Origin: Candidatus Moanibacter sp.
GTDB lineage: Bacteria > Verrucomicrobiota > Verrucomicrobiia > Opitutales > UBA2987
Length of the DNA stretch: 64,000 nucleotides
Direction of reading: 5' to 3'
NCBI GenBank assembly: GCA_965215885.1
Contig: CBDCEW010000081.1
Location: 1 to 64,000, forward strand
Shown: one piece after another, positions 1 to 64,000 of the stretch
Layout: each line of letters starts with the position of its first letter
Position numbering within the stretch: the stretch's first letter is position 1
Notes under the pieces: model-generated
Seen by the model: only the letters and a program-made list of their open reading frames with translations
What the model was told of the DNA's origin: nothing
Database searches by the model: none
Program-made: the position numbers and the translations under genes

Positions 1-1040
1 CGCCGAAATAAAATAGCAGAAACCACCTGTCGCCGCCGAGCGGCACCATCCAGGGATATCCGAAATCCCGGTTGAGATTCTCCTCATCGCTCGGTAGCGT
101 GGTAATCAAGCCGATCTTTTTCCAGTCCAGTTCATGCAGGTCAGCGGTCCATAGACTGATCGTGCCCGGAGTGCTCCCAGGCACACGACGCTCAGTAACC
201 AGTGAATAAAGGAGGGAAGGCCTGGGCGGGTCAGAAGTGACAAATGGTGAGGGAAGCCGGTATTTCCCCGGTGCGGAACTCACGATGGCGTCCTGCTTGA
301 TGTCCCAAGTCCGACCAAGATCGTCCGAGACAGCCTGCCAGGTGCGACTGTGGAGAGGCTTATTACTTTCGCGGTATAGTGCGACTATGCGTCCTTCCGT
401 AAATGTGGCGGCCGGTTCCACGAGTTCGGCATCGGCGATTTGCCTTGGGGCCGCTCCAGGAACTGCCATTGTCGTCGGAAGTGGCCACCCAGATCCCATT
501 CTCGGATCTTGGGCTGCGAAAGTGACCGAAAACCAGGAGGCGATCATCCGGGAGGGACAGGATGTTGCCATAGACCGATCCACTTCGATCATCAGCCAAG
601 TTGGAAGTGTCCACAGGAATCCAGGTTGCTCCTTCATTTTCGGATCTCCAGCCGAGGATAGTGTGGGCTTCGTTGCCTCGGAAGGCCATGGCCAGAAGTA
701 CGATGGCACCGTCACCGGCGATTCCGAGAGCCGTATTCCCGCTGTGCGTATACTGGTCATGTGCCCCGAATTCATGGACGATGTGCGGCGGTGTGAGAGT
801 TTCTCCACAATCCTCGGAGATGGAGATTGCGGGACTGCCTTCGCCGCCTGAACCGTGAAACCGTGCCGCGATGTAGGAGGCAATGATGATACCCTCCTGC
901 GTTCGCACCATTCGGGGCCAGGCGAGGTGCGCAAAACGCGGATTTAGCGGTGGTTCCACCGCCAACTTTGGTTCGCCGTAGTCACCGGCCTGGGGGCATG
1001 TATGCCAGATTTTATCTCTGTTTGTCTGGGTGCCTTTCAT
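1..1040 (-). pseudogene. BNR/Asp-box (exo-alpha-sialidase-like) beta-propeller protein, frameshifted near 440, runs off the window start
   Basis: Asp-boxes SEDCGET, SENEGATW, SDDNGSSW in ORF 363-1040. After a frame change near 440 the reading continues QIADAELVEPAA...SDDLGRTW...DFGYPWMV to position 1. Confidence 0.75.
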
Positions 1041-1257
1041 TCAGTACTACGTTAACAGTTCAATGATCCAGCAGTCCTACCATGCTCTTGCGAGCGCGGC
1101 TACTCTTTTTCCTTTCCGTAGTCACTTTCGTGAGAAGGTGGAATACCTCCGCACGGGCGGCACTGGTCTCTTCCAACAAAATTGTATGATTTTCAGATCC
1201 GTGGGGCCCCAGCGCGTTCCTTGCCGGATCAAATGGGTGTGAAACTTCTGACAGCAT

Positions 1258-1333
1258 AGTGGCACAGGCTTCCAGCCTGTGTAAAGCGTGGATCTCTGTC
1301 ACGACCTCTGACAGGCTGGAAGCCTGTGCCACT
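1258..1333. repeat. REP doublet, family GTGGCACAGGCTTCCAGCCTGT
   Basis: 23-bp perfect inverted repeat 1258-1280/1311-1333; same unit at 7703-7781 and a half copy at 27031-27056. Confidence 0.85.
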
Positions 1334-1556
1334 CAGGGGTCTTCCTTAAGGAGAATTCGTTAGCCTATCGCGCGGAAACCCGCATGGACAGTGAAGTTAC
1401 TGGTGTCATGTGCCGTGAGGAACATCGAAATTGACAAGGTTGTATGAGTTGAGGTTGCTGGTTCAAAAGGCGTTCATGCTTATTCCGGGACTTTCCTCCG
1501 TAATATAGTCGCCATTGTGTAGCCGCCTTCGCAAGAAGGTGGAAGACAACATGCCC

Positions 1557-1584
1557 TTGACCAATTACACAAAAAACCTACAAT
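1557..1584 (+). promoter_or_regulatory. Possible sigma70 promoter for a nearly leaderless vapB transcript
   Basis: TTGACC-N16-TACAAT a few bases upstream of ATGs at 1587/1593. Confidence 0.4.
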
Positions 1585-1592
1585 TTATGTGT

Positions 1593-1868
1593 ATGAAGAG
1601 AACTAATGTTGTGCTTGATGAGAAACTTATAAATGAGGGCTTGGAAATGACCGGCCTTAAGACTCAGAAGGCCTTGATCGATCGAGCGTTAAGAGATCTG
1701 GTGAGGCGCGGTCGCCAGAAGGACATGCTTCGTCATGAAGGCAAGGTACGCTGGGAGGGCGATCTGAATGAAATGCGGGAGATGCGCTTGCCTTGGAGCA
1801 CGATGTGGAAGTCCTTCACAAGGACCGAGATTTCAACCAAATCGCCAGAGTTTATCCATTACGAATAA
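1593..1868 (+). CDS. vapB: VapB-family antitoxin; its 3' end runs into a deleted vapC remnant
   Basis: MKRTNVVLDEKLI...GLKTQKALIDRAL...WEGDLNEMR is the typical VapB pattern. The tail after ~1790 looks like read-through. Confidence 0.7.
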   Translation: MKRTNVVLDEKLINEGLEMTGLKTQKALIDRALRDLVRRGRQKDMLRHEGKVRWEGDLNEMREMRLPWSTMWKSFTRTEISTKSPEFIHYE

Positions 1869-2221
1869 GATGAAACTCGAGTGTGAAGGAATTTCCATCG
1901 GATCTATGGACACAATGATTGCCGCGCACGCCCTTTCCCTGGATTCTACCGTCGTGACCAATAATACTAGCCCGAACATTTCACAAATCTTCTGCTACGA
2001 CCGCGGATGTCACTGCGTCTCAAAGCCTTCCCTTGCCCGGCGACCTCAGTGGGTTCCAATCCCGGCGTGCCGGGATCGCCCGCCGTGCTGCGGAAAGGCA
2101 CTGATACGCAGCAACCTACGCAGTCTCGCTACGAAGTGTGTGAAATGTCCGGGCTAGAGAATTCCAGCGAGTTCCGGATCTTCGAATTGAAGACTGGAGC
2201 GAACAGATTGACCGATCGTGA
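1788..2221 (+). pseudogene. vapC: Two VapC (PIN domain) C-terminal remnants, the second split by a MITE
   Basis: ALEHDVEVLHKDRDFNQIA (~1788-1873). Then GISIGSMDTMIAAHALSLDSTVVTNNT|REFQRVPDLRIEDWS, restored when the MITE and one CTAG are removed. Confidence 0.7.
1967..2157. mobile_element. MITE (~185 bp) with CTAG duplication, copy 1
   Basis: Ends CCCGAACATTTCACA / TGTGAAATGTCCGGG, CTAG on both sides, interrupts vapC; second copy at 23917-24105. Confidence 0.85.
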
Positions 2222-2264
2222 TCGTAGCCGGAACTCGACGGGAAGACCGAACGCTTGCGCGTCC

Positions 2265-2770
2265 GGCTACCTCATCATAATAATCCAAAGTCGGAAGAGG
2301 AGACGATCGACAGGAGATCACGATTGAGAAGCACGATAGGGAGGAGGGGAAACCCGTTAGATCTTCCGTCGTAATCATAATCGTAATCTAAAGTCGAAAG
2401 AAGGGAAGATCGACAGGAGATCACGATTGAGAGTCACGATAGGGAGAGAGAATTGGAGAGACGCGGAGACACGGGAACACGGAGAAGGGGAGAGCTGGAA
2501 GCTGATGAACCTTCCCGTCGTAATCATAATCGTAATCTAAATTCGAAAAGAGGAAGATCGACAGGAGATTTCCCTTCTTTCGACTTTAGATTACGATTAT
2601 GATTACGACGGAAGATCTAACGGGTTTCCCCTCCTCCCTATCGTGCTTCTCAATCGTGATCTCCTGTCGATCCACGATTGAGAGTCACGATGGGAATGGG
2701 AGAACCCGCTAGGTCTTCCCGTCGTAATCATAATCGTAATCCAAAGTCGAAAGAAATGGAGATCGACTGG
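2265..2770. repeat. Array of direct and inverted ~75-bp units (CGTCGTAATCATAATCGTAATCTAAAGTCGAAAG...GATCGACAGGAGATCACGATTGAGA)
   Basis: Forward units near 2271, 2366, 2516 and 2720; one inverted unit ~2575-2670. Confidence 0.8.
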
Positions 2771-2846
2771 AAACCTCCTTTGACAGGATGCTGGCACGGA
2801 CATCTGTGAAAATCGTCCCATCCTATCTCGCGGAGCCTTAAACGCT

Positions 2847-4222
2847 ATGGCAGACAGACCCAACATCCTCGTCATTCTGTCCGATCAGCACGGGGCAAAA
2901 TTCACCGGGGCCTATGGGCACCCAGTGGTTCAGTCCCCGTATATCGACCGGCTTGCCGAAGAGGGCGTACTCTTTGCCAACGCCTACACTAACTGTCCGC
3001 TCTGCGTACCCTCACGCATGTCTTTCCTGACTGGAAGACGCGTCCAGAATATTGGCGTCTGGGACAATCATACCATTCTCCCATCGTCTTCCCCGACTTG
3101 GCCGCGCACTTTGAGCGAGGCGGGATATGACGTCGTGTTGAACGGAAAAATGCATTTCCGGGGTCCGGATCAACTCCACGGCTTTGACCGTCAGATCTCC
3201 TTTGACCCAACCGGTAGGGTCGACACGCAGAATGACCACTCGGCGCCGATCCCGAACTGGAAAGAGGGCGCTACTATTCGTGGTGTTCACCACCGCCTCA
3301 TACCCTGCCGTCGGTAAACCCAATCCTGTTGATGACGCCGTTGCACCGGCTGCCATCCGGTATCTTAAGGAAAGAGCGGGAAAGAGCCAACCCTGGGCCA
3401 TGGTAGCCAGCTTTTGTGCCCCACACCCTCCTTGGAGGGTGGAGCAAACGTATCTCGACGGATATTCGTTTGAAGACATAGATCTTCCGATCGTTCCGGA
3501 AGGCCACCTGGAGAATCAGCACCCCGTGCATCGCCGCTTGAGAGCCGCCCGGCATACTCATGAAGGTCTCTATCCAGATGAACTCGTTAGACGTGCCCGA
3601 ATGACCTATTACGCGCTCGTCACTCGGATCGACGAGCGTATCGGTTTGATTCTCGATGCCCTCCGGGAGTCAGGACAGGAGCGGGACACCCTCGTCGTCT
3701 ATTCCAGCGACCACGGAGAAATGCTCGGAGAACAGGGCCTCTGGAATAAGTCTTCCATGTTTGAGCCTTCGGCTCACATACCCCTTATTGTCCGGTGGAC
3801 GGGTCATCCTTTCGGCTGGGAAGCGCGTGGAGAGTGTCGTATCGCTTATCGACCTCGCCGCTACCATCGTATCACTGGGGGGAGTCACAGATTCTATGAC
3901 GCTTGACGGCAGCGATTTCATGAAACTTGCCCGTGACGAAGACCCCGATTGGAAAGACGAGGCCTTGGTGGAACACTATGGAACCTGGGTCGACCGACCC
4001 CTGGCCGCCCTGCGCCGGGGACCATACAAGCTTGTGAAGAGCCTAAACGAAGAACCGGAGCTTTACGATCTTGTGGAGGATCCAGACGAACTTCACGATC
4101 GATCGGCTCACGCCGAATGGTCGGAAATTAAAAGAGAATTAGAAAGGCGCCTTTTTGATCAGTGGGACCCGGTGAAGCTTAATGAGGATGTTCGCCGAAG
4201 CCAGGCGGAAAGACGGCGTTAG
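2847..4222 (+). pseudogene. Sulfatase (choline-sulfatase-like), two frameshifts
   Basis: RPNILVILSDQH, CVPSR formylglycine motif, GKMH, SSDHGEMLG, PELYDL spread over ORFs 2847-3317, 3184-3906 and 3656-4222. Confidence 0.85.
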
Positions 4223-4463
4223 TCCGCTTATTTAGGATGTCGCTTCGCTCGGTACACAGAATAAGCGGACTAGAAAGTGAAACCGATTTGCAATTTAGTG
4301 AAAGTCCAAAGTCGAAGGTCGGAAGGTCGGAAGACAAGAGTCGAAAGTCAGAAGGTCGAAGGTCGAATATGTGGATTGCTTCGTCATTCTTCCTCGCAAT
4401 GACAGGCACCATGAAATCTCCTCCAGAGGTGATGCTAGGAATTCTGAGTTCGACTGATTCCAG

Positions 4464-4711
4464 GTACCTGTTCAGTGTGTCTGAGGCTGCCCCGGTCTTG
4501 TGCCGGGGTGGCGCACGCTACGAAACTACAATATGCGATCGGCACCACACACCCCTCCACCCTTCCTCTCTCCACGCATTCGAAACGCGAATGGGTGGAG
4601 AGAGGAAGGGTGGAGGGGAAGGTAGGGGCAACCGATGTGGGGCAAGGAACGTGCGCCACCCCGGCACAAGACCGGGGCAGCCTGCAATCGAAAGTAACGC
4701 TAAACACTTAC
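4464..4711. repeat. Nested palindromic REPIN/MITE-like element, empty copy
   Basis: 34-bp perfect inverted arms 4484-4517/4650-4683, 24-bp inner stem 4552-4575/4595-4618, imperfect outer ends GTACCTGTTCAGTG / CGCTAAACACTTAC. Confidence 0.9.
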
Positions 4712-4783
4712 GATTCTCGCCTGGATATCCTGTGAGATTCTCAGGCTAGTGATTGCGCAGGCGGCTCTTAGGTGTAATAGTCC

Positions 4784-6217
4784 GTGGCCATGAACAGTTT
4801 TGCATATTCGAGAACGATCCCTGAGATCGCCGACTACGATGTCGTGGTGGTTGGGGGTGGCATGGGTGGGGTTGGAGCGGCTTGCGCGGCAGCTCATGGC
4901 GGGGCACGGACACTATTGATCGAGCGTTTTGCCCAGTTAGGCGGAATGGCGACGATCGGGGGGGTGTGCAACTGGGCCTATGGCGGACCACTGGAAGGGC
5001 AGGGCAGGGTCTTTGATGAGCAACTCAGGATCATGGGGCGGATGGGAGCCATCGGGGAAGATAAGGGGTGGCCTGCGTTTCTCAATATCAGGGAAAATTC
5101 ACGCGGTCAGGACATCCGATATTACAATAACCTTTTTGATCACAACATTCTTCCTGTGGTGCTTCAGCATCAGGCCGAAAAGGCGGGAGTGGACTTGCTC
5201 TATCACACGGAGCTGACCGACGTCGTCATGAAGGGGAAGGTAGTGGATGCGGTGGTGATTCACAATCGGAGCCTGCTCCAGGCAGTGCGGGCCAGGATCG
5301 TCGTGGATGCGACGGGAGATGGGGTGTTGGGCCGGCATGCGGGTGCTCAGGTCATTCCCGAAGGGGAGGAGTACACGAGGACGCCGGCCGGTTTCATGTT
5401 ATTCCTGGGTGAGAACAATAAACTCGAGGTACTTCCAGAGTTGTATCCCGAAGGTGAGGAGCCATTTGAAAAGCTCAGCTATGCCGAATTCTCCGAGGAA
5501 GAACGGACGGATATCGCCAGCAAGTACGAAGAAGATCATTGCTTTTGGGTGTCGAAGTGTAGACGGGGCAAGATCTGGATTCCCCCTGGAGGCGTAAAAG
5601 GGCATCTTTTGCCCAATGGCTCAAGGGCGGTCAAGCTGAGGGTTCACGGTTTTGATACGTCCACAGGTGAGGGATTGAGTGCGGCGGAACAGTTCACGCG
5701 TTCACTGATTCCAGAGATCGTTCGTTGTGCTGGGCTGAATCTCGAATCGGGCGTGAAGATCGACAGCGTGTCGCCGATGTTGGGATTACGGCAGGGGCCA
5801 CGCATTATGGGAGAGTATGTTCTAAGTGTCGGCGACATCAAACAGCAGAGGGTTTTTGAGGATAGTGTGGCCTTTGGAGGCGCCGGTATTGATACGGTCA
5901 ATCACTACGTCGATCACTGGGTGCCTCCGTATCAGGTGCCGCTACGGTCGCTCATAGCCCAGGGATTGGATAACCTCTTCGTGGTGGGAAGGTGTGTTTC
6001 TGCCGACTTTCATGCCTGGTCCAGCTTGCGGGTGATGACGACCTGTTGCCTCCTGGGACAGGCGGCCGGGACAGCCGCTGCGATCTGTATTCGGGAAAAC
6101 ACCCCGATTCGAGATGTGGATCCGGCGGGAGTTCGTGAGATATTGATTTCACGAGCCGATCATCCGGAGTTGATGCGGCAAAGGATGGATCCAGCCAGGG
6201 ACGGCTTGCCGGATTGA
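4784..6217 (+). CDS. FAD-dependent oxidoreductase (FAD_oxidored-type)
   Basis: YDVVVVGGGMGG Rossmann motif, VDATGDG, PYQVPLRSLI, NLFVVGRCVSAD, LRVMTTC..LGQAAG. Confidence 0.9.
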   Translation: MAMNSFAYSRTIPEIADYDVVVVGGGMGGVGAACAAAHGGARTLLIERFAQLGGMATIGGVCNWAYGGPLEGQGRVFDEQLRIMGRMGAIGEDKGWPAFLNIRENSRGQDIRYYNNLFDHNILPVVLQHQAEKAGVDLLYHTELTDVVMKGKVVDAVVIHNRSLLQAVRARIVVDATGDGVLGRHAGAQVIPEGEEYTRTPAGFMLFLGENNKLEVLPELYPEGEEPFEKLSYAEFSEEERTDIASKYEEDHCFWVSKCRRGKIWIPPGGVKGHLLPNGSRAVKLRVHGFDTSTGEGLSAAEQFTRSLIPEIVRCAGLNLESGVKIDSVSPMLGLRQGPRIMGEYVLSVGDIKQQRVFEDSVAFGGAGIDTVNHYVDHWVPPYQVPLRSLIAQGLDNLFVVGRCVSADFHAWSSLRVMTTCCLLGQAAGTAAAICIRENTPIRDVDPAGVREILISRADHPELMRQRMDPARDGLPD

Positions 6218-6474
6218 TCGACTGGGACCGGGCCCTGTGGGGCGATCCCGAGATCGAGTATGCGGTGCTGGAATACTGCGGAATATCAACGCCGGAGTTT
6301 TGGCGTGGGTATGGCAGGCCGCGACCCAACGACTGCGATGCCAAGATTCGACGCGTCTTCTACCTCCTCTACGAAGTGTTGAAGTACATCGTCATCCGAA
6401 TCGTCAGAAGAAATAGCCCAACGGAAGCGGAACGATTCCGTTTGACGGCGCGCCAGCTTTTTGACCAGCTTTAG
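6214..6474 (+). pseudogene. C-terminal fragment of an aminoglycoside-phosphotransferase-like kinase
   Basis: LIDWDRALWGDPEIE motif at the very start; the N-lobe and HGD motif are missing. Confidence 0.6.
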
Positions 6475-6810
6475 CTTATTTATTCCCTTTCCCGGCCTAC
6501 AGGCCACGGGATGGCAGAGTTTCTAAATCATCATCGTGCGCGGAGCGCCCGATCCACCCGTAGCAAGGATCTTTGTGGTGGAACCCGTCGTTCGTTGCGC
6601 GAGCGCAACTGCGCCGAGGCAGGCGGCCCCCTTGCCACGCCGCAGCTCTGCCGTACGGCAGAGTGTAGGCGGGTCCGGGGACGTTTGTTTCACCTTTGAG
6701 AACAGCCTGGGCAAATAGAGTCCTAATGACCAAAGTGTTGCGGGAAGTTTTCATCGAATTGAAAGCGGTATGCAGTTGAAACGGCTGGATTTGACAGAGG
6801 AGAAATTGAG

Positions 6811-7611
6811 ATGGACTTAAGCAGTGTCGGAGTTGTTCCGAAACGAACGGCCGATCCGTTGGAAGCGTTGTCTCTTGTCAGGAGTGACGGGGCAGCGATA
6901 TTTACGGGGTTGGGACTCGATGGTGAGGAAGGGCGGAAGGCGTCGTATGCAGTATTCGGCGACGACGTTCTTGCGGTGCCGAGTGCGGCAAGAGTCTTCA
7001 TCGGTGGCGAGCAAGACCGCATACCGGAGGGACATTCGAACGCAACTCGTTCGCACACCCACACGGACGGGTACTCCTATGGTGAAAAGTATCCCGACTA
7101 TATCCTCCTTCTCTGTGCCCGGCACTGTGAGGCCGGGGGAGAATCCTTTCTTGTGGACGGCTACGCACTGCTCGATCTGATCGGGGATGATCCGGAATAC
7201 GGATGGTTGCCGGATGCGCTTAGCACAGTGCAGGTCAATCAGACCGAACCGGGAATGCAGCTCTCGATGGGCACGATTGTGAAGATGAATCCTGAGGGTC
7301 GAAAGATGCTGCTCATGGCGGGCGATCAGGATCAACGGCCGATGGACGACAGCGCGAATCCTGAACGGGACTCGGAGATGATTAAGACTTGGCGCAGGCT
7401 GGTTGAATCGGCGGCCGATATTATCCCGCGGTTCAAGCTACTTTCCGGCGAGGCCTTCATTATCGATAATTACCGGCTTTTTCACGGACGCGATCCGTAT
7501 GAGGACATGAATCGCCTGATGTGGAGGGTTTGGATCTGGACCCGGGAATGTGCATACGGTTTGCCTGAAGGCGTTCTGCATTCAGACAGCCGCTACGCGC
7601 GTGCTATTTAG
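6811..7611 (+). CDS. TauD/TfdA-family Fe(II)/2-oxoglutarate dioxygenase
   Basis: HTDG, PDYILLLC, GGESFLVDG, IDNYRLFHGR; SD-like GAGGAG upstream. Confidence 0.85.
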   Translation: MDLSSVGVVPKRTADPLEALSLVRSDGAAIFTGLGLDGEEGRKASYAVFGDDVLAVPSAARVFIGGEQDRIPEGHSNATRSHTHTDGYSYGEKYPDYILLLCARHCEAGGESFLVDGYALLDLIGDDPEYGWLPDALSTVQVNQTEPGMQLSMGTIVKMNPEGRKMLLMAGDQDQRPMDDSANPERDSEMIKTWRRLVESAADIIPRFKLLSGEAFIIDNYRLFHGRDPYEDMNRLMWRVWIWTRECAYGLPEGVLHSDSRYARAI

Positions 7612-7702
7612 CGGCCTTTCGGATTTCACTGAGTGGCAGCCGGCGTACAGGATGCTGCCGGATCAGATTCTGCCGCATGACAGTTTGAAACTCCTGGCAG
7701 CA

Positions 7703-7781
7703 AAGTGGCACAGGCTTCCAGCCTGTGGAGAAGTCATGAAAGACATTTAATTACTCCACAGGCTGGAAGCCTGTGCCACTT
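7703..7781. repeat. REP doublet, family GTGGCACAGGCTTCCAGCCTGT
   Basis: 28-bp perfect inverted repeat 7703-7730/7754-7781. Confidence 0.85.
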
Positions 7782-7989
7782 CGGGAAATCCCACGAAAAT
7801 TATTCATTAGGAACCTCCCGCGAATCCGCTCTGCTGTACGGCAGAGAAGTCTCACATGAGATCAGGACCCGTCGCTTCCGTAGAACCAGTCGATCGGGAC
7901 GCGCATAAGGATGCTTGAGACCGCCTTCGATAGAATACCTGAACCTTCAGAATGGCGCAAGACGATCCAGGCCTCATTGTCTTTGTACA

Positions 7990-9883
7990 CAGGGTAAAAG
8001 GATTCCAGGAAGCAACTAGCTGATAAGCAAGAAGATAAAAAAAGAGCTAAACAAACCCGAGGGAATCAGTCATGTTAAGATGGGATGAAAGACAAAAAAT
8101 CTTACCAACTGAATCCTTCGATAGATCGTTTAACTCTGCGTCTGGTCCTGCCCGAAGAGCAGGAGCGATTCAATGATCTATTGAAACAACATCATTATTT
8201 ACACAGTGCGGGCAGCGCAGGAGAGACCCTGCGCTATGTGGCGCAGATCGACGGGCAATGGATGGGCCTGCTCTTGTGGGGGGCCGCATCCTACCGGCTG
8301 AAGGATCGAGACGAATGGATCGGGAGGGACGGGGCGCAACGGCATGCACGATTGAAACTGGTAGTACAGAACCGGCGTTTTCTGATTTTGCCCGGGGTGG
8401 ATCTTGCAAATTTGGCCTCCAAGACGTTGGGTATGTGCCTGAGAGTCTTAGCCGATCACTGGCAGGAGGCTTTTGGCTATCGTCCCTTAGTAGCGGAAAC
8501 GTTCGTGGACCCACAGATTCACCGGGGCACTTGCTACGAAGCGAGCGGGTGGACGCCCTTGGGCTTGAGCGCGGGATATGGCCGCCAACGCGAAGATTTC
8601 TATCAACGCCATGAGCGTCCCAAGCAGATCTGGGTCAAACCCCTCAAGGCTAATGCCCTTGAGCTTTTGCGCGCTTCAGGGCCATTGCCCGCGGCACAGA
8701 GCCAGGCGCTCAATGAAACCGATAACTCCCATGCGGTCTGCCTCAAAGTGGAACAGATGAGCAGCCTGTGGGAACGCTTCAATCAGATAGAAGACTTCCG
8801 TCGTAAAGCGGGCCTTAGATATCGGCTCGCCACGGTCCTGAGCATGATTGTGCTCGGCACGATGTGCGGCAAACAGACCCTCAAGGGCATCGTGCGCCTG
8901 GCCCATCATCTCAATCAAGCCCAATTGCGCGCCTTACGCTCCTGGAAAAACCCCAAAACAGGCCGCTATAAGGCCCCTTGCTATGATGTCTTCTATCGGG
9001 TCTTGCAAAACGTAAAGGCCGAGCTCTTCGATAAAACCCTCACCGAATTCATCTGCTTACAAGACGGCTGTTTGCCCCGCGATATTGCCGTCGACGGCAA
9101 GACCCTCAAAGGCACAAACACCGAAGAATCAAAGGCTCTGCACCTGGTGGCCGCAGTCGATCACCAAAGCGCTCAAACCTTAGCCCAAGTCGCTACCGCC
9201 GATAAATCCAACGCGATCACCGCCGCCCAGACTCTCTTGCGAAAGATGCCCATTTTGGACGGCTCCACCTTCACCTTCGACGCCATGCATAATCAAAAAG
9301 AAACTGCCCACATCGTCGTCGAAGAACTCAGTGCTGACTATGTTATTCAAATTAAAGACAATCAGCCCAACATGCATCAATACGCTCAGAATCTCTTCAG
9401 CTCCACCCCCTTTTTCTCCACCAAACCGTGGACAATGACCATGGGCGACTCGAAATACGTCAAATAGCAACCCATTCTCTAAGCGCTCCCTCTGCCGGCC
9501 TGCCCCATGCCCGCCAGTTCGCCTGTGTGCAACGCACCTTCCATTATCCAAACAAAGCTGAACCTTCCTCTGAACGCTCTTACTACGTAAGCAGTCTCGA
9601 TCCCGCCGATTTGAGCCCTCAACAGTTCCTCTCGAAAATTCGCAACCATTGGTCGATCGAAAATAAAAATCATTACCCCAGGGATCGCTTCTTCGATGAA
9701 GATCGATGTATGATCCGTAATCATAACGCAGCCAGAATTCTTGCTGCATGCAGGCAACTGGTTCTCAGCCTCAAGTCTTCCATGGGCGCTGAATCCACTC
9801 CCGCACTCTGTGATGATTTCGTCTTTAACTTACATAAGGCCATCAATATCATCACCTAATGCTCCGAGAATCAAAATACCGTG
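7990..9883 (+). mobile_element. ISAs1-family insertion sequence
   Basis: 10-bp direct repeat TCTTTGTACA (7980-7989, 9884-9893); imperfect TIRs CAGGGTA.. / ..TACCGTG; transposase inside. Confidence 0.9.
8085..9859 (+). CDS. ISAs1 transposase with N-terminal DUF4338 (DruA-like) domain, split by a -1 frame change at a C5T5 run
   Basis: HHYL/RDEWIG/RFLILP/ETFVD..GTCY (DUF4338), then IAVDGKTLKG, TFDAMHNQK, IKDNQP; the second frame gives HGRLEIR, RNHWSIEN.HYPRD..FDED. Confidence 0.85.
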
Positions 9884-11824
9884 TCTTTGTACATCACGAA
9901 GGGATAATCGTTGCTCTGTTGAGTGTCGTGCACGAGGATGCGCCGCCGATCGTGAGGCCACGACCCTCCGCCATCGGAGCTCACACAGGCTGTAATGGTG
10001 TGCCTCAGGCCCATTCCCGATTGAGTAACATCAAAATTGGAAGTCCAGACCAGAAGGAGGTCATCGGATCCCGGAATCCGTGTCAGATGGGCAGGAGCGA
10101 CCGAACTGATCACTTCCATGCTTTTGGGCAACGACCATGATTCACCTCCATCTGCTGATTCACTGAAAAACTGGGTGCCCATGGCCGTTCTTATGGTCAT
10201 GAGGATGCTTCCATCTGACCTTTCGACAGCGAATGGTTCAATGCATCCCGATTCTATCCAGCCTTTGCCCGATCCGTTAGGCCAACGGACACGCGGTAAT
10301 TCAATGGGTTCGCACAGCGTCCAGGATTCTCCGGCGTCATCCGATCGGCCGACGCGAACATCCAGGTGGTGTTCATCCCAATCTTCCGAGCAGTGACAGG
10401 GGGCCAGGAATCGGCCCGTCGATAGGATCGTGAAACTGTCGTGACGACCTGTCTTATAGTTGCCGGTTGCGACGATTGCAGGATCCGACCAGGTCGCGCC
10501 TTCATCTTCCGAGTAGCGAAAATGCCGTTCCGCGATCTTGGTGCTGATGCGATAACTGTGGACCATGCCAAGCCGGCCATCCGGTAGACGCCGCAGAGCC
10601 GGTGACATGGCGTTGAAACCGTTTTCGGGTGCGTAGACGAGAATCCATTCCTCGCCGACGGGGTCTCCCTCCGGTGAAATGCGTATGCCCGCTATATTCG
10701 ATCTGTCGTTATCGCTCCGACCCTCGTGGTTGGCGTAGGCGAAGAGGCAATGGTCGTCCGCAAATTCGACCATGTTCGGTTCGTCACGGCGGGGAAACTG
10801 TTCGTTTGCCTGTGCGAGAACTTTGGTGGGAAATGCGTAATACGGTGATGAGATCATAGCGAATTATAGAGTTTGGACATTACATTTTGGATTGTTTCGC
10901 ACATCAAGTCATTTTCGTAGGAAGATTGGGGTCAGTCCACAATTCTTGATTTCGCCGAACCTCCCTGGTTCTTGCCAGCCTGTGTTAGAAAAGCTGAACC
11001 TGAACCCACTTCGCTGCCGCTGAGCGTATTGGCGTTAACCTAGATCGTAAGGTGCTTTCTTTGAAAATCTTACATCTGGGCGAAGCAAACCTGGTGCAGG
11101 GAGCAGGAAAAGACTGACAGAGGCGGAAGCGTTAGGACGATGGGGAAGCTCCAAATGGAAAGCAAATTACAAAGAGTTAACCCACTGATGCAGTAGCCAT
11201 ACCACTGTTCCTTGCGGTGATCGATCAATGAAGGAGAAAAGCCCAACCCAGTCTTTATTCGAACATGGTAGCGAGGGTCACTGACAAGAACAGTGGTATG
11301 GGGCGGAGCCCACCGTGGGAAAAATCTTAAAAGAAAGCCCTTAAGCTTCAATTTCGCTCCAAAATCCGCCTTGGGTCTACGATGGACATGCGGTGCAGAT
11401 GCTTCGAATCGGCTCAGTGCAGGCTATGGGAGGATCGTCCAAACCTGTTCGCCCTTCCGACCTTGCTCCGTAGGAGAAAGCGGGCAGGCCTGCTTCGACG
11501 ATTCGACTAGCTCACCGCAGGCTGGCCAGCGGAAGCAGCAATCGGTCTAGTTGTAACAAGGTGGCGAGGTTCAAGCGGGAGAAATGCTTCCGCATACCTC
11601 CACAGCAAAGATACGACAACTAATTGAGTATAAGTAAATTACAAAAGTAAAGTTCACGCGTATGTGCTGAGCGGAACTACGAGGGTCAATAGCGGTCCAG
11701 CTACAGAGATATTGTATATCATCGATAAGGGTAGCCGGATCGCCTGTGGTGAGCACCGTCGAACTGCTGCGCGATTCGGACTTTCTTGGCAGAGTCGGTT
11801 CCCGTCGCGCGTTCCTGGGGTAGG

Positions 11825-13447
11825 TCAGTGCCTCTTTCCCTCGCGTTCCAAATAATACATGAGCCGGTAATTATTGGCTTCCTGGCTGTTTTGCTTGCCG
11901 ATGAGGGTTTGAAATCGCAATGCATCTTCACTGTTCGCAACCCGACTGTAAGCCGCGATCAAACTGTCGTTTCGCCGGATGCCGGTCGTGTGGCGCTTCG
12001 AGAGACGCGCGAGATTCTCGTCCAGAAGGCGTGCAAAGTCCTTCTCGATGGTTTCGATAAATACATCCACTCCGCCGTTGCGGTCTGTCAGCAGATAAAA
12101 ATTCGCGAGAAACAGGGTGTAAACATCCGGGATATTACCGCTATCAAAAAAGCCTATTCCCGGGGGATACCCGTCGCGAATCGGCACAAAGGCCTCCTTA
12201 CCTGGCGGCGTCGGGACCCCGTCGACAGGTGATAGATACTGGCTGATAGAGGTAAAGATCTGGTTACCCTTATAGCTGGTGAGGAAATGAAGAAAATCCA
12301 GGGCCGTCTCGAAGTTTGGTGAATTCCGGCTCAAGACAAACGGAATGCCCACTCCCTCCGCGCTCTCCGCCATCGCTCCAAAGGTGCCGAGTCCGTAGTC
12401 CGGATCGTCTGCCTTGGGAAACGGGAGCCTCCCGAGAATTCCAACCTCGAAATTCGCCAGTTCAATCAGGTTATGCGCATCGATACTGAATACTGGCGCC
12501 ATGAGGGCGCGGCCCTGTAGAAATTTAAATGTGGCCTCGTCCTGCATGCGTTGCAGAAATCCGCGATCCTGCGTAAGGTTGAAAGCGCGAATGGCGGCAA
12601 AGGTACTCTTAATTTCCGGATCGCGGAGCGACCACCGCCCGTCGACATATCCAAAATAGACGTCGTTTATGAGAGCGGCGGCGTTGTCATAATTCCAATC
12701 GCACTTACTCGCTACTTTCTGCGTCAGTCCCTGGAGGAGGCGATCCAGCGCGGGCGAGCTACGATCCTTCGACCCGGCAAGGGGCACGATATCGACCTGT
12801 TTGCGTTCTCCATACTCCCTTGTCTTCTCGGCGAGGGCGAGAAACTCGCGAAAATCTGTCGGCAGACGCGCCTCCGGTCCGTCGACGCGGGCCAAAAGGT
12901 CCAGGTTGATGAATATCCGCATCGAGTTCGACCCGGTCGGGAGCGCATAAAACTCTACCAGGCTCTCGTTGAACGACGTCGCGAGGTCGCCGCCGAAAGT
13001 CTCGCGCCACGGTACGCCTTCGAGAGATGTCCCCTCGTTGTAGGGATTGGGCTTATCGATGTACTCGCTCATGGGTGCGAAATGCCGGACGAGGTTGAGG
13101 TCGTCGATAAATTGTGACAGGTAATTGACGACGTCGGGCGGATTCTCGCCGATCATCCGGCTGAGCACCCACATCGGCCAAATACGCAATGGTACCGGGT
13201 TCTGCTGGACGATTACATCCGGGTGCATCTTCATGTAGGCGTCCGCCACCGCCTGGTAACCCGCAATGGTCGGCCCCTCCAATCGCCAATGAGCCATGCG
13301 AATGACCTTTCGGTCACCGGAGAACCGGCGCGCGGTGCGGCCAAACACATTCCAAAGTGAAAAGGCGAAAGCCGTCGCCAGCAGCGCGAACCCGATCGTG
13401 TTGATTATCTTACCGCGGAACATTCCATCATTCCATTTTTCCACCAT
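11825..13447 (-). CDS. ABC transporter sugar-type substrate-binding protein
   Basis: N-terminal hydrophobic anchor, IRMAHWRLE, YMKMHPDV, IFINLDLL, ALDFLHFLTS. Confidence 0.75.
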   Translation of the reverse strand: MVEKWNDGMFRGKIINTIGFALLATAFAFSLWNVFGRTARRFSGDRKVIRMAHWRLEGPTIAGYQAVADAYMKMHPDVIVQQNPVPLRIWPMWVLSRMIGENPPDVVNYLSQFIDDLNLVRHFAPMSEYIDKPNPYNEGTSLEGVPWRETFGGDLATSFNESLVEFYALPTGSNSMRIFINLDLLARVDGPEARLPTDFREFLALAEKTREYGERKQVDIVPLAGSKDRSSPALDRLLQGLTQKVASKCDWNYDNAAALINDVYFGYVDGRWSLRDPEIKSTFAAIRAFNLTQDRGFLQRMQDEATFKFLQGRALMAPVFSIDAHNLIELANFEVGILGRLPFPKADDPDYGLGTFGAMAESAEGVGIPFVLSRNSPNFETALDFLHFLTSYKGNQIFTSISQYLSPVDGVPTPPGKEAFVPIRDGYPPGIGFFDSGNIPDVYTLFLANFYLLTDRNGGVDVFIETIEKDFARLLDENLARLSKRHTTGIRRNDSLIAAYSRVANSEDALRFQTLIGKQNSQEANNYRLMYYLEREGKRH

Positions 13448-14399
13448 TCCGGTTCGACTCCGTCACCCCACCATTCCAATCTTCCACTGCTCCATCACTC
13501 CAATCCTTCAGCTCTTCAATCCGTTCCCTAATCATGAACGAGAAGGAGCTTTCCGGACGCATCTGAAGAAAGCGCCGGTAGCTGCTCAGCGCCAAGTCTC
13601 GTTTTCCAAGCTCATAGGCGATGTTGGCGATTTGAAGGAAATCGTTGCCGAGATCGATGATTTCAAAGCTTCCCAAGGCCCTTGCTGCGAGGAGGTGCTC
13701 GAGCGCCTGCTCCCTGCCCAGCTCGAAAAAGAGGTAGCCGGCGGCCATTACAGTGTGGAACTGATTCCTTGCAAATGCTGATTGTAGAAAGCCCGCTTCT
13801 TTCTCCAGCGACAGTAAGGTCTCCGTCGACGGCCGATTCTTGGGATCGGCGTAAAGCCGAATGATGGTCATTTTTGTGAATGCCAACTGGGATGCTAAAT
13901 GTTCCGGATAGAGTTCGATGAGGTCGCGGTAGAAACGGAGCGCCTGGGCCATATTTGGTTCCGTGCGATGGAGCTGATCAATCCGGCCGCGGTAGTAAAG
14001 CGTCCACGCTTTCAGGTCATCCCCCGCCGCCGAGGTGACGATCGGTTCAAGCAATGAGTAAGCCTTTTCAATATTGCCCGATGTGCGGGGCTGCACGCTC
14101 AGGAGTGTCACTGCCCGGGCGAATGCACTTCGCCACGTTTCCTCGCCCGATTTAGGTTTGTAGTCCCGCAGACGCTTCTCCGCTTCCTTGAATTGCAGCG
14201 TTCGATTCAACGCCCAGGCCTCGTCTAAGGTTTGCGAGGAGGGGTAGGCTAAAGTGTTTGCCGCGAGAATCAACATCAGGAGAGTTAGGCGGTAGCGGCT
14301 CGACTTGCCGCCTTGCCGCAAAGATCGGCCAGGTTCCAATATTTGCCGTCTGTCTCTCAGTCCCGGTTCGGAGCCGAATCTCATCCTCACTAAGAGCAA
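13428..14399 (-). CDS. Tetratricopeptide-repeat-like exported protein (start probably near 14276)
   Basis: Helical repeats such as ALRFYRDLIELYPEH and ALSSYRRFLQMRPES; hydrophobic signal-like stretch. Confidence 0.6.
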   Translation of the reverse strand: MLLVRMRFGSEPGLRDRRQILEPGRSLRQGGKSSRYRLTLLMLILAANTLAYPSSQTLDEAWALNRTLQFKEAEKRLRDYKPKSGEETWRSAFARAVTLLSVQPRTSGNIEKAYSLLEPIVTSAAGDDLKAWTLYYRGRIDQLHRTEPNMAQALRFYRDLIELYPEHLASQLAFTKMTIIRLYADPKNRPSTETLLSLEKEAGFLQSAFARNQFHTVMAAGYLFFELGREQALEHLLAARALGSFEIIDLGNDFLQIANIAYELGKRDLALSSYRRFLQMRPESSFSFMIRERIEELKDWSDGAVEDWNGGVTESNRNGGKME

Positions 14400-14459
14400 T
14401 GAGACGGTAGCGCTGTGTCTAGCCTAATTGCACGACCTCCGACACAAACGTGAAGTGCG

Positions 14460-14549
14460 ACCCACCCCTATCCCCTCCCAGGAGGGGATCTGTTCACTTT
14501 GGGGGTTTATCGATCAAGTTCCCCTCCTGCGGAGGGGTTAGGGGTGGGT
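14460..14549. repeat. REP doublet, family ACCCACCCCTANCCCCTCCCAGGAGGGG
   Basis: Inverted arms; second copy at 41033-41120. Confidence 0.8.
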
Positions 14550-14581
14550 TCTTCCCAAGTGAAATTATCATCAAATAAACG

Positions 14582-15030
14582 TTAGACATTCGTCTGCCAT
14601 AAATCCGCCAGCCGATCCGCGATATCCGGAAGCACCGGCAGCGGCGAGCTCGGTATTGGTTCATACCAGAAGCTGGAGCAGCACCAGTCGTCCTGCCGTT
14701 CAAAAAGAATCGCATTCTCTATGCCGAGTTGCTGGATGGTGACTCGAATGTCTTCTTTCCAGTAAACAGGATCGGGCAGATGCCAACGGTAAAAAGAGAC
14801 AAACTCTTCGCGGCACAGAGTGCATCCTCCGTAGGGGTGGCAGGTTTCCTGGACCGCGAATCCGAGAGTAGCATAGTCTTCCGTACCCGTGAAGCAGATG
14901 GTCGGGAACTCGCGGTCCCCGTCGAGATAGATCTTCGCCTCCCCTTCGCCCCACCAGTGCTCCAGATCCAGAATGAGGACACCGATGACAGTTCCCATAT
15001 ACCGACCTCTGCCACTGCGTCGGGGCAAAA
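14582..15030 (-). pseudogene. C-terminal fragment of a DUF2961/GH172-type protein
   Basis: GRGRYMGT, WWGEGEAKIYLDGD, TICFTGTEDY, YRWHLPDPVYW; N-terminal half absent. Confidence 0.7.
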
Positions 15031-15392
15031 TTTCGAAATCCTCCTTTAAAGTAGTTGGATTTTCTAACGAGATCGACCGCGATTCCAGGCCAGCGTCCAG
15101 TTCGAATGGGCGGCCAACGAGGTCAAACTGTGATAGAGATCCATCGAGTTTCACGACCGCAAGAGATTAGGCTGCTTTAAAGGATTGTCGAGAGTCATAA
15201 GCCAGGTGACGGCAACGCCATTTCTGTCACGCACGGGAGCCCAGCGCCGAGCTCTGAAACGCTCATACAGAAAACCGGAGGATGCCTTGTGATGAGGGCC
15301 TGATGAGATATTTCACTTGAGAATTCATCACAGCTTGCAATGGGGTCGCTGGCTCTTTCAAGGATCATCGTGCGCCTTGTTTTACCGCGAGG

Positions 15393-15487
15393 GTAGGAAG
15401 CTCGCTCGCGAGCGATCCAGATCCCTTGATGTTCCCTTCGGCCGCCCCTCGACGAAGCTCGGGGTCTGCGACAAGCGGCCTTCCTAC
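15393..15487. repeat. GTAG-type REP (GTAGGAAGCTCGCTCGCGAGCGAT)
   Basis: Same unit forms a doublet at 28881-28950. Confidence 0.6.
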
Positions 15488-15614
15488 GCCTGACGGTCTT
15501 CGAAAAGCTAAACAGGGGCAATTCCGCTTAAGGGGGTTTCAGCCCGATCCGGATAGTCAATAAACTGTGATCGTGCCGCCAACGAAACATACTCGGGTGC
15601 TGAGATTTCCGGAA

Positions 15615-16355
15615 TTAAACCACCTGCTCGACCGAGCGAACGAGCACATCGCATACCTGGACGTGCCTCGGCGCGGAAAGTATATTCACCGCTACGTCAG
15701 CGATATCTTCCGGTTCAAGGGGGCGGTATTCGTATTCGTGCGGAGCGCGATCGTGCCATTCCGTTCGAACCAGGCCGGGAGATATCATGGCAACTTTAAT
15801 CGTGCTCTTCCGTGATGCCAATTCCCCGCGAAGACCGTCGGTTAGGACTCGTAGTGTGTGTTTGCTGGCGCTGTAGGTTACGGAGCTGCGTCCAGCTACC
15901 ACGCGATGCGCATTCATGGATGAGATGTTGATGATAGCCGCATCCTCCTTCCCTTCCATGTCCTGAAGGGCTTCCTGCATGCAGAGGCCGACCGCACGCA
16001 CGTTTAAGTCCAGGCAGCTCTCGATGGTCGCCCAATCGACCTTTGCGAATCCATGGCCGCCGCTCACACCAGCATTATTCACGAGGATGTCTAACCCGCC
16101 CCAGGAATCTCGAATCTTACGAAAGAAGCCGCGATTCGTATCTTCCTTCCGCTGGTCACCCTCCAACGCTAGGACTGCTCCGCCGTCCTGCTCGAGCGAC
16201 TTTTTCAAGGCATTGAGTCGTTCAACCCGGCGCCCCGTGATGGCGACCCTTATGCCAAGTCTCGAAAACTTAACCGCAATAGCGCGTCCGATTCCCGAGG
16301 TAGCGCCCGTAACCAGTGCAACCTTTCCTTTCCAACGTTCGATTCCGAAGCTCAT
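15615..16355 (-). CDS. Short-chain dehydrogenase/reductase
   Basis: TGATSGIG, LVNNAG, YSASK catalytic motif. Confidence 0.9.
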   Translation of the reverse strand: MSFGIERWKGKVALVTGATSGIGRAIAVKFSRLGIRVAITGRRVERLNALKKSLEQDGGAVLALEGDQRKEDTNRGFFRKIRDSWGGLDILVNNAGVSGGHGFAKVDWATIESCLDLNVRAVGLCMQEALQDMEGKEDAAIINISSMNAHRVVAGRSSVTYSASKHTLRVLTDGLRGELASRKSTIKVAMISPGLVRTEWHDRAPHEYEYRPLEPEDIADVAVNILSAPRHVQVCDVLVRSVEQVV

Positions 16356-16580
16356 GGGATGGCATTTTGACACCCGGATTCCAGAAGACAATACAGCAGG
16401 TCTTATTACTCCCCAATTGGATAGTAATTCTCTGTCATCGCGAGCCGGTCGAAGGGAGGCGCGGCGATCCAGGTATCGAATCACGGTGTCATTGCGAGGA
16501 AGATGCAGAAAGGCCACCTACCGTAGCGGAATCCGGAAGGATTTCGATCAGATCCTAAAATTTGCCCGAGTCGTAGCGTC

Positions 16581-17381
16581 TTACCCCATCGTCAAACCGC
16601 CGTCTACAGCAATTGCCTGGCCGGTGATGTTGCGGGCTTCCTCTGAAGCAAGAAAGACGACGAGATTACCGATATCCTCTGGTGATTGATCCCTCCCCAT
16701 CGGCGTGTTCTTGGTGACGATGTCGTCATACATGGCTCGGGCTTCCATCCCCTCATAAGCTGGATTATCACGGGCAAGGAGAGGCGCCAACCGATGCCAG
16801 AAATTCGTCCAGACGAAACCGGGACAGACTGCGTTGACGTTGATGTTATGGGGACCGAGGTCCTTGGCCATGACACGTGTCAAACTTAAGAGGGCGTTCT
16901 TGGCTGCGGCATAGGCCGGAACAAACTGCGGGTCACGTTTCGCCGCGATTGAAGAGATGTTGATGATCTTGCCGGACTTACGCTCAATCATGTGCGGCGC
17001 CAATGCCTTGCTGAGAAAAAATGGGCCTTTGACGTGTACCGCGAAATTATCGTCCCACTCAGCTTCGGTGTGCTGGGTGAAGGGTGCACCTACCACCTTA
17101 CCGAAATGCCCCGCGTTGTTTACCAGAATGTCCACTTGGCCGAACGTCTGTATCGCCTTCTCCAGGAGGGTCCGGCAGTCTTCTTCTCGAGTGACGTCCG
17201 ATTTCACGGCGAGCCCTCGGCGGCCTAAATTGCTGATCTCCTCAATGCGCTTCTCCGCCCTCTCTACCTCGAGGTCCGACACCACGATGTCGGCGCCTTC
17301 CCGCGCCAGGCAGCTGCAGATTCCGTTCCCCATCCCGCCACCACCGCCCGTAACAATCGCCACTTTGTTTTCTAACCGCAT
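16581..17381 (-). CDS. Short-chain dehydrogenase/reductase
   Basis: TGGGGGMG, LVNNAG, YAAAK, ITGQAIAVDGG. Confidence 0.9.
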   Translation of the reverse strand: MRLENKVAIVTGGGGGMGNGICSCLAREGADIVVSDLEVERAEKRIEEISNLGRRGLAVKSDVTREEDCRTLLEKAIQTFGQVDILVNNAGHFGKVVGAPFTQHTEAEWDDNFAVHVKGPFFLSKALAPHMIERKSGKIINISSIAAKRDPQFVPAYAAAKNALLSLTRVMAKDLGPHNINVNAVCPGFVWTNFWHRLAPLLARDNPAYEGMEARAMYDDIVTKNTPMGRDQSPEDIGNLVVFLASEEARNITGQAIAVDGGLTMG

Positions 17382-17589
17382 AGGCACATTTTCTACCGCT
17401 CTTTGCGAATAAGGCGAAGATAAAATGTCAACCATGAGAACTTCATCGGGCCCCGCCTGAAAGGTGGTCTCAGGCGATGCCAGCACGTTGCTTTCAGAGA
17501 TGCTGTCTTCCATCCGAAAACTAACGGTGCAAATCTTTATGAATCGATGTACCTGTTTAGCGTTTCTGAGGCTGCCTCGGTCTTGCGCC

Positions 17590-18963
17590 CATAAGCGCTA
17601 ACTTGTTTGCTTGACATAGTGCATTTCCTGCTGTGGACTTCCGCAACAGGTTAGCAGAATTGAAGGGAGGTCGACCATGATGGATGAAGACTGGAGCGTG
17701 CTGATGTCTTTTTTCCCGCCGCAATGGAAAGAATTGGCTAAGAAGACCAACGCGTTGAAGGGATTGCGCCGGGACAAGGCACCTGGGAAGTTGCTGAGGA
17801 TTCTGATGGTGCACCTGGCATGTGGGTATTCGCTGCGCGAAACCGTGGTGCGTGCGCGCCAGGCGCAGTTGGCGGAACTGTCAGACGTAGCGTTGCTGAA
17901 GCGGCTGCGCAAGTGCAAGGACTGGCTTTATTCGCTGTGCGTGGCATTGTTTCGCGAGCGTGGCCTGGATTTGGGGGCGGTGGGGCAACGGGAGTTTCGT
18001 CTGATCGATGCGACGATGGTGAAGGAACCCGGGAAGACGGGCAGCTTGTGGCGTGTGCACTATAGCTTGCGAGTTCCTTCGATGGCGTGCGATTTTTTCA
18101 AACTTACGCCAGCGCAAGGTGAAGGCACCGGCGAGTCGCTTAGACAGTTTCCGCTGGCAGCAGGTGACTACGTGATCGCCGATCGGGGATACTGCCAGGC
18201 TTCCGGGCTTCAATATGCAGCCTCCCAAGGGGCTTTTGTAAGTATACGGCTGGCACCGCACAACATACGGCTGCTCGATCCTCGGGGAGAGGTTCTGAAC
18301 CTGACCGCCTGCCTGGAGCAGATCGGGGCCGGTGGCAAGGTGGGCGCTTGGCCAGTCATGGTGCCCGCATCGGATCAGCCCCCGTTGCCAGCGCGGGTGT
18401 GTGCCATCCGCAAAAGCGAGCAAGCGATCGCCATGGCCCACAAGAGATTGCGGCGAATCGCCAGCAGGCGGGGCGAGAAGCTGATGCCCGAAACGCTCTA
18501 TTACGCCGAATACGTCATGGTGCTGACGACTTTTCCTGAATCGCTCTTTTCCGCACTGGAGGTGCTCGAATGGTATCGTATCCGCTGGCAGGTGGAACTG
18601 GTCTTCAAACGATTCAAACAGATCGCACAGTTAGGACATCTGCCTAAGTATGACGATGAAAGCGCCAAGGCGTGGCTCTATGGCAAGCTCTTCGCGGCCC
18701 TGATCACCGAGAAGATCATTCAAAGTGCGATCTCTATTTCCCCCTGGGGATATGTCCTGGAGCCGGAAAAAACAGCAGAGTCGATGGCGTGAGTTTGCCT
18801 TCGTCTTCCATCAACTCCAGCGGGCCGTCGATCCCGCTGTGCCTTTGCGACAAGTGATAGAAAATTGGAACGATATAGCTCAAGGCTTAGCAGAGTCTCC
18901 ACGGCAACGCCGACCACAGTTAGAGGTCAGATTCCCAGGTCAGCAAACAAGTTAGCGCTTATG
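17590..18963 (+). mobile_element. IS4-family (IS186/IS231-group-like) insertion sequence
   Basis: 22-bp perfect TIR CATAAGCGCTAACTTGTTTGCT, recalled as resembling IS186 ends; 11-bp duplication GGTCTTG(C/T)GCC. Confidence 0.9.
17677..18792 (+). CDS. IS4-family DDE transposase
   Basis: LIDAT, IADRGY, YRIRWQVELVFKRFK (YREK motif); SD GGGAGG upstream. Confidence 0.92.
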   Translation: MMDEDWSVLMSFFPPQWKELAKKTNALKGLRRDKAPGKLLRILMVHLACGYSLRETVVRARQAQLAELSDVALLKRLRKCKDWLYSLCVALFRERGLDLGAVGQREFRLIDATMVKEPGKTGSLWRVHYSLRVPSMACDFFKLTPAQGEGTGESLRQFPLAAGDYVIADRGYCQASGLQYAASQGAFVSIRLAPHNIRLLDPRGEVLNLTACLEQIGAGGKVGAWPVMVPASDQPPLPARVCAIRKSEQAIAMAHKRLRRIASRRGEKLMPETLYYAEYVMVLTTFPESLFSALEVLEWYRIRWQVELVFKRFKQIAQLGHLPKYDDESAKAWLYGKLFAALITEKIIQSAISISPWGYVLEPEKTAESMA

Positions 18964-19473
18964 GGTCTTGTGCCGGGGTGGTGCACGCTATACAGCTACA
19001 ATAGGCGATTGCCACCGCCCGCCCCTCCACCGTTCCTTTCTCGCCTCAGTCCCGGCGCGACGCGCCGGGACTGAGGCGAGAAAGGAACGCTGGAGGGGCG
19101 GGTAGAAGCACACGGCTGATAGCAGGGAACGCGCGACACCCCGGCGCAAGACCCATAATTACGAAATTGGGTTGGAGAACCCAAAGTAAATGTTATTCAG
19201 GCACTTGCAAGATTCTATTGATTACATAGTATGCCAGAATGGAGTTTCAACGATTGTTGTGTGTGGGTTCGTTAGAGGTAGAGAGCTTTTCTTGCAGGTT
19301 TGTTTTCAGTTAGAAACTTGTTGAGTATTAATCAGTTACAAAAGCGCTTTGAACGGGGAGTTGATTTCTGGTGGCAATTGAGTAGAAGCGAAGGGAGCTG
19401 GAGAAAGTTGGTATTGGCATTGTATGTAAAAGAAAGTTTGCAGTTTTGCCTCCTTTCCATACTGTGCCGGTGC

Positions 19474-20190
19474 ATGCAAGAAGAGCTTTCGCGTAAAGAG
19501 AGGGAGGTGGTCGAAGCGGTACGGCGGGATCGGGTAAGCACGGTGTGGAGGCTGATGAAGGAGCAGAGGGTGTCGCGGCGAACGGTCTATCGGGCTTTGC
19601 AAAAATATGGCCATTACTCCAGTTACAATGCCAATTGTGGCTACCTGAGCTTGAAAGACATTCCGCGCTTTGACGGGGCCGGTTTGTGGCGTTTTCGCAA
19701 GGGGCGCTTTTCGCGCCACGGCACCTTGGAGGAGACCGTGGAGGCGGTGGTGGGAGCTTCGCTTTGCGGCTACACGGTGGCTGAGTTGGAGACCCTCCTT
19801 GGGGTACGGGTGCACAACCCCATAAGCGTGCTTTGTAGAAAGAAGCGGTTGAGTCGATACGATGAAGGGCGTCACTGCGTGTATGTCTCGGCCGGGGAAC
19901 AGGGCGGGGCCGAACAGAAAAAGCGGCGGCAAGGGCGAAGAACAGCGGCACAAGTTCAGGCAGGGGACCCCGGGGGCGCTTTGCAGGCAGCTCCCGAAGG
20001 GCTCGAAACGATGGTCGTGATCGCTTTGCTGGTCGCCTGTATCGGCCATCCCGAGGCCGGGGTCAAGGAGCTTGTCGAGCTTATGCAAGAGCAGGGAGTA
20101 GAGCTGAGCGGGGAGCAAATTGAGCGGGTGATGGCGTTTTACTCGCTCAAAAAAAAACCGGCCGATCGCGGTAGCGGAGCTGTTACATGA
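19474..20190 (+). CDS. IS OrfA, putative HTH DNA-binding accessory protein
   Basis: HTH-like VSRRTVYRAL and GYTVAELETLLGV; conserved in both copies. The upstream extension has a stop in copy 2, favouring ATG 19474. Confidence 0.7.
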   Translation: MQEELSRKEREVVEAVRRDRVSTVWRLMKEQRVSRRTVYRALQKYGHYSSYNANCGYLSLKDIPRFDGAGLWRFRKGRFSRHGTLEETVEAVVGASLCGYTVAELETLLGVRVHNPISVLCRKKRLSRYDEGRHCVYVSAGEQGGAEQKKRRQGRRTAAQVQAGDPGGALQAAPEGLETMVVIALLVACIGHPEAGVKELVELMQEQGVELSGEQIERVMAFYSLKKKPADRGSGAVT

Positions 20191-20191
20191 T

Positions 20192-22009
20192 TTGCGGGCA
20201 GAGGCTGAACGGGCCCTGCAAACGGTGGGGGCTGTGCCTGCGCAAACGAGTTATCGCTTCGATGCCCGGGAGGACGAAGAGGGTCCTTCAGAGGTGCGCA
20301 AGACCCTGCGCCGCAAGGTGGTCAGTTTCTCCTATGGATGCTTCCAGGCGGTGGAAGTTGTGCGCGAGCAGGGGCAAGGGAGCCACCGCAACAGCTACCG
20401 TTCTGCTCGCCTGGAACAGATCGTGCCCTCGCATAGTCGCTACGCTTACGATCTGATTGCCTATGTGGGCAAGCGATGTTTGTGCGAAAGCGCCACCCTC
20501 AAAGAGGTGCACAGGGAACTGCGCGAGGGCCCGGGGCAGCTGCAGATTGCTCAAAGCAGCCTCTATGAGATGCAGCAGAAGTTTCTTTTTTATCTGGGTC
20601 GGCTGCACGCCGCGGCCGCTCCGGTGCTTAAAGATTACCTGAGCGCTCGCCCTTGCCTGCGCTGGCTGGTGGATGGGACCGTGGAACCGCAGACGCCGGT
20701 TTTCTTCGCTGTTCAGGAAGCCGACGAAGGGATCCTTTTGGGCAGCTGGAAAATGCCTTCCGAACAGAGCGAAACGATCAGTGGCTGTTTTGCCCGGGCG
20801 GCCCGGGCTTTTGGCCAACCCCACCATGTCTATCATGATTTAAGCGCTCAGATCAGCAAGGCCTGCGAGAGCGAAACCTTCCAGGCCCCCCATGGCGTCT
20901 GCCATTATCATTTCGCCCGCAATGTGGGCGAACAGCTTTATCGAAAACCCCAGCAGATGCTCAACGGGCGCTTGCGGCAATTGAAGCTCATGGAGCGCAT
21001 GCGCGAGCAACGCAAACACATCACCGCAAAGCTCCGTGACGCCCTCCGTGAAAAACACGCCCTCGTCCTGGCCGATTTGCTCACCGCCAAAGCGCTCGCA
21101 GTGCCCTTCGATCCCACCCTTGCACGGGAACTGCTCATGGCCCTGCAATTGTGGATTTTGGATTATCCCTGCGACGGTCACCGCCAGGGCTTTCCCTTCG
21201 ATCCTTACCTGCTTTATTGGCATCGGCGGGTCGTGCGCGCCCATGCCGCCCTGGAGCAGTGGCTTGCCCGCGCTCCTGCCAGTTGCTCTGTTCTGCGAAG
21301 CTTCTTTCATCTTTCGACCGGGTTGAAGCAGTATCTGGCTGATGCCCTCGTCATCGAAGCCGCTACTATCTATGAAAACGCTTTTTGCATTTTCAGCGCT
21401 TTGCGCGATGCCCTTTGGCTCAGCGCCAGCGGCCCCTGCCCTTTAAGCGACCCTTATCTGTTGCAAGCAGGACAAGCCGCTGAGCTCACCGAGGCTCTCC
21501 AGTTGCTGCGTGCCCAATATCGCCAAAAAGGCGCCTCCCTGACCAACCCCTCGAAAGCCAAACTCTACCGCACCGTGGTCACTCATCTGGACAAATACTG
21601 GCAGCGGCTGCTTCCCCCACCGGCCCATCCAGACAGCGTACGCACGACCAATGAGCTGGAAGGCACCTGGCGCACCTCCAAGCGCAAACGCCGTCAAACC
21701 CACGGGCGCAAAAATCTGACGCGCGACTTTGAAGCGCTCCCCGAAGAATACATGCTCCTGGCCAACTTACACAATCCCCGCTATGTGGAGCTGGTTTTAG
21801 GCAGTATCGATAATCTGCCCCAAAAGCTTGCCCAGGCTGCACAGAAAGCACCCCCCTTCAGTCACTGGCGGGCGAACAGAAAAACCCTCGCCGTGGGTCG
21901 ATTGCCCAAAAAGCTCCTGCGAAAAGAAAACTTCCTTGAGGAACTCTTCGAAGTCTGTAATCGCCAGGATCAATCCTTAAACCCGCAACCCCATCGGATT
22001 GCCTCCTGA
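20192..22009 (+). CDS. IS OrfB, DDE transposase with Mutator/IS256-type CxxH motif
   Basis: WLVDGT (D1), VYHDLS (D2), CHYH, long helical insertion, RTTNELE.TWR..KRKRR (E). Confidence 0.8.
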   Translation: MRAEAERALQTVGAVPAQTSYRFDAREDEEGPSEVRKTLRRKVVSFSYGCFQAVEVVREQGQGSHRNSYRSARLEQIVPSHSRYAYDLIAYVGKRCLCESATLKEVHRELREGPGQLQIAQSSLYEMQQKFLFYLGRLHAAAAPVLKDYLSARPCLRWLVDGTVEPQTPVFFAVQEADEGILLGSWKMPSEQSETISGCFARAARAFGQPHHVYHDLSAQISKACESETFQAPHGVCHYHFARNVGEQLYRKPQQMLNGRLRQLKLMERMREQRKHITAKLRDALREKHALVLADLLTAKALAVPFDPTLARELLMALQLWILDYPCDGHRQGFPFDPYLLYWHRRVVRAHAALEQWLARAPASCSVLRSFFHLSTGLKQYLADALVIEAATIYENAFCIFSALRDALWLSASGPCPLSDPYLLQAGQAAELTEALQLLRAQYRQKGASLTNPSKAKLYRTVVTHLDKYWQRLLPPPAHPDSVRTTNELEGTWRTSKRKRRQTHGRKNLTRDFEALPEEYMLLANLHNPRYVELVLGSIDNLPQKLAQAAQKAPPFSHWRANRKTLAVGRLPKKLLRKENFLEELFEVCNRQDQSLNPQPHRIAS

Positions 22010-22249
22010 CAACGACTCCAGTGCCCTCCCTCTGCTCCCCATTTTCTTCATGCTCTAACCAGAGAACTCCACGCAATTTGCGGGCCAACCGAAATTCAGA
22101 ACGATGGGCACAAGACCGGGGCAGCCAGCAATCGAAGGCATGACGCTAAACACGTACGATCCGATCGGATCATAAAGATTTGCACCGTTATGTGGAGAGC
22201 AACGAGTCAGGCGGTTTGGTAAACAGGCGGCTAAATGGTTACACAACAG

Positions 22250-22362
22250 AATATTACGCGAATATAGCGATCATGGAGCGTTTTGAGATCGATGAGATCA
22301 TCAGTTTTGATCGGGGATTCGACGAATGTGCTGGGATTCGCCGGTTATCCGCGCCACACTGA
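22250..22362 (+). pseudogene. vapC: VapC C-terminal remnant
   Basis: NIAIMERFEIDEIISFDRGFDECAGIRRL is a typical PIN-domain C-terminus. Confidence 0.6.
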
Positions 22363-22462
22363 CCGAAGACGATTTTTCGATTTATTCAACCGGCAGTGCG
22401 TTCTGGTCCCAGTGAGAGGCGTTATGGTATTCCTTCAACTTCCTCTCTTTCAGGCTGATTCC

Positions 22463-22492
22463 TTGACAGTATTCAGAGCATGGAGCCATACT
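22463..22492 (+). promoter_or_regulatory. Possible sigma70 promoter of the PhyH-NUDIX gene
   Basis: TTGACA-N18-CATACT, 28 nt upstream of ATG 22521. Confidence 0.4.
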
Positions 22493-22520
22493 AGTCGGTA
22501 GAGGAACGATTTGAGTATCA

Positions 22521-23747
22521 ATGCAGTCGCGCACGCTAACTGAAGAGGAGATTGTTACTTATAGGGAATCCGGATTCATCAAGGCAGGCGGTATCGTCAG
22601 TAGCGATGAACTCGACCGCTTCGCCGGCGCAGTCGATAATGAAATTGAGAAAGGGCGGGTGAGGGACGTCTCTGGCCCGAAAGAGGGACAAAGTGCGACA
22701 TTTTCGGTGCTCGTGGAAGGTTGCATCCAGGAGCCGGGGATAAACTTCATGGTCGATCATCCAGGCATCGTGGGTGCTGTTGAGTGCCTGCTCGGTGGGC
22801 CGGCCCGTCTCTCTTCGTTTTCCATTCATATTAAGAGACCAGGATGGCTCGGCACGGATGGAGACTATGAGGGCACACACGGGCGCCGCCATTGTGATTA
22901 CAAACCTTTCCGCCCGGTTGGTTCCTCCATGAACTGGCTTTTCACTATAATACCGCTTGTCGACTGCATTGGAGAAATTGGGCCTTTGCTGGTGTCGCCC
23001 GGTTCCCATCGGTGTTTCCGGACCGTACGCTATGGCCGTGTAACAAAAGGGCAGCGCGCCAAGGGTACAGAGATCCCTGAGTTTGTGGACACAGAGTTGA
23101 AACGGGGAGAAGTGCTTTTCATGGATGGTTTCACCTGGCATGAGGCATATCCGAATCGCTCCGATCGGAACCGAATTGGGATTTACAATAAGTACATGGC
23201 AGCGAACGCGCCGCCGGGTTGCGGTCCCTATCTCTTCAGTGATCGGAACTACAATGTAATCAAAAGCAGAGGCAGTGATCTTTTGAATAATCACAGTGAT
23301 CGATTGATCGCTTCGACCCGATTGATTCTGGAGTGCAGGGACAGGGTACTGTTCCTGAAATCGAAGAATGGTTTGATGTCACTTCCGGGCGGGTCTGCCC
23401 AAACAAAGAAAAAGATCTCCGGCTCGAATGATGACAACGTCATCGAACACCTCTATGCCTCCCTCAAAGAGCAATTGGGTATCGAATTTCCATGGGTCAG
23501 TTACGTGGGCGATTTCGCGGACAACGGAAATGGTGATCTCTGCAGAGTCTATGCCTACCCCGAGCTTGCAGAGTCTCAGATTGAGAATCTCAACGGAAAA
23601 GATGTGGCATGGCTGGGTGAAGCGGAAATCTCGTCGGAAGCTCGAAACGGGAAGTTGGAATTGGGGTTCGAGTTGGACGCGGTTCGCCGGTGGCTCCATG
23701 AACCGCTCCTCCGCGGCATCGGACAGTCCAGATCCCAGGTCACATGA
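22521..23747 (+). CDS. PhyH-family dioxygenase fused to a degenerate NUDIX-like domain
   Basis: HCD..., GPLLVSPGSH, GEVLFMDGFTWHEAYPNRSDRNR; C-terminal RVLFLK...SLPGG...SLKEQLGI. Confidence 0.75.
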   Translation: MQSRTLTEEEIVTYRESGFIKAGGIVSSDELDRFAGAVDNEIEKGRVRDVSGPKEGQSATFSVLVEGCIQEPGINFMVDHPGIVGAVECLLGGPARLSSFSIHIKRPGWLGTDGDYEGTHGRRHCDYKPFRPVGSSMNWLFTIIPLVDCIGEIGPLLVSPGSHRCFRTVRYGRVTKGQRAKGTEIPEFVDTELKRGEVLFMDGFTWHEAYPNRSDRNRIGIYNKYMAANAPPGCGPYLFSDRNYNVIKSRGSDLLNNHSDRLIASTRLILECRDRVLFLKSKNGLMSLPGGSAQTKKKISGSNDDNVIEHLYASLKEQLGIEFPWVSYVGDFADNGNGDLCRVYAYPELAESQIENLNGKDVAWLGEAEISSEARNGKLELGFELDAVRRWLHEPLLRGIGQSRSQVT

Positions 23748-23916
23748 GGAATCTTAAGCTGAATCCCTTGGAAGGTGAATCGAATCTCACCCCTAACCCG
23801 AACAACGATCCCGTGTCGTCGCTCCGTATATGCGCGTGATGTCGAAGGTAAAAGATATTTTCCTGGCAAAGTCAGGACTTACAAGGGTTGTGTACGGTGA
23901 TCGGTCATAATTGAGG

Positions 23917-24105
23917 CTAGCCCGAACATTTCACAAACCATCTAATGCGACCACGGATGTCACTGCGCCTCAAGGTCTTCTCTTGTCCGGCGACCTCAGA
24001 GAGTTCCAACACACTGTCGCCCGCCGGACTGCGAAAAGACCTTGATCCGCAGTCCCGGCGCGCCGGGACAGTCTCGCTACGATGTGTGTGAAATGTCCGG
24101 GCTAG
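23917..24105. mobile_element. MITE with CTAG duplication, copy 2
   Basis: Same termini as, and colinear with, 1967-2157. Confidence 0.85.
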
Positions 24106-24502
24106 AGAAAGCCCGAGAGCAAAGAGTCGATCAATCGCGGTGCTTATTTCTAATTTTCAATAAATGAAAAATACGCCTCGATTATCATTATAACGACAGC
24201 TGTCAGCGGGGTGACGAACTCCTCCTCGGGGGTTGCCGCCTGTATCTTCTCTCGAGTGGAGACCGCCTACTTCACCATCGGTACCTACGCCCTTGGCAAT
24301 ACCGGTCACTTGCGCGACTTCGCCTAGCCGGTCGATCCATCGCTGGCGTGTAGCAGCGACAGCGGTGTCACCGAAGCAGTGCGAAAAAGCCTGCTTGGTC
24401 GAAATGAAGATCATGAGTCAACACATTGCGAATCTTGAATTCGCCCATGACTACAAAACTGCTGCAATCCGTGAAGGAATATCCCTGATCGAATAGAGAT
24501 CG

Positions 24503-24658
24503 GTTATAACTTTCGTCCTTCATCGCTCGATCACCGTAAGGAGCAGTGGTATGGCAACTGCATCAGCGGGCTAACTCTTTGTTATAACTTTCGTCCTTCA
24601 TCGCTCGATCACCGTAAGGAGCAGTGGTATGGCAACTGCATCAGCGGGCTAACTCTTT
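24503..24658. repeat. Exact 78-bp tandem duplication
   Basis: 24503-24580 equals 24581-24658; a diverged reverse-complement copy lies at ~11170-11241. Confidence 0.9.
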
Positions 24659-24666
24659 GCGAATCC

Positions 24667-25728
24667 TTAGAAACCTGTCCCGGCTTGCTGGGACTGGGAA
24701 TGATCAAGTTCGACAGCTGTCCCCGAAGAGCTCGATTCCATAATGGCGCGGATGAGGCGAAGAGCTGCAATTCCCTCAGCGGCGCCTACTTGGGGCTGAC
24801 TGCCGTTACGAATGCAGCGGGCGAAATCCTCGAGTTCTGCCTGAAGCGCGGTAGTGAAGTTTTCAGGACCATCCCATTCCAGGGGTTTAATTTTCGGTTT
24901 TAGATGTTTAGCGCGTACCGGATCGATAATCTCCTGCCAGAAAAGTTCCTGCCCGGCGCGTCTGTAATGAATTGCCGCTTTTGTCCCGAAGATTGAAATC
25001 TCACTAAGATAGGCGGAAACCTGGTGGGTCATGAGGGTGGCGAGGACCCCGGATTCAAACTCGAGGCTGGCCGTTGCCATGCTGGGAACTGCACTTGGAG
25101 AGAGGCGGTTGCTGACATGGCCCATCACCCGCTTCACTGGTCCGAGAAAATAGAGGAGCAGATCGGCGTAGTGAACAGCGAGGTTATCGAGCGGACCGCC
25201 GGGTATTTTCTCAAGCTCCAATTCCCAGTCACCATCCGAGTACTGGGGAACGAGAGTGGCGCCTAAAGCCGCAGTGGCGAGAGCTATCTCGCCGAGGTCT
25301 CCATTTTCGATGAGCGCCTTGACCTTTCTGGCGGAGCCGACCCAACGGTGCTGCAGGCCAACAGCGAGAACGAGGTTTTTCTTCATGGCGCTCTCGCGCA
25401 TCTCTTCTGCCTCTCCAATGGAGTTCGCGATGGGCTTTTCGACGAAGACATGCTTCCCGGCCGCAAAGCTGGCGATTGCTTGCGGGTGATGAAGGAAGTG
25501 GGGTGTTGGAAGCAGTACCGCTTCTACCGTCTCGTCGGCGAGCATTTCTTCAAACGATGCATATGATCGGCCTCCATAGGTATTCAGGATGTCGTTGCGA
25601 TTTGCTTCGTTTCGACTCCAGACGCCGGCCATTTGGAGGAGGGCGGATTTAGAGGCGGCGTCAAGGAGGAGGCGACCCCAGCGTGCCGGAGAAGCAATAG
25701 CAAATGAGACTGGATTCTGTTCGGTCAT
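24667..25728 (-). CDS. Gfo/Idh/MocA oxidoreductase
   Basis: PTPHFLH, GKHVFVEKP, GGPLDNLAVHYADL. Confidence 0.9.
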   Translation of the reverse strand: MTEQNPVSFAIASPARWGRLLLDAASKSALLQMAGVWSRNEANRNDILNTYGGRSYASFEEMLADETVEAVLLPTPHFLHHPQAIASFAAGKHVFVEKPIANSIGEAEEMRESAMKKNLVLAVGLQHRWVGSARKVKALIENGDLGEIALATAALGATLVPQYSDGDWELELEKIPGGPLDNLAVHYADLLLYFLGPVKRVMGHVSNRLSPSAVPSMATASLEFESGVLATLMTHQVSAYLSEISIFGTKAAIHYRRAGQELFWQEIIDPVRAKHLKPKIKPLEWDGPENFTTALQAELEDFARCIRNGSQPQVGAAEGIAALRLIRAIMESSSSGTAVELDHSQSQQAGTGF

Positions 25729-25861
25729 GGTGAATCGATATGGACGTTGGGTCCGTAGAAGCATTCATTCTGCCGGAGCTTTTCCTTTATGCGGTTGGAG
25801 CGCACAGGACGAATTATTAGGTGAGCGGGTCGTCCTCGTCACGCGTTTATTGCAGGAGACA

Positions 25862-26917
25862 TCAACGGTAGAGCCACTCGATGGGGAAACGGACCATCTT
25901 GAGGCTTCGCGCACCATCGAATTGGAAGCGATGGGAATCGATGGAGGGCATATGGTAGTAGGTAATCAACACCTTGTCTTGAAAGAAGCTGCAACTCGGA
26001 TAGCTGAATGCATCGTGTGGATCATCTTCCAAAACCCTTCGGGCCGTGTGTGGCCAGGAAGCTCCGTTGTCGCGGCTGAGAGCACAGGAGAGACGCCGGC
26101 GTTTTCCCCCGATTCCGTCCGTGCTGTCATAATGCCAGTTCCACAGGAGGAGAAGGTCTTTGGATTCCGGTATTCGGCGGATAATTGATGGTGCGATCGG
26201 GGCCACAACTTCCATGGAACGTAAGTTGTGCCATGAAACACCACTATCTTGCGACTCGGCCCGATAGATCGACCCCATTGCAGTGCGAGCGATGAGGAGG
26301 AGAGACCCGTCGGCGCGTTCGACAACATCGGGTTCAATGATCCCAGACTCCATGGCGTCGACTCGGGGGAGATTCAGTTTGTCGCTCGACTGCCACGAGC
26401 GTCCGCCGTCATCAGAACGGTTTACGACTCCGTAGAGGTAGTGCGAGTCCCAGTCATCAGTACAGTGAAGAGGGGCGATAAGCCGTCCGCTGGACAGGAC
26501 CGTAAAACGATCGTGACCACCGGTCTTGTAGCCGCCAGGCGCGACCACGATCGGTTCTGACCATGTGCTTCCTTCGTCCTCGGATCGACGAAAGTGGCGG
26601 CAGGCGTCGCGAACTGAATTGCGGAAGTTATAGAGCATACCGATGTCGCCGTCCGGGAGACGGCGCAGAGCGGGTGACATCACGTTCAAACCGGCTGAGT
26701 TATCTATGAGAGTTCGTTCCTCGGCCCAGGTATCACCGCCGTCGGACGATATCATCGCGCAGATTGCGGCACGGGCATTGTCGTGGCTACCGCCAAACTT
26801 TGACCACGCAATGAGGAGTCGCCCATCCGCGAGTTCCACGATGGATGCTTCGGAATGCCGAGAAAATGTTTCGTCTGCACTTCTCACAGTGCTCTTGAGC
26901 GGAAAATCCGTTTTCAT
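25862..26917 (-). CDS. BNR/Asp-box sialidase-like protein
   Basis: SSDGGDTW, SEDEGSTW, SDDGGRSW, SQDSGVSW, SRDNGASW; paralog of 7862-10857. Confidence 0.85.
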   Translation of the reverse strand: MKTDFPLKSTVRSADETFSRHSEASIVELADGRLLIAWSKFGGSHDNARAAICAMISSDGGDTWAEERTLIDNSAGLNVMSPALRRLPDGDIGMLYNFRNSVRDACRHFRRSEDEGSTWSEPIVVAPGGYKTGGHDRFTVLSSGRLIAPLHCTDDWDSHYLYGVVNRSDDGGRSWQSSDKLNLPRVDAMESGIIEPDVVERADGSLLLIARTAMGSIYRAESQDSGVSWHNLRSMEVVAPIAPSIIRRIPESKDLLLLWNWHYDSTDGIGGKRRRLSCALSRDNGASWPHTARRVLEDDPHDAFSYPSCSFFQDKVLITYYHMPSIDSHRFQFDGARSLKMVRFPIEWLYR

Positions 26918-27061
26918 TCTCAGAGATGGTAGGTCGACCGGAAATTGGCGGGATTTTCTTTTCGGATCATTTTTGTGAGGAGTGCAAGTTGGCTCAGTGC
27001 TCGGCGGACAGTTGTAATGCAAAGCTCCTACACAGGCTGGAAGCCTGTGCCACTTTACCCC

Positions 27062-27484
27062 TCAGTGGTGGACAACGACCAATCCGGAATCCACTGATAC
27101 GGGGTAGGTCTCGGCGGATGGCCGATTTGCGGAATCTTCCGGGCGGTCCTCGACGGTTACCTCGTAGGCCCGCGCCCGATACCGTTGGGGGCTAACGATG
27201 GACCGGCCGTTGGTAACATCGAATTCCCACCCGTGCCAAGGGCAGCGGAGAATCTCGCCTTCGCGGCTGAATCGAAATTCATGAGGTCGCGGCGAATCGC
27301 GGTATTCGACGAGCCGGCCATTGCAGAGCGGACCTCCCTGGTGGGGGCAGCGATTGCGAAGGGCATAGAACTTACCCTTCACATTGAATACACCGACAGA
27401 GATGCCATCGATTTCGACGATCTTACGCTGGCCGGCAGCGATCTCGGCAGCGGGTGCGACTGCGTAGCGCTTTTCTTTGTTCAT
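27062..27484 (-). CDS. Rieske [2Fe-2S] ferredoxin
   Basis: CPHQG and CPWHG motifs; overlaps the stop of the upstream amidohydrolase. Confidence 0.92.
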   Translation of the reverse strand: MNKEKRYAVAPAAEIAAGQRKIVEIDGISVGVFNVKGKFYALRNRCPHQGGPLCNGRLVEYRDSPRPHEFRFSREGEILRCPWHGWEFDVTNGRSIVSPQRYRARAYEVTVEDRPEDSANRPSAETYPVSVDSGLVVVHH

Positions 27485-28659
27485 TCGGCCTTTGTAGTTT
27501 CGATAGCAACCCTATCAGTGAGACCGTAAAGTCTGGAGGCGTTTTCAAAAAATATGCGGTGGCGCCACTCCTCCGACAAGCCTGGCAGGGCGTGTCTGGG
27601 CGAATCGAAGTCGAAGTGGGGATAGTCGCTCGAGTACATGAGAAAATCCACAGCGTTTACCATTTCGAGGAGTTGCAGGAGGTGGCTGGGATTGTCAGGA
27701 CTTTCCGCCGGTTGGGTCGTAATGCGAACGTGATCGGCAAGGTAATCGAGGGGGCGCCGGCTCATCCATGGGACTTCCATACGCATCGCTTTGTAATGAT
27801 TGTCGAAGCGCCAGAGGAGGGGAACGATCCAGGCGAATCCGCCTTCTACGAGAACGACTTTCAAATTGGGAAAGCGTTCAAAGACGCCTTCTGTAATGAA
27901 ACTTACGAGGTGAGCCTGGAACCCGAGTGAGAGAAGGGTGTGCCATTCTATGATGGTCGAGGGAAAGCCGGGCGTCGGCTGGCAATTGATTCCGGAGCCG
28001 TCAGTTCCCGGATGGATTGCGAAGGGAAGCCCATTACGTTCGCAGGCCTCGTATATCGGATAGTACTGGCGTTGGCCAAAGGGCGCGCGGGCTCCGGAAT
28101 CGACCATGACCTGCACGATGTGCGGGTGATTTCCGACCCGATCGATCTCGCGGGCGGCTGCCTCGGGGTCCTGCTGAGCGACGTTCATGGAACCCTTGAA
28201 AACGCCGTCGGAATTGTACTCTTCCAACCATGTCTCGATCAACCAATCGTTAAAGGCAGAAGCCAGGGCCGCGGCGTAGTCGGGATTGGGGTACATATTG
28301 CAGAAGGCCCGGGGCATAAGAACTGCGTGATCGATTCCGAACTCATCAATGTGTTGCTGCCGCAGAAAATCCGGGTCGGAACCGGGACTGCCTCCATCGG
28401 GTGGAAATGCATCTCCCCGACCTCCGATGATACGAGAGGCATTGTTGTAGAAGGGACGGGACTCGCCGTGATATGAGCCCTTCCAAGCGCGTGCTAGACG
28501 ACTGTTGATCTCCTCGTCCGTTTTGGGATAAACGTGGACATCCGAGTCGATAATGGAGCTTCGTGCTCGATCGTGCCCGAAATTTGGATTCTTCATCGTT
28601 TTTTCAAGGCTTCTTTTCTTTGTGGGTATAGGAACCTTGGTAGGGTTCGGTTTCTGCAT
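27481..28659 (-). CDS. Amidohydrolase-2 family protein
   Basis: IDSDVH, AIHP, GVFERFPNLKVVLVEGG, YSSDYPH. Confidence 0.9.
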   Translation of the reverse strand: MQKPNPTKVPIPTKKRSLEKTMKNPNFGHDRARSSIIDSDVHVYPKTDEEINSRLARAWKGSYHGESRPFYNNASRIIGGRGDAFPPDGGSPGSDPDFLRQQHIDEFGIDHAVLMPRAFCNMYPNPDYAAALASAFNDWLIETWLEEYNSDGVFKGSMNVAQQDPEAAAREIDRVGNHPHIVQVMVDSGARAPFGQRQYYPIYEACERNGLPFAIHPGTDGSGINCQPTPGFPSTIIEWHTLLSLGFQAHLVSFITEGVFERFPNLKVVLVEGGFAWIVPLLWRFDNHYKAMRMEVPWMSRRPLDYLADHVRITTQPAESPDNPSHLLQLLEMVNAVDFLMYSSDYPHFDFDSPRHALPGLSEEWRHRIFFENASRLYGLTDRVAIETTKAE

Positions 28660-28880
28660 GACAATTCATTCTCATAGCGGTCACAATTGGAGCAAGCAGG
28701 GGCAGTTCCATATCCCCACCGTTCGACTGACCGAAATTACAAACTCGAGTAATGAAAATCCAGTTAATTCTTGACAGAAATCGATACAGATTCCCATGGA
28801 TTGCGATGAGCGAGTTGGCACTCGGCGGTTGTAACACGACAACTGATCATCGTGGCTTCGCACTTCGGAGACCAACAGGC

Positions 28881-28950
28881 GTAGGAAGCTCGCTTGCGAG
28901 CGATTCGACTGCCCAATCCATCCCGAATCGCTCGCGAGCGAGCTTACTAC
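28881..28950. repeat. GTAG-type REP doublet
   Basis: GTAGGAAGCTCGCTTGCGAGCGATTCG ... CGAATCGCTCGCGAGCGAGCTTACTAC. Confidence 0.75.
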
Positions 28951-29504
28951 CCTCGCGGTGAAACAGAAAGAAATTGAAAAACGAATTGGATAATGAAGAT
29001 GGGGACACCGCTGAAAGAGCCGCGTTCTTGCGAACACGGCTAAACTGCGACATATCTCTTAGCTGCAGATGAGAATGCACCTTTACTATGTCATTGTGAG
29101 CGGAGGCTTTTATGAGCGATAAAAATTGTCAACTGACACGAACTGAACGGTGCCCGATCTGCGTGGTCGGCGCATCTCCAGCCGGGATTGTGGCCGCTGT
29201 GCGGGTCGCCCGGGAAGGGCAGAGGGTGATGCTAGTCTCGGGACACCGGCACATCGGAGGTGTTCTCTCAAATGGATTGAGCTGCTGGGACAGCTGGTAC
29301 GACGGCTTCCGCGCTCCGATCCAGGCGGATTGGTTGGAGAAGATCCGCCACCACTACCGCGAAACCTATGGCGAGGATTCGGAGGAGTTTCGGATCTCGC
29401 AAAGCGGTCCTTTCGGCGGGGGAAAGTATAAGGGCAGCTATACCTGGGAACCACACATCGCGGAACGCATGTTCGAGGAACTCGTTTCCGCGGAAACGAA
29501 TATC

Positions 29505-31876
29505 AGAACTCGCTATCATGCGGGTTGGCGGGCAGGGGGCAATCGCAGATACAATTCCCGGCTTTTAAGAGCTAAAGAAAACGGTAGGCTTCATCTTCGA
29601 ACCATCAAATTCGAAGAAAAATGGAGAAACCTACCGTCAAAGAAGAGACCTTCTTACAGTGCATCCTTGGAGTGGACAAGGGTAATCCCTCGATCACGGT
29701 CTATCGGGATCTGAGCGAAGGCAAACTGCACGTCTATTACGGGCATGAGCTTTTTGAAGTCGTAGAGGACGATCGGGAGCAAGTTGAATTCAAGCTATTG
29801 GTGGGGCGCCTCTACAATGCGGGGTTGAAGAAAGGGCGCTTAGAGAAGCAATTTGAGGTTGACCCCAAAACGATGAAGCGGTGGGGGGAGGCGCTTCAAA
29901 GCGGAGATGCCGAGACCTTAGCGCGAGTGCTGGCGGGACGCAGCGCTCATCGCAAATTGACGAGGGAAATCCGGAGTTTTGTGCGGGTGCGCTTCGGGCA
30001 GATCTATGGGGAGAGTCGGTATGGCTACAGCAAGAAGATACGGGGGGAGATCGAGGAGGTGTTCGGAGTTAACCTCAGTGGGGAAACTTTGCGCCCTGTC
30101 TTTAAGGAGCTTAAAGAGGCCCGGGCAAAGGAGGCCGAAGCCGAGAGGGCGCAAAATCGGGAGACTCCCTGGGATTGCCCGGAGGACTCGGGGAGGGACG
30201 AACAGGAGCAAGAAGCAGAAAATAGCCCCGAAAGCGAAGGGGACAATCGCAAGGAGTCTCCCGATTTTTCGAGGGAGAGCTCCGAAGCGGTGCAATGGTA
30301 TCGGCACCTGGGAGTACTTCTGTTCAGTGCCGCGCTCAGAGAAGTCGCTCAGATTGATCGCGAAGAGGGCTGGCTTTTGAAACAATGGGTGGCTTGCGGG
30401 TTGTTGGCCGCGGTCAATATCGAGCAGAGCAAACTGCTCGATCTCGAAGACCTGCAAAAACTCATCGGGCGAGTCCTGTATACCCCCTATCTGCAACGCC
30501 AAAGCCTTAGCGCCCTGGCCGATGAAGGGCTTTTAAGAGAGATCCTCAGAGTGAACGCGAGGGGCCTGAATGCTTCGGATGAAGAGAGCTTTTATTATGA
30601 TCCGCACACCAAACATTACACCGGAATGAGCAAGGTGCTGGCGGGATGGTGTCCGGGTATCCGTCTGGCCGACAAAGCGCTCCACAGCGATTTTATTCAT
30701 ACCCTCAAGGGCTATCCGATCTATTTTGCGAGTACCGACAACTATGAGGATATAAGGGAACGGTTTATCCCCAACTGCGAAGCGATGCTCGAGCTGGTGC
30801 AGTTGCCGGCTGATAAGAAGGTGAGCATTTACGTGGACCGGGCGATCGCCGCGGAGTGGTTTTACGAAGCCATCGTGGAGCATCCTCAACTCGAAATCAT
30901 TACCTGGGAAAAAGGTTACAAGGCCAGCGCCCAGCCCCTCCAACGGATCGACGGGCAGTTGCGCCTGCAGCGCGCGCGCAACCATGCCGAAGATCTCCAG
31001 GAGTATCATCTTCGCTATCAGCGGGGCCCCTGGAAGAAAAATCCTCAACTGGTGCAGTGGATCGTGGAGGCGACCAATCCAAAAAATCGAACCATTACCG
31101 TGAGCATCCTGGCGACCGATCAGCAGGCCCGAAATGAAGAGGTAATCAAAGGGATGTTCAGTCGCTGGATTCAGGAGAATGACTTCAAATACCTCGATAA
31201 GCACTTTGGGATTAATCAGATCACCTCTTATCGCACCGTCCACTACAAGCGATTAGCCCAACACCTTGAGGACAAGCAGGAGAAAAGCGGTGCCGCCAAA
31301 GCCCTCCTGAAGCAAAAACAGCAATGCCCCGAAGAATTGAAAAGACTGCTCCTGGCCGAGCATGCCCACCCGGGCAAAAGCGCCTCAAGGGGCGAAAAGA
31401 TCCGTCGACTCGATCAGGCCCTCAAAGCCCTCCAACTCGAACTGGAGCAAATCGACACCGAATGCTCGAGGCTGCAGCGCCTCATTGATGAAAACTATGT
31501 CCGCCTGGACACCGCTAACAAGTCCCTCATGGATGCCTTGAAAATCTTCGCCCGTAACAGCTTCTACAAGCAGCTCGAACCCTTTAAAGCTCGCTACAAC
31601 AACTATCGTGACGACCACGATCTGTTTCGCAATTTGACTCACAGTGACGGCGTTCTTATAGAGAGGGGCTGTGCGGTCGAAGCGCATTTATTCCCCACCG
31701 CAACTTATCCCCCTCGGGTGCAGGCGGTGGTGCTTGAGTATCTGCAAACTCTCAATGAGAAGCCCTTACTGATGCCCGACGGTTCAGGCCGAAGAATCAT
31801 CTTCCGACTGGGCAAAAAATCGGGATTTAAACTTGCGATTGCATAGTGCCTTTAGAGGGGCAATATAGTGAGGTCT
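29505..31876 (+). mobile_element. Unclassified insertion sequence (~2.37 kb)
   Basis: Direct repeat GAATATC (29498-29504, 31877-31883); TIRs AGAACTCGCTATCATGC / AGACCTCACTATATTGC (13/17). Confidence 0.85.
29621..31846 (+). CDS. Large putative DDE transposase (741 aa)
   Basis: YYDPH, YVDRA, RWIQENDFKYL triad-like motifs; N-terminal HTH (FEVDPKTMKRW); fills the element. Confidence 0.8.
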   Translation: MEKPTVKEETFLQCILGVDKGNPSITVYRDLSEGKLHVYYGHELFEVVEDDREQVEFKLLVGRLYNAGLKKGRLEKQFEVDPKTMKRWGEALQSGDAETLARVLAGRSAHRKLTREIRSFVRVRFGQIYGESRYGYSKKIRGEIEEVFGVNLSGETLRPVFKELKEARAKEAEAERAQNRETPWDCPEDSGRDEQEQEAENSPESEGDNRKESPDFSRESSEAVQWYRHLGVLLFSAALREVAQIDREEGWLLKQWVACGLLAAVNIEQSKLLDLEDLQKLIGRVLYTPYLQRQSLSALADEGLLREILRVNARGLNASDEESFYYDPHTKHYTGMSKVLAGWCPGIRLADKALHSDFIHTLKGYPIYFASTDNYEDIRERFIPNCEAMLELVQLPADKKVSIYVDRAIAAEWFYEAIVEHPQLEIITWEKGYKASAQPLQRIDGQLRLQRARNHAEDLQEYHLRYQRGPWKKNPQLVQWIVEATNPKNRTITVSILATDQQARNEEVIKGMFSRWIQENDFKYLDKHFGINQITSYRTVHYKRLAQHLEDKQEKSGAAKALLKQKQQCPEELKRLLLAEHAHPGKSASRGEKIRRLDQALKALQLELEQIDTECSRLQRLIDENYVRLDTANKSLMDALKIFARNSFYKQLEPFKARYNNYRDDHDLFRNLTHSDGVLIERGCAVEAHLFPTATYPPRVQAVVLEYLQTLNEKPLLMPDGSGRRIIFRLGKKSGFKLAIA

Positions 31877-33624
31877 GAATATCGAATTGATCCGTGAATA
31901 TGTTCCAAAGGCGGTGGAACGAGCCAACCGAAAGATTCGTGCCGTTCTTTTCGCTTCGGTCGAGGGTGGGGATTCGTTGCGTGTCGAGGCGGACTTATTC
32001 ATCGACGCCACTTATGAATCTGATGTCGCCGCACTCGCAGGGGTGCCCTACCGCATCGGCCGGGAAGATCGCAATGAATACAACGAGATCTATGCGGGAA
32101 AGATCTGGGTGAAGCGGAGCGGGAATGAGGCGAATTTTCTCCATGACAGCGATGAAGCATTACAGTGGCCGCGGGCAGCGCGTGCCGGGAAGCTCAATGT
32201 CCGGCCCTGGTGGGGAACAACCCAGGAGATTTTTTCGGAAAGCACGGGGGAAGGTGATGGGGGCGTTCAAGCGGCGAATTTTCGCGTGTGTCTCACTTCA
32301 GACCCCGAGAATCGCGTCGATGTTGCGGCGCCTGAGGGTTACAGGCGCGAGGATTTCTTACCCATCATCGAGAAGGATCCGGAGGGAGTGGAGTTATTTC
32401 CCCACCCCATCAAGTCAGGTCTCCTGAACTATCCGCTCGTGGCGTTCCCGGGAGTCATTCCGATTCCAGGAAAAAAGTGCGATTGGAACGCGGCCGCGAT
32501 TCCCGGTGGTGTCGACAATTACCCGAACGCTGATTGGGAAGGGCGCCGCGCCATTGTTAAGCGCTTCCGGGACTTCTCACTGGGATTGCTATATTTCCTA
32601 CAAAACGACGAATCGGTATCCGAGAAAGTCCGCAGGGAGGCGAATGTATGGGGACTGCCGAAGGATGAGTTTCAGGACAACGGTCACTTTTCCCATGAGT
32701 TTTACCTGCGGGAAGCGCGGCGCATCGTCGGGCGTTATGTCATGCGGGAAAGTGACGCTTGCATCGGCCGAGGATTGCGTCGGGCGCCGGTGCACAACGA
32801 CTCCATTGCGGTGGCCGATTGGATGATGGATTCGCACGACTGTTCACCCGAACGGATTCGGGGGGCGGAAGGCGATGGGTTCACCAGCCTTTCGGAATAC
32901 ACTCGGCCGGCGCAGGTTCCCTATCGGTCGCTTCTCACGAATGAGATCGACAATTTGATCATGGGATTAGGAATCTCCGCAACCCATGTAGCGTGGGGAT
33001 CGGTGCGCGTAGAGCCGACTTTAATGCATATTGCCGAATCGGCCGCTCTAGCGGCCGTTTCTTCGCTGGAATTGGGAAAAGCACCTGCCGACCTGGACGT
33101 TTGTCTGCTGCAGCGCAGGTTGGTGAATAGTCGGATCATGTTCAGCTTCTTCAATGAGTTCGACATGGCAACGAAGGAGCCGTGGGTGCAGGCCGTTCAA
33201 TTTCTTGGAACGAAAGGTTTTTTCTGTGACTACTTTGCCAATCCTGATGAACCCTTGACATCGGCCGTCGGGCGGGTTTGGGCAAGGGCGTTTGGGTCGC
33301 TTCTCGACGTTGAGACTGATTCAGGCAAGTGGGCGCGTGCGGTCCATCAGGCGGAACGCGGGAATCCTAACGAAGAGATCACGTTGGCTAAATATCAATC
33401 ATTGTTGAAAAAGGAGATGGAATATCGGGATCGGACTGAACGGACCGATGTTGCCCACGAAATTGAGGGTATGGAGTTGTCTCCTTTGGCTACCCTAACC
33501 AGAGGTCAGGCTTGTATGCTGGTCTGTCGTCTCCTGGATGAATGATGGCTACGTGTAGCAAGTTTGCCGCTATACGAGTCACACAAGTGATTGAACTGAC
33601 GTTGTATAATGCTATCTTCGAAGC

Positions 33625-34008
33625 ATGAGCCAACCTGTAAGGCTTCCGGACGAGTTAGTTTTGGACGCGCGCCGGACTGCGAAAGTCACGGAGAGGTCGA
33701 TTGCCGGGCAAATATCATATTGGGCAAAACTGGGACAAGCCATTGAGCCACACTTGGAGGGCGCCGAGGCGATTTCGTTGTCTCGCGCGAGTGCTGCCAC
33801 GCCGCTCTCAGCTTGCTTTGAGGCGGTCGATTCGGAAGAGGGTCTGCAGCGTATACATGAGCATTTGAACGAACAACCGTTCCCGCACTACGAACCGGTG
33901 GAAGATAAACGGGGCTTTCTCGTACGCATAGAGGAAGACGGCACGCGAACGCTCGGCAGGTTTGTTCATCGCAGATTCGTCGAAGCTGAACAGGAAGCCG
34001 ATGCATGA
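33625..34008 (+). CDS. ParD-like ribbon-helix-helix antitoxin
   Basis: MSQPVRLPDELV..AR......RSIAGQISYWAKLG. Confidence 0.75.
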   Translation: MSQPVRLPDELVLDARRTAKVTERSIAGQISYWAKLGQAIEPHLEGAEAISLSRASAATPLSACFEAVDSEEGLQRIHEHLNEQPFPHYEPVEDKRGFLVRIEEDGTRTLGRFVHRRFVEAEQEADA

Positions 34009-34166
34009 TGCTTTCTCGGCAGCTTGATCGGCGTCCGCTTCTGGTTTACGATAACAGTGATCTTGCTAAGCTCTTCCACTGTGGCGCCCTATTCGAAGGG
34101 GAAAGGATCGATCATATTGTGAGACCTCTACCGGAATGGTTCGTGCCGATCACAAGGCGTGTTTGA
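34005..34166 (+). pseudogene. Internally deleted zeta-toxin-like/AAA ATPase partner gene
   Basis: ATGA overlap with the antitoxin; 53-aa ORF joins LDRRPLLV directly to YDNSD...LPEW with no P-loop. Confidence 0.5.
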
Positions 34167-34342
34167 CAGGATCGAGATGACTGACTGGAAACTTGCTTGC
34201 CGTATGGTAGAGCAGGTTTCCCGTAGGTCCACAATAGCTCAATTCGGTGGCAACTCCATCGAAATGCACCCGCATTCCGCTACATGCTTCGATTCGGATC
34301 GTCGCGGAATGCGGGAGCATTTCGTTCTACCTGCCACATGGT

Positions 34343-35095
34343 TCACTCTGCCGTGCGGCAGCCTGTGTCACTGTCCTCCGACAGCGCCTTACGAATTTTT
34401 TCGAGATCCTTTAGGTAATCACCGGAAATCTTCTTCAAATCGGGAGAAATCTGCTGGGCGATGATTACTGTCTGACAGTAAGTCTCAAGATTCTCCAATT
34501 TCCAGTAGGCCTGTACGATATCGCCGGACCAGGTAATGACGCCGTGATTGATCATGAGAATGGCGGAATGATTCCTACTGGTTTGGCCTATTACCTCTGC
34601 GTTTGCCGGTGTTCCAGGTGTCCGGTATTCGGCGAGACCGATTTCTCCCAAAAAGATCTCCGCTTCGGGTGTCAGGTGTCGGGGCGGGGCCATACCGGCC
34701 AGAGCATAGGCAGTGGCGTGCGGGGGATGGGCGTGGCAGCAGGATTTTGCAAGGGGTTGCATTTTCATAATTCCCAGATGCGTTAGAATCTCACTCGTCC
34801 TTTTGCGCGAACCCGCGAGTTGATTTCCCTCCATATCGACAAGACAGATATCCACAGGATTCATAAATCCCTTGGAAACAAGCGTCGGTGTGCAAAGAAC
34901 GAAGTTATCGCCAACTCTGATTGTTAGATTTCCCCCGTTGCCATCGGTAAAGTTCCTCTGCCACATCCGGCGACCGATATCGCACATTTGCTTTTTTAAC
35001 TCCTCAATTTCAACTGATTGGAAAAAGAGATCGATCTTCTCCTGTGCGGGCGAGTTCGTTTCGTCATTTGGCTCGGAAGGGTTCATTGCGGACAA
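34343..35095 (-). CDS. Class II aldolase/adducin family (rhamnulose/fuculose-1-phosphate aldolase-like)
   Basis: GNGGNLTIR, TSEILTH, HAHPPHAT, NHGV; divergent from rhamnulokinase. Confidence 0.88.
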   Translation of the reverse strand: MSAMNPSEPNDETNSPAQEKIDLFFQSVEIEELKKQMCDIGRRMWQRNFTDGNGGNLTIRVGDNFVLCTPTLVSKGFMNPVDICLVDMEGNQLAGSRKRTSEILTHLGIMKMQPLAKSCCHAHPPHATAYALAGMAPPRHLTPEAEIFLGEIGLAEYRTPGTPANAEVIGQTSRNHSAILMINHGVITWSGDIVQAYWKLENLETYCQTVIIAQQISPDLKKISGDYLKDLEKIRKALSEDSDTGCRTAE

Positions 35096-35289
35096 GAATT
35101 CGGGGTCAACAGCGAAACCGCAATGGAAATCTCTGAGAGTTAACCCATGTTGAAAATAAAACTGGAATTTGGTGGAAGAGCTTCAATTATGCTCGCAATG
35201 CGGAAATCAGGGCCAAAATGTCACCTTCAAGAAAAGAGTCATACGCACTCTTTGCCAGTCTCAAGGTGGGGAAAAGATGAAGTGAGGTA

Positions 35290-36771
35290 ATGAGTGCGAG
35301 GAGAGTCTATCTTGCGGTTGATCTGGGGGCGGAGAGCGGTCGGGTTGTAGCCGGAGTTTTTGAGCACGATACGCTCACCCAGGAAACTATCCATCGGTTT
35401 CCAAACGGAGTGTACGAACACGGTGGAACGCTTAGATGGAACATCGGCACTCTCTTTGACGAAATCGTAAAAGGAATCGACTTTGCCGCCGAACGATTTG
35501 GAGACGATTTGATTTCCATTGGTGTCGACAGTTGGGGTGTCGATTACGCCCTGTTGGATGAATGTGGCGATCTTATCGAACTCCCTTTCCACTATCGGGA
35601 CTCCCGAACAGATGGAATCTTGAAAGAGGTCTTCCAGCAGATTCCGGAGCTGGATGTCTTTATGGCGACCGGAATCCAGCCTCTTTTCCTGAATTCCCTC
35701 TTTCAAATTTACTCCGAACTGCGCAAGGGATCCAACGTCCTTCATCGCGTTCGCCGGCTGCTGTTCATCCCCGACCTGATCAACTTTTGGCTGTGTGGTA
35801 GGCAGGCAAATGAATATACGATTGCAAGCACGAGCCAGATGATGGACATGAGGACGAAGGCTTGGGCCAAAGAGCTTCTGAAACGACTCGATATACCATC
35901 CGAATTACTAGGAGATATCGAGGAGCCGGGTGAGATTCTGGGCCACCTGCTTCCGCAGATCCGCGACAGAACTGGTGCGAGCGCTCTAACGGTTGTTGCG
36001 GTTGGTGCTCACGACACCGCTTCCGCTGTGGCGGGCACTCCCTTCAGTAAGGAAGGGAAATGCTTTATCAGCTCCGGGACATGGTCCCTCATGGGCGTTG
36101 AGGTGACCGAGCCCATAATTCGAAGAGATGCTCTCGATTTTGGATTCTCCAACGAAGGGGGCGTAGCCGGCACCATTCGTTTTCTCAAGAACATCAACGG
36201 TCTCTGGATCCTTCAGGAGTGCAGGCGGAGGTGGGAGAAGCGGGGCGATAGCTTCACTTATCCTCAGCTCATGAAATTTGCGATTGGAGCACATCCTTTT
36301 TCCGCCCTGATCGAACCCGACCATGCACCTTTCAGCAAACCTGGAAAGATGCCGGAAAAAATCGCAGATTTCTGTGAAAAAACAGGCCAACCTGACCCTG
36401 GAGAGGTTGGGTCGGTTGTCAGAGTGGCCCTCGAAAGTCTCGCCCTGAAATATCGGGAAGTCTTGGAGAGACTCGAACTCACGACCGGTTTTCGCTTCCC
36501 GACGCTCAATATTGTCGGCGGAGGTAGTCAGAATGAACTGCTCAACCAGTTTACCGCCAATGCTACCGGAAGAGAGGTAATCTGTGGTCCGGTAGAAGCG
36601 ACATCGGCGGGTAACCTGATCATGCAATTGATGGCCGACGGCGAGATTGATTCGATTGGAGAGGGTAGAGAGCTGATTCGAAGATCATCGGAGATGCGTA
36701 TTTTCGAACCGAGGGACGAATCCATTTGGGATGATGCCTATGGACGGTACCTTGCGATCAAAGGCAAGTGA
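35290..36771 (+). CDS. rhaB: Rhamnulokinase (FGGY family)
   Basis: LAVDLGAESGR, GVDSWGVDY, YRDSRT, HDTASAV, SSGTWSL, FLKNINGLW, GGGSQN. Confidence 0.88.
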   Translation: MSARRVYLAVDLGAESGRVVAGVFEHDTLTQETIHRFPNGVYEHGGTLRWNIGTLFDEIVKGIDFAAERFGDDLISIGVDSWGVDYALLDECGDLIELPFHYRDSRTDGILKEVFQQIPELDVFMATGIQPLFLNSLFQIYSELRKGSNVLHRVRRLLFIPDLINFWLCGRQANEYTIASTSQMMDMRTKAWAKELLKRLDIPSELLGDIEEPGEILGHLLPQIRDRTGASALTVVAVGAHDTASAVAGTPFSKEGKCFISSGTWSLMGVEVTEPIIRRDALDFGFSNEGGVAGTIRFLKNINGLWILQECRRRWEKRGDSFTYPQLMKFAIGAHPFSALIEPDHAPFSKPGKMPEKIADFCEKTGQPDPGEVGSVVRVALESLALKYREVLERLELTTGFRFPTLNIVGGGSQNELLNQFTANATGREVICGPVEATSAGNLIMQLMADGEIDSIGEGRELIRRSSEMRIFEPRDESIWDDAYGRYLAIKGK

Positions 36772-37173
36772 CAGAATTAAGAGCCCGTAGGACTCTGATT
36801 CCATCTGTGTTAGGCGTTATGCCTTCGATTACTGTCTGCCCCGGTCTTGTGCCCATAATTACGAAATTGGGTTGGAGAACCCAAAGTAAATGTTATTCAG
36901 GCACTTGCAAGATTCTATTGATTACATAGTATGCCAGAATGGAGTTTCAACGATTGTTGTGTGTGGGTTCGTTAGAGGTAGAGAGCTTTTCCTGCAGGTT
37001 TGTTTTCAGTTAGAAACTTGTTGAGTATTAATCAGTTACAAAAGCGCTTTGAACGGGGAGTTGATTTCTGGTGGCAATTGAGTAGAAGCGAAGGGAGCTG
37101 GAGAAAGTTGGTATTGGCATTGTATGTAAAATAAAGTTTGCAGTTTTGCCTCCTTTCCATACTGTGCCGGTGC

Positions 37174-37890
37174 ATGCAAGAAGAGCTTTCGCGTAAAGAG
37201 AGGGAGGTGGTCGAAGCGGTACGGCGGGATCGGGTAAGCACGGTGTGGAGGCTGATGAAGGAGCAGAGGGTGTCGCGGCGAACGGTCTATCGGGCTTTGC
37301 AAAAATATGGCCATTACTCCAGTTACAATGCCAATTGTGGCTACCTGAGCTTGAAAGACATTCCGCGCTTTGACGGGGCCGGTTTGTGGCGTTTTCGCAA
37401 GGGGCGCTTTTCGCGCCACGGCACCTTGGAGGAGACCGTGGAGGCGGTGGTGGGAGCTTCGCTTTGCGGCTACACGGTGGCTGAGTTGGAGACCCTCCTT
37501 GGGGTACGGGTGCACAACCCCATAAGCGTGCTTTGTAGAAAGAAGCGGTTGAGTCGATACTATGAAGGGCGTCACTGCGTGTATGTCTCGGCCGGGGAAC
37601 AGGGCGGGGCCGAACAGAAAAAGCGGCGGCAAGGGCGAAGAACAGCGGCACAAGTTCAGGCAGGGGACCCCGGGGGCGCTTTGCAGGCAGCTCCCGAAGG
37701 GCTCGAAACGATGGTCGTGATCGCTTTGCTGGTCGCCTGTATCGGCCATCCCGAGGCCGGGGTCAAGGAGCTTGTCGAGCTTATGCAAGAGCAGGGAGTA
37801 GAGCTGAGCGGGGAGCAAATTGAGCGGGTGATGGCGTTTTACTCGCTCAAAAAAAACCGGACCGATCGCGGTAGCGGAGCTGTTACATGA
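37174..37890 (+). CDS. IS OrfA, copy 2
   Basis: Near-identical to 19474-20190. Confidence 0.7.
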   Translation: MQEELSRKEREVVEAVRRDRVSTVWRLMKEQRVSRRTVYRALQKYGHYSSYNANCGYLSLKDIPRFDGAGLWRFRKGRFSRHGTLEETVEAVVGASLCGYTVAELETLLGVRVHNPISVLCRKKRLSRYYEGRHCVYVSAGEQGGAEQKKRRQGRRTAAQVQAGDPGGALQAAPEGLETMVVIALLVACIGHPEAGVKELVELMQEQGVELSGEQIERVMAFYSLKKNRTDRGSGAVT

Positions 37891-37891
37891 T

Positions 37892-39700
37892 TTGCGGGCA
37901 GAGGCTGAACGGGCCCTGCAAACGGTGGGGGCTGTGCCTGCGCAAACGAGTTATCGCTTCGATGCCCGGGAGGACGAAGAGGGTCCTTCAGAGGTGCGCA
38001 AGACCCTGCGCCGCAAGGTGGTCAGTTTCTCCTATGGATGCTTCCAGGCGGTGGAAGTTGTGCGCGAGCAGGGGCAAGGGAGCCACCGCAACAGCTACCG
38101 TTCTGCTCGCCTGGAACAGATCGTGCCCTCGCATAGTCGCTACGCTTACGATCTGATTGCCTATGTGGGCAAGCGATGTTTGTGCGAAAGCGCCACCCTC
38201 AAAGAGGTGCACAGGGAACTGCGCGAGGGCCCGGGGCAGCTGCAGATTGCTCAAAGCAGCCTCTATGAGATGCAGCAGAAGTTTCTTTTTTATCTGGGTC
38301 GGCTGCACGCCGCGGCCGCTCCGGTGCTTAAAGATTACCTGAGCGCTCGCCCTTGCCTGCGCTGGCTGGTGGATGGGACCGTGGAACCGCAGACGCCGGT
38401 TTTCTTCGCTGTTCAGGAAGCCGACGAAGGGATCCTTTTGGGCAGCTGGAAAATGCCTTCCGAACAGAGCGAAACGATCAGTGGCTGTTTTGCCCGGGCT
38501 TTTGGCCAACCCCACCATGTCTATCATGATTTAAGCGCTCAGATCAGCAAGGCCTGCGAGAGCGAAACCTTCCAGGCCCCCCATGGCGTCTGCCATTATC
38601 ATTTCGCCCGCAATGTGGGCGAACAGCTTTATCGAAAACCCCAGCAGATGCTCAACGGGCGCTTGCGGCAATTGAAGCTCATGGAGCGCATGCGCGAGCA
38701 ACGCAAACACATCACCGCAAAGCTCCGTGACGCCCTCCGTGAAAAACACGCCCTCGTCCTGGCCGATTTGCTCACCGCCAAAGCGCTCGCAGTGCCCTTC
38801 GATCCCACCCTTGCACGGGAACTGCTCATGGCCCTGCAATTGTGGATTTTGGATTATCCCTGCGACGGTCACCGCCAGGGCTTTCCCTTCGATCCTTACC
38901 TGCTTTATTGGCATCGGCGGGTCGTGCGCGCCCATGCCGCCCTGGAGCAGTGGCTTGCCCGCGCTCCTGCCAGTTGCTCTGTTCTGCGAAGCTTCTTTCA
39001 TCTTTCGACCGGGTTGAAGCAGTATCTGGCTGATGCCCTCGTCATCGAAGCCGCTACTATCTATGAAAACGCTTTTTGCATTTTCAGCGCTTTGCGCGAT
39101 GCCCTTTGGCTCAGCGCCAGCGGCCCCTGCCCTTTAAGCGACCCTTATCTGTTGCAAGCAGGACAAGCCGCTGAGCTCACCGAGGCTCTCCAGTTGCTGC
39201 GTGCCCAATATCGCCAAAAAGGCGCCTCCCTGACCAACCCCTCGAAAGCCAAACTCTACCGCACCGTGGTCACTCATCTGGACAAATACTGGCAGCGGCT
39301 GCTTCCCCCACCGGCCCATCCAGACAGCGTACGCACGACCAATGAGCTGGAAGGCACCTGGCGCACCTCCAAGCGCAAACGCCGTCAAACCCACGGGCGC
39401 AAAAATCTGACGCGCGACTTTGAAGCGCTCCCCGAAGAATACATGCTCCTGGCCAACTTACACAATCCCCGCTATGTGGAGCTGGTTTTAGGCAGTATCG
39501 ATAATCTGCCCCAAAAGCTTGCCCAGGCTGCACAGAAAGCACCCCCCTTCAGTCACTGGCGGGCGAACAGAAAAACCCTCGCCGTGGGTCGATTGCCCAA
39601 AAAGCTCCTGCGAAAAGAAAACTTCCTTGAGGAACTCTTCGAAGTCTGTAATCGCCAGGATCAATCCTTAAACCCGCAACCCCATCGGATTGCCTCCTGA
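37892..39700 (+). CDS. IS OrfB DDE/CxxH transposase, copy 2
   Basis: Same as 20192-22009 less three residues (ARA). Confidence 0.8.
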   Translation: MRAEAERALQTVGAVPAQTSYRFDAREDEEGPSEVRKTLRRKVVSFSYGCFQAVEVVREQGQGSHRNSYRSARLEQIVPSHSRYAYDLIAYVGKRCLCESATLKEVHRELREGPGQLQIAQSSLYEMQQKFLFYLGRLHAAAAPVLKDYLSARPCLRWLVDGTVEPQTPVFFAVQEADEGILLGSWKMPSEQSETISGCFARAFGQPHHVYHDLSAQISKACESETFQAPHGVCHYHFARNVGEQLYRKPQQMLNGRLRQLKLMERMREQRKHITAKLRDALREKHALVLADLLTAKALAVPFDPTLARELLMALQLWILDYPCDGHRQGFPFDPYLLYWHRRVVRAHAALEQWLARAPASCSVLRSFFHLSTGLKQYLADALVIEAATIYENAFCIFSALRDALWLSASGPCPLSDPYLLQAGQAAELTEALQLLRAQYRQKGASLTNPSKAKLYRTVVTHLDKYWQRLLPPPAHPDSVRTTNELEGTWRTSKRKRRQTHGRKNLTRDFEALPEEYMLLANLHNPRYVELVLGSIDNLPQKLAQAAQKAPPFSHWRANRKTLAVGRLPKKLLRKENFLEELFEVCNRQDQSLNPQPHRIAS

Positions 39701-39893
39701 CAACGACTCCAGTGCCCTCCCTCTGCTCCCCATTTTCTTCATGCTCTAACCAGAGAACTCCACGCAATTTGCGTGCCAACCGAAATTCAGAACGATGGGC
39801 ACAAGACCGGGGCAGCCTCAAAACGCTAAATAGGTACCTAAGTCCGACAGATTCCTACCGTTAGCGAGAAGGGAAGGAGAGAGATCGAACTGG

Positions 39894-40985
39894 TTGACTC
39901 ACGATCGTATGGGAATAGCGTTGGCGAGCGTGAATAGAGAGACTGAAGTAGGATTTGCTATTGTCGGGACAGGAAACATCTCCGGTATGCACGCTGACGC
40001 GATTTCCGGCGTGCCCGGCGCTGCGCTTCGCGCCGTGCATAATCGCGGGGAGAGCAAGGGGCGAAAATTTGCGGAAGAACAGAAGGTCGATTATGCTCCC
40101 TCCCTGGATGAGCTATTGAAACGCAACGATATTGACGTGGTCTGCGTTGCGACGCCCAGCGGCGCCCATGCGGATGTCGCTATTCCCGCTCTCCGCAGTG
40201 GTAAACATGTGCTCTGCGAAAAGCCGTTGGAAGTGACCCTTGAAAAGACAGACAGGATGATTAAGGAGGCGAACGAGTCAGACCGAATTTTAGCGGCGAT
40301 CTTCCAATCGAGGATGAATCCGCAGGCGAAGACTATCAAAGATGCCCTCTCTGAGGGTCGCTTTGGACGCCTGGCGTTGTGCAGCGCCTATATAAAATGG
40401 TGGCGCGACGACGCCTACTATCAAAGTGCGGACTGGCGGGGCACCTCGTCGTTGGACGGTGGCGGCGCGCTCATGAACCAGAGCATTCATTACGTGGATC
40501 TTCTGCAATGGCTCGTTGGTATGCCGGAGTCGGTTTCCGCCTACATTGCGACGCGAGCTCACGAAGGGCTCGAGGTTGAAGATGTCGCTTGCGCTAGTTT
40601 GCGTTTTGCAAATGGCGCATTGGGTGTCATTGAAGCGGCCACGGCGTGTTATCCGGGATACGAACGCAGAATTGAAATATGTGGTGACCGTGGGTCCGCT
40701 GTGCTGGAGGATAACAGTCTGGTTAAATGGGAATTCGCGGAGAAGCGTCCGGAGGACGACGATATCCTTCAATCTCAGAGCGATTTGCAGCTGGGAGGCG
40801 GGACATCGGATCCTATGTCGATCAGCAGCGATGGTCACCGTCTGCAGATTCTCGATTTGGTCGGTGCAATCAGAGAGGGTCGCAAGCCGGCGATTCCGGG
40901 GGAAGAGGGTAGGAACGCTGTTCAGTTGGTCGAAGCCATTTATGAATCGGCGAGAACCGGGAGGGTTGTGGATCTCGAACTCTAA
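39894..40985 (+). CDS. Gfo/Idh/MocA oxidoreductase
   Basis: GTGNIS, ATPSGAH, GKHVLCEKP, GGGALMNQSIHYVDL. Confidence 0.92.
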   Translation: MTHDRMGIALASVNRETEVGFAIVGTGNISGMHADAISGVPGAALRAVHNRGESKGRKFAEEQKVDYAPSLDELLKRNDIDVVCVATPSGAHADVAIPALRSGKHVLCEKPLEVTLEKTDRMIKEANESDRILAAIFQSRMNPQAKTIKDALSEGRFGRLALCSAYIKWWRDDAYYQSADWRGTSSLDGGGALMNQSIHYVDLLQWLVGMPESVSAYIATRAHEGLEVEDVACASLRFANGALGVIEAATACYPGYERRIEICGDRGSAVLEDNSLVKWEFAEKRPEDDDILQSQSDLQLGGGTSDPMSISSDGHRLQILDLVGAIREGRKPAIPGEEGRNAVQLVEAIYESARTGRVVDLEL

Positions 40986-41032
40986 AATTCCAAAGCACAT
41001 TTTCGGTTCAAACAGGTATGAATTTTGACTCG

Positions 41033-41120
41033 ACCCACCCCTAACCCCTCCCAGGAGGGGATCTTTACATTTTGGGGCTGGTTTATCAAGTTCCCCTCCT
41101 GGGAGGGGCAAGGGGTGGGT
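41033..41120. repeat. REP doublet, family ACCCACCCCTANCCCCTCCCAGGAGGGG
   Basis: Inverted arms between convergent genes; matches 14460-14549. Confidence 0.8.
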
Positions 41121-41169
41121 TTCTTCCAAGCCCGTTACAACCTTCACAAAACGTTAGTCAATCGCCACG

Positions 41170-42024
41170 CTACTTTCCAGTCCCGGGCACTGCGCCGGCA
41201 AACTTGCTGATCCATCCCTTTAGAGGGACGTCCTCCTCTTTCGGCGAGGTGTAGCCGAAACCTCCGGTTCCCGCACCGAGGAGCTGTTTCTGTATGGGGT
41301 CGCAGCGATCCATGAGGTGGGACACCGTCATGTTGTCCCTTGGTCGAAGCCAGCGGTAGCTGTAACCGTAAAACAGAACCTTGCGGGTCCGATGGGACCG
41401 ATTCGGCGAGCCGGTGTGCCAGATTCTCCGATCAAAAAATACTGCCGTACCGGCGGGGACTTGAACCTGGATCGCGCCTTCCGGATCAGCGGGAGGGTCG
41501 GTCGGGATTTCCAGATTGTTCTTCAAGTGACTTCCCGGGACGACCGAGAAATTACCGCAATCCGGGGTGGTAGTATCGGTGAGGAAAAAGCCGATCTTGA
41601 GGGAAACACGCGGTCGTGGGTCGCCCTCCAATTCCACATTGAGACGCCCGCTGTCCTGATGCCAGTTGCCCACCCGGGGCGCAGGATCGTCACTAGCGGC
41701 CGTTTGAGGCGGTGTGACGATCAGGTGCGAGTGATAGAGCTGGATATTCCATCCCAGAATTCCCCAGACCTTCGGGAAGGTTTTCGGCCAGTCGAGAAGA
41801 TCGAGGTAGGACTCTTCCCAGCCGATGAAGTCCAACAAATTGACGCGATCATTTGGTCCCACTTTGTGCTCCGATCGATAACGATCACAAGTGGCGTCGA
41901 CTGCGGCCGTCATCTTTTCGACCTTCTCAAGAGGGAGCGCTTCTCGGACGACAAAATAGCCCTCGTCTTCAAACTGAGTTCGTTCTTCCTCAGTCAGGCA
42001 ATACTTTGTGCACTCGCTGTCCAT
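41170..42024 (-). CDS. PhyH-family dioxygenase
   Basis: WHQD, VVPGSH, AGTAVFFDRRIWH.GSPNRS..TR. Confidence 0.9.
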   Translation of the reverse strand: MDSECTKYCLTEEERTQFEDEGYFVVREALPLEKVEKMTAAVDATCDRYRSEHKVGPNDRVNLLDFIGWEESYLDLLDWPKTFPKVWGILGWNIQLYHSHLIVTPPQTAASDDPAPRVGNWHQDSGRLNVELEGDPRPRVSLKIGFFLTDTTTPDCGNFSVVPGSHLKNNLEIPTDPPADPEGAIQVQVPAGTAVFFDRRIWHTGSPNRSHRTRKVLFYGYSYRWLRPRDNMTVSHLMDRCDPIQKQLLGAGTGGFGYTSPKEEDVPLKGWISKFAGAVPGTGK

Positions 42025-42109
42025 GGCTTTCGTTAAAATCCGCTTGGCGGAATCGCAATGAAAGTAGCGAGAGTATTTCGAAGCAAGAACGGATTGCTGC
42101 TTTCGAAAT

Positions 42110-42496
42110 TCACCAGACTACTGCGACAGGATATTTTCGGAATACACTGTCAGGGGATACGATCCTGATTCCCTCTTCGATTGATTGGGCAATAAGCAAT
42201 CTGTCGAATGGGTCCTGATGAACGAGATCCAGTTCGCTTGTTCTGTAGACGTGAATTTTCTCAATTTTCAGTTCCTTGAGAAACCAGTGAGCTTGTTGCT
42301 CTTCAATCCATATTCGTGGAGGAGAGAGTAAAGACAGTTTACCGCTCCGCCATTTTACGCAGATTTCCCAAGCAGAGACGTCGCTCAGAAATATCTGGTT
42401 CTCCTCGTTGTCGATCGCCTCAGCGGCCGTTTTACTCAACCTGTTCGGTTCACCGGCGAGCCAGATGAAAGTACACGTGTCGAGTAGCAGATTCAA
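42110..42496 (-). CDS. vapC: VapC PIN-domain toxin
   Basis: LLLDTCTFIW, SAWEI, HQDPFDRLLIAQ. Confidence 0.92.
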   Translation of the reverse strand: MNLLLDTCTFIWLAGEPNRLSKTAAEAIDNEENQIFLSDVSAWEICVKWRSGKLSLLSPPRIWIEEQQAHWFLKELKIEKIHVYRTSELDLVHQDPFDRLLIAQSIEEGIRIVSPDSVFRKYPVAVVW

Positions 42497-42497
42497 A

Positions 42498-42746
42498 TCA
42501 GTTAAGACCCCAATCCTCGAGTTCCTTGTCGCTCAATGGTTCGAAACAGTCCTTCGAGTAGGTTACCGTCCCACCCGTCAGTGTTCCAACTTTTGGTCGT
42601 CGGGGTTTTTCCTTCACTTTCTTCGCCGATACCAGCTTTGCGGCCGGTTCCTTACCGCGGCAGATGATAATCTCTTCTCCTCCTTCGACTTCCAATATCA
42701 GGCGCGAGAGATGGGTTTTTGCCTCATGTGTCGTGACCGATTTCAT
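42498..42746 (-). CDS. Phd/YefM-family antitoxin
   Basis: VTTHEAKTHLSRLI..VE.GEEIII.R...PAAKLV; immediately upstream of vapC. Confidence 0.9.
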   Translation of the reverse strand: MKSVTTHEAKTHLSRLILEVEGGEEIIICRGKEPAAKLVSAKKVKEKPRRPKVGTLTGGTVTYSKDCFEPLSDKELEDWGLN

Positions 42747-42930
42747 ATAAATGGTAAGAAGACCTCGAAACTAAACTTAGTCAAGACTTAGTTTCTAATG
42801 ATCGGCTTATAGAATGAGGTTGGAATGTAGGGTCTATGAAGTATTCCAGCCAATGGTTTGGCTTCGATTCCTTCGCTTTCAAGAATGCAGGCAATAGGGA
42901 GTATCGTGCCCATCATCTCTTCATTGTTAC

Positions 42931-45267
42931 TTATTCTTTAGCGATGGATCTATGCCCAACCAAGGATTTACCTGCGATTCCCTTGCCGTCAGAGGCGTAA
43001 GCAAGCGGGCATTTGGTGCCCATTTTTGTCTTTTGATCCTGCATCGTAATCTGTTCGATGGATCCGTGCCAGAAAGCAATGCGCTCCCGTTTCCAGGTGT
43101 AAGTGATTGCCATGCCGAGGGTAGTGGGAATGATCGTTGGATAGGAGAATTCACCGGGCTCGGTTTCAATATCGAGTCGGTATGGCCAGGTCTCTCCGTT
43201 GTTGAAGGATAGGGCAATGGACAGCGGTGTGCGCACCCCGCTTGTTTCGACGGGGTTGTGGACGAGAGCAAGAGCTCCGTCGTGGAGTTTTGCGATATCG
43301 ATTCCGCTGTTGTTGTTCGGGAGGTCAGTTTCGTAAAGCGGTTCCCAGGATTTGCCACTGTCGGTGGAATCGCTCCTCCAGATTCTGCCGCTCGTCGTTC
43401 TCACGAGCATGTGAACGTGGCCCGGATTCGATTCCCAGAGTGTCGGTTGAATGGCGCCCTTTCCCGAGCACTCGTCATGATTGAGAGCGATGAAATTGCC
43501 ACGATTCCAAGTGGCGCCATCGTCGTTGCTCCGGTCCACGAATACCTCCCATTGGCCATCGATGGTCGTCGAATTGGGAGCGATCCAGGTCCTATCCTCC
43601 AGTATGATCGGTTTATTCTTGGAAGGTCCCGGGGTGATCGCCTCAAGGGGCGCCAACTCATTCGGCTCACTCCAATATGCCCCGTCGTCGTCGCTTGTCA
43701 TAAACCACGTCCGCCATTTTCGGTGAGTCCCGAGCCCGACCTTGAAGTAGAGATGGACGTTGCCACTCGGCGTAGCGAATAGGACAGGATTCCAATGCGG
43801 TTCATTCTTCACTTTGGCCATCAATCGCGGCGCGCTCCAACGCCCTTGGTACCTCTCCGCCAGCCAGATACCGACGTCATTATCCCCCTCGCGCGTGCCC
43901 CCAAACCAGGCCGCAAGAATGCGGTTGTTGCGCAATTGGACGAGGGTTGAGGCGTGACATTGGGCAAAGGGACGATCGCAATCAAAGATGTGCTCTCGGA
44001 TGAGAAGCAGTTTTCGTTGATAGTCGCCGTAGTAGGAGAGGTCGAGCGACTGCCCATTTGCTTCAATCGTCGATTGAAGTATCCGGATGTTGATTCCCGG
44101 CAGGTCGGTGTCGTCCTCAAGGCATTGTCTGACTGCCGTTCCCGCGCCATATCCCATTGCCTGCACAATGGCCATGACCCTGAATGAACTCATCGCCAGC
44201 TGTTCGGCCGACGCCCCGCGACCCGGAACGAGGACGTTCTTTGCCCCTTTTGGGATGAGGGCGCGAAGGGGTATATGATAGGGTTCCACATTGTCGAAAA
44301 TGCCTTCTTTGGCGAAATGTTTCGTATCGCTGCGGTGGTAGTCGAAGTGATAAGTATTGATGGCAATGGCATCGTCAAAAACGACGGCATGGTGGGCTTC
44401 CTCGTTCGTGAGAACGTGCTCTCCGACAATCCTCCGTTCTTCCCTTACGCCGATCCCCCTGGAAACCGAAGCGAGAACGTGCCGGTCAAAAACCTGGCCG
44501 CGAAACCCTTGTGTCTGGAGGTAGTAGATCATCGCCACCATCCGCTGACGAGCGAAGATCTCGGCCTGTGAACGGCCGAATCCGTCGGCGGCGTCGAAAC
44601 CCGTGATCTTCATCTTTACCTCGACCTTTCCACTTTCAAAAACGTGGGTGTCCATCAGCGGTGTCTCCTCGAGTTTTGTCCAGCGAGGCAGTCCCGGCGG
44701 TAGAAACGGCTTTACCGGTTTCCCGGAATCCCAGAGCGTGAAATAGAGGCTCATGGGAAGGTGTTTGTTGGCGGCCTCGGTGACGACGGGGTAACCCAGG
44801 ATATGCGGCACTACACAGATGCCCGATGCATCGATAACAAAGCGCGGCCGGCACTTGTAGAGTGTGCTGGCTGTCGAAATGGTGAGTTCCGTGACCTGTC
44901 CATCTACTTCATATGCATCGATGACGCGGGAGTGGAGAAGGATTTCAATGTTCCTTTCCAATACCATCTCCTGCAGAAAGTAGGCGCACCATTCCAGATC
45001 GTAAGCGCGGCGGTCATCATTTGGATTGTAGTCACTGATAAAGTTGTGCTCCGACAAACGGTCGATCAATTCGCGAAACAGGTTATTCACCCGATTGGAG
45101 TCACCGCAAAATCCCGCTACACCGCCAGCAGTTCCCTGTCCACCGAGGACATTGCTCGGCTCGACGATGAGGACACGATTGTCATCAGTTTTGGCAGCCA
45201 TCGCCGCCATTAAGCCAGACATACCGGCACCCACGACGACGAGATCATACTCCTCAGGTAGGGACAT
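42931..45267 (-). CDS. FAD-dependent oxidoreductase fused to a C-terminal BNR/sialidase-like domain
   Basis: YDLVVVGAGMSG...PYHIPLRALI..., then CHASTLV, AWFGGTREG, WNPVLF and four Asp-boxes in one 778-aa frame. Confidence 0.85.
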   Translation of the reverse strand: MSLPEEYDLVVVGAGMSGLMAAMAAKTDDNRVLIVEPSNVLGGQGTAGGVAGFCGDSNRVNNLFRELIDRLSEHNFISDYNPNDDRRAYDLEWCAYFLQEMVLERNIEILLHSRVIDAYEVDGQVTELTISTASTLYKCRPRFVIDASGICVVPHILGYPVVTEAANKHLPMSLYFTLWDSGKPVKPFLPPGLPRWTKLEETPLMDTHVFESGKVEVKMKITGFDAADGFGRSQAEIFARQRMVAMIYYLQTQGFRGQVFDRHVLASVSRGIGVREERRIVGEHVLTNEEAHHAVVFDDAIAINTYHFDYHRSDTKHFAKEGIFDNVEPYHIPLRALIPKGAKNVLVPGRGASAEQLAMSSFRVMAIVQAMGYGAGTAVRQCLEDDTDLPGINIRILQSTIEANGQSLDLSYYGDYQRKLLLIREHIFDCDRPFAQCHASTLVQLRNNRILAAWFGGTREGDNDVGIWLAERYQGRWSAPRLMAKVKNEPHWNPVLFATPSGNVHLYFKVGLGTHRKWRTWFMTSDDDGAYWSEPNELAPLEAITPGPSKNKPIILEDRTWIAPNSTTIDGQWEVFVDRSNDDGATWNRGNFIALNHDECSGKGAIQPTLWESNPGHVHMLVRTTSGRIWRSDSTDSGKSWEPLYETDLPNNNSGIDIAKLHDGALALVHNPVETSGVRTPLSIALSFNNGETWPYRLDIETEPGEFSYPTIIPTTLGMAITYTWKRERIAFWHGSIEQITMQDQKTKMGTKCPLAYASDGKGIAGKSLVGHRSIAKE

Positions 45268-45393
45268 CGATCTCGATCTTCAGCTCACCGTCGCTACCCT
45301 TCAAGCATCAATTACCTGGCTCGACCACGTTCTTGTCCCGCCGAGCGGGACAAGAACGTGGGAGTTTTTCAGCAGAATCGGTTCCTCTATCTA

Positions 45394-47309
45394 GACCTTA
45401 TCCGAAAAGCTACTGATTGGCCGCAAAGAGGCGCAAAAGGCGCAAGAAAAACTTGAGAAAAATCATTTTTTGGCTTGATAAAAAGTGTCGCAACATGCTA
45501 GTGTTTAACAACCTAAGATTAAGAAAGGAGTTAAACATGCCAACATGTGCGACAGAGGAGAACAAAAGCGATAAGACGCCCCTTAGCAACCTCATTCTGC
45601 CGGTTCCAGACACGGATTTCCGTGATTTTCTGGATGAAGTTGAAGAATTGGCCGGGTTCGCGCCGCAAATCATCGAGGCGATCGAGAAGGATCTGGACGC
45701 CCATGCGCGTGAGAAGAAGAAACTTCGATTGGAAGATCGAAGGTTCTTTGAAGGGCGCACAGCGGAGCTGCCGGAGCTGGACATCGAGGAGGAGAATATT
45801 CTGGCTGCTGAATTGAATCTTGCGGCAGGCCGGCCGCGGATGCCGGCTTATGCGGTATACGTGTTCGTGATGATTCGTGGGTTTCTCGGTTCGTTGACCA
45901 CGAAACCGGCACGGCGGTTTCTGCGCGAGTCGATGAGCTTGTACGGATTTCTTCAGAGGCGGGGACTGAGGATGCCGGCGGTGACGACGATTCTGGAGAA
46001 CGTGAACCTGGTCAGCCATAGGACCCGCGAGCTGATCTTTGATAAACAGATTGGGTTTATCCTCCAGGAGCAATGGGACGATTTCGGGAAGCTGACGATC
46101 GACAGCACCTCGGTGAAAGCAAACAGCTGCTGGCCCACCGATGGGAGGATTCTGAGCGGTCTTTTGATGCGGGCCAATCGTTTGGGTCAGAAGTTGCATA
46201 TATTCGGGCTGGAGGATTTTCGCAAAGGATGGGTTGGGCGTTGGCTGCAGGAGATGGACAAGCTGGAGTTTCAGATTTGTCTGGCCGCGGGCAAACCGAA
46301 GTCGAAGGGCAAGCTGAAGAAACACTACCGGCGGTTGCTCAAGCGGGGCCGCAAGGCGGCCGACTCACTAACGGGGGAACTGAGCCATCTTGAAGAGGGC
46401 CTGTCGATGGATTCACTGCCTCCCACTCGCCGGGAGCTTCTGGAGCGGGCATTGAGCCAGATCAGGGGCGATATTGCCGACGCCAAGCGGGTTGTTGAGT
46501 ATGCTCATGATCGGGTGTTTCACGAAAAGAAGCTACCGTCCACACAGAAGGTCCTGAGCCTCTCGGACGGATCGGCGGCCTACATCAAGAAGGGCAGCCG
46601 CAATCCAGTGATCGGGTACAAGCCACAACTGGTTCGCAGCGAAAACGGTTTTGTCACCAGCCTGATCGTACCGCAAGGCAACGCGGCAGACTCCATTGAG
46701 CTGGCGCCGGCCATCGGCGATTCGATCAAGCGCACCGGTGTCATTGCTGAACTGGTCAGCACCGATGACGGATATGCTTCGGCGAAGGGACGCAAGGAGG
46801 TGCTGAGCATGGGGGTAAAGCAGATCAGTATCAGTGGGGCGAAGGGCAAGAAGTTGACCACCCCGAGGACTGGGAGAGCGAGGCGTATCGCGAGGCACGC
46901 CGCGATCGCTCCGCAGTGGAGTCGCTGATCTTCACGATTAAAGATGGATTTGCCTTTGGCGAACTCGGCCGCCGCGGCATCGATGCGGTAGGCGATGAAC
47001 TGCTCGAGAAGGTTCTGGCCTACAACTTCTGCCGCATCATACTGATGAAGAAACGCCGAGGGGAGGAACTGGAACAGGCAGCCTGAATCTGACCGCTTTG
47101 AAGCTCAGAGAAAAAAGCACCACGGGATGAGTATGCCTCCAGACAGCGGCAAATATACGTATTGTGCAGCAAGCCACGCCGATGGCCGCTCAATACCTGC
47201 TCATCGGCAGCGCCGGCAGCCTAAAACCCGAAACCTGCCAGCCATAGGCTGGTCCGCCCGTGGCGGAGAACCTTAAACCGCCCGCTCGAAAGGCTTTTCG
47301 AATGGGGTC
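45394..47309 (+). mobile_element. IS5/ISNCY-like insertion sequence
   Basis: TIRs GACCTTATCCGAAAAGC / GACCCCATTCGAAAAGC; direct repeat TATCTA (45388-45393, 47310-47315), or ATCT if the ends are one base longer. Confidence 0.85.
45537..47086 (+). pseudogene. DDE transposase with a frameshift near 46860
   Basis: SD AAGGAG before ATG 45537; IDSTSVKAN..WPTD and STDDGY in frame; catalytic RSAVESLIF only in the shifted frame ending at 47086. Confidence 0.8.
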
Positions 47310-47429
47310 TATCTAACGAGCGGGCTAATTCTTTGCCGTTCGTGTGTCAGTCGATGTCTTCCTCTCGGAAAATTGACAACTGCGCGATACTCCAGAAGAT
47401 ATTCTCAGTTTCCGAGATACTGAGTAACG

Positions 47430-48215
47430 ATGAAGTTTCGATCGATGACTACAGGCTCACCTCATTCCTTAAAGCCCGACGAATGCCTGCACTACCATGA
47501 GAATGGTGTGATTGGGCCCTATACATTGTGTGAACCGGAAGAGATGGCTGCCTACAGGAATCGAATTGAGGAGGAAGTATTGGCGATTCAGCCGTCCTTC
47601 AAGTCACTCGGTGCCACTCCGAACAGCCCGCGTCACTATCGACATTTGGACTGCCGCGTTGTGAATGATCTATGCGCTCACCCCGCTATTGTCGATCGTC
47701 TCGCTTCCCTGTTTGGTCCGAATTTGCTTCTCTGGAGAACATCGATTCTCCTAAAGGAAACGGGGGCGGACGAAGGTTTGCGCTTCCCCTGGCACCAGGA
47801 CGGTACTTACTTCAAGCTCGTTCCAGAAGCGAATGTATCGTTCTGGCTCGCGATCGATGAGGCGACCGAAGAAAATGGTTGCGTCCAACTGATTCCCGGA
47901 ACCCATACATTCATTTTACCTGAAGTCTCCAGTGCAGATGATGATTTTCTCGGGAAAAAATCGGACATCAAAGGGATTGATACCTCAAATCCTATCAAGA
48001 TGATTCTTCGGCCCGGTCAGTTCTTCATCTTCAGTAACCGCACCCTGCATTCTTCCCAGGCGAACCTCTCGGGAAAGAGACGAATGAGCCTGGTCGGGCG
48101 GGTAGTGCCGACGATCGTTAAGGTGGACCGTCCCTTTGAAAAGGAGGAGGGGGTTCTTCTGCTCTGCGGAAAGGACGAAATGGGTTTCAACCGCGTCGTC
48201 GATCCGCCGGCGTGA
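47430..48215 (+). CDS. PhyH-family dioxygenase
   Basis: PWHQD, WLAIDEATEENGC..LIPGTH, LHSSQANLSGKRR. Confidence 0.9.
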   Translation: MKFRSMTTGSPHSLKPDECLHYHENGVIGPYTLCEPEEMAAYRNRIEEEVLAIQPSFKSLGATPNSPRHYRHLDCRVVNDLCAHPAIVDRLASLFGPNLLLWRTSILLKETGADEGLRFPWHQDGTYFKLVPEANVSFWLAIDEATEENGCVQLIPGTHTFILPEVSSADDDFLGKKSDIKGIDTSNPIKMILRPGQFFIFSNRTLHSSQANLSGKRRMSLVGRVVPTIVKVDRPFEKEEGVLLLCGKDEMGFNRVVDPPA

Positions 48216-48277
48216 GAGTTGGGAATTTTCTCCAAGCAAGTGCATTGAAAGGTTTTGTTCTCTAGGAATCTATCGGC

Positions 48278-49132
48278 ATGCAGTTTGGAGTTAATGTGCC
48301 CAACTATGGGGTTCACGCATCTCTAGAGACGATGGTCCGGGTTGCTGAGGCAGCGGATGAACTGGGCTACGACATGCTCTGGGTGGCGGAACGCCTGGTG
48401 GTGCCCGATCCGGCGAACCAGGGTTGGAGCAAGAGGGATCCTACCGCTTATGAGCCTTTGGTCACTCTTGCCTTTCTGGCTTCGATGACGCGGAAAGTTA
48501 GGCTGGGAACGAACATTCTGATTGCGCCCTTTCGAAATCCTCTCGTGCTGGCGAGACAGGCGGCAAGCCTGGACAGGCTCTCAGGAGGACGTCTGATCCT
48601 CGGCCTGGGCCTGGGTTGGATGACAGAAGAGTTCCAAGCCGCCGGAATCGAATTCAAGGAGCGAGGCCTGCGCACCGATGAGACGATTGATCTTCTCCGG
48701 GAAGTATGGGAAAATCGTCGACCGAGTTATTCCGGACGGTTCGTTCAATTTCCACCCGTGCACTTCGAGCCAAAGCCGTTGCAAAAGAGGATCCCGATCT
48801 GGATCGGGGGTACGAGCGACGCTGCGCTCCGCAGAGTAGTGCGCCGGGGCGACGGCTGGACGCCCACCGGCTTGAGTTTGGAACAGCTGGAGGAAAGGAT
48901 CTGTTTCATCAAGGAGGAAGCCCGGTGCCGGCAGCGCGGGGTTGAAGAGATTACTCTATGTTGCGGCTGTCCGTTCGAAGGCGATGGACGCGGCGTCGCA
49001 GCGATGCGGGAAGCGTTGGAGACTTATCGGGGGCTCGGCATCAGTCACTTCCGGCCCGGCTTTAACTACGAAACCGTGGACGAATTGATCACGCAGATGC
49101 AAGTCTTTGCCGAAGAGTTCGTGCGAGCTTAA
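48278..49132 (+). CDS. LLM-class (luciferase-like, probably F420-dependent) oxidoreductase
   Basis: LGYDMLWVAER, LDRLSGGRLILGLGLGW, PKPLQKRIPIWIGG. Confidence 0.9.
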   Translation: MQFGVNVPNYGVHASLETMVRVAEAADELGYDMLWVAERLVVPDPANQGWSKRDPTAYEPLVTLAFLASMTRKVRLGTNILIAPFRNPLVLARQAASLDRLSGGRLILGLGLGWMTEEFQAAGIEFKERGLRTDETIDLLREVWENRRPSYSGRFVQFPPVHFEPKPLQKRIPIWIGGTSDAALRRVVRRGDGWTPTGLSLEQLEERICFIKEEARCRQRGVEEITLCCGCPFEGDGRGVAAMREALETYRGLGISHFRPGFNYETVDELITQMQVFAEEFVRA

Positions 49133-49225
49133 TTTCTTCCGGTTTCTTGTGAAACCGGCTACATTGATTAACGATTTTCGATTCCAGAGTAGCCGGATTC
49201 GCAAGAATCCGGGCAGTCCACTTCA

Positions 49226-52200
49226 TCAAGGGTGCGCACGCGCATACGGCCAAAAGAGGAGACGTGCGGCTCGCGTCCTACCACCCCGTAGTGCAGTCCG
49301 ATTGCGTCCATTCCGCGGTATTGCGGTCTCGTGATATCGGAGAGAAAGGGAATCCAGTAACCGGGAATCCTCGAATCCGGGAATCTCCTGGTACTCTCCC
49401 GTGTAGCGCGAAAGAGCCGTAAATTTCATTGGAACTCCGTCGAGCCACCAACGGTATCGCCCCGACGCCTCCCACCGTATCTTTAAATGGTATATCTTAT
49501 CGGAAATCGGAACCGGCTCATCGCAATAGGCCTGGTCGCCGGCGGCATGGAGCCTTTTCGTAACGTCACTGTAGACCGTAAAGGCGTACTCGCAAAAGAA
49601 CCTTCCGAAAATAATCCCTACTTTGACCGGCCAATTTGACTCGGCTACGGAATCAATACCGTCGAGCTGGTGTGTTTCGATGACAAACTCCTTTCGAACA
49701 TCCTCAGTCTTAAATTCGCATTCCAGCTCCCCGCTGGACAGAGATTGGGGCAGCTCTCCCGTGGTCCATCCGTATGGACTGGTTATCTCCAGCCAGCGAT
49801 TATCGACTGGGCGCGTCCGGGTTGCCTCCATGCGGTCATGCGGGTAACCGGGCGCCACCTTTGACCAGGGCTTCCAATGAATCGGGAAGACTTCCTCTTC
49901 CACTAGCCCTCGAACAAGTGTGATTGGAATATACCTAACGCAATAAAAAGCTCGAAACGCGCTTAGATACTGGGAAAACTGTTAATCGACCAAAAAAACC
50001 ACCCAGAAAAAAAGGACGTTTCGAGTGAAAAGAAGATACCGCAAGAACCTCCACAATAGCAAGAGAAGAATAAAGCATCGGCTTAGAAATCGGGGCTGGC
50101 CTGAACAGGCCAAACCGATGTTCAAAGCGAGCAACATCCACTACGAGACGGCCGAACGAGGCAAAGGGGTGAGTTGTGGAGGGATAGGAGCGATTCACCT
50201 GATGGTGAAGAGACTGGGGTTGGTGGAAGAGCTCGACCAGAGCGTGCAGTTGCTCAAGCGCCACCTGCCGTATCATGAGAGTGATCGTCAACTAGCCGAC
50301 AACGCAATTGGGAGGGATCCGGCTCGAAGACATCTTGCGCCGAAGGACGAGGTTTTTCTGAATGCCTTCCCGGATCCGACGACCTTTCACCCGACGCTTT
50401 GATGAAGGGCGATCAATTTGGAAGGGATCAACCGGATACGGCAAGGGGCTGGAACAAGCAGGCAAAAGGACATGGAGGATCATCGATGTGGACGGGACGA
50501 TAGCGCAGACGAGAGGGAAGTGCAAAGGGGGTATGGGAATAAGCTTAAGGGGATCTGGGGCTATGCACCGCTGATCGTGAGTTTGGCAAATACCAGGGAA
50601 GTGCTCTACATGGTGAATCGACCGGGCAATGAGACTAGCCATGAGGGATGCGTAAAGTGGATTGATCGGGCGGTGGACTTGTGCGTGCGCATGCGGGGAA
50701 AATCTGCTTGCGAGGGGATACGGACTTTTCGTTGACAGAAAACTTCGATCGGTGGGATGAAGAAGGAACGGGATTTATCTTCGGAATGGATGCGCATCCC
50801 AAAGTGGTGGGACTGGCCGAGGAGTTCAGAGAGACGGCCTGGAGCGACTGGAGCGGTTGCCCAAGCATGAAATAGCGACCGAATCGGAGCTAAAGCGCCG
50901 CGAGTGAAGGAAGGGATCGTCACCAGAAGGGTTTTGAAAACAAGGTGCTGGAGGCAGAAAGTGTGGCCGAGTTGGACTATGGCCCAACAAGTGCAAAAAG
51001 ACCTATCGGATGGTGGTGGTCGTAAGAACATCAGTGTGCAAAAGGGCGAAGTAGTGCTCTTTGATGAGATCCGCTACTTTTTTTATATCACAAATCGTAG
51101 GGACCTGACTAAGGAGCAGGTGGTCGCCTTTGCGAATCAACGCTGCGATCAGGAGAACGTTATTGAGCAACTCAAAAACGGGGTTAATGCGATGCGTATG
51201 CCCGTGGATGATCTTTTGAGCAATTGGGCCTATATGGTAATGACAGCATTGGCCTGGAACCTGAAGGCGTGGTATGGATTACTCATGCCCAAGGCCAGCG
51301 GGGGTTGGAGATCGTGAAGATGGAGTTTCGGCGCTTCCTTCACGCCATCATCTTGCTCCCCGCGCAAATCATCCGAAGCGGGCGCCGAATTGTTTATCGG
51401 CTCTTAAGCTGGAACGAGTGGATGGGAGATTTTATCAGCACCTGGGAGCGATTCCGATCTATGTGCCTGGGTAGCAGATCAAGTAACCGCGAACGCACAG
51501 CCACAACGGAAGGACTGTCGGCGTATCCCAAAAAGGGGACAGAACTAACGTTAAAACAGAACGGATATGATCAAAAAAAGCAAAACATGAAACCAGCCCA
51601 AGGGTGGCGGCGGCAAAACTACCGCCAGCATGGCAAATAACGTTAGGAATAACGAAGTTTCCTGTTCAACCTTTAAAGCGCTTATTTTAGGACTAGCGTG
51701 TCGTTCCGGTACTCACAATAATGACCCAGCCGGATTCTCAAGGCCGATGGCTTCCCGCGGAGTAGGGATGGATGCAGAATGCACGCAGCTCCAACTTGCT
51801 GATGTCCTGGCCATTCCCGATGAGTCCAATAGATATCGCCAGCGGATCATCATCGTCGAACGAGAAATCGAATGTCCTGTTTGTGAAATCAAAATTGTGG
51901 AATCCAAACCTATGTAGATCCGTCTCGAGACCGTAAGGAATCTGTGGCGGCGGAAAGGAGATTTTCGGGTCAACAAGACACCGTCCCCGGCACCAGGTGA
52001 TCGCTTTTCCCGTGTCGAATTTGGCGACCTCCTCTACCTTGAATCCATCATATTCATCGTCAGATTGCATGAGGCGGATCCAGCCGTCCCTATCGACCCG
52101 GCAATCGACCATGAGTTCATCGTCACTGTCGTAAAGACGAATGGCGTAGATCTTCCCGATATCGATTCTGTCTTCGCCGCCGAATCGCCAGACCTTTCCG

Positions 52201-52400
52201 GGAATGACTCTCATTCCCACCTCGACCTTTCCACGCCCGTCAGTAATCGGCTCTTTGAGAAAGCGGCAACATTCAATTCCCTCTTTGCCGACCCCCTCAA
52301 GGGAGCCGTCCATCACGAGATACCCGTCCCTGCCGAACTCGTAGGAGCCACTGTCGATGGTATCATGCCAGTTAAAATCCTGCGAAACGATTTCTTCCAT
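49226..52400 (-). pseudogene. Hypothetical protein interrupted by the IS1380 element and carrying an extra frameshift
   Basis: Excision at CTAG joins ...EYRNDTL|VEEEVFPIHW...; ORFs 51738-52400 and 49226-49903 flank the IS on the same strand. Confidence 0.6.
49907..51692 (+). mobile_element. Degenerate IS1380-family element
   Basis: CTAG duplication (49903-49906, 51693-51696), imperfect TIRs; fragments HLPYHESD, PDPTT, IDVDGT, GYAPLIVS, LRGDTDF, NQRCDQENVIEQLK in several frames. Confidence 0.85.
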
Positions 52401-52783
52401 TGGTATCTCCAGCTTGGCTGAATATGCTAATCTCTCTTTTGGGTAGTCCTCCTTCTCAGTGTTACTATTCGTCAGATCTTAGTTTCTTGAGCAAGTTTTT
52501 TCTTTCAAAGAAGTATAAGATGCTGGAATTCAAAGTGTTGTGATCGACAAGGTTCGCGACGAGGTTTCCAAGGGAAGTAGGAGTTTCCTTCTGCATTCGC
52601 GTCCATCTGCGTGTATTTGCGGTTCTCTTCTTCTTTTTTGGTTGCGGCTTTGCTGCTCTTGGATATATACGGACTGAATCCGTTTCCGGCCCGTCCTGAG
52701 CGTAGTCGAAGGAAGGCCACGGTTCACTCTGGCTCGATAGAACCTGTTTCGATGGGCGCGGTCCTACAAAAGAAGGCGTTGAC

Positions 52784-53342
52784 TCACTCCCCAATAACCC
52801 GCCTACCCGAAAGCAACCAATCCTCATCGAACGACACGTGCTCGATGTGGTGATAATTTTGCGAATAGAAGAGGTGCCAAATGCCATCGCTCGTTTGCAG
52901 AAGTTTCGGATAGCCGTAGCTACCGCTTTTGGCCTCAACGTCCCTTACACTCAGAGTCTTGCCCCCGTCACCGGATATCCCGACGGAGAGCGGAACTCGT
53001 TCCGCGTAGCTGTCGTTATACACGATCAGAAAGCTCTCGGATGTCCTGCTCAGGGAAATATCGATTCCGGAGCTCGGGTTTCTCAAATTGGTTTGCACCG
53101 GCGCTGAAAACGATTCGCAGTCATCCGTGGAGCTTGCCTTCCAGATATGTCCGGGCATAGGACTTTCGTATCTTGCTTGAAAGGAGAGGTAGCAGCAGGG
53201 CGCCGGCAATCCGCTGATCTTCACAGCTCTCATGTGTCGCGCAATACCATGTGACAAATATGCCACCATCCTCCAGCTCAATGGCGTTCGGCGCATGACC
53301 GAAAGGCATTACATTCTCGATTGATTCTCTTTGTGGTTCCAT
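52784..53342 (-). pseudogene. Internally deleted BNR/sialidase-like gene
   Basis: N-terminus HAPNAIELEDG..TWY joined out of frame to C-terminus STDDCESFS..NPSSGID..SGDGGKT..YGYP. Confidence 0.7.
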
Positions 53343-54925
53343 TATTTCATTCGCTCCGCCATATGTTCGGCGATCATTACCGTAGTTAAGTGAGTATTGG
53401 CGCGAGGAATCTCAGGCATGATCGAGGCATCAATGACGCGTAGTCCTTCAACGCCGATGACTCGGCAGTCCGGGTCTACGACGGAACGCACGTCATCCGG
53501 CGGCCCCATACGGCAAGTCCCGGAGACATGACTGGGCTCGCCGCAGTTTGTCAGGAGCCACTCTTCGATTTGTGCATCTTCGGCAAATTCTTCGATCCCT
53601 CGACCGGTACCGCCGACCTGAACCTTTTCCGCGATCGCCGCGAAAGCCGGATGCTCTGCAATTTCAATTGCCCTCCTTATGCCGTCACGCAATCGAACGA
53701 GATCGCGCTCGTCAGAAAGCATTCGCTCATCGAATTCGGGATCCGATTCAGGGTGCCGCGAAGTAATGCGCAATCGGCCCCGAGAGAAGGATTGGAAAAC
53801 GGAAAGAAAGATTGAACCCTTGGTCAGTGCCTTTTCGTCGATGCAGCCACCCCATATATTCTCGGAGACGAGAATCATGTCATTGGGGCCGGCTCCGGCC
53901 AGACCGGAGCTGTAGCGCACGCAACAGTTGTAGGGCCGCAGGTGAATGGATTCTGCTCTGGCTTCAGGTCGCAAAATGAGGGTGAGTTTTACGGCCGGAT
54001 GATCAAGCAGATTCTGTCCGACCGAAGGAGCATCAACGATGGAGTCAATGTTGAGGGCCTGAAGCTCATGGGCGGGACCGATGCCCGACCGCATCAGGAT
54101 AGCGGGGGAGTGAATCGCACCCGCGCAAAGCACGATCTCCGAGCCTGCGAAATTTGTCCACCCCTCGCTCGTGTAGACACGAATTCCGGAGGCGCGCCGA
54201 CTCTTTAATCCGTTGGAAGAACCGTTTTCGAATAGCACTCGGTCGACGAGCGCTCCTCCGACAATCTCCAGATTGGCGCGGCCGCGCGATGGCTCCAGAT
54301 ATGCGTCATTCGTCGAGACGCGTGCGCCATCGCGGGCGTTCATTGCGAAAGGCGAGACGCCTGTGCTCTCTGGAGCGTTATGATCGTCGGACCAGCCGTA
54401 GCCAAGATCGAGCGCCGCGTCCCGTAGTGCATGATCGACGGCTCCCCAATCTTCGATCGGTGACCGATAGATCGGGATGGGACCATCGCGGCCGTGGTAG
54501 GGTTTGTCCGCGAAGTCGAGATCGTCTTCGAGGCGAATAAAGGCGGGCAATACCTCCTTAGCCGACCAACCGGCGCAGCCGAGCTCGGTCCATGTGTCAA
54601 AGTCTTCGGGCGACCCTCGGATGGCGACCAGTCCATTGACGGCCGAGCTGCCACCCATGCCACGCCCCCGGGCGTAGTATCTCGGATCCTGTCTGTGAGT
54701 CCGCCGACCTCTGAGTTCGGGCCACCAGAATTTATCTAGGTACCTCTCCGATAGGGATATCTCGCTACCACGCAAGCTGCGTATCTCCGACGGTGTATTT
54801 ATTGAACGGTAGTTCGGGCCGGCCTCGAGCAACAGTACCGAGACGGAGGGGTCTTCCGAGAGGCGGGCAGCAAGTGTCGCTCCGGCGGAACCGGCACCGA
54901 CAACGATTATGTCGTAGCTCTTCGC
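53342..54925 (-). CDS. GMC oxidoreductase (choline-dehydrogenase-like)
   Basis: The frame stays open upstream of 54832 as KSYDIIVVGAGSAG; RGRGMGGSSAVNG, GAIHSPAILMRSGIG, HVSGTCRMG, ANTHLT. No ATG/GTG precedes the FAD motif. Confidence 0.85.
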   Translation of the reverse strand, partial: AKSYDIIVVGAGSAGATLAARLSEDPSVSVLLLEAGPNYRSINTPSEIRSLRGSEISLSERYLDKFWWPELRGRRTHRQDPRYYARGRGMGGSSAVNGLVAIRGSPEDFDTWTELGCAGWSAKEVLPAFIRLEDDLDFADKPYHGRDGPIPIYRSPIEDWGAVDHALRDAALDLGYGWSDDHNAPESTGVSPFAMNARDGARVSTNDAYLEPSRGRANLEIVGGALVDRVLFENGSSNGLKSRRASGIRVYTSEGWTNFAGSEIVLCAGAIHSPAILMRSGIGPAHELQALNIDSIVDAPSVGQNLLDHPAVKLTLILRPEARAESIHLRPYNCCVRYSSGLAGAGPNDMILVSENIWGGCIDEKALTKGSIFLSVFQSFSRGRLRITSRHPESDPEFDERMLSDERDLVRLRDGIRRAIEIAEHPAFAAIAEKVQVGGTGRGIEEFAEDAQIEEWLLTNCGEPSHVSGTCRMGPPDDVRSVVDPDCRVIGVEGLRVIDASIMPEIPRANTHLTTVMIAEHMAERMK

Positions 54926-55056
54926 CCCTCTTTACGTGAATTCATGGGCTAATGATTGTGAACGCCGGCGATGCAGAAGAGATGGGCAAGCATTGACAGC
55001 GTAAAGTGTCGTTTTCAATCTATGATTCTGTCAATTGGTTTACAGTAATAACACCT

Positions 55057-56375
55057 CACTACTGTCCGGTTGTTTTTCTAGGAACGCAGGTTAATCGATT
55101 GATAACCAACATTTTACATATGATTTCTGCTGTTTTCGACTTGAAATTGCAAAAAGCCTTGTGGACTCTCAAAAATTTCGAGGGTCCAAATCATGTATAC
55201 AGGTCGATTCGTTTTTTCTCAAATCATAGATTATCTTCCGCGCCATCAGTTCCATCGTTGCGTCCAACGCTACGGAGGCGACTACAAAGTTCAAAAGTTC
55301 AGTTGCTTCGAACAATTTCTCTGCATGGGTTTTGCCGAGTTGACCTACCGGGAGAGTCTGCGCGACATCGAAACCTGCCTGCGGGCAGTACAACCAAAAC
55401 TATACCACGCAGGGCTTCGAAGCGGAGTATCCAAAAGCACGCTCGCCGATGCCAACGAGAAACGAGACTGGCGCATCTACGCCGACTTTGCACAGGTCCT
55501 CATCGCAATGGCTCGTCCTTTGTATTCAAACGAGGATCTGGGCATCGACCTGGACAATACGCTCTACGCTCTGGACTCCACCACGATCGATCTATGTCTA
55601 TCACTCTTCCCGTGGGCACGTTTCCGCAAGCACAAGGGGGCGGTGAAGGTCCATACGCTTCTCGATCTCAGAGGCTCTATCCCTTATTTTATCGAGATTA
55701 CCGATGGAAAAGTTCACGACGTAAACATTCTGGATCTCATCATCCCCGAGGCCGGTGCTTACTATGTAATGGACCGAGCCTATCTGCATTACGAGCGCCT
55801 CTATCGGATCGCACAATGCGGTTCTTTCTTCGTCACACGCGCCCGCCGCGGCTTTCAGTTTCGCCGCCTCTACTCTCAAAAGGTCGACAAATCAACCGGT
55901 CTGCGTTCGGACCAGACCGTTGCCCTGGTCAGCTTCTATCCTGCCAAGGCCTACCCCGAAAGACTCCGGCGTATCACTTACCTCGACCCCGACAGTTCCG
56001 AGCGCTTCGTGTTTCTCACCAACCAGTTTGCCCTCCCAGCCATAATCATCACCCAGATTTACCGTTTACGCTGGCAGATCGAATTGTTCTTCAAATGGAT
56101 CAAACAGCACTTGCGCATCAAGAGCTTTTTCGGCACCTCCGAGAATGCTGTGAAGACTCAAATCTGGATTGCCGTCAGCGTCTATGTGCTCATCGCCATC
56201 ATCCGCAAACGCCTTCGCCTGGAGATCAGTTTGCACAAAATCCTACAGATTCTCAGCTTCACCCTATTTGAGAAAACTCCTATGACTGAACTACTTACAG
56301 AAACCGATTACACTTTCAATGAACACCGCATTCCTAAACAGTTGGAGTTGTTTGACTTATAACCGGACAGTACTG
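55057..56375 (+). mobile_element. IS4-family element (DUF4372-type N-terminus)
   Basis: TIRs CACTACTGTCCGGTT / CAGTACTGTCCGGTT; 9-bp direct repeat ATAACACCT (55048-55056, 56393-56401); right end duplicated to 56392. Confidence 0.92.
55193..56362 (+). CDS. IS4-family transposase
   Basis: LDSTTI, MDRAY, YRLRWQIELFFKWIKQHL. Confidence 0.95.
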   Translation: MYTGRFVFSQIIDYLPRHQFHRCVQRYGGDYKVQKFSCFEQFLCMGFAELTYRESLRDIETCLRAVQPKLYHAGLRSGVSKSTLADANEKRDWRIYADFAQVLIAMARPLYSNEDLGIDLDNTLYALDSTTIDLCLSLFPWARFRKHKGAVKVHTLLDLRGSIPYFIEITDGKVHDVNILDLIIPEAGAYYVMDRAYLHYERLYRIAQCGSFFVTRARRGFQFRRLYSQKVDKSTGLRSDQTVALVSFYPAKAYPERLRRITYLDPDSSERFVFLTNQFALPAIIITQIYRLRWQIELFFKWIKQHLRIKSFFGTSENAVKTQIWIAVSVYVLIAIIRKRLRLEISLHKILQILSFTLFEKTPMTELLTETDYTFNEHRIPKQLELFDL

Positions 56376-56437
56376 ATAACCGGACAGTACTGATAACACC
56401 TTACTTGCAAAAGGTAGGTTTGCGAGCGAGACGGGGC

Positions 56438-56542
56438 ATGTAGGACTGCGCTCGCGCAGGATGTGTAGCCGCGTCCGCAAGGACGCGGAGCGACGATCCA
56501 CGGTTAATGACGGAACGTCCGCGTCCTTGCGGACGCGGCTAC
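56438..56542. repeat. GTAG-type REP cluster
   Basis: GTAGCCGCGTCCGCAAGGACGCGG doublet, preceded by ATGTAGGACTGCGCTCGCGCAGGATG, which recurs at 59615-59640. Confidence 0.75.
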
Positions 56543-56668
56543 GCCCTCGGCTGATATGTGGGGCGAAAATTCCATTTCGATCACTAATTGACACGAGGTC
56601 ATAGCTTTCGGAATTCCAGTCGCTTAAACGGCTTGCGCAGAATGCAATTGTTGGAGAATGATTGAGCC

Positions 56669-57793
56669 ATGGTTATCAGATCGCCTGACCCAGCAATACT
56701 CCTCGAGGATGAAACGCTTCTGACCGACCCCTCTTCCCTTCCTGAAGCTCCGGGGCGGACGAGCACGGTCTACCGGGCGGAAGAGGGCGGCTTCCAGTTT
56801 AACCTGCACTCCTACCTGGAGCACTTTGATGGTTGTTTCTGGGCAATCTGGTCGTCGGGATTAATCGACGAGGACAGTCCCAGCCAGACCATTCGCTACG
56901 CCTCCAGCGAGGACGGGCACAATTGGAGTGAAAGTTCCGTGTTGACCGGGCCGCCGCAAGTGGAAGATGGCCCGGGCATCTGCATCGCGCGGGGAATTTT
57001 CGTCCACTGCGGAGCGCTCACAGCGCTCATCGCCTTTCTCGACCGCGATTGTGGATCAACGTGGGAGAACCGGGAAGCGTGGCCTCGCGGCTGGCCCGAA
57101 CGGTGGATCAACCTTCGCCTTATGAAATTTCAGCGGGACGGCGAGAGATGGGAAAAGGGGAGCGTTTTTCTCGACGACGCAATGAGTAATTATCCACCCC
57201 GAAGGCTGGGCGACCGGCTGTTCATGACGGTGCGCAACAGCTACGTAAAATTGCAAACCGCCCTGTCGGACACACTCGAAGGCGAGCTATGGACGCGGGT
57301 GATCCTTCCGGGAGAGCCACCGCACGACTTCCTTACGGAATGCAGCTGGTACGTGGACCCGGACGGGATCGTGCACCTGTTGGGAAGAGACGACCGGCAG
57401 AGCAAGTATCTTTATCATTCCACCAGTAGGGATCGAGGTGTCGCTTGGTCTGCGCCTGTAAGAACGAATTATCCCGATGCGATGAGTAAGAATTACAGCG
57501 GTCTCCTCTCGAATGGCTGGTACTATTTGATCAACAACCCGGTTAGAGAGGGCTTCACGACATGCGATCCGCTCACCATCTCATTGAGTCGAGACGGCTG
57601 GTCCTTTGCCCACCCGAAGAATCTGCGTCGGCATGCTCCACCACAGCGATTTACAGGTAGGGGAAAAGATGAGAACAGCTTTCAATATCCACACGCCCTT
57701 GAGCACGAGCAGTCACTTTGGGTCATCTACTCGACGAACAAGGAGGATATCGAAATCAGCCAATACGACATCGAGCGGTTGGTGCCGGGGTGA
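56669..57793 (+). CDS. BNR/Asp-box sialidase-like protein
   Basis: SEDGHNW, SRDRGVAW, SRDGWSF, FQYPHA; paralog of 60086-61210. Confidence 0.8.
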   Translation: MVIRSPDPAILLEDETLLTDPSSLPEAPGRTSTVYRAEEGGFQFNLHSYLEHFDGCFWAIWSSGLIDEDSPSQTIRYASSEDGHNWSESSVLTGPPQVEDGPGICIARGIFVHCGALTALIAFLDRDCGSTWENREAWPRGWPERWINLRLMKFQRDGERWEKGSVFLDDAMSNYPPRRLGDRLFMTVRNSYVKLQTALSDTLEGELWTRVILPGEPPHDFLTECSWYVDPDGIVHLLGRDDRQSKYLYHSTSRDRGVAWSAPVRTNYPDAMSKNYSGLLSNGWYYLINNPVREGFTTCDPLTISLSRDGWSFAHPKNLRRHAPPQRFTGRGKDENSFQYPHALEHEQSLWVIYSTNKEDIEISQYDIERLVPG

Positions 57794-57957
57794 GTGGAGA
57801 TGCGGGATGCGGGGGCGGGATGCGGTTCAGAATAGGTGTGCGAAGTTTCGTGGGGAATCGGTAAAAACATGGCCTTGATCGTGGATTGGGCACGTGATTA
57901 CGGCTGCATGTACTGTGAGATATCAAGGCGGCATGAAAAAAGGAAAGGGAGAAATGG

Positions 57958-58647
57958 TTGGCCGAGGTGGGGACATGGGAAGGCCGAGACCTGGTGGGCG
58001 GAGTCGACGTCTGGCCATGGGTCGACTGCGAATGTGTGCTAGTCGATTACGAACTGGTTCTGGAAGCGCCGTTCTATTTGAATACCGCCGGCCTTGGCGA
58101 TATTCTCTGCGAGTATGCCGGGCTGGTAGAATGGCGGTGGAGAGCTCGCAACGGCCAGGGCCCGCCTTTTGATGAGGCAATGACGGCTCCCGTTATACGT
58201 TACCATGAAGAGCTCACTCGGAATTTCGAGGAAACGCTCGATGGAGGAGGCAACCTGACGGTCGGGAGCGTGCAGAATATCATGAGACGACTACAGGAAC
58301 GGGATTCCAAAGCTCTCCGACACCCGGCTGCGAAGAGTGGGGACCATCCTTTCTGGATGGCTCTGGAAATGCTGAATGACCGATCATGGATTCATGGAGA
58401 GGTCGTCGCCTTGGGCGCACTGATTATCGCCTGGCACGGAGATGGGCAGCCCGAAGATCTGATTGGAAGGCTGGACCGATGCAAGGTGCGTCGCCGGCCA
58501 GACAAGATAGGTCTGAGCCGCGAGCAGCTGCGTGCCGGACTGGCATTCGTACCCGGATATTTGGAGGCTCGGGAGATCGACTCAATATTTCGCCACAGGC
58601 CGATTACGGGAGAGAGGTTCGAAGCGCTTTGGGATTTCCTAGAGTAG
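57958..58647 (+). pseudogene. C-terminal part of a glycerol-1-phosphate-dehydrogenase-like (Fe-ADH superfamily) protein
   Basis: VLVDYELV.EAP..LNTAGLGDIL, SGDH, HGEVVALG; the N-terminal NAD-binding part is missing or degenerate. Confidence 0.6.
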
Positions 58648-58694
58648 AAATCTTTGTTTGCCTTCGAGGTACCCTTTTCTATCTTGAGGACGGA

Positions 58695-59438
58695 ATGAGC
58701 GAAAGAAAGACATTCTTCGAAGAGAACGGCTACCTTATCGCGAAGAGTGTATTTTCTTTGGAGAAAATCGGAGCTCTGGAAGAGGACTTTGATCGGATTG
58801 TTCAGCAGCTCGAGAGGGGTGATGATGACGAAGCCCGAGCCAAGGGAAATATTCACACCCAAAATCCTCACCAATACTCCGGTAGATGGATGGCGGCGCT
58901 GCTGGAAGGAGGATTTCTCGATATTGTTGAAGGGCTGATCGGTCCCGATATCGTGCTCAGTCATTCCAATCTGACGGAGAAGAGAAAGAGCATCAACCGA
59001 TCATCGATTGAAATGCACCAGGACTGGAGCTACATGGCGACGCTTGAGAACACTCTAATCACCGGCATGATCCACGTCAGTGAGGCTTCGAAAGAAATGG
59101 GTTGTCTCAGGGTCTTCCCCGGGTCGCATCAAAGGGGACGAATGAAACAATCCAAAAGGAAAGATACCTCATTCCAAGAGCGGTATCCCATAGAGGGCGC
59201 CACCCCGCTTGAAGCTGAGCCGGGCGATGTCACCTTCTTCCACTATTTCATGGTTCACGGATCGATGCCGAACCTCTCGGAGAAGCCAAGAAAAACTGTA
59301 ATTGTCCGGATGCTCTCGGGTCGGGATCGAATGGAAGATATCTATGGGTCCAGCGAGAATCTTGTATTGCGTGGATTTAACTATCACACGACGTTCGGAA
59401 CGGCGATGAAGGGAGTGGTGAAAGTTGGGGAGAAGTAG
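58695..59438 (+). CDS. PhyH-family dioxygenase
   Basis: FFEENGYL, MHQDW, GCLRVFPGSH, HGSMPNLSEKPRK; SD GAGG before ATG 58695. Confidence 0.9.
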   Translation: MSERKTFFEENGYLIAKSVFSLEKIGALEEDFDRIVQQLERGDDDEARAKGNIHTQNPHQYSGRWMAALLEGGFLDIVEGLIGPDIVLSHSNLTEKRKSINRSSIEMHQDWSYMATLENTLITGMIHVSEASKEMGCLRVFPGSHQRGRMKQSKRKDTSFQERYPIEGATPLEAEPGDVTFFHYFMVHGSMPNLSEKPRKTVIVRMLSGRDRMEDIYGSSENLVLRGFNYHTTFGTAMKGVVKVGEK

Positions 59439-60085
59439 ACGCGGCCTTTTCCAAAGAGGCGTAGCTGCAACCAGAGAAGAAGAGGGGGAGAAATTGAGAC
59501 GGGGAGATGGGAAAGCAACGAATAAAAGGACTGCAACGAATGGGGGGCAACCCTCCCCGATCCCGCTCAACGGGACACACCTCCAAGGAGGAGATTTCCC
59601 AACGGTAAAGCAGAATGTAGGACCGCGCTTGCGCGGGATGAACCAGGTTTGAATTTCGATCGGTGATTATCCTCCGCCCTTCGGCGAGGCTCAGGGCCTC
59701 CGGCAGGCGGAGTCCTACATCCTTCGGCGTTCAATGTGACATGAAAATCAAGGACATACGAGCCTTCCCCATCGACCTCACGCCGAGCATCCAGACAGAG
59801 CCTCGGGTTGAAACCCGAGGCTTCGCGACCATGCCCGTTCCGGGCAATCTGGCCAGACACGTGATTTTCAGTCGCTGAGGGTTCGGTGATCCACGCTTAA
59901 GGTAACGCCAATGCGCTTAGCGGGACTACACAGTCTGATCCAGAACGTAGCGAAAAGCGGCAGCTTTTCGATCTCTGTGAATATTCGAGAACGAGGACGA
60001 GCGCCAGAAAAAGAACTCTGTCTGATCCTCCCAGCGGGCAACTTTCGCCGACGAAAGGTCTGAAAATCAAATCAGGATTTCCGGA

Positions 60086-61210
60086 TTAGAGATCCCGGCA
60101 GAGGTCCTCGAGCGAAAATTGCGAAAGCTCAATGTCTTCTTTGTTTATTGAGTAGATGACCCAGAGCGATTTGTCGTGCTCGAGCGCGTGCGGGTAGGAA
60201 AATCCGATATCCTTGGCGCGTCCTTCGAACCGGCGGGCAGGAGCGCCCGCCCGCAGCAAGCGTGGATGCGCAAAGGTCCACCCATCCCGGCTGAATGAAA
60301 GACCCAATGGATCCCGACTCTCAGCTGTTTCTCGAGGGCGTGGAGATTGCTTCGGATTATTGATCAGGTAATAGAGACCGTTACTCAGGCGTTGGCTGAA
60401 ATTCTTGCTCGTAGCATCGGGATAATCTGTCTGCACCGGTTGCGTCCACGTTTTCCCGCCGTCGCGGCTTAGCGATCGGAAAAGGAATCCGCCCCAACCC
60501 TTATCGCGAAATATCAGGTGAACGATTCCATCGGGATCAAGATACCAGCTGGGTTCACTCATCGGGTGTTCAGGAGTCACTCCCGGAAGAAGCGAAACCT
60601 GCCAGATGTCACCCGACAGATCCTCAGAGAGTGCCGTGTACATCTTTCCTCCATCTCGACGCAGGGTCATAAAGAGGCGGCTGCCGATCGGACGGGGCGG
60701 ATAGTTGTTCAGTGCATCTTCCAGGATGACGCTGTCAAGTTCCCAGTCGGTTCCGCTCCAGAGATAGCGTTTAAGACGGCTGGTTGAGGCAGTATCAGGG
60801 TTATCTTTGGGATCGCGCTCATACACCAGCGCAGTCAGAAGCCCCCGAATTAAAAAGATTCCCCGGGCGATGCACGTCGCCAAGCCCTTCTCTGAACTGG
60901 ACGGCTCGGCCAGAGTTTCCGGTGCCGTCCAATTGTCCCCGTCAGCACTTCGAGAGTATCGGATAATCTGTCCGGGACGATCTTCATCCTTAAATCCTGC
61001 GGACCACATGGCCCAGAATTCGTCCTCGTATCGAGAAATGTAGGGATGGTGGGCATACAGGCGATCGCCCTCGGCCGCTCGATAAACGACACTTGTCTTT
61101 GAAAGAATCAGTGCGCAATCAGCGGGCGATTTCCACGCATCCGGATCATTCAGGAGCAGTGTGGGATCCTTACCGCTTGGCGAGGGTCGAATCCTTCGGT
61201 CAGAATTCAT
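60086..61210 (-). CDS. BNR/Asp-box sialidase-like protein
   Basis: SADGDNW, SRDGGKTW, SRDGWTF, FSYPHA. Confidence 0.8.
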   Translation of the reverse strand: MNSDRRIRPSPSGKDPTLLLNDPDAWKSPADCALILSKTSVVYRAAEGDRLYAHHPYISRYEDEFWAMWSAGFKDEDRPGQIIRYSRSADGDNWTAPETLAEPSSSEKGLATCIARGIFLIRGLLTALVYERDPKDNPDTASTSRLKRYLWSGTDWELDSVILEDALNNYPPRPIGSRLFMTLRRDGGKMYTALSEDLSGDIWQVSLLPGVTPEHPMSEPSWYLDPDGIVHLIFRDKGWGGFLFRSLSRDGGKTWTQPVQTDYPDATSKNFSQRLSNGLYYLINNPKQSPRPRETAESRDPLGLSFSRDGWTFAHPRLLRAGAPARRFEGRAKDIGFSYPHALEHDKSLWVIYSINKEDIELSQFSLEDLCRDL

Positions 61211-61326
61211 ACTATTTGTGAAACGATTAGAATGTGCGAAAAAAATGCCGAGAATAAACCCTTCGCGCGACTTTGTTTACGAAATCATCGGCCCCGACCA
61301 AATTGAACAGAACTCCAGTTCAGCGG

Positions 61327-61603
61327 CGTGACTGTTTTTGAGTTATATCCATTTTAGCCGGATATGAAAGATAGGCCCTATTACGAAACGATCTGGGGAT
61401 GATTTGACCGGGGAAAGCAGTAGAATTGAAGCGGGCGACGCTGAGCTGGACAGCCTATGGATTGGGCGACTACGACCTTTGGTATTTGCGAACGAAGGAC
61501 GGTGAGGAAGTGGATTTCCTGATTACCCGCGATGGCGAATGGCGAACCGTGACTGTTTTTGAGTTATATCCATTTTAGCCGGATATGAAAGATAGGCCCT
61601 ATT
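61327..61603. repeat. 56-bp direct repeat flanking a nuclease-domain remnant
   Basis: 61327-61382 equals 61548-61603; between them one frame reads DYDLWYLRTKDGEEVDFLITRDG. Confidence 0.8.
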
Positions 61604-61627
61604 CATGGGTTAATGGTATCTCATGGG

Positions 61628-62599
61628 TTAATGGTATCTCGGGGCAACCCATTGCGACAGGTCGTCCAACTCCTTGCGCTCATTTTCCGTCAGCACAACA
61701 TCCAGGGCGCCAAAGGTTTCCTCGACATGTTCGGGTAGATCGGGGCCGATAATCGGGGCCGTAACTTCGGGGTGATCAAGAATCCACGCGATTGCAACTT
61801 GGGCTGGCGTGGCACCGCGGCTTTCGGACAGTTCAGCCAGTCTTTGGATCACACCTTGGCGACTTTCGGTCAGCGACTTCTCAAGATCTAATTGCTTCGC
61901 CCAGGGACTGGTTGGCGGCGGCTCTTCTCCCCGGCGAAAGCGCCCGCTCAACAATCCGACCGCTAAAGGGCTGTAAGTCATCAACCCAAGACCCCATTTC
62001 CGGCAGAGCGGCATCAGCTCGGGTTCAACCTCCCAGCGGTGGAGGAGGTTGTAATGATTCTGAAGGACACTGAATGTTCTCAGCCCGACCCGTTCCGCCG
62101 TCCAGAGCGCTTCCATCACCTGGGCAGCAGTGAAATTGCACACTCCCACATAACGAATCTTTCCCTGGCGCACAAGATCCCCCATGGCGGCGAATGTTTC
62201 CTCCAAAGGCGTCTCATAATCGTAACTGTGTAACAAGTAGATGTCGATGTGCTCGACTTGCAGCCGCCTCAATGAATTTTCGATCTCACGCATGATATGA
62301 ACTCTGGAGAGGCCCTGATCGTTAGGCCCCTCACCCATATTGCTGCGAACCTTGGAAGTGAGGACGATTTCGTCCCGGTTCTTCATGATCTTGAGCGCCT
62401 TTCCTACGACCTCTTCGCACCGTCCCTGGAAATACACATTCGCAGAATCGAAAAAGTTGCACCCCAGATCGACCGCCCGCTGAATGACTTCCAAACAGGT
62501 CTTCTCGTCGATGTGCCCATCCCAATAGGCCCGGAATGCAGTGCCGAGACAGATGGGAGATACTTTGACTCCTGAATTTCCTATTCGTAAGTAGTTCAT
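61628..62599 (-). CDS. Aldo/keto reductase
   Basis: VSPICLGT, FDSANVY, SLRRLQVEHIDIYLLH, YSPLAVGLLSG. Confidence 0.93.
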   Translation of the reverse strand: MNYLRIGNSGVKVSPICLGTAFRAYWDGHIDEKTCLEVIQRAVDLGCNFFDSANVYFQGRCEEVVGKALKIMKNRDEIVLTSKVRSNMGEGPNDQGLSRVHIMREIENSLRRLQVEHIDIYLLHSYDYETPLEETFAAMGDLVRQGKIRYVGVCNFTAAQVMEALWTAERVGLRTFSVLQNHYNLLHRWEVEPELMPLCRKWGLGLMTYSPLAVGLLSGRFRRGEEPPPTSPWAKQLDLEKSLTESRQGVIQRLAELSESRGATPAQVAIAWILDHPEVTAPIIGPDLPEHVEETFGALDVVLTENERKELDDLSQWVAPRYH

Positions 62600-62906
62600 T
62601 TATTCTGTCTCCTGTCAGTTAATGTTAACCCCATCATTTCAAACGGCTTCTTAAGGGCGGGTGATAAGTGGTTTGTAATAAGAGAGTTATGATGCAGATC
62701 TGGTTATTTTCAATCGCCTCAGAATGTGAATATAAGAAAATGCCCTTAAGAAGTCTAAATCCGACAAGCGCGAATAGCTGCGTTCCAGCCCGCAAACCGC
62801 TTGGTTATGTAGATTACTACGCTCCCGCGCGGATTTGCGGGCTGCGCCTTGCTCTTCATCAATTCTCGAATTTTTGAAACAATGGGGTTGATCCTTCAAT
62901 GTTTCC

Positions 62907-64000
62907 TCACGATCGTCCGACTGTGGGTTCCACGCGCGCCAGAGCCTCATCCGAATTCGGGCGAAGGAAATCGAGGTCGCAACCTTCGTCAGCCCCCAAC
63001 ACATGCTCAGCGTACAAGCGCATATAGCCGCGAAGGTGGCGCTGCGTCGGCGGATTCCACTCCGAGGCACGTTTTTGCAGCTCCAGTTCTGTAATATCCA
63101 AGTCGATCATTCGCTTATCGACGTCCAACCGAATCGTATCACCATCGCGAACGATTGCCAACGGACCACCCACGGCAGCCTCCGGTGAGGTGTGCAGAAT
63201 GACTGTTCCGAAGTGTGTTCCGCTCATCCGGGCATCGCTGATGCGCACCATATCGCGAACCTTCTGCACGAGAAGCTTTCTCGGTATCGGAATGGCGCCC
63301 CATTCGGGCATTCCCGGTTGACCAACCGGCCCGACATTACGAAGCACAAGAACAGTTTCAGGAGTTACGCTGAGATCGGGAGAGTCGATACGCTCCAGCA
63401 TTTCGGCGTAACTGTCGAAAACCAGAGCGGGACCGGCATGCCGATGGAGGTGAGGAGAGGCAGCTGCCGCTTTCAGGACGGCTCCTTTCGGAGCCAGGCT
63501 TCCACCGAGAGTGACAATAGAATCCCGCTCGTAAATCGGATCGGTCGCTTCGCGAATGACGTCGCGATCGAAGCTCTGCGCACGACTCATTACCTCCCCA
63601 AGGTTTTCGCCGCTGATATTCAGACAGTCTGTATGGAGTAGAGATTCAATCTCCTTCATAACGGCCGGTATGCTTCCCGCCCGGTGCAGGTCGACGAGCA
63701 GGTAGCGACCGGCCGGTTTGAGGTTGACGATCATCGGCGTCGTGGACGCGATTTTATTAAAGAGTGACGGTGGAAGTTGTATTCGCCGCCGGCCCGCGAT
63801 GGCATGCAAATGGATCACTGCGTTGGTGGATCCTCCGATCGCCATAAGAACGCGAATGGCATTCTCAAAACTCTGTTGTGTGAGGATCCGGCTCGGCCGA
63901 AGATCCTCGTCCACCATTGCAACGAGACGGCGCCCGGCCGCTTCCGCTGCCTGCAACTTGCGCGAGTCATGCGCTGGAATCGTCGAAGTGCCCGCCGGCA
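62907..64000 (-). CDS. IlvD/Edd-family dehydratase (sugar-acid dehydratase-like), 5' part outside the window
   Basis: GGSTNAVIHL, GSLAPKGAVLK, PGMPEWG, RISDARMSGT, SPEAAVGGPL. Confidence 0.92.
   Translation of the reverse strand, partial: PAGTSTIPAHDSRKLQAAEAAGRRLVAMVDEDLRPSRILTQQSFENAIRVLMAIGGSTNAVIHLHAIAGRRRIQLPPSLFNKIASTTPMIVNLKPAGRYLLVDLHRAGSIPAVMKEIESLLHTDCLNISGENLGEVMSRAQSFDRDVIREATDPIYERDSIVTLGGSLAPKGAVLKAAAASPHLHRHAGPALVFDSYAEMLERIDSPDLSVTPETVLVLRNVGPVGQPGMPEWGAIPIPRKLLVQKVRDMVRISDARMSGTHFGTVILHTSPEAAVGGPLAIVRDGDTIRLDVDKRMIDLDITELELQKRASEWNPPTQRHLRGYMRLYAEHVLGADEGCDLDFLRPNSDEALARVEPTVGRS

Follow-up and report, generated by a model that had tools for sequence, protein, structure and literature searches.

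Two insertion sequences of different DDE lineages, here called IS1 and IS2, are found almost exclusively at a single short GC-rich hairpin motif of a palindromic host repeat, P, in the genome of Candidatus Moanibacter sp. (GCA_965215885.1). The reading preferred here, with a probability of roughly 80%, is that the two are autonomous, unrelated elements, each of which would prefer a GC-clamped palindromic target of the kind offered by the P hairpins. The window (the whole 64,000-nucleotide stretch analysed, positions 1 to 64,000 of contig CBDCEW010000081.1) contained the following features.

4464-4711, no strand assigned: empty copy of P, 248 bp, with ends GTACnTGTTTAGCG ... CGCTAAACAnGTAC
4490-4508, + strand: left-arm hairpin of the empty P, unoccupied, CCCCGG-TCTTGTG-CCGGGG (CCCCGGTCTTGTGCCGGGG)
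4659-4677, - strand: right-arm hairpin of the empty P, mirror copy, unoccupied, CCCCGGTCTTGTGCCGGGG
17549-17589, no strand assigned: outer left arm of the occupied P and left half hairpin, ending with duplication copy GGTCTTGCGCC (17579-17589)
17590-18963, + strand: IS1, IS186/IS421-like IS4-family insertion sequence, 1,374 bp, in the left-arm hairpin
17677-18792, + strand: IS1 transposase gene, 371 aa
18964-19153, no strand assigned: core of P between IS1 and IS2, starting with GGTCTTGTGCC (18964-18974) and ending with GGCGCAAGACC (19143-19153)
19154-22106, + strand: IS2, two-ORF insertion sequence, 2,953 bp, in the right-arm hairpin
19300-20190, + strand: IS2 ORF1, putative helix-turn-helix protein, with an ATG at about 19478 as the likelier start
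20192-22009, + strand: IS2 ORF2, MULE/IS256/hAT-like DDE transposase, 605 aa
22107-22157, no strand assigned: right half of the right-arm hairpin and outer right arm of P, with duplication copy GGCACAAGACC (22107-22117)
36807-36853, no strand assigned: outer arm and half hairpin left of the second IS2 copy, ...CCCCGGTCTTGTGCC
36854-39797, + strand: second IS2 copy in the window, 2,944 bp, 99.5% identical
39798-39837, no strand assigned: half hairpin and outer arm right of the second IS2 copy, GGCACAAGACCGGGG...

P is a two-hairpin palindrome of approximately 247 to 250 bp with one hairpin motif per arm, comprising a perfect 6-bp stem and a 7-nt loop. The empty copy and its two hairpins were located as described in the first-pass annotation. 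Folded as single-stranded DNA, this copy paired along its length into a single hairpin (-100.8 kcal/mol, z = -17.6), and in an Rfam check of 4464-4711 the gathering score was reached by no family. The hairpin CCCCGGTCTTGTGCCGGGG was matched twice in the window against 0.01 expected (at least two in 0 of 100 shuffles). The 11-mer GGTCTTGYGCC occurred eight times against 0.05 expected (at least eight in 0 of 100 shuffles), at 4494, 4663, 17579, 18964, 19143, 22107, 36843 and 39798. A genome of the same family (G006) contained 55 P matches, with the hairpin intact in 32 of the 33 contexts read. No IS2 homologue was found there with the IS2 query of the present genome, and the IS1 transposase gave only a distant match (25% identity). 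Because P is abundant in that genome while an IS2 homologue was not found, P is evidently older than, and independent of, both insertion sequences.

IS1 has perfect terminal inverted repeats of about 21 bp, starting with CAT (CATAAGCGCTAACTTGTTTGC), and is flanked by GGTCTTGCGCC and GGTCTTGTGCC. It encodes a complete IS4-family transposase, which matched Pfam DDE_Tnp_1 (E 5.8e-17) and NCBIfam NF033592 (IS4 family; 131.6 bits versus a cut-off of 115, model positions 3-331 of 332). IS2 starts with CATAATTACG, ends with CGATG and is flanked by GGCGCAAGACC and GGCACAAGACC. Its terminal inverted repeats are imperfect and about 22 bp long (CATAATTACGAAATTGGGTTGG / CATCGTTCTGAATTTCGGTTGG). The tail of ORF1 is Lys-rich and encoded by an A9 run (20149-20157); profile searches with ORF1 gave weak matches in the helix-turn-helix region only. 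ORF2 was full length without stops in 25 copies in this genome. Its match to NCBIfam IS256 (E 1e-6) scored 28 bits, under the 150-bit cut-off, and Pfam MULE was matched by 17 of 36 IS2 family members. The best Foldseek matches of an AlphaFold model of ORF2 (pLDDT 78) were the Hermes, ISCth4 and P element transposases. In common with IS256 (ISCth4) and MULE/hAT (Hermes) enzymes, the model shows an RNase-H-like DDE core in which a long helical insertion precedes the final catalytic residue, and a 9-bp duplication is compatible with the IS256/MULE group. IS2 is, however, twice as long as IS256, and differs from IS256, MULE and hAT elements in its separate upstream helix-turn-helix ORF, its transposase of about 600 aa and its strong palindromic target preference. 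The family looks to be unannotated so far. By sequence and model, the IS1 and IS2 transposases are unrelated and of different DDE lineages, and the coding capacity of each element is autonomous.

The P copy at 17549-22157 carries both elements, the IS186-like one in the left arm and the two-ORF one in the right, as first proposed. The sites look mirror-image because P is a palindrome. Duplications of GGTCTTGYGCC had been proposed for both, of 11 bp with CAT ends or of only the 7-nt loop with CCCAT ends. The 11-bp flanks were present, with one mismatch in each duplication; for IS2, CCCAT ends with a 7-bp duplication were ruled out by two non-repeat insertion sites. All three CAT-ended insertions in the window do lie at this site, but the third (36854-39797) has GGTCTTGTGCC on its left and GGCACAAGACC on its right, which are inverted repeats and not a duplication. 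Both of its flanks are outer arms of P, and the core is missing. Contig C38 is 99.7% identical to positions 1-24 kb of the window and has IS1 at the same position with the right hairpin intact (CCCCGGCACAAGACCGGGG). The core at 18964-19153 was mostly closer to the P copy at C105:108791 than to the same locus on C38, and just left of IS2 (19154) it carries the G variant of the repeat, as does C105:108791 and unlike the C38 allele. The inverted flanks of the third insertion and the one-base mismatches are consistent with recombination among copies or with chimeric assembly. Double occupancy of one P is not special: two repeats had both arms occupied (C81, C85) versus about 1.7 expected from the occupancy rate. 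About a third of hairpins are occupied, so one element per arm is expected now and then.

Genome-wide, a half hairpin adjoined all 13 IS1 ends (7/7 left, 6/6 right) and 60 of the 66 IS2 ends (31/33 left, 29/33 right). About 84 hairpins were free. Sites of the generic form GG-N7-CC numbered 29,848 in the genome, those of the form CCGG-N7-CCGG 353 and those of the form CCCCGG-N7-CCGGGG 83. In the occupancy comparison proposed by the first-pass annotation, insertions were concentrated at the hairpin relative to the generic GG-N7-CC sites, among which hairpin-class sites made up about 0.4%. Across 260 half-site matches surveyed, broken hairpins recurrently adjoined IS1 and IS2 ends only, although the genome contains several other high-copy IS families. 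Among the 33 IS2 ends of each side, the flanks were distinct in 29 cases on the left and in 28 on the right. These counts demonstrate a specificity of IS1 and IS2 for the hairpin site as read from standing copies, which are also shaped by selection against harmful insertions. They strongly support the suggested shared landing pad, in the form of convergent target choice.

The target habit appears from sequence comparison to be intrinsic to each family. Relatives of IS2 in other phyla were located in CC(A/C)CCGG-N7-CCGG(G/T)GG palindromes with 9-bp duplications, perfect in 5 of the 13 with both ends found. On either side, positions -15 to -9 of their flanks, counted from the end, read CC(A/C)CCG(G/A), in the register of CCCCGG in P, and CAAG/CTTG at -6 to -3 is also position-specific. 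Their own termini are conserved (C(A/T/C)AT..TTCCGAAATTYGGTTGG), and they have ORF1-sized ORFs with the same K-rich end. For IS1, the outermost 15 bases (CATAAGCGCTAACTT) match exactly those of an E. coli element that carries the annotation "IS4-like element IS421 family", and the IS1 transposase shares 31% identity with that of the E. coli element across 99% of its length. The E. coli copy is located in GGCGGGG-ATCACT-CCCCGCC with a 10-bp repeat, and the excerpted text of PMC5009759 gives the IS186 target as 5'-GGGG(N6/N7)CCCC-3' in either orientation. The E. coli target is a G-run/C-run palindrome. Of the IS1 target CCCCGG-N7-CCGGGG, only the inner GG-N7-CC matches the IS186 motif, and IS186 occupies scattered chromosomal sites and not a repeat family. 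That the P hairpin reads CCGG-N7-CCGG, and not the published GGGG-N6/7-CCCC, is a point against the preferred reading.

In the preferred reading, the host would supply the target approximately 120 times, conserved in each arm of the older P. IS1 would cut symmetrically about the dyad to leave an 11-bp duplication (GG-N7-CC), and IS2 about the same dyad to leave 9 bp (CCAT...ATGG ends) or 11 bp (CAT...ATG ends). The symmetry of the stems lets both elements insert in either orientation. Inverted-flank copies and copies with one base different would be secondary, by homologous recombination or gene conversion, or by chimeric assembly; the many IS copies that are 99.5-100% identical, and also P copies, could serve as recombination partners. 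We infer direct reading of the target by the transposases (or by IS2 ORF1), as double-stranded DNA and not as an extruded hairpin.

Among 30 paired IS2 copies, 18 had direct repeats and 12 had none (10 with inverted flanks, 2 mixed), a high share to ascribe to secondary events and a further point against the preferred reading. One IS2 copy outside P, at a site with a potential stem of only 3 bp, had a perfect 11-bp direct repeat (GCCCGATAGGC); another site had the loop sequence GCGCAAGACTC in common with the hairpin and a weaker stem. The duplication at the two non-repeat sites fits a length of 9 bp, with CCAT...ATGG ends, or, at the perfect site, of 11 bp with CAT ends. Since 9 bp fits better than 11 bp at a non-repeat site, the equal duplication length of IS1 and IS2 may be only apparent. 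The two cores flanking an inner-inner IS2 copy on C92 are identical at only 125 of 180 positions, which indicates that they came from different P copies. Hybrid repeats through IS-by-IS recombination are described for ISRm22 in REPs in the portion of PMC1525189 consulted.

Recognition of structure in place of duplex sequence, whether as a hairpin or cruciform extruded from the duplex or as a single-stranded hairpin at the replication fork, is unlikely. The perfect stem, the fold of the whole P and cuts placed symmetrically around the loop would suit it, but IS2 also used the 3-bp-stem and weaker-stem sites, and its relatives keep position-specific bases and not just any stem. DDE enzymes of these families generally use duplex targets. 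The published reading of IS186, in the same excerpt of PMC5009759, is that GC-rich flanks are the feature recognised. It is less probable still that the hairpin halves are long terminal repeats of an IS2-family element and P a miniature derivative or footprint. Long inverted repeats without duplication do flank 7 IS2 copies, 3 of the 13 relatives show the same inverted-flank pattern, and two relatives from differently labelled organisms (L058, L074) have flanks alike over about 20 nt. Against this, the identity of IS2 copies ends at CAT/ATG, with divergent sequence outside, more than half of the paired copies have direct repeats, the insertion outside P has no hairpin, and the C38 allele presents a precise empty site. 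Two identical copies from a single Thermoguttaceae genome (L065, L066) differ in sequence immediately outside the terminus, the same-family genome is rich in P with no IS2 homologue found, and the unrelated IS1 uses the same site.

An assembly artefact, joining unrelated flanks across the 1.4-kb and 3-kb multi-copy repeats at the locus or the third insertion, is given a similarly small chance. The assembly comprised 105 contigs (90.3% complete, 5.47% contamination), some of them near-duplicates; chimeric junction combinations and double counting of some copies are therefore possible. One IS2 flank, and not the other, is common to C10, C99, C81 and C105, and the A homopolymer within IS2 varies in length, with A8 in 16 copies and A9 in 18. 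Contigs from public runs, which may include the source sample, stop at IS ends and do not span an element. On the other side, one record (17587-19051) takes in the whole of IS1 plus 88 nt of core. Others cross junctions by 26 nt (17300-17616, unique flank into IS1), 23 nt (19061-19176, into IS2) and 27 nt (20163-22133, from IS2 into the right arm), overlaps below the 31-nt bridging threshold. The site preference is based on about 70 junctions, each of them a short-range feature beyond what misjoining across a repeat interior can create. Least credible of all is the suggestion that one transposase, that of IS1 (IS4 family) or of IS2, acts on the CATAA-type ends of IS1 and IS2 alike and mobilises both. 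CATAA does start both, as first noted, and with CAT ends the 11-bp flanking repeat has the same position. IS1 and the left end of IS2 agree at 12 of 21 terminal positions (counted by eye), leaving room for some cross-recognition, and both elements' ends fit CAT-N7-AA, the pattern of IS231/ISH8-type ends in Table 1 of PMC2266710. Beyond CATAA, however, the termini differ, and the right end of IS2 agrees with IS1 at only 8 of 21 positions. Each element has a complete transposase gene of its own from a different DDE lineage, copy numbers are unequal (about 33 IS2, about 7 IS1), and the IS2 relatives and, as excerpted, E. coli IS186 have comparable target habits independently.

Targeting of REP sequences by several IS families has been published (Tobes & Pareja 2006, PMC1525189), with ISRm22 (IS4), ISRm19 (IS110) and ISRm5 (IS256) in Sinorhizobium meliloti and ISPpu9 and ISPpu10 in Pseudomonas putida among the cases in the part of the paper used here. 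As excerpted, these resemble IS1 and IS2 in that (nearly) all copies lie at one fixed point inside a palindromic extragenic repeat, one genome's repeats are used by several IS families, and imperfect direct repeats are put down to recombination between copies. The ISRm22 insertion point is the palindrome axis. ISPpu9 and ISPpu10 also have a common insertion point, but both are IS110, whereas the elements sharing a point here are from different DDE lineages (IS4; MULE/IS256-like). The host repeat also differs (a 247-bp two-hairpin palindrome versus about 35 bp for REP), as do the 9- to 11-bp duplications and the lineage.

IS231A inserts in the ends (terminal repeats) of Tn4430. IS1397 and ISKpn1 (IS3 family) insert in enterobacterial BIMEs, in the loop or centre of palindromic units (as cited in the excerpt of PMC1525189). 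Families, duplication lengths and hosts differ between these three systems and the present one. We know of no second, unrelated element at the same point in any of them. IS1 and IS2 are a very clean new example of a known habit of insertion sequences, the targeting of palindromic repeats.

The palindromic repeat P, about 247 bp long, carries the hairpin CCCCGG-TCTTGTG-CCGGGG in each arm. An empty copy of 248 bp lies at 4464-4711 of the window, and a second copy is split by an IS186/IS421-like IS4-family element (IS1) and a two-ORF element (IS2). Within the window, both copies are intergenic. The hairpin 19-mer was matched twice in the window against 0.01 expected, and the 11-mer GGTCTTGYGCC occurred 8 times against 0.05 expected, a count reached in 0 of 100 shuffles. 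Degenerate short tandem units (GTCGAAGGTCGGAAG-like) were seen at 4300-4360, just upstream of the empty copy. The features were as follows.

4490-4508, plus strand: 19-mer CCCCGGTCTTGTGCCGGGG, left arm of the empty P
4659-4677, minus strand: 19-mer CCCCGGTCTTGTGCCGGGG, right arm of the empty P
17549-22157: second P, split by the two insertions IS1 and IS2
17590-18963: IS1, 1,374 bp; perfect termini CATAAGCGCTAACTTGTTTGC; between GGTCTTGCGCC and GGTCTTGTGCC
17677-18792: IS1 transposase ORF, 371 aa
19154-22106: IS2, 2,953 bp; termini CATAATTACG... and ...CGATG; between GGCGCAAGACC and GGCACAAGACC
19300-20190: IS2 ORF1, likelier start near 19478; about 230-296 aa; weak helix-turn-helix matches only
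20192-22009: IS2 ORF2, 605 aa
36854-39797: second IS2 copy, between ...CCCCGGTCTTGTGCC and GGCACAAGACCGGGG...

The first-pass annotation had placed all three CAT-ended insertions of the window at the hairpin site. The IS2 copy at 36854-39797 does have hairpin-arm flanks, as claimed. These flanks are inverted and not direct, both being outer arms of P without its core, a point that the first-pass annotation had missed.

Target choice was assessed in the whole genome assembly (6.36 Mb, 105 contigs, 90.3% complete, 5.47% contamination), of which the window is contig C81. IS1 was found as 6 complete copies and one truncated by a contig end, and its ends lay at a broken half of the hairpin in every case (7/7 left, 6/6 right; 13/13). 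IS1 ends in CAT, and an 11-bp repeat with 0-1 mismatch flanks 5 of its 6 complete copies: it is identical in 3 and differs by 1 base in 2 (C81 and C38, the same locus), and an indel was present in the sixth. For IS2, 33 left and 33 right ends were collected, and a hairpin-type half site was present at 31 and 29 of these, respectively (60/66). All hairpin-type junctions read ...GG-loop-CC/CAT or ATG/GG-loop-CC (slash, junction), giving one fixed insertion point. Direct repeats flanked 18 of the 30 paired IS2 copies, with 0-1 mismatch in 16 and an indel in 2; the flanks were inverted in 10 (7 with outer arms of P on both sides, 3 with P cores on both sides) and mixed in 2. A P carrying both IS1 and IS2 was seen twice (C81 and C85:69806-76917), where approximately 1.7 such cases would be expected with IS2 in a quarter of the hairpins.

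Intact free hairpins numbered approximately 84 when up to 2 mismatches were allowed, and 100 with up to 3 mismatches to the 19-mer. The genome contains 29,848 GG-N7-CC, 353 CCGG-N7-CCGG and 83 CCCCGG-N7-CCGGGG sites. Hairpin-class sites thus comprise approximately 0.4% of the generic sites, yet receive approximately 90-100% of insertions. This comparison of hairpin occupancy with other GG-N7-CC sites had been proposed together with the idea that P acts as a shared landing pad, and the outcome was strongly in favour of that idea. The genome is heavily colonised by insertion sequences, other families being present as tens to over a hundred near-identical copies. In a half-site census (260 matches), only the termini of IS1 and IS2 recurred after a broken hairpin. 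Four further multi-copy elements were noted in the window at 7990-9883, 29503-31879, 45391-47311 and 49903-51696 (approximately 1.9, 2.4, 1.9 and 1.8 kb), with tens to more than 100 copies each at 96-100% identity across contigs; none of the four was found at the hairpin site in the census.

IS2 was found at three distinct non-hairpin sites.

C105:15923/11044: GCCCGATAGGC, perfect 11-bp repeat
C89 (left flank) and C97 (right flank): (A/G)CGCAAGACTC
Right end only: GCGACAAGCGC

A 9-bp duplication with CCAT...ATGG ends suits IS2 at all of these, and the perfect site is also compatible with an 11-bp duplication and CAT ends. The alternative CCCAT ends of the first-pass annotation, with duplication of the loop only, were excluded for IS2 by the three sites.

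A second repeat family of about 14 copies was also observed, with a single related hairpin, GAAATC-CCCCGG-CCTCGCG-CCGGGG-ATTGTTAGG (for example C98:148360 and 148416, C83:51283 and C102:37887). It forms a one-sided flank to the left of IS2 at C103:189814 and to the right of IS2 at C32:23382; its use as a negative control for loop specificity was dropped on account of these two IS2 copies.

The IS1 transposase matched Pfam DDE_Tnp_1 (E 5.8e-17) and scored 131.6 bits against the NCBIfam IS4 model NF033592, above its cut-off of 115, with positions 3-331 of the 332 in the model covered. In tblastn, an element of E. coli plasmids that RefSeq names "IS4-like element IS421 family transposase" shared 31% identity with it across 99% of the IS1 protein. 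An E. coli IS421-family copy starts with CATAAGCGCTAACTTAAGGGTTG and has the 10-bp flanking repeat GGATCACTCC within GGCGGGG-ATCACT-CCCCGCC. IS1 is identical to IS421 in its first 15 terminal bases and may fairly be labelled IS186-like. It resembles IS231/IS186-like IS4 elements in its 5'-CAT termini and in a repeat within 10-12 bp; CAT ends, 10-12-bp repeats and target specificity are given for IS231-type elements in PMC2266710, including its Table 1. For IS186, the mutation-accumulation study PMC5009759 gives the target 5'-GGGG(N6/N7)CCCC-3', in either orientation, and states that the GC-rich flanks rather than the core are recognised; in PMC3071312, the passages on IS186 concern a mutation only and hold nothing on targets. 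IS1 sites differ from the IS186 motif, reading CCCCGG-N7-CCGGGG with only GG-N7-CC in common. This mismatch bears on identity with IS186 and not on IS4-family membership.

ORF2 of the window's IS2 had no match in Pfam. Its sole NCBIfam match was IS256 (NF033543; E 1e-6), at 28 bits far below the 150-bit cut-off. Among 8,000 scored candidates, 284 homologues were retrieved at E <= 0.001, with approximately 42-49% identity; most lay on contigs of 2-4.5 kb, and named sources called them "hypothetical protein". In an alignment of 36 family members, 17 matched Pfam MULE (PF10551) at E <= 0.01, the best of them at 4.5e-6. An AlphaFold model of ORF2 (mean pLDDT 78.4) retrieved the transposases of Hermes (1.3e-5), of the IS256-family element ISCth4 (2.1e-5) and of the P element (1.5e-3) in Foldseek, at low TM-scores of 0.23-0.40. 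These matches place ORF2 among RNase-H-fold DDE transposases of the MULE/IS256/hAT type that carry a long helical insertion, and not among IS4/Tn5-like enzymes. D161, D216 and E490 were invariant and fit as a candidate DDE triad. The family profile gave 0 matches to PDB chains at E <= 1, and a tblastn search of 72,556 plasmids with ORF2 gave no match. No functional name for the family was found in the sources searched, and no model of the scanned libraries passed its cut-off. The IS2 family is widespread in metagenomes.

IS256-family elements usually have one ORF of approximately 400 aa, a length of 1.2-1.5 kb and 8-9-bp repeats. IS2 differs from this layout in its two ORFs and 2,953 bp; its 9-bp repeat reading is compatible. 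A run of nine A residues (20149-20157) was observed at the end of ORF1, where the ORF2 frame (+1) is already open. Eight A residues (A8) are present in 16 of the genome's IS2 copies and nine (A9) in 18, minor variation follows the run directly, and contigs from public runs vary at 20157-20161. The run could be a slippage site fusing ORF1 to ORF2, or a homopolymer sequencing error. Five IS2 copies of approximately 4.86-4.88 kb are each broken by an insertion of about 1.9 kb (C105:11044-15923, C99:132929-137804, C96:90392-95267, C79:35592-40468 and C72:31719-36576). The break points within IS2 vary (about 80, 732, 2590 and 2906), and the C96 and C79 inserts match the 1.9-kb element at 45391-47311 of the window.

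The two transposases, one matching the IS4 model and the other MULE/IS256/hAT-like, have nothing in common beyond the RNase-H fold, which bears out the description of IS1 and IS2 as two unrelated transposons. The further suggestion that one transposase mobilises both would account for the common insertion point; it is not needed, and the different DDE lineages and a target habit that belongs to each family separately are evidence against it. For IS2, this habit was followed in 32 related loci; the MAGs that hold them carry the labels Desulfobacterota, Planctomycetota, Alphaproteobacteria, Acidobacteriota and Chloroflexota, among others. The relatives share the two-ORF layout, with a Lys-rich ORF1 end, and conserved termini C(A/T/C)AT..TTCCGAAATTYGGTTGG, which both ends of IS2 fit. 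Identical copies in one genome (L065 and L066) had unrelated flanks directly outside the terminus. When the C of C(A/T/C)AT is taken as the end, perfect 9-bp repeats flanked 5 of 13 two-ended relatives (L063, L065, L066, L073 and L076); 3 of 13 had long inverted flanks and 5 of 13 neither kind. Inspected by eye, most relatives' flanks had CC(A/C)CCG(G/A) at -15 to -9 on both sides, in the same register as the CCCCGG of P, and CAAG or CTTG at -6 to -3 in about 10 of 36 true ends, as in P. The family-wide target therefore looks like a palindrome, CC(A/C)CCGG-N7-CCGG(G/T)GG, with a 9-bp duplication.

In L058, L059 and L067 the inverted flanks agree at 24-25 of 26 nt and the target is not duplicated, a layout like that at 36854-39797 of the window. 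In L059 the inverted repeat recurs approximately 70 bp further out, and the flanks of L058 and L074 are alike over approximately 20 nt, though the organisms are labelled differently.

The most far-reaching reading, put tentatively at a probability of about 0.4, is that IS2 represents an undescribed, phylum-spanning family of about 2.75-2.95 kb, with a helix-turn-helix ORF, a MULE-like DDE transposase of approximately 600 aa and termini C(A/T/C)AT..TTCCGAAATTYGGTTGG. Its target would be a near-site-specific palindrome of approximately 21 bp, CC(A/C)CCGG-N7-CCGG(G/T)GG, in which CTTG is preferred at the centre and 9 bp are duplicated. The resident hairpin would then have been taken over as a landing pad by IS2 alongside an IS186-like element, which would have arrived at this dyad independently. 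If this is true, the unduplicated copies between long inverted flanks, which recur in this genome and in 3 of 13 relatives, could be products of a regular secondary reaction at palindromes with two hairpins, and not accidents.

P is older than, and independent of, IS1 and IS2. It was present in 2 of 31 genomes searched, namely this genome and G006, which is 8.3 Mb in size, belongs to the same family and gave 55 matches; IS2 ORF2 was present in this genome only (1/31), and G006 had only a distant match to the IS1 transposase (25% identity). In G006 a 14-mer occurred 71 times against 4 for a control, and hairpins were intact in 32 of 33 contexts read. Across 23 intact P copies of this genome, the hairpin and its immediate flanks were the most conserved columns, the rest being only approximately 70-80% alike. 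P (247 bp, two hairpins) folds as one long hairpin and has terminal inverted repeats GTAC...GTAC. A MITE would be expected to have terminal inverted repeats, a duplicated target on either side and a related autonomous element; for P, no consistent flanking duplication was seen across 16 copies with termini found, and no parent element was found.

Two candidate identities for P were set aside. No Rfam family was reached at gathering score; the 26 matches at E <= 1 were all below it and mostly to microRNA-precursor models, that is, generic hairpins, so P was not taken as a known RNA. A bona fide REP is a short palindrome outside genes, as a rule in a genome that also has a RAYT transposase. A RAYT-mobilised REPIN had no support, the genome having 29 Y1_Tnp matches with a hairpin within 4 kb at only 1 of 20 loci checked. 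Recurring motifs flank some P copies (CTGTCGGACTT / AAGTCCGACAG, or AAATCTCAC on both sides), for example at C7:10323-10567, C75:53782-54028, C44:35909 and C97:61501. GCCCGATAGGC, the one clean non-repeat target of IS2, lies directly beside the P copy on C7. P may lie within a larger repeat or form a portion of one.

Contig C38 is 99.7% identical to 1-24 kb of the window apart from IS differences. IS1 lies at the corresponding position on C38, with an identical C/T mismatch, but the right hairpin is intact (CCCCGGCACAAGACCGGGG) and IS2 is absent. Given the 5.47% contamination, this suggests that the assembly contains two strains or variants that were not collapsed. The window core between IS1 and IS2 differs from that of C38 at several clustered positions, most of which agree with the P copy at C105:108791-111983; there, IS2 lies between the same GGCGCAAGACC/GGCACAAGACC pair and the left hairpin is free. 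From this agreement, the G/A mismatch beside IS2 appears to have arrived with a tract from another copy, by gene conversion or recombination with another P-IS2 copy, and not by point mutation in a fresh duplication. The same recombination explanation is offered in PMC1525189 for ISRm22 copies with hybrid repeats.

For the copies with P cores on both sides, a giant target duplication was considered, both IS2 ends joining the two hairpins of one P. The flanking cores of the C92 copy with cores on both sides are identical at only 125 of 180 positions, and the left flank of the corresponding C97 copy has only approximately 60 nt of P. These copies therefore join cores of different P, so a single-event giant duplication was rejected and exchange between IS2 copies was supported. 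Copies with two outer arms may derive from two direct IS2 copies, one in each arm of a single P, through deletion between them; alternatively, a P with one insertion may have lost its palindromic core. Several contigs (C10, C99, C81 and C105) have one flank in common and not the other, as either real population heterogeneity or chimeric assembly would produce.

Part of the window was found in 20 listed public runs, 8 of which hold at least half of the sampled words. Contigs from 4 runs in 4 studies, some of which may be the source sample, were compared; they break at IS ends, as usual for short reads. One record spans 17587-19051, which is IS1 plus 88 nt of core. In other records the overlap across the junction was 26 nt within IS1, 23 nt within IS2 and 27 nt beyond the end of IS2, each below the 31-nt threshold for bridging. 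The IS1-core junction is thus the only one bridged by more than 31 nt, and these contigs are neutral on long-range linkage, neither for nor against.

IS1 and IS2 compare with REP-recognising IS (type 1 association, Tobes & Pareja 2006) in having 13/13 and 60/66 ends, respectively, at a half hairpin, with the same insertion point in the repeat at all hairpin-type junctions. REP-targeting is described in PMC1525189 for members of the IS3, IS110, IS4, IS256 and IS5 families, as are two IS with a common insertion point and an IS4 member inserting at a palindrome axis. REP-targeting by IS is therefore already known; less ordinary here are two DDE lineages at the same dyad with such fidelity, and the membership of IS2 in a widespread family.

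The system is a natural experiment in target choice, in which two unrelated DDE transposases in one cell use the same dyad of the same 19-bp motif. Fidelity is about 90-100%, and several other high-copy IS families in this genome ignore the hairpin. Because two DDE transposases converge on it, the hairpin is a compact, testable substrate for the reading of palindromic targets, and it may also serve as a candidate safe-harbour site. The genome illustrates how the spread of IS, here about 40 insertions, can be steered away from genes by a repeat family already resident there; recombination between copies of the repeat is then driven by the arrays of identical IS that result.
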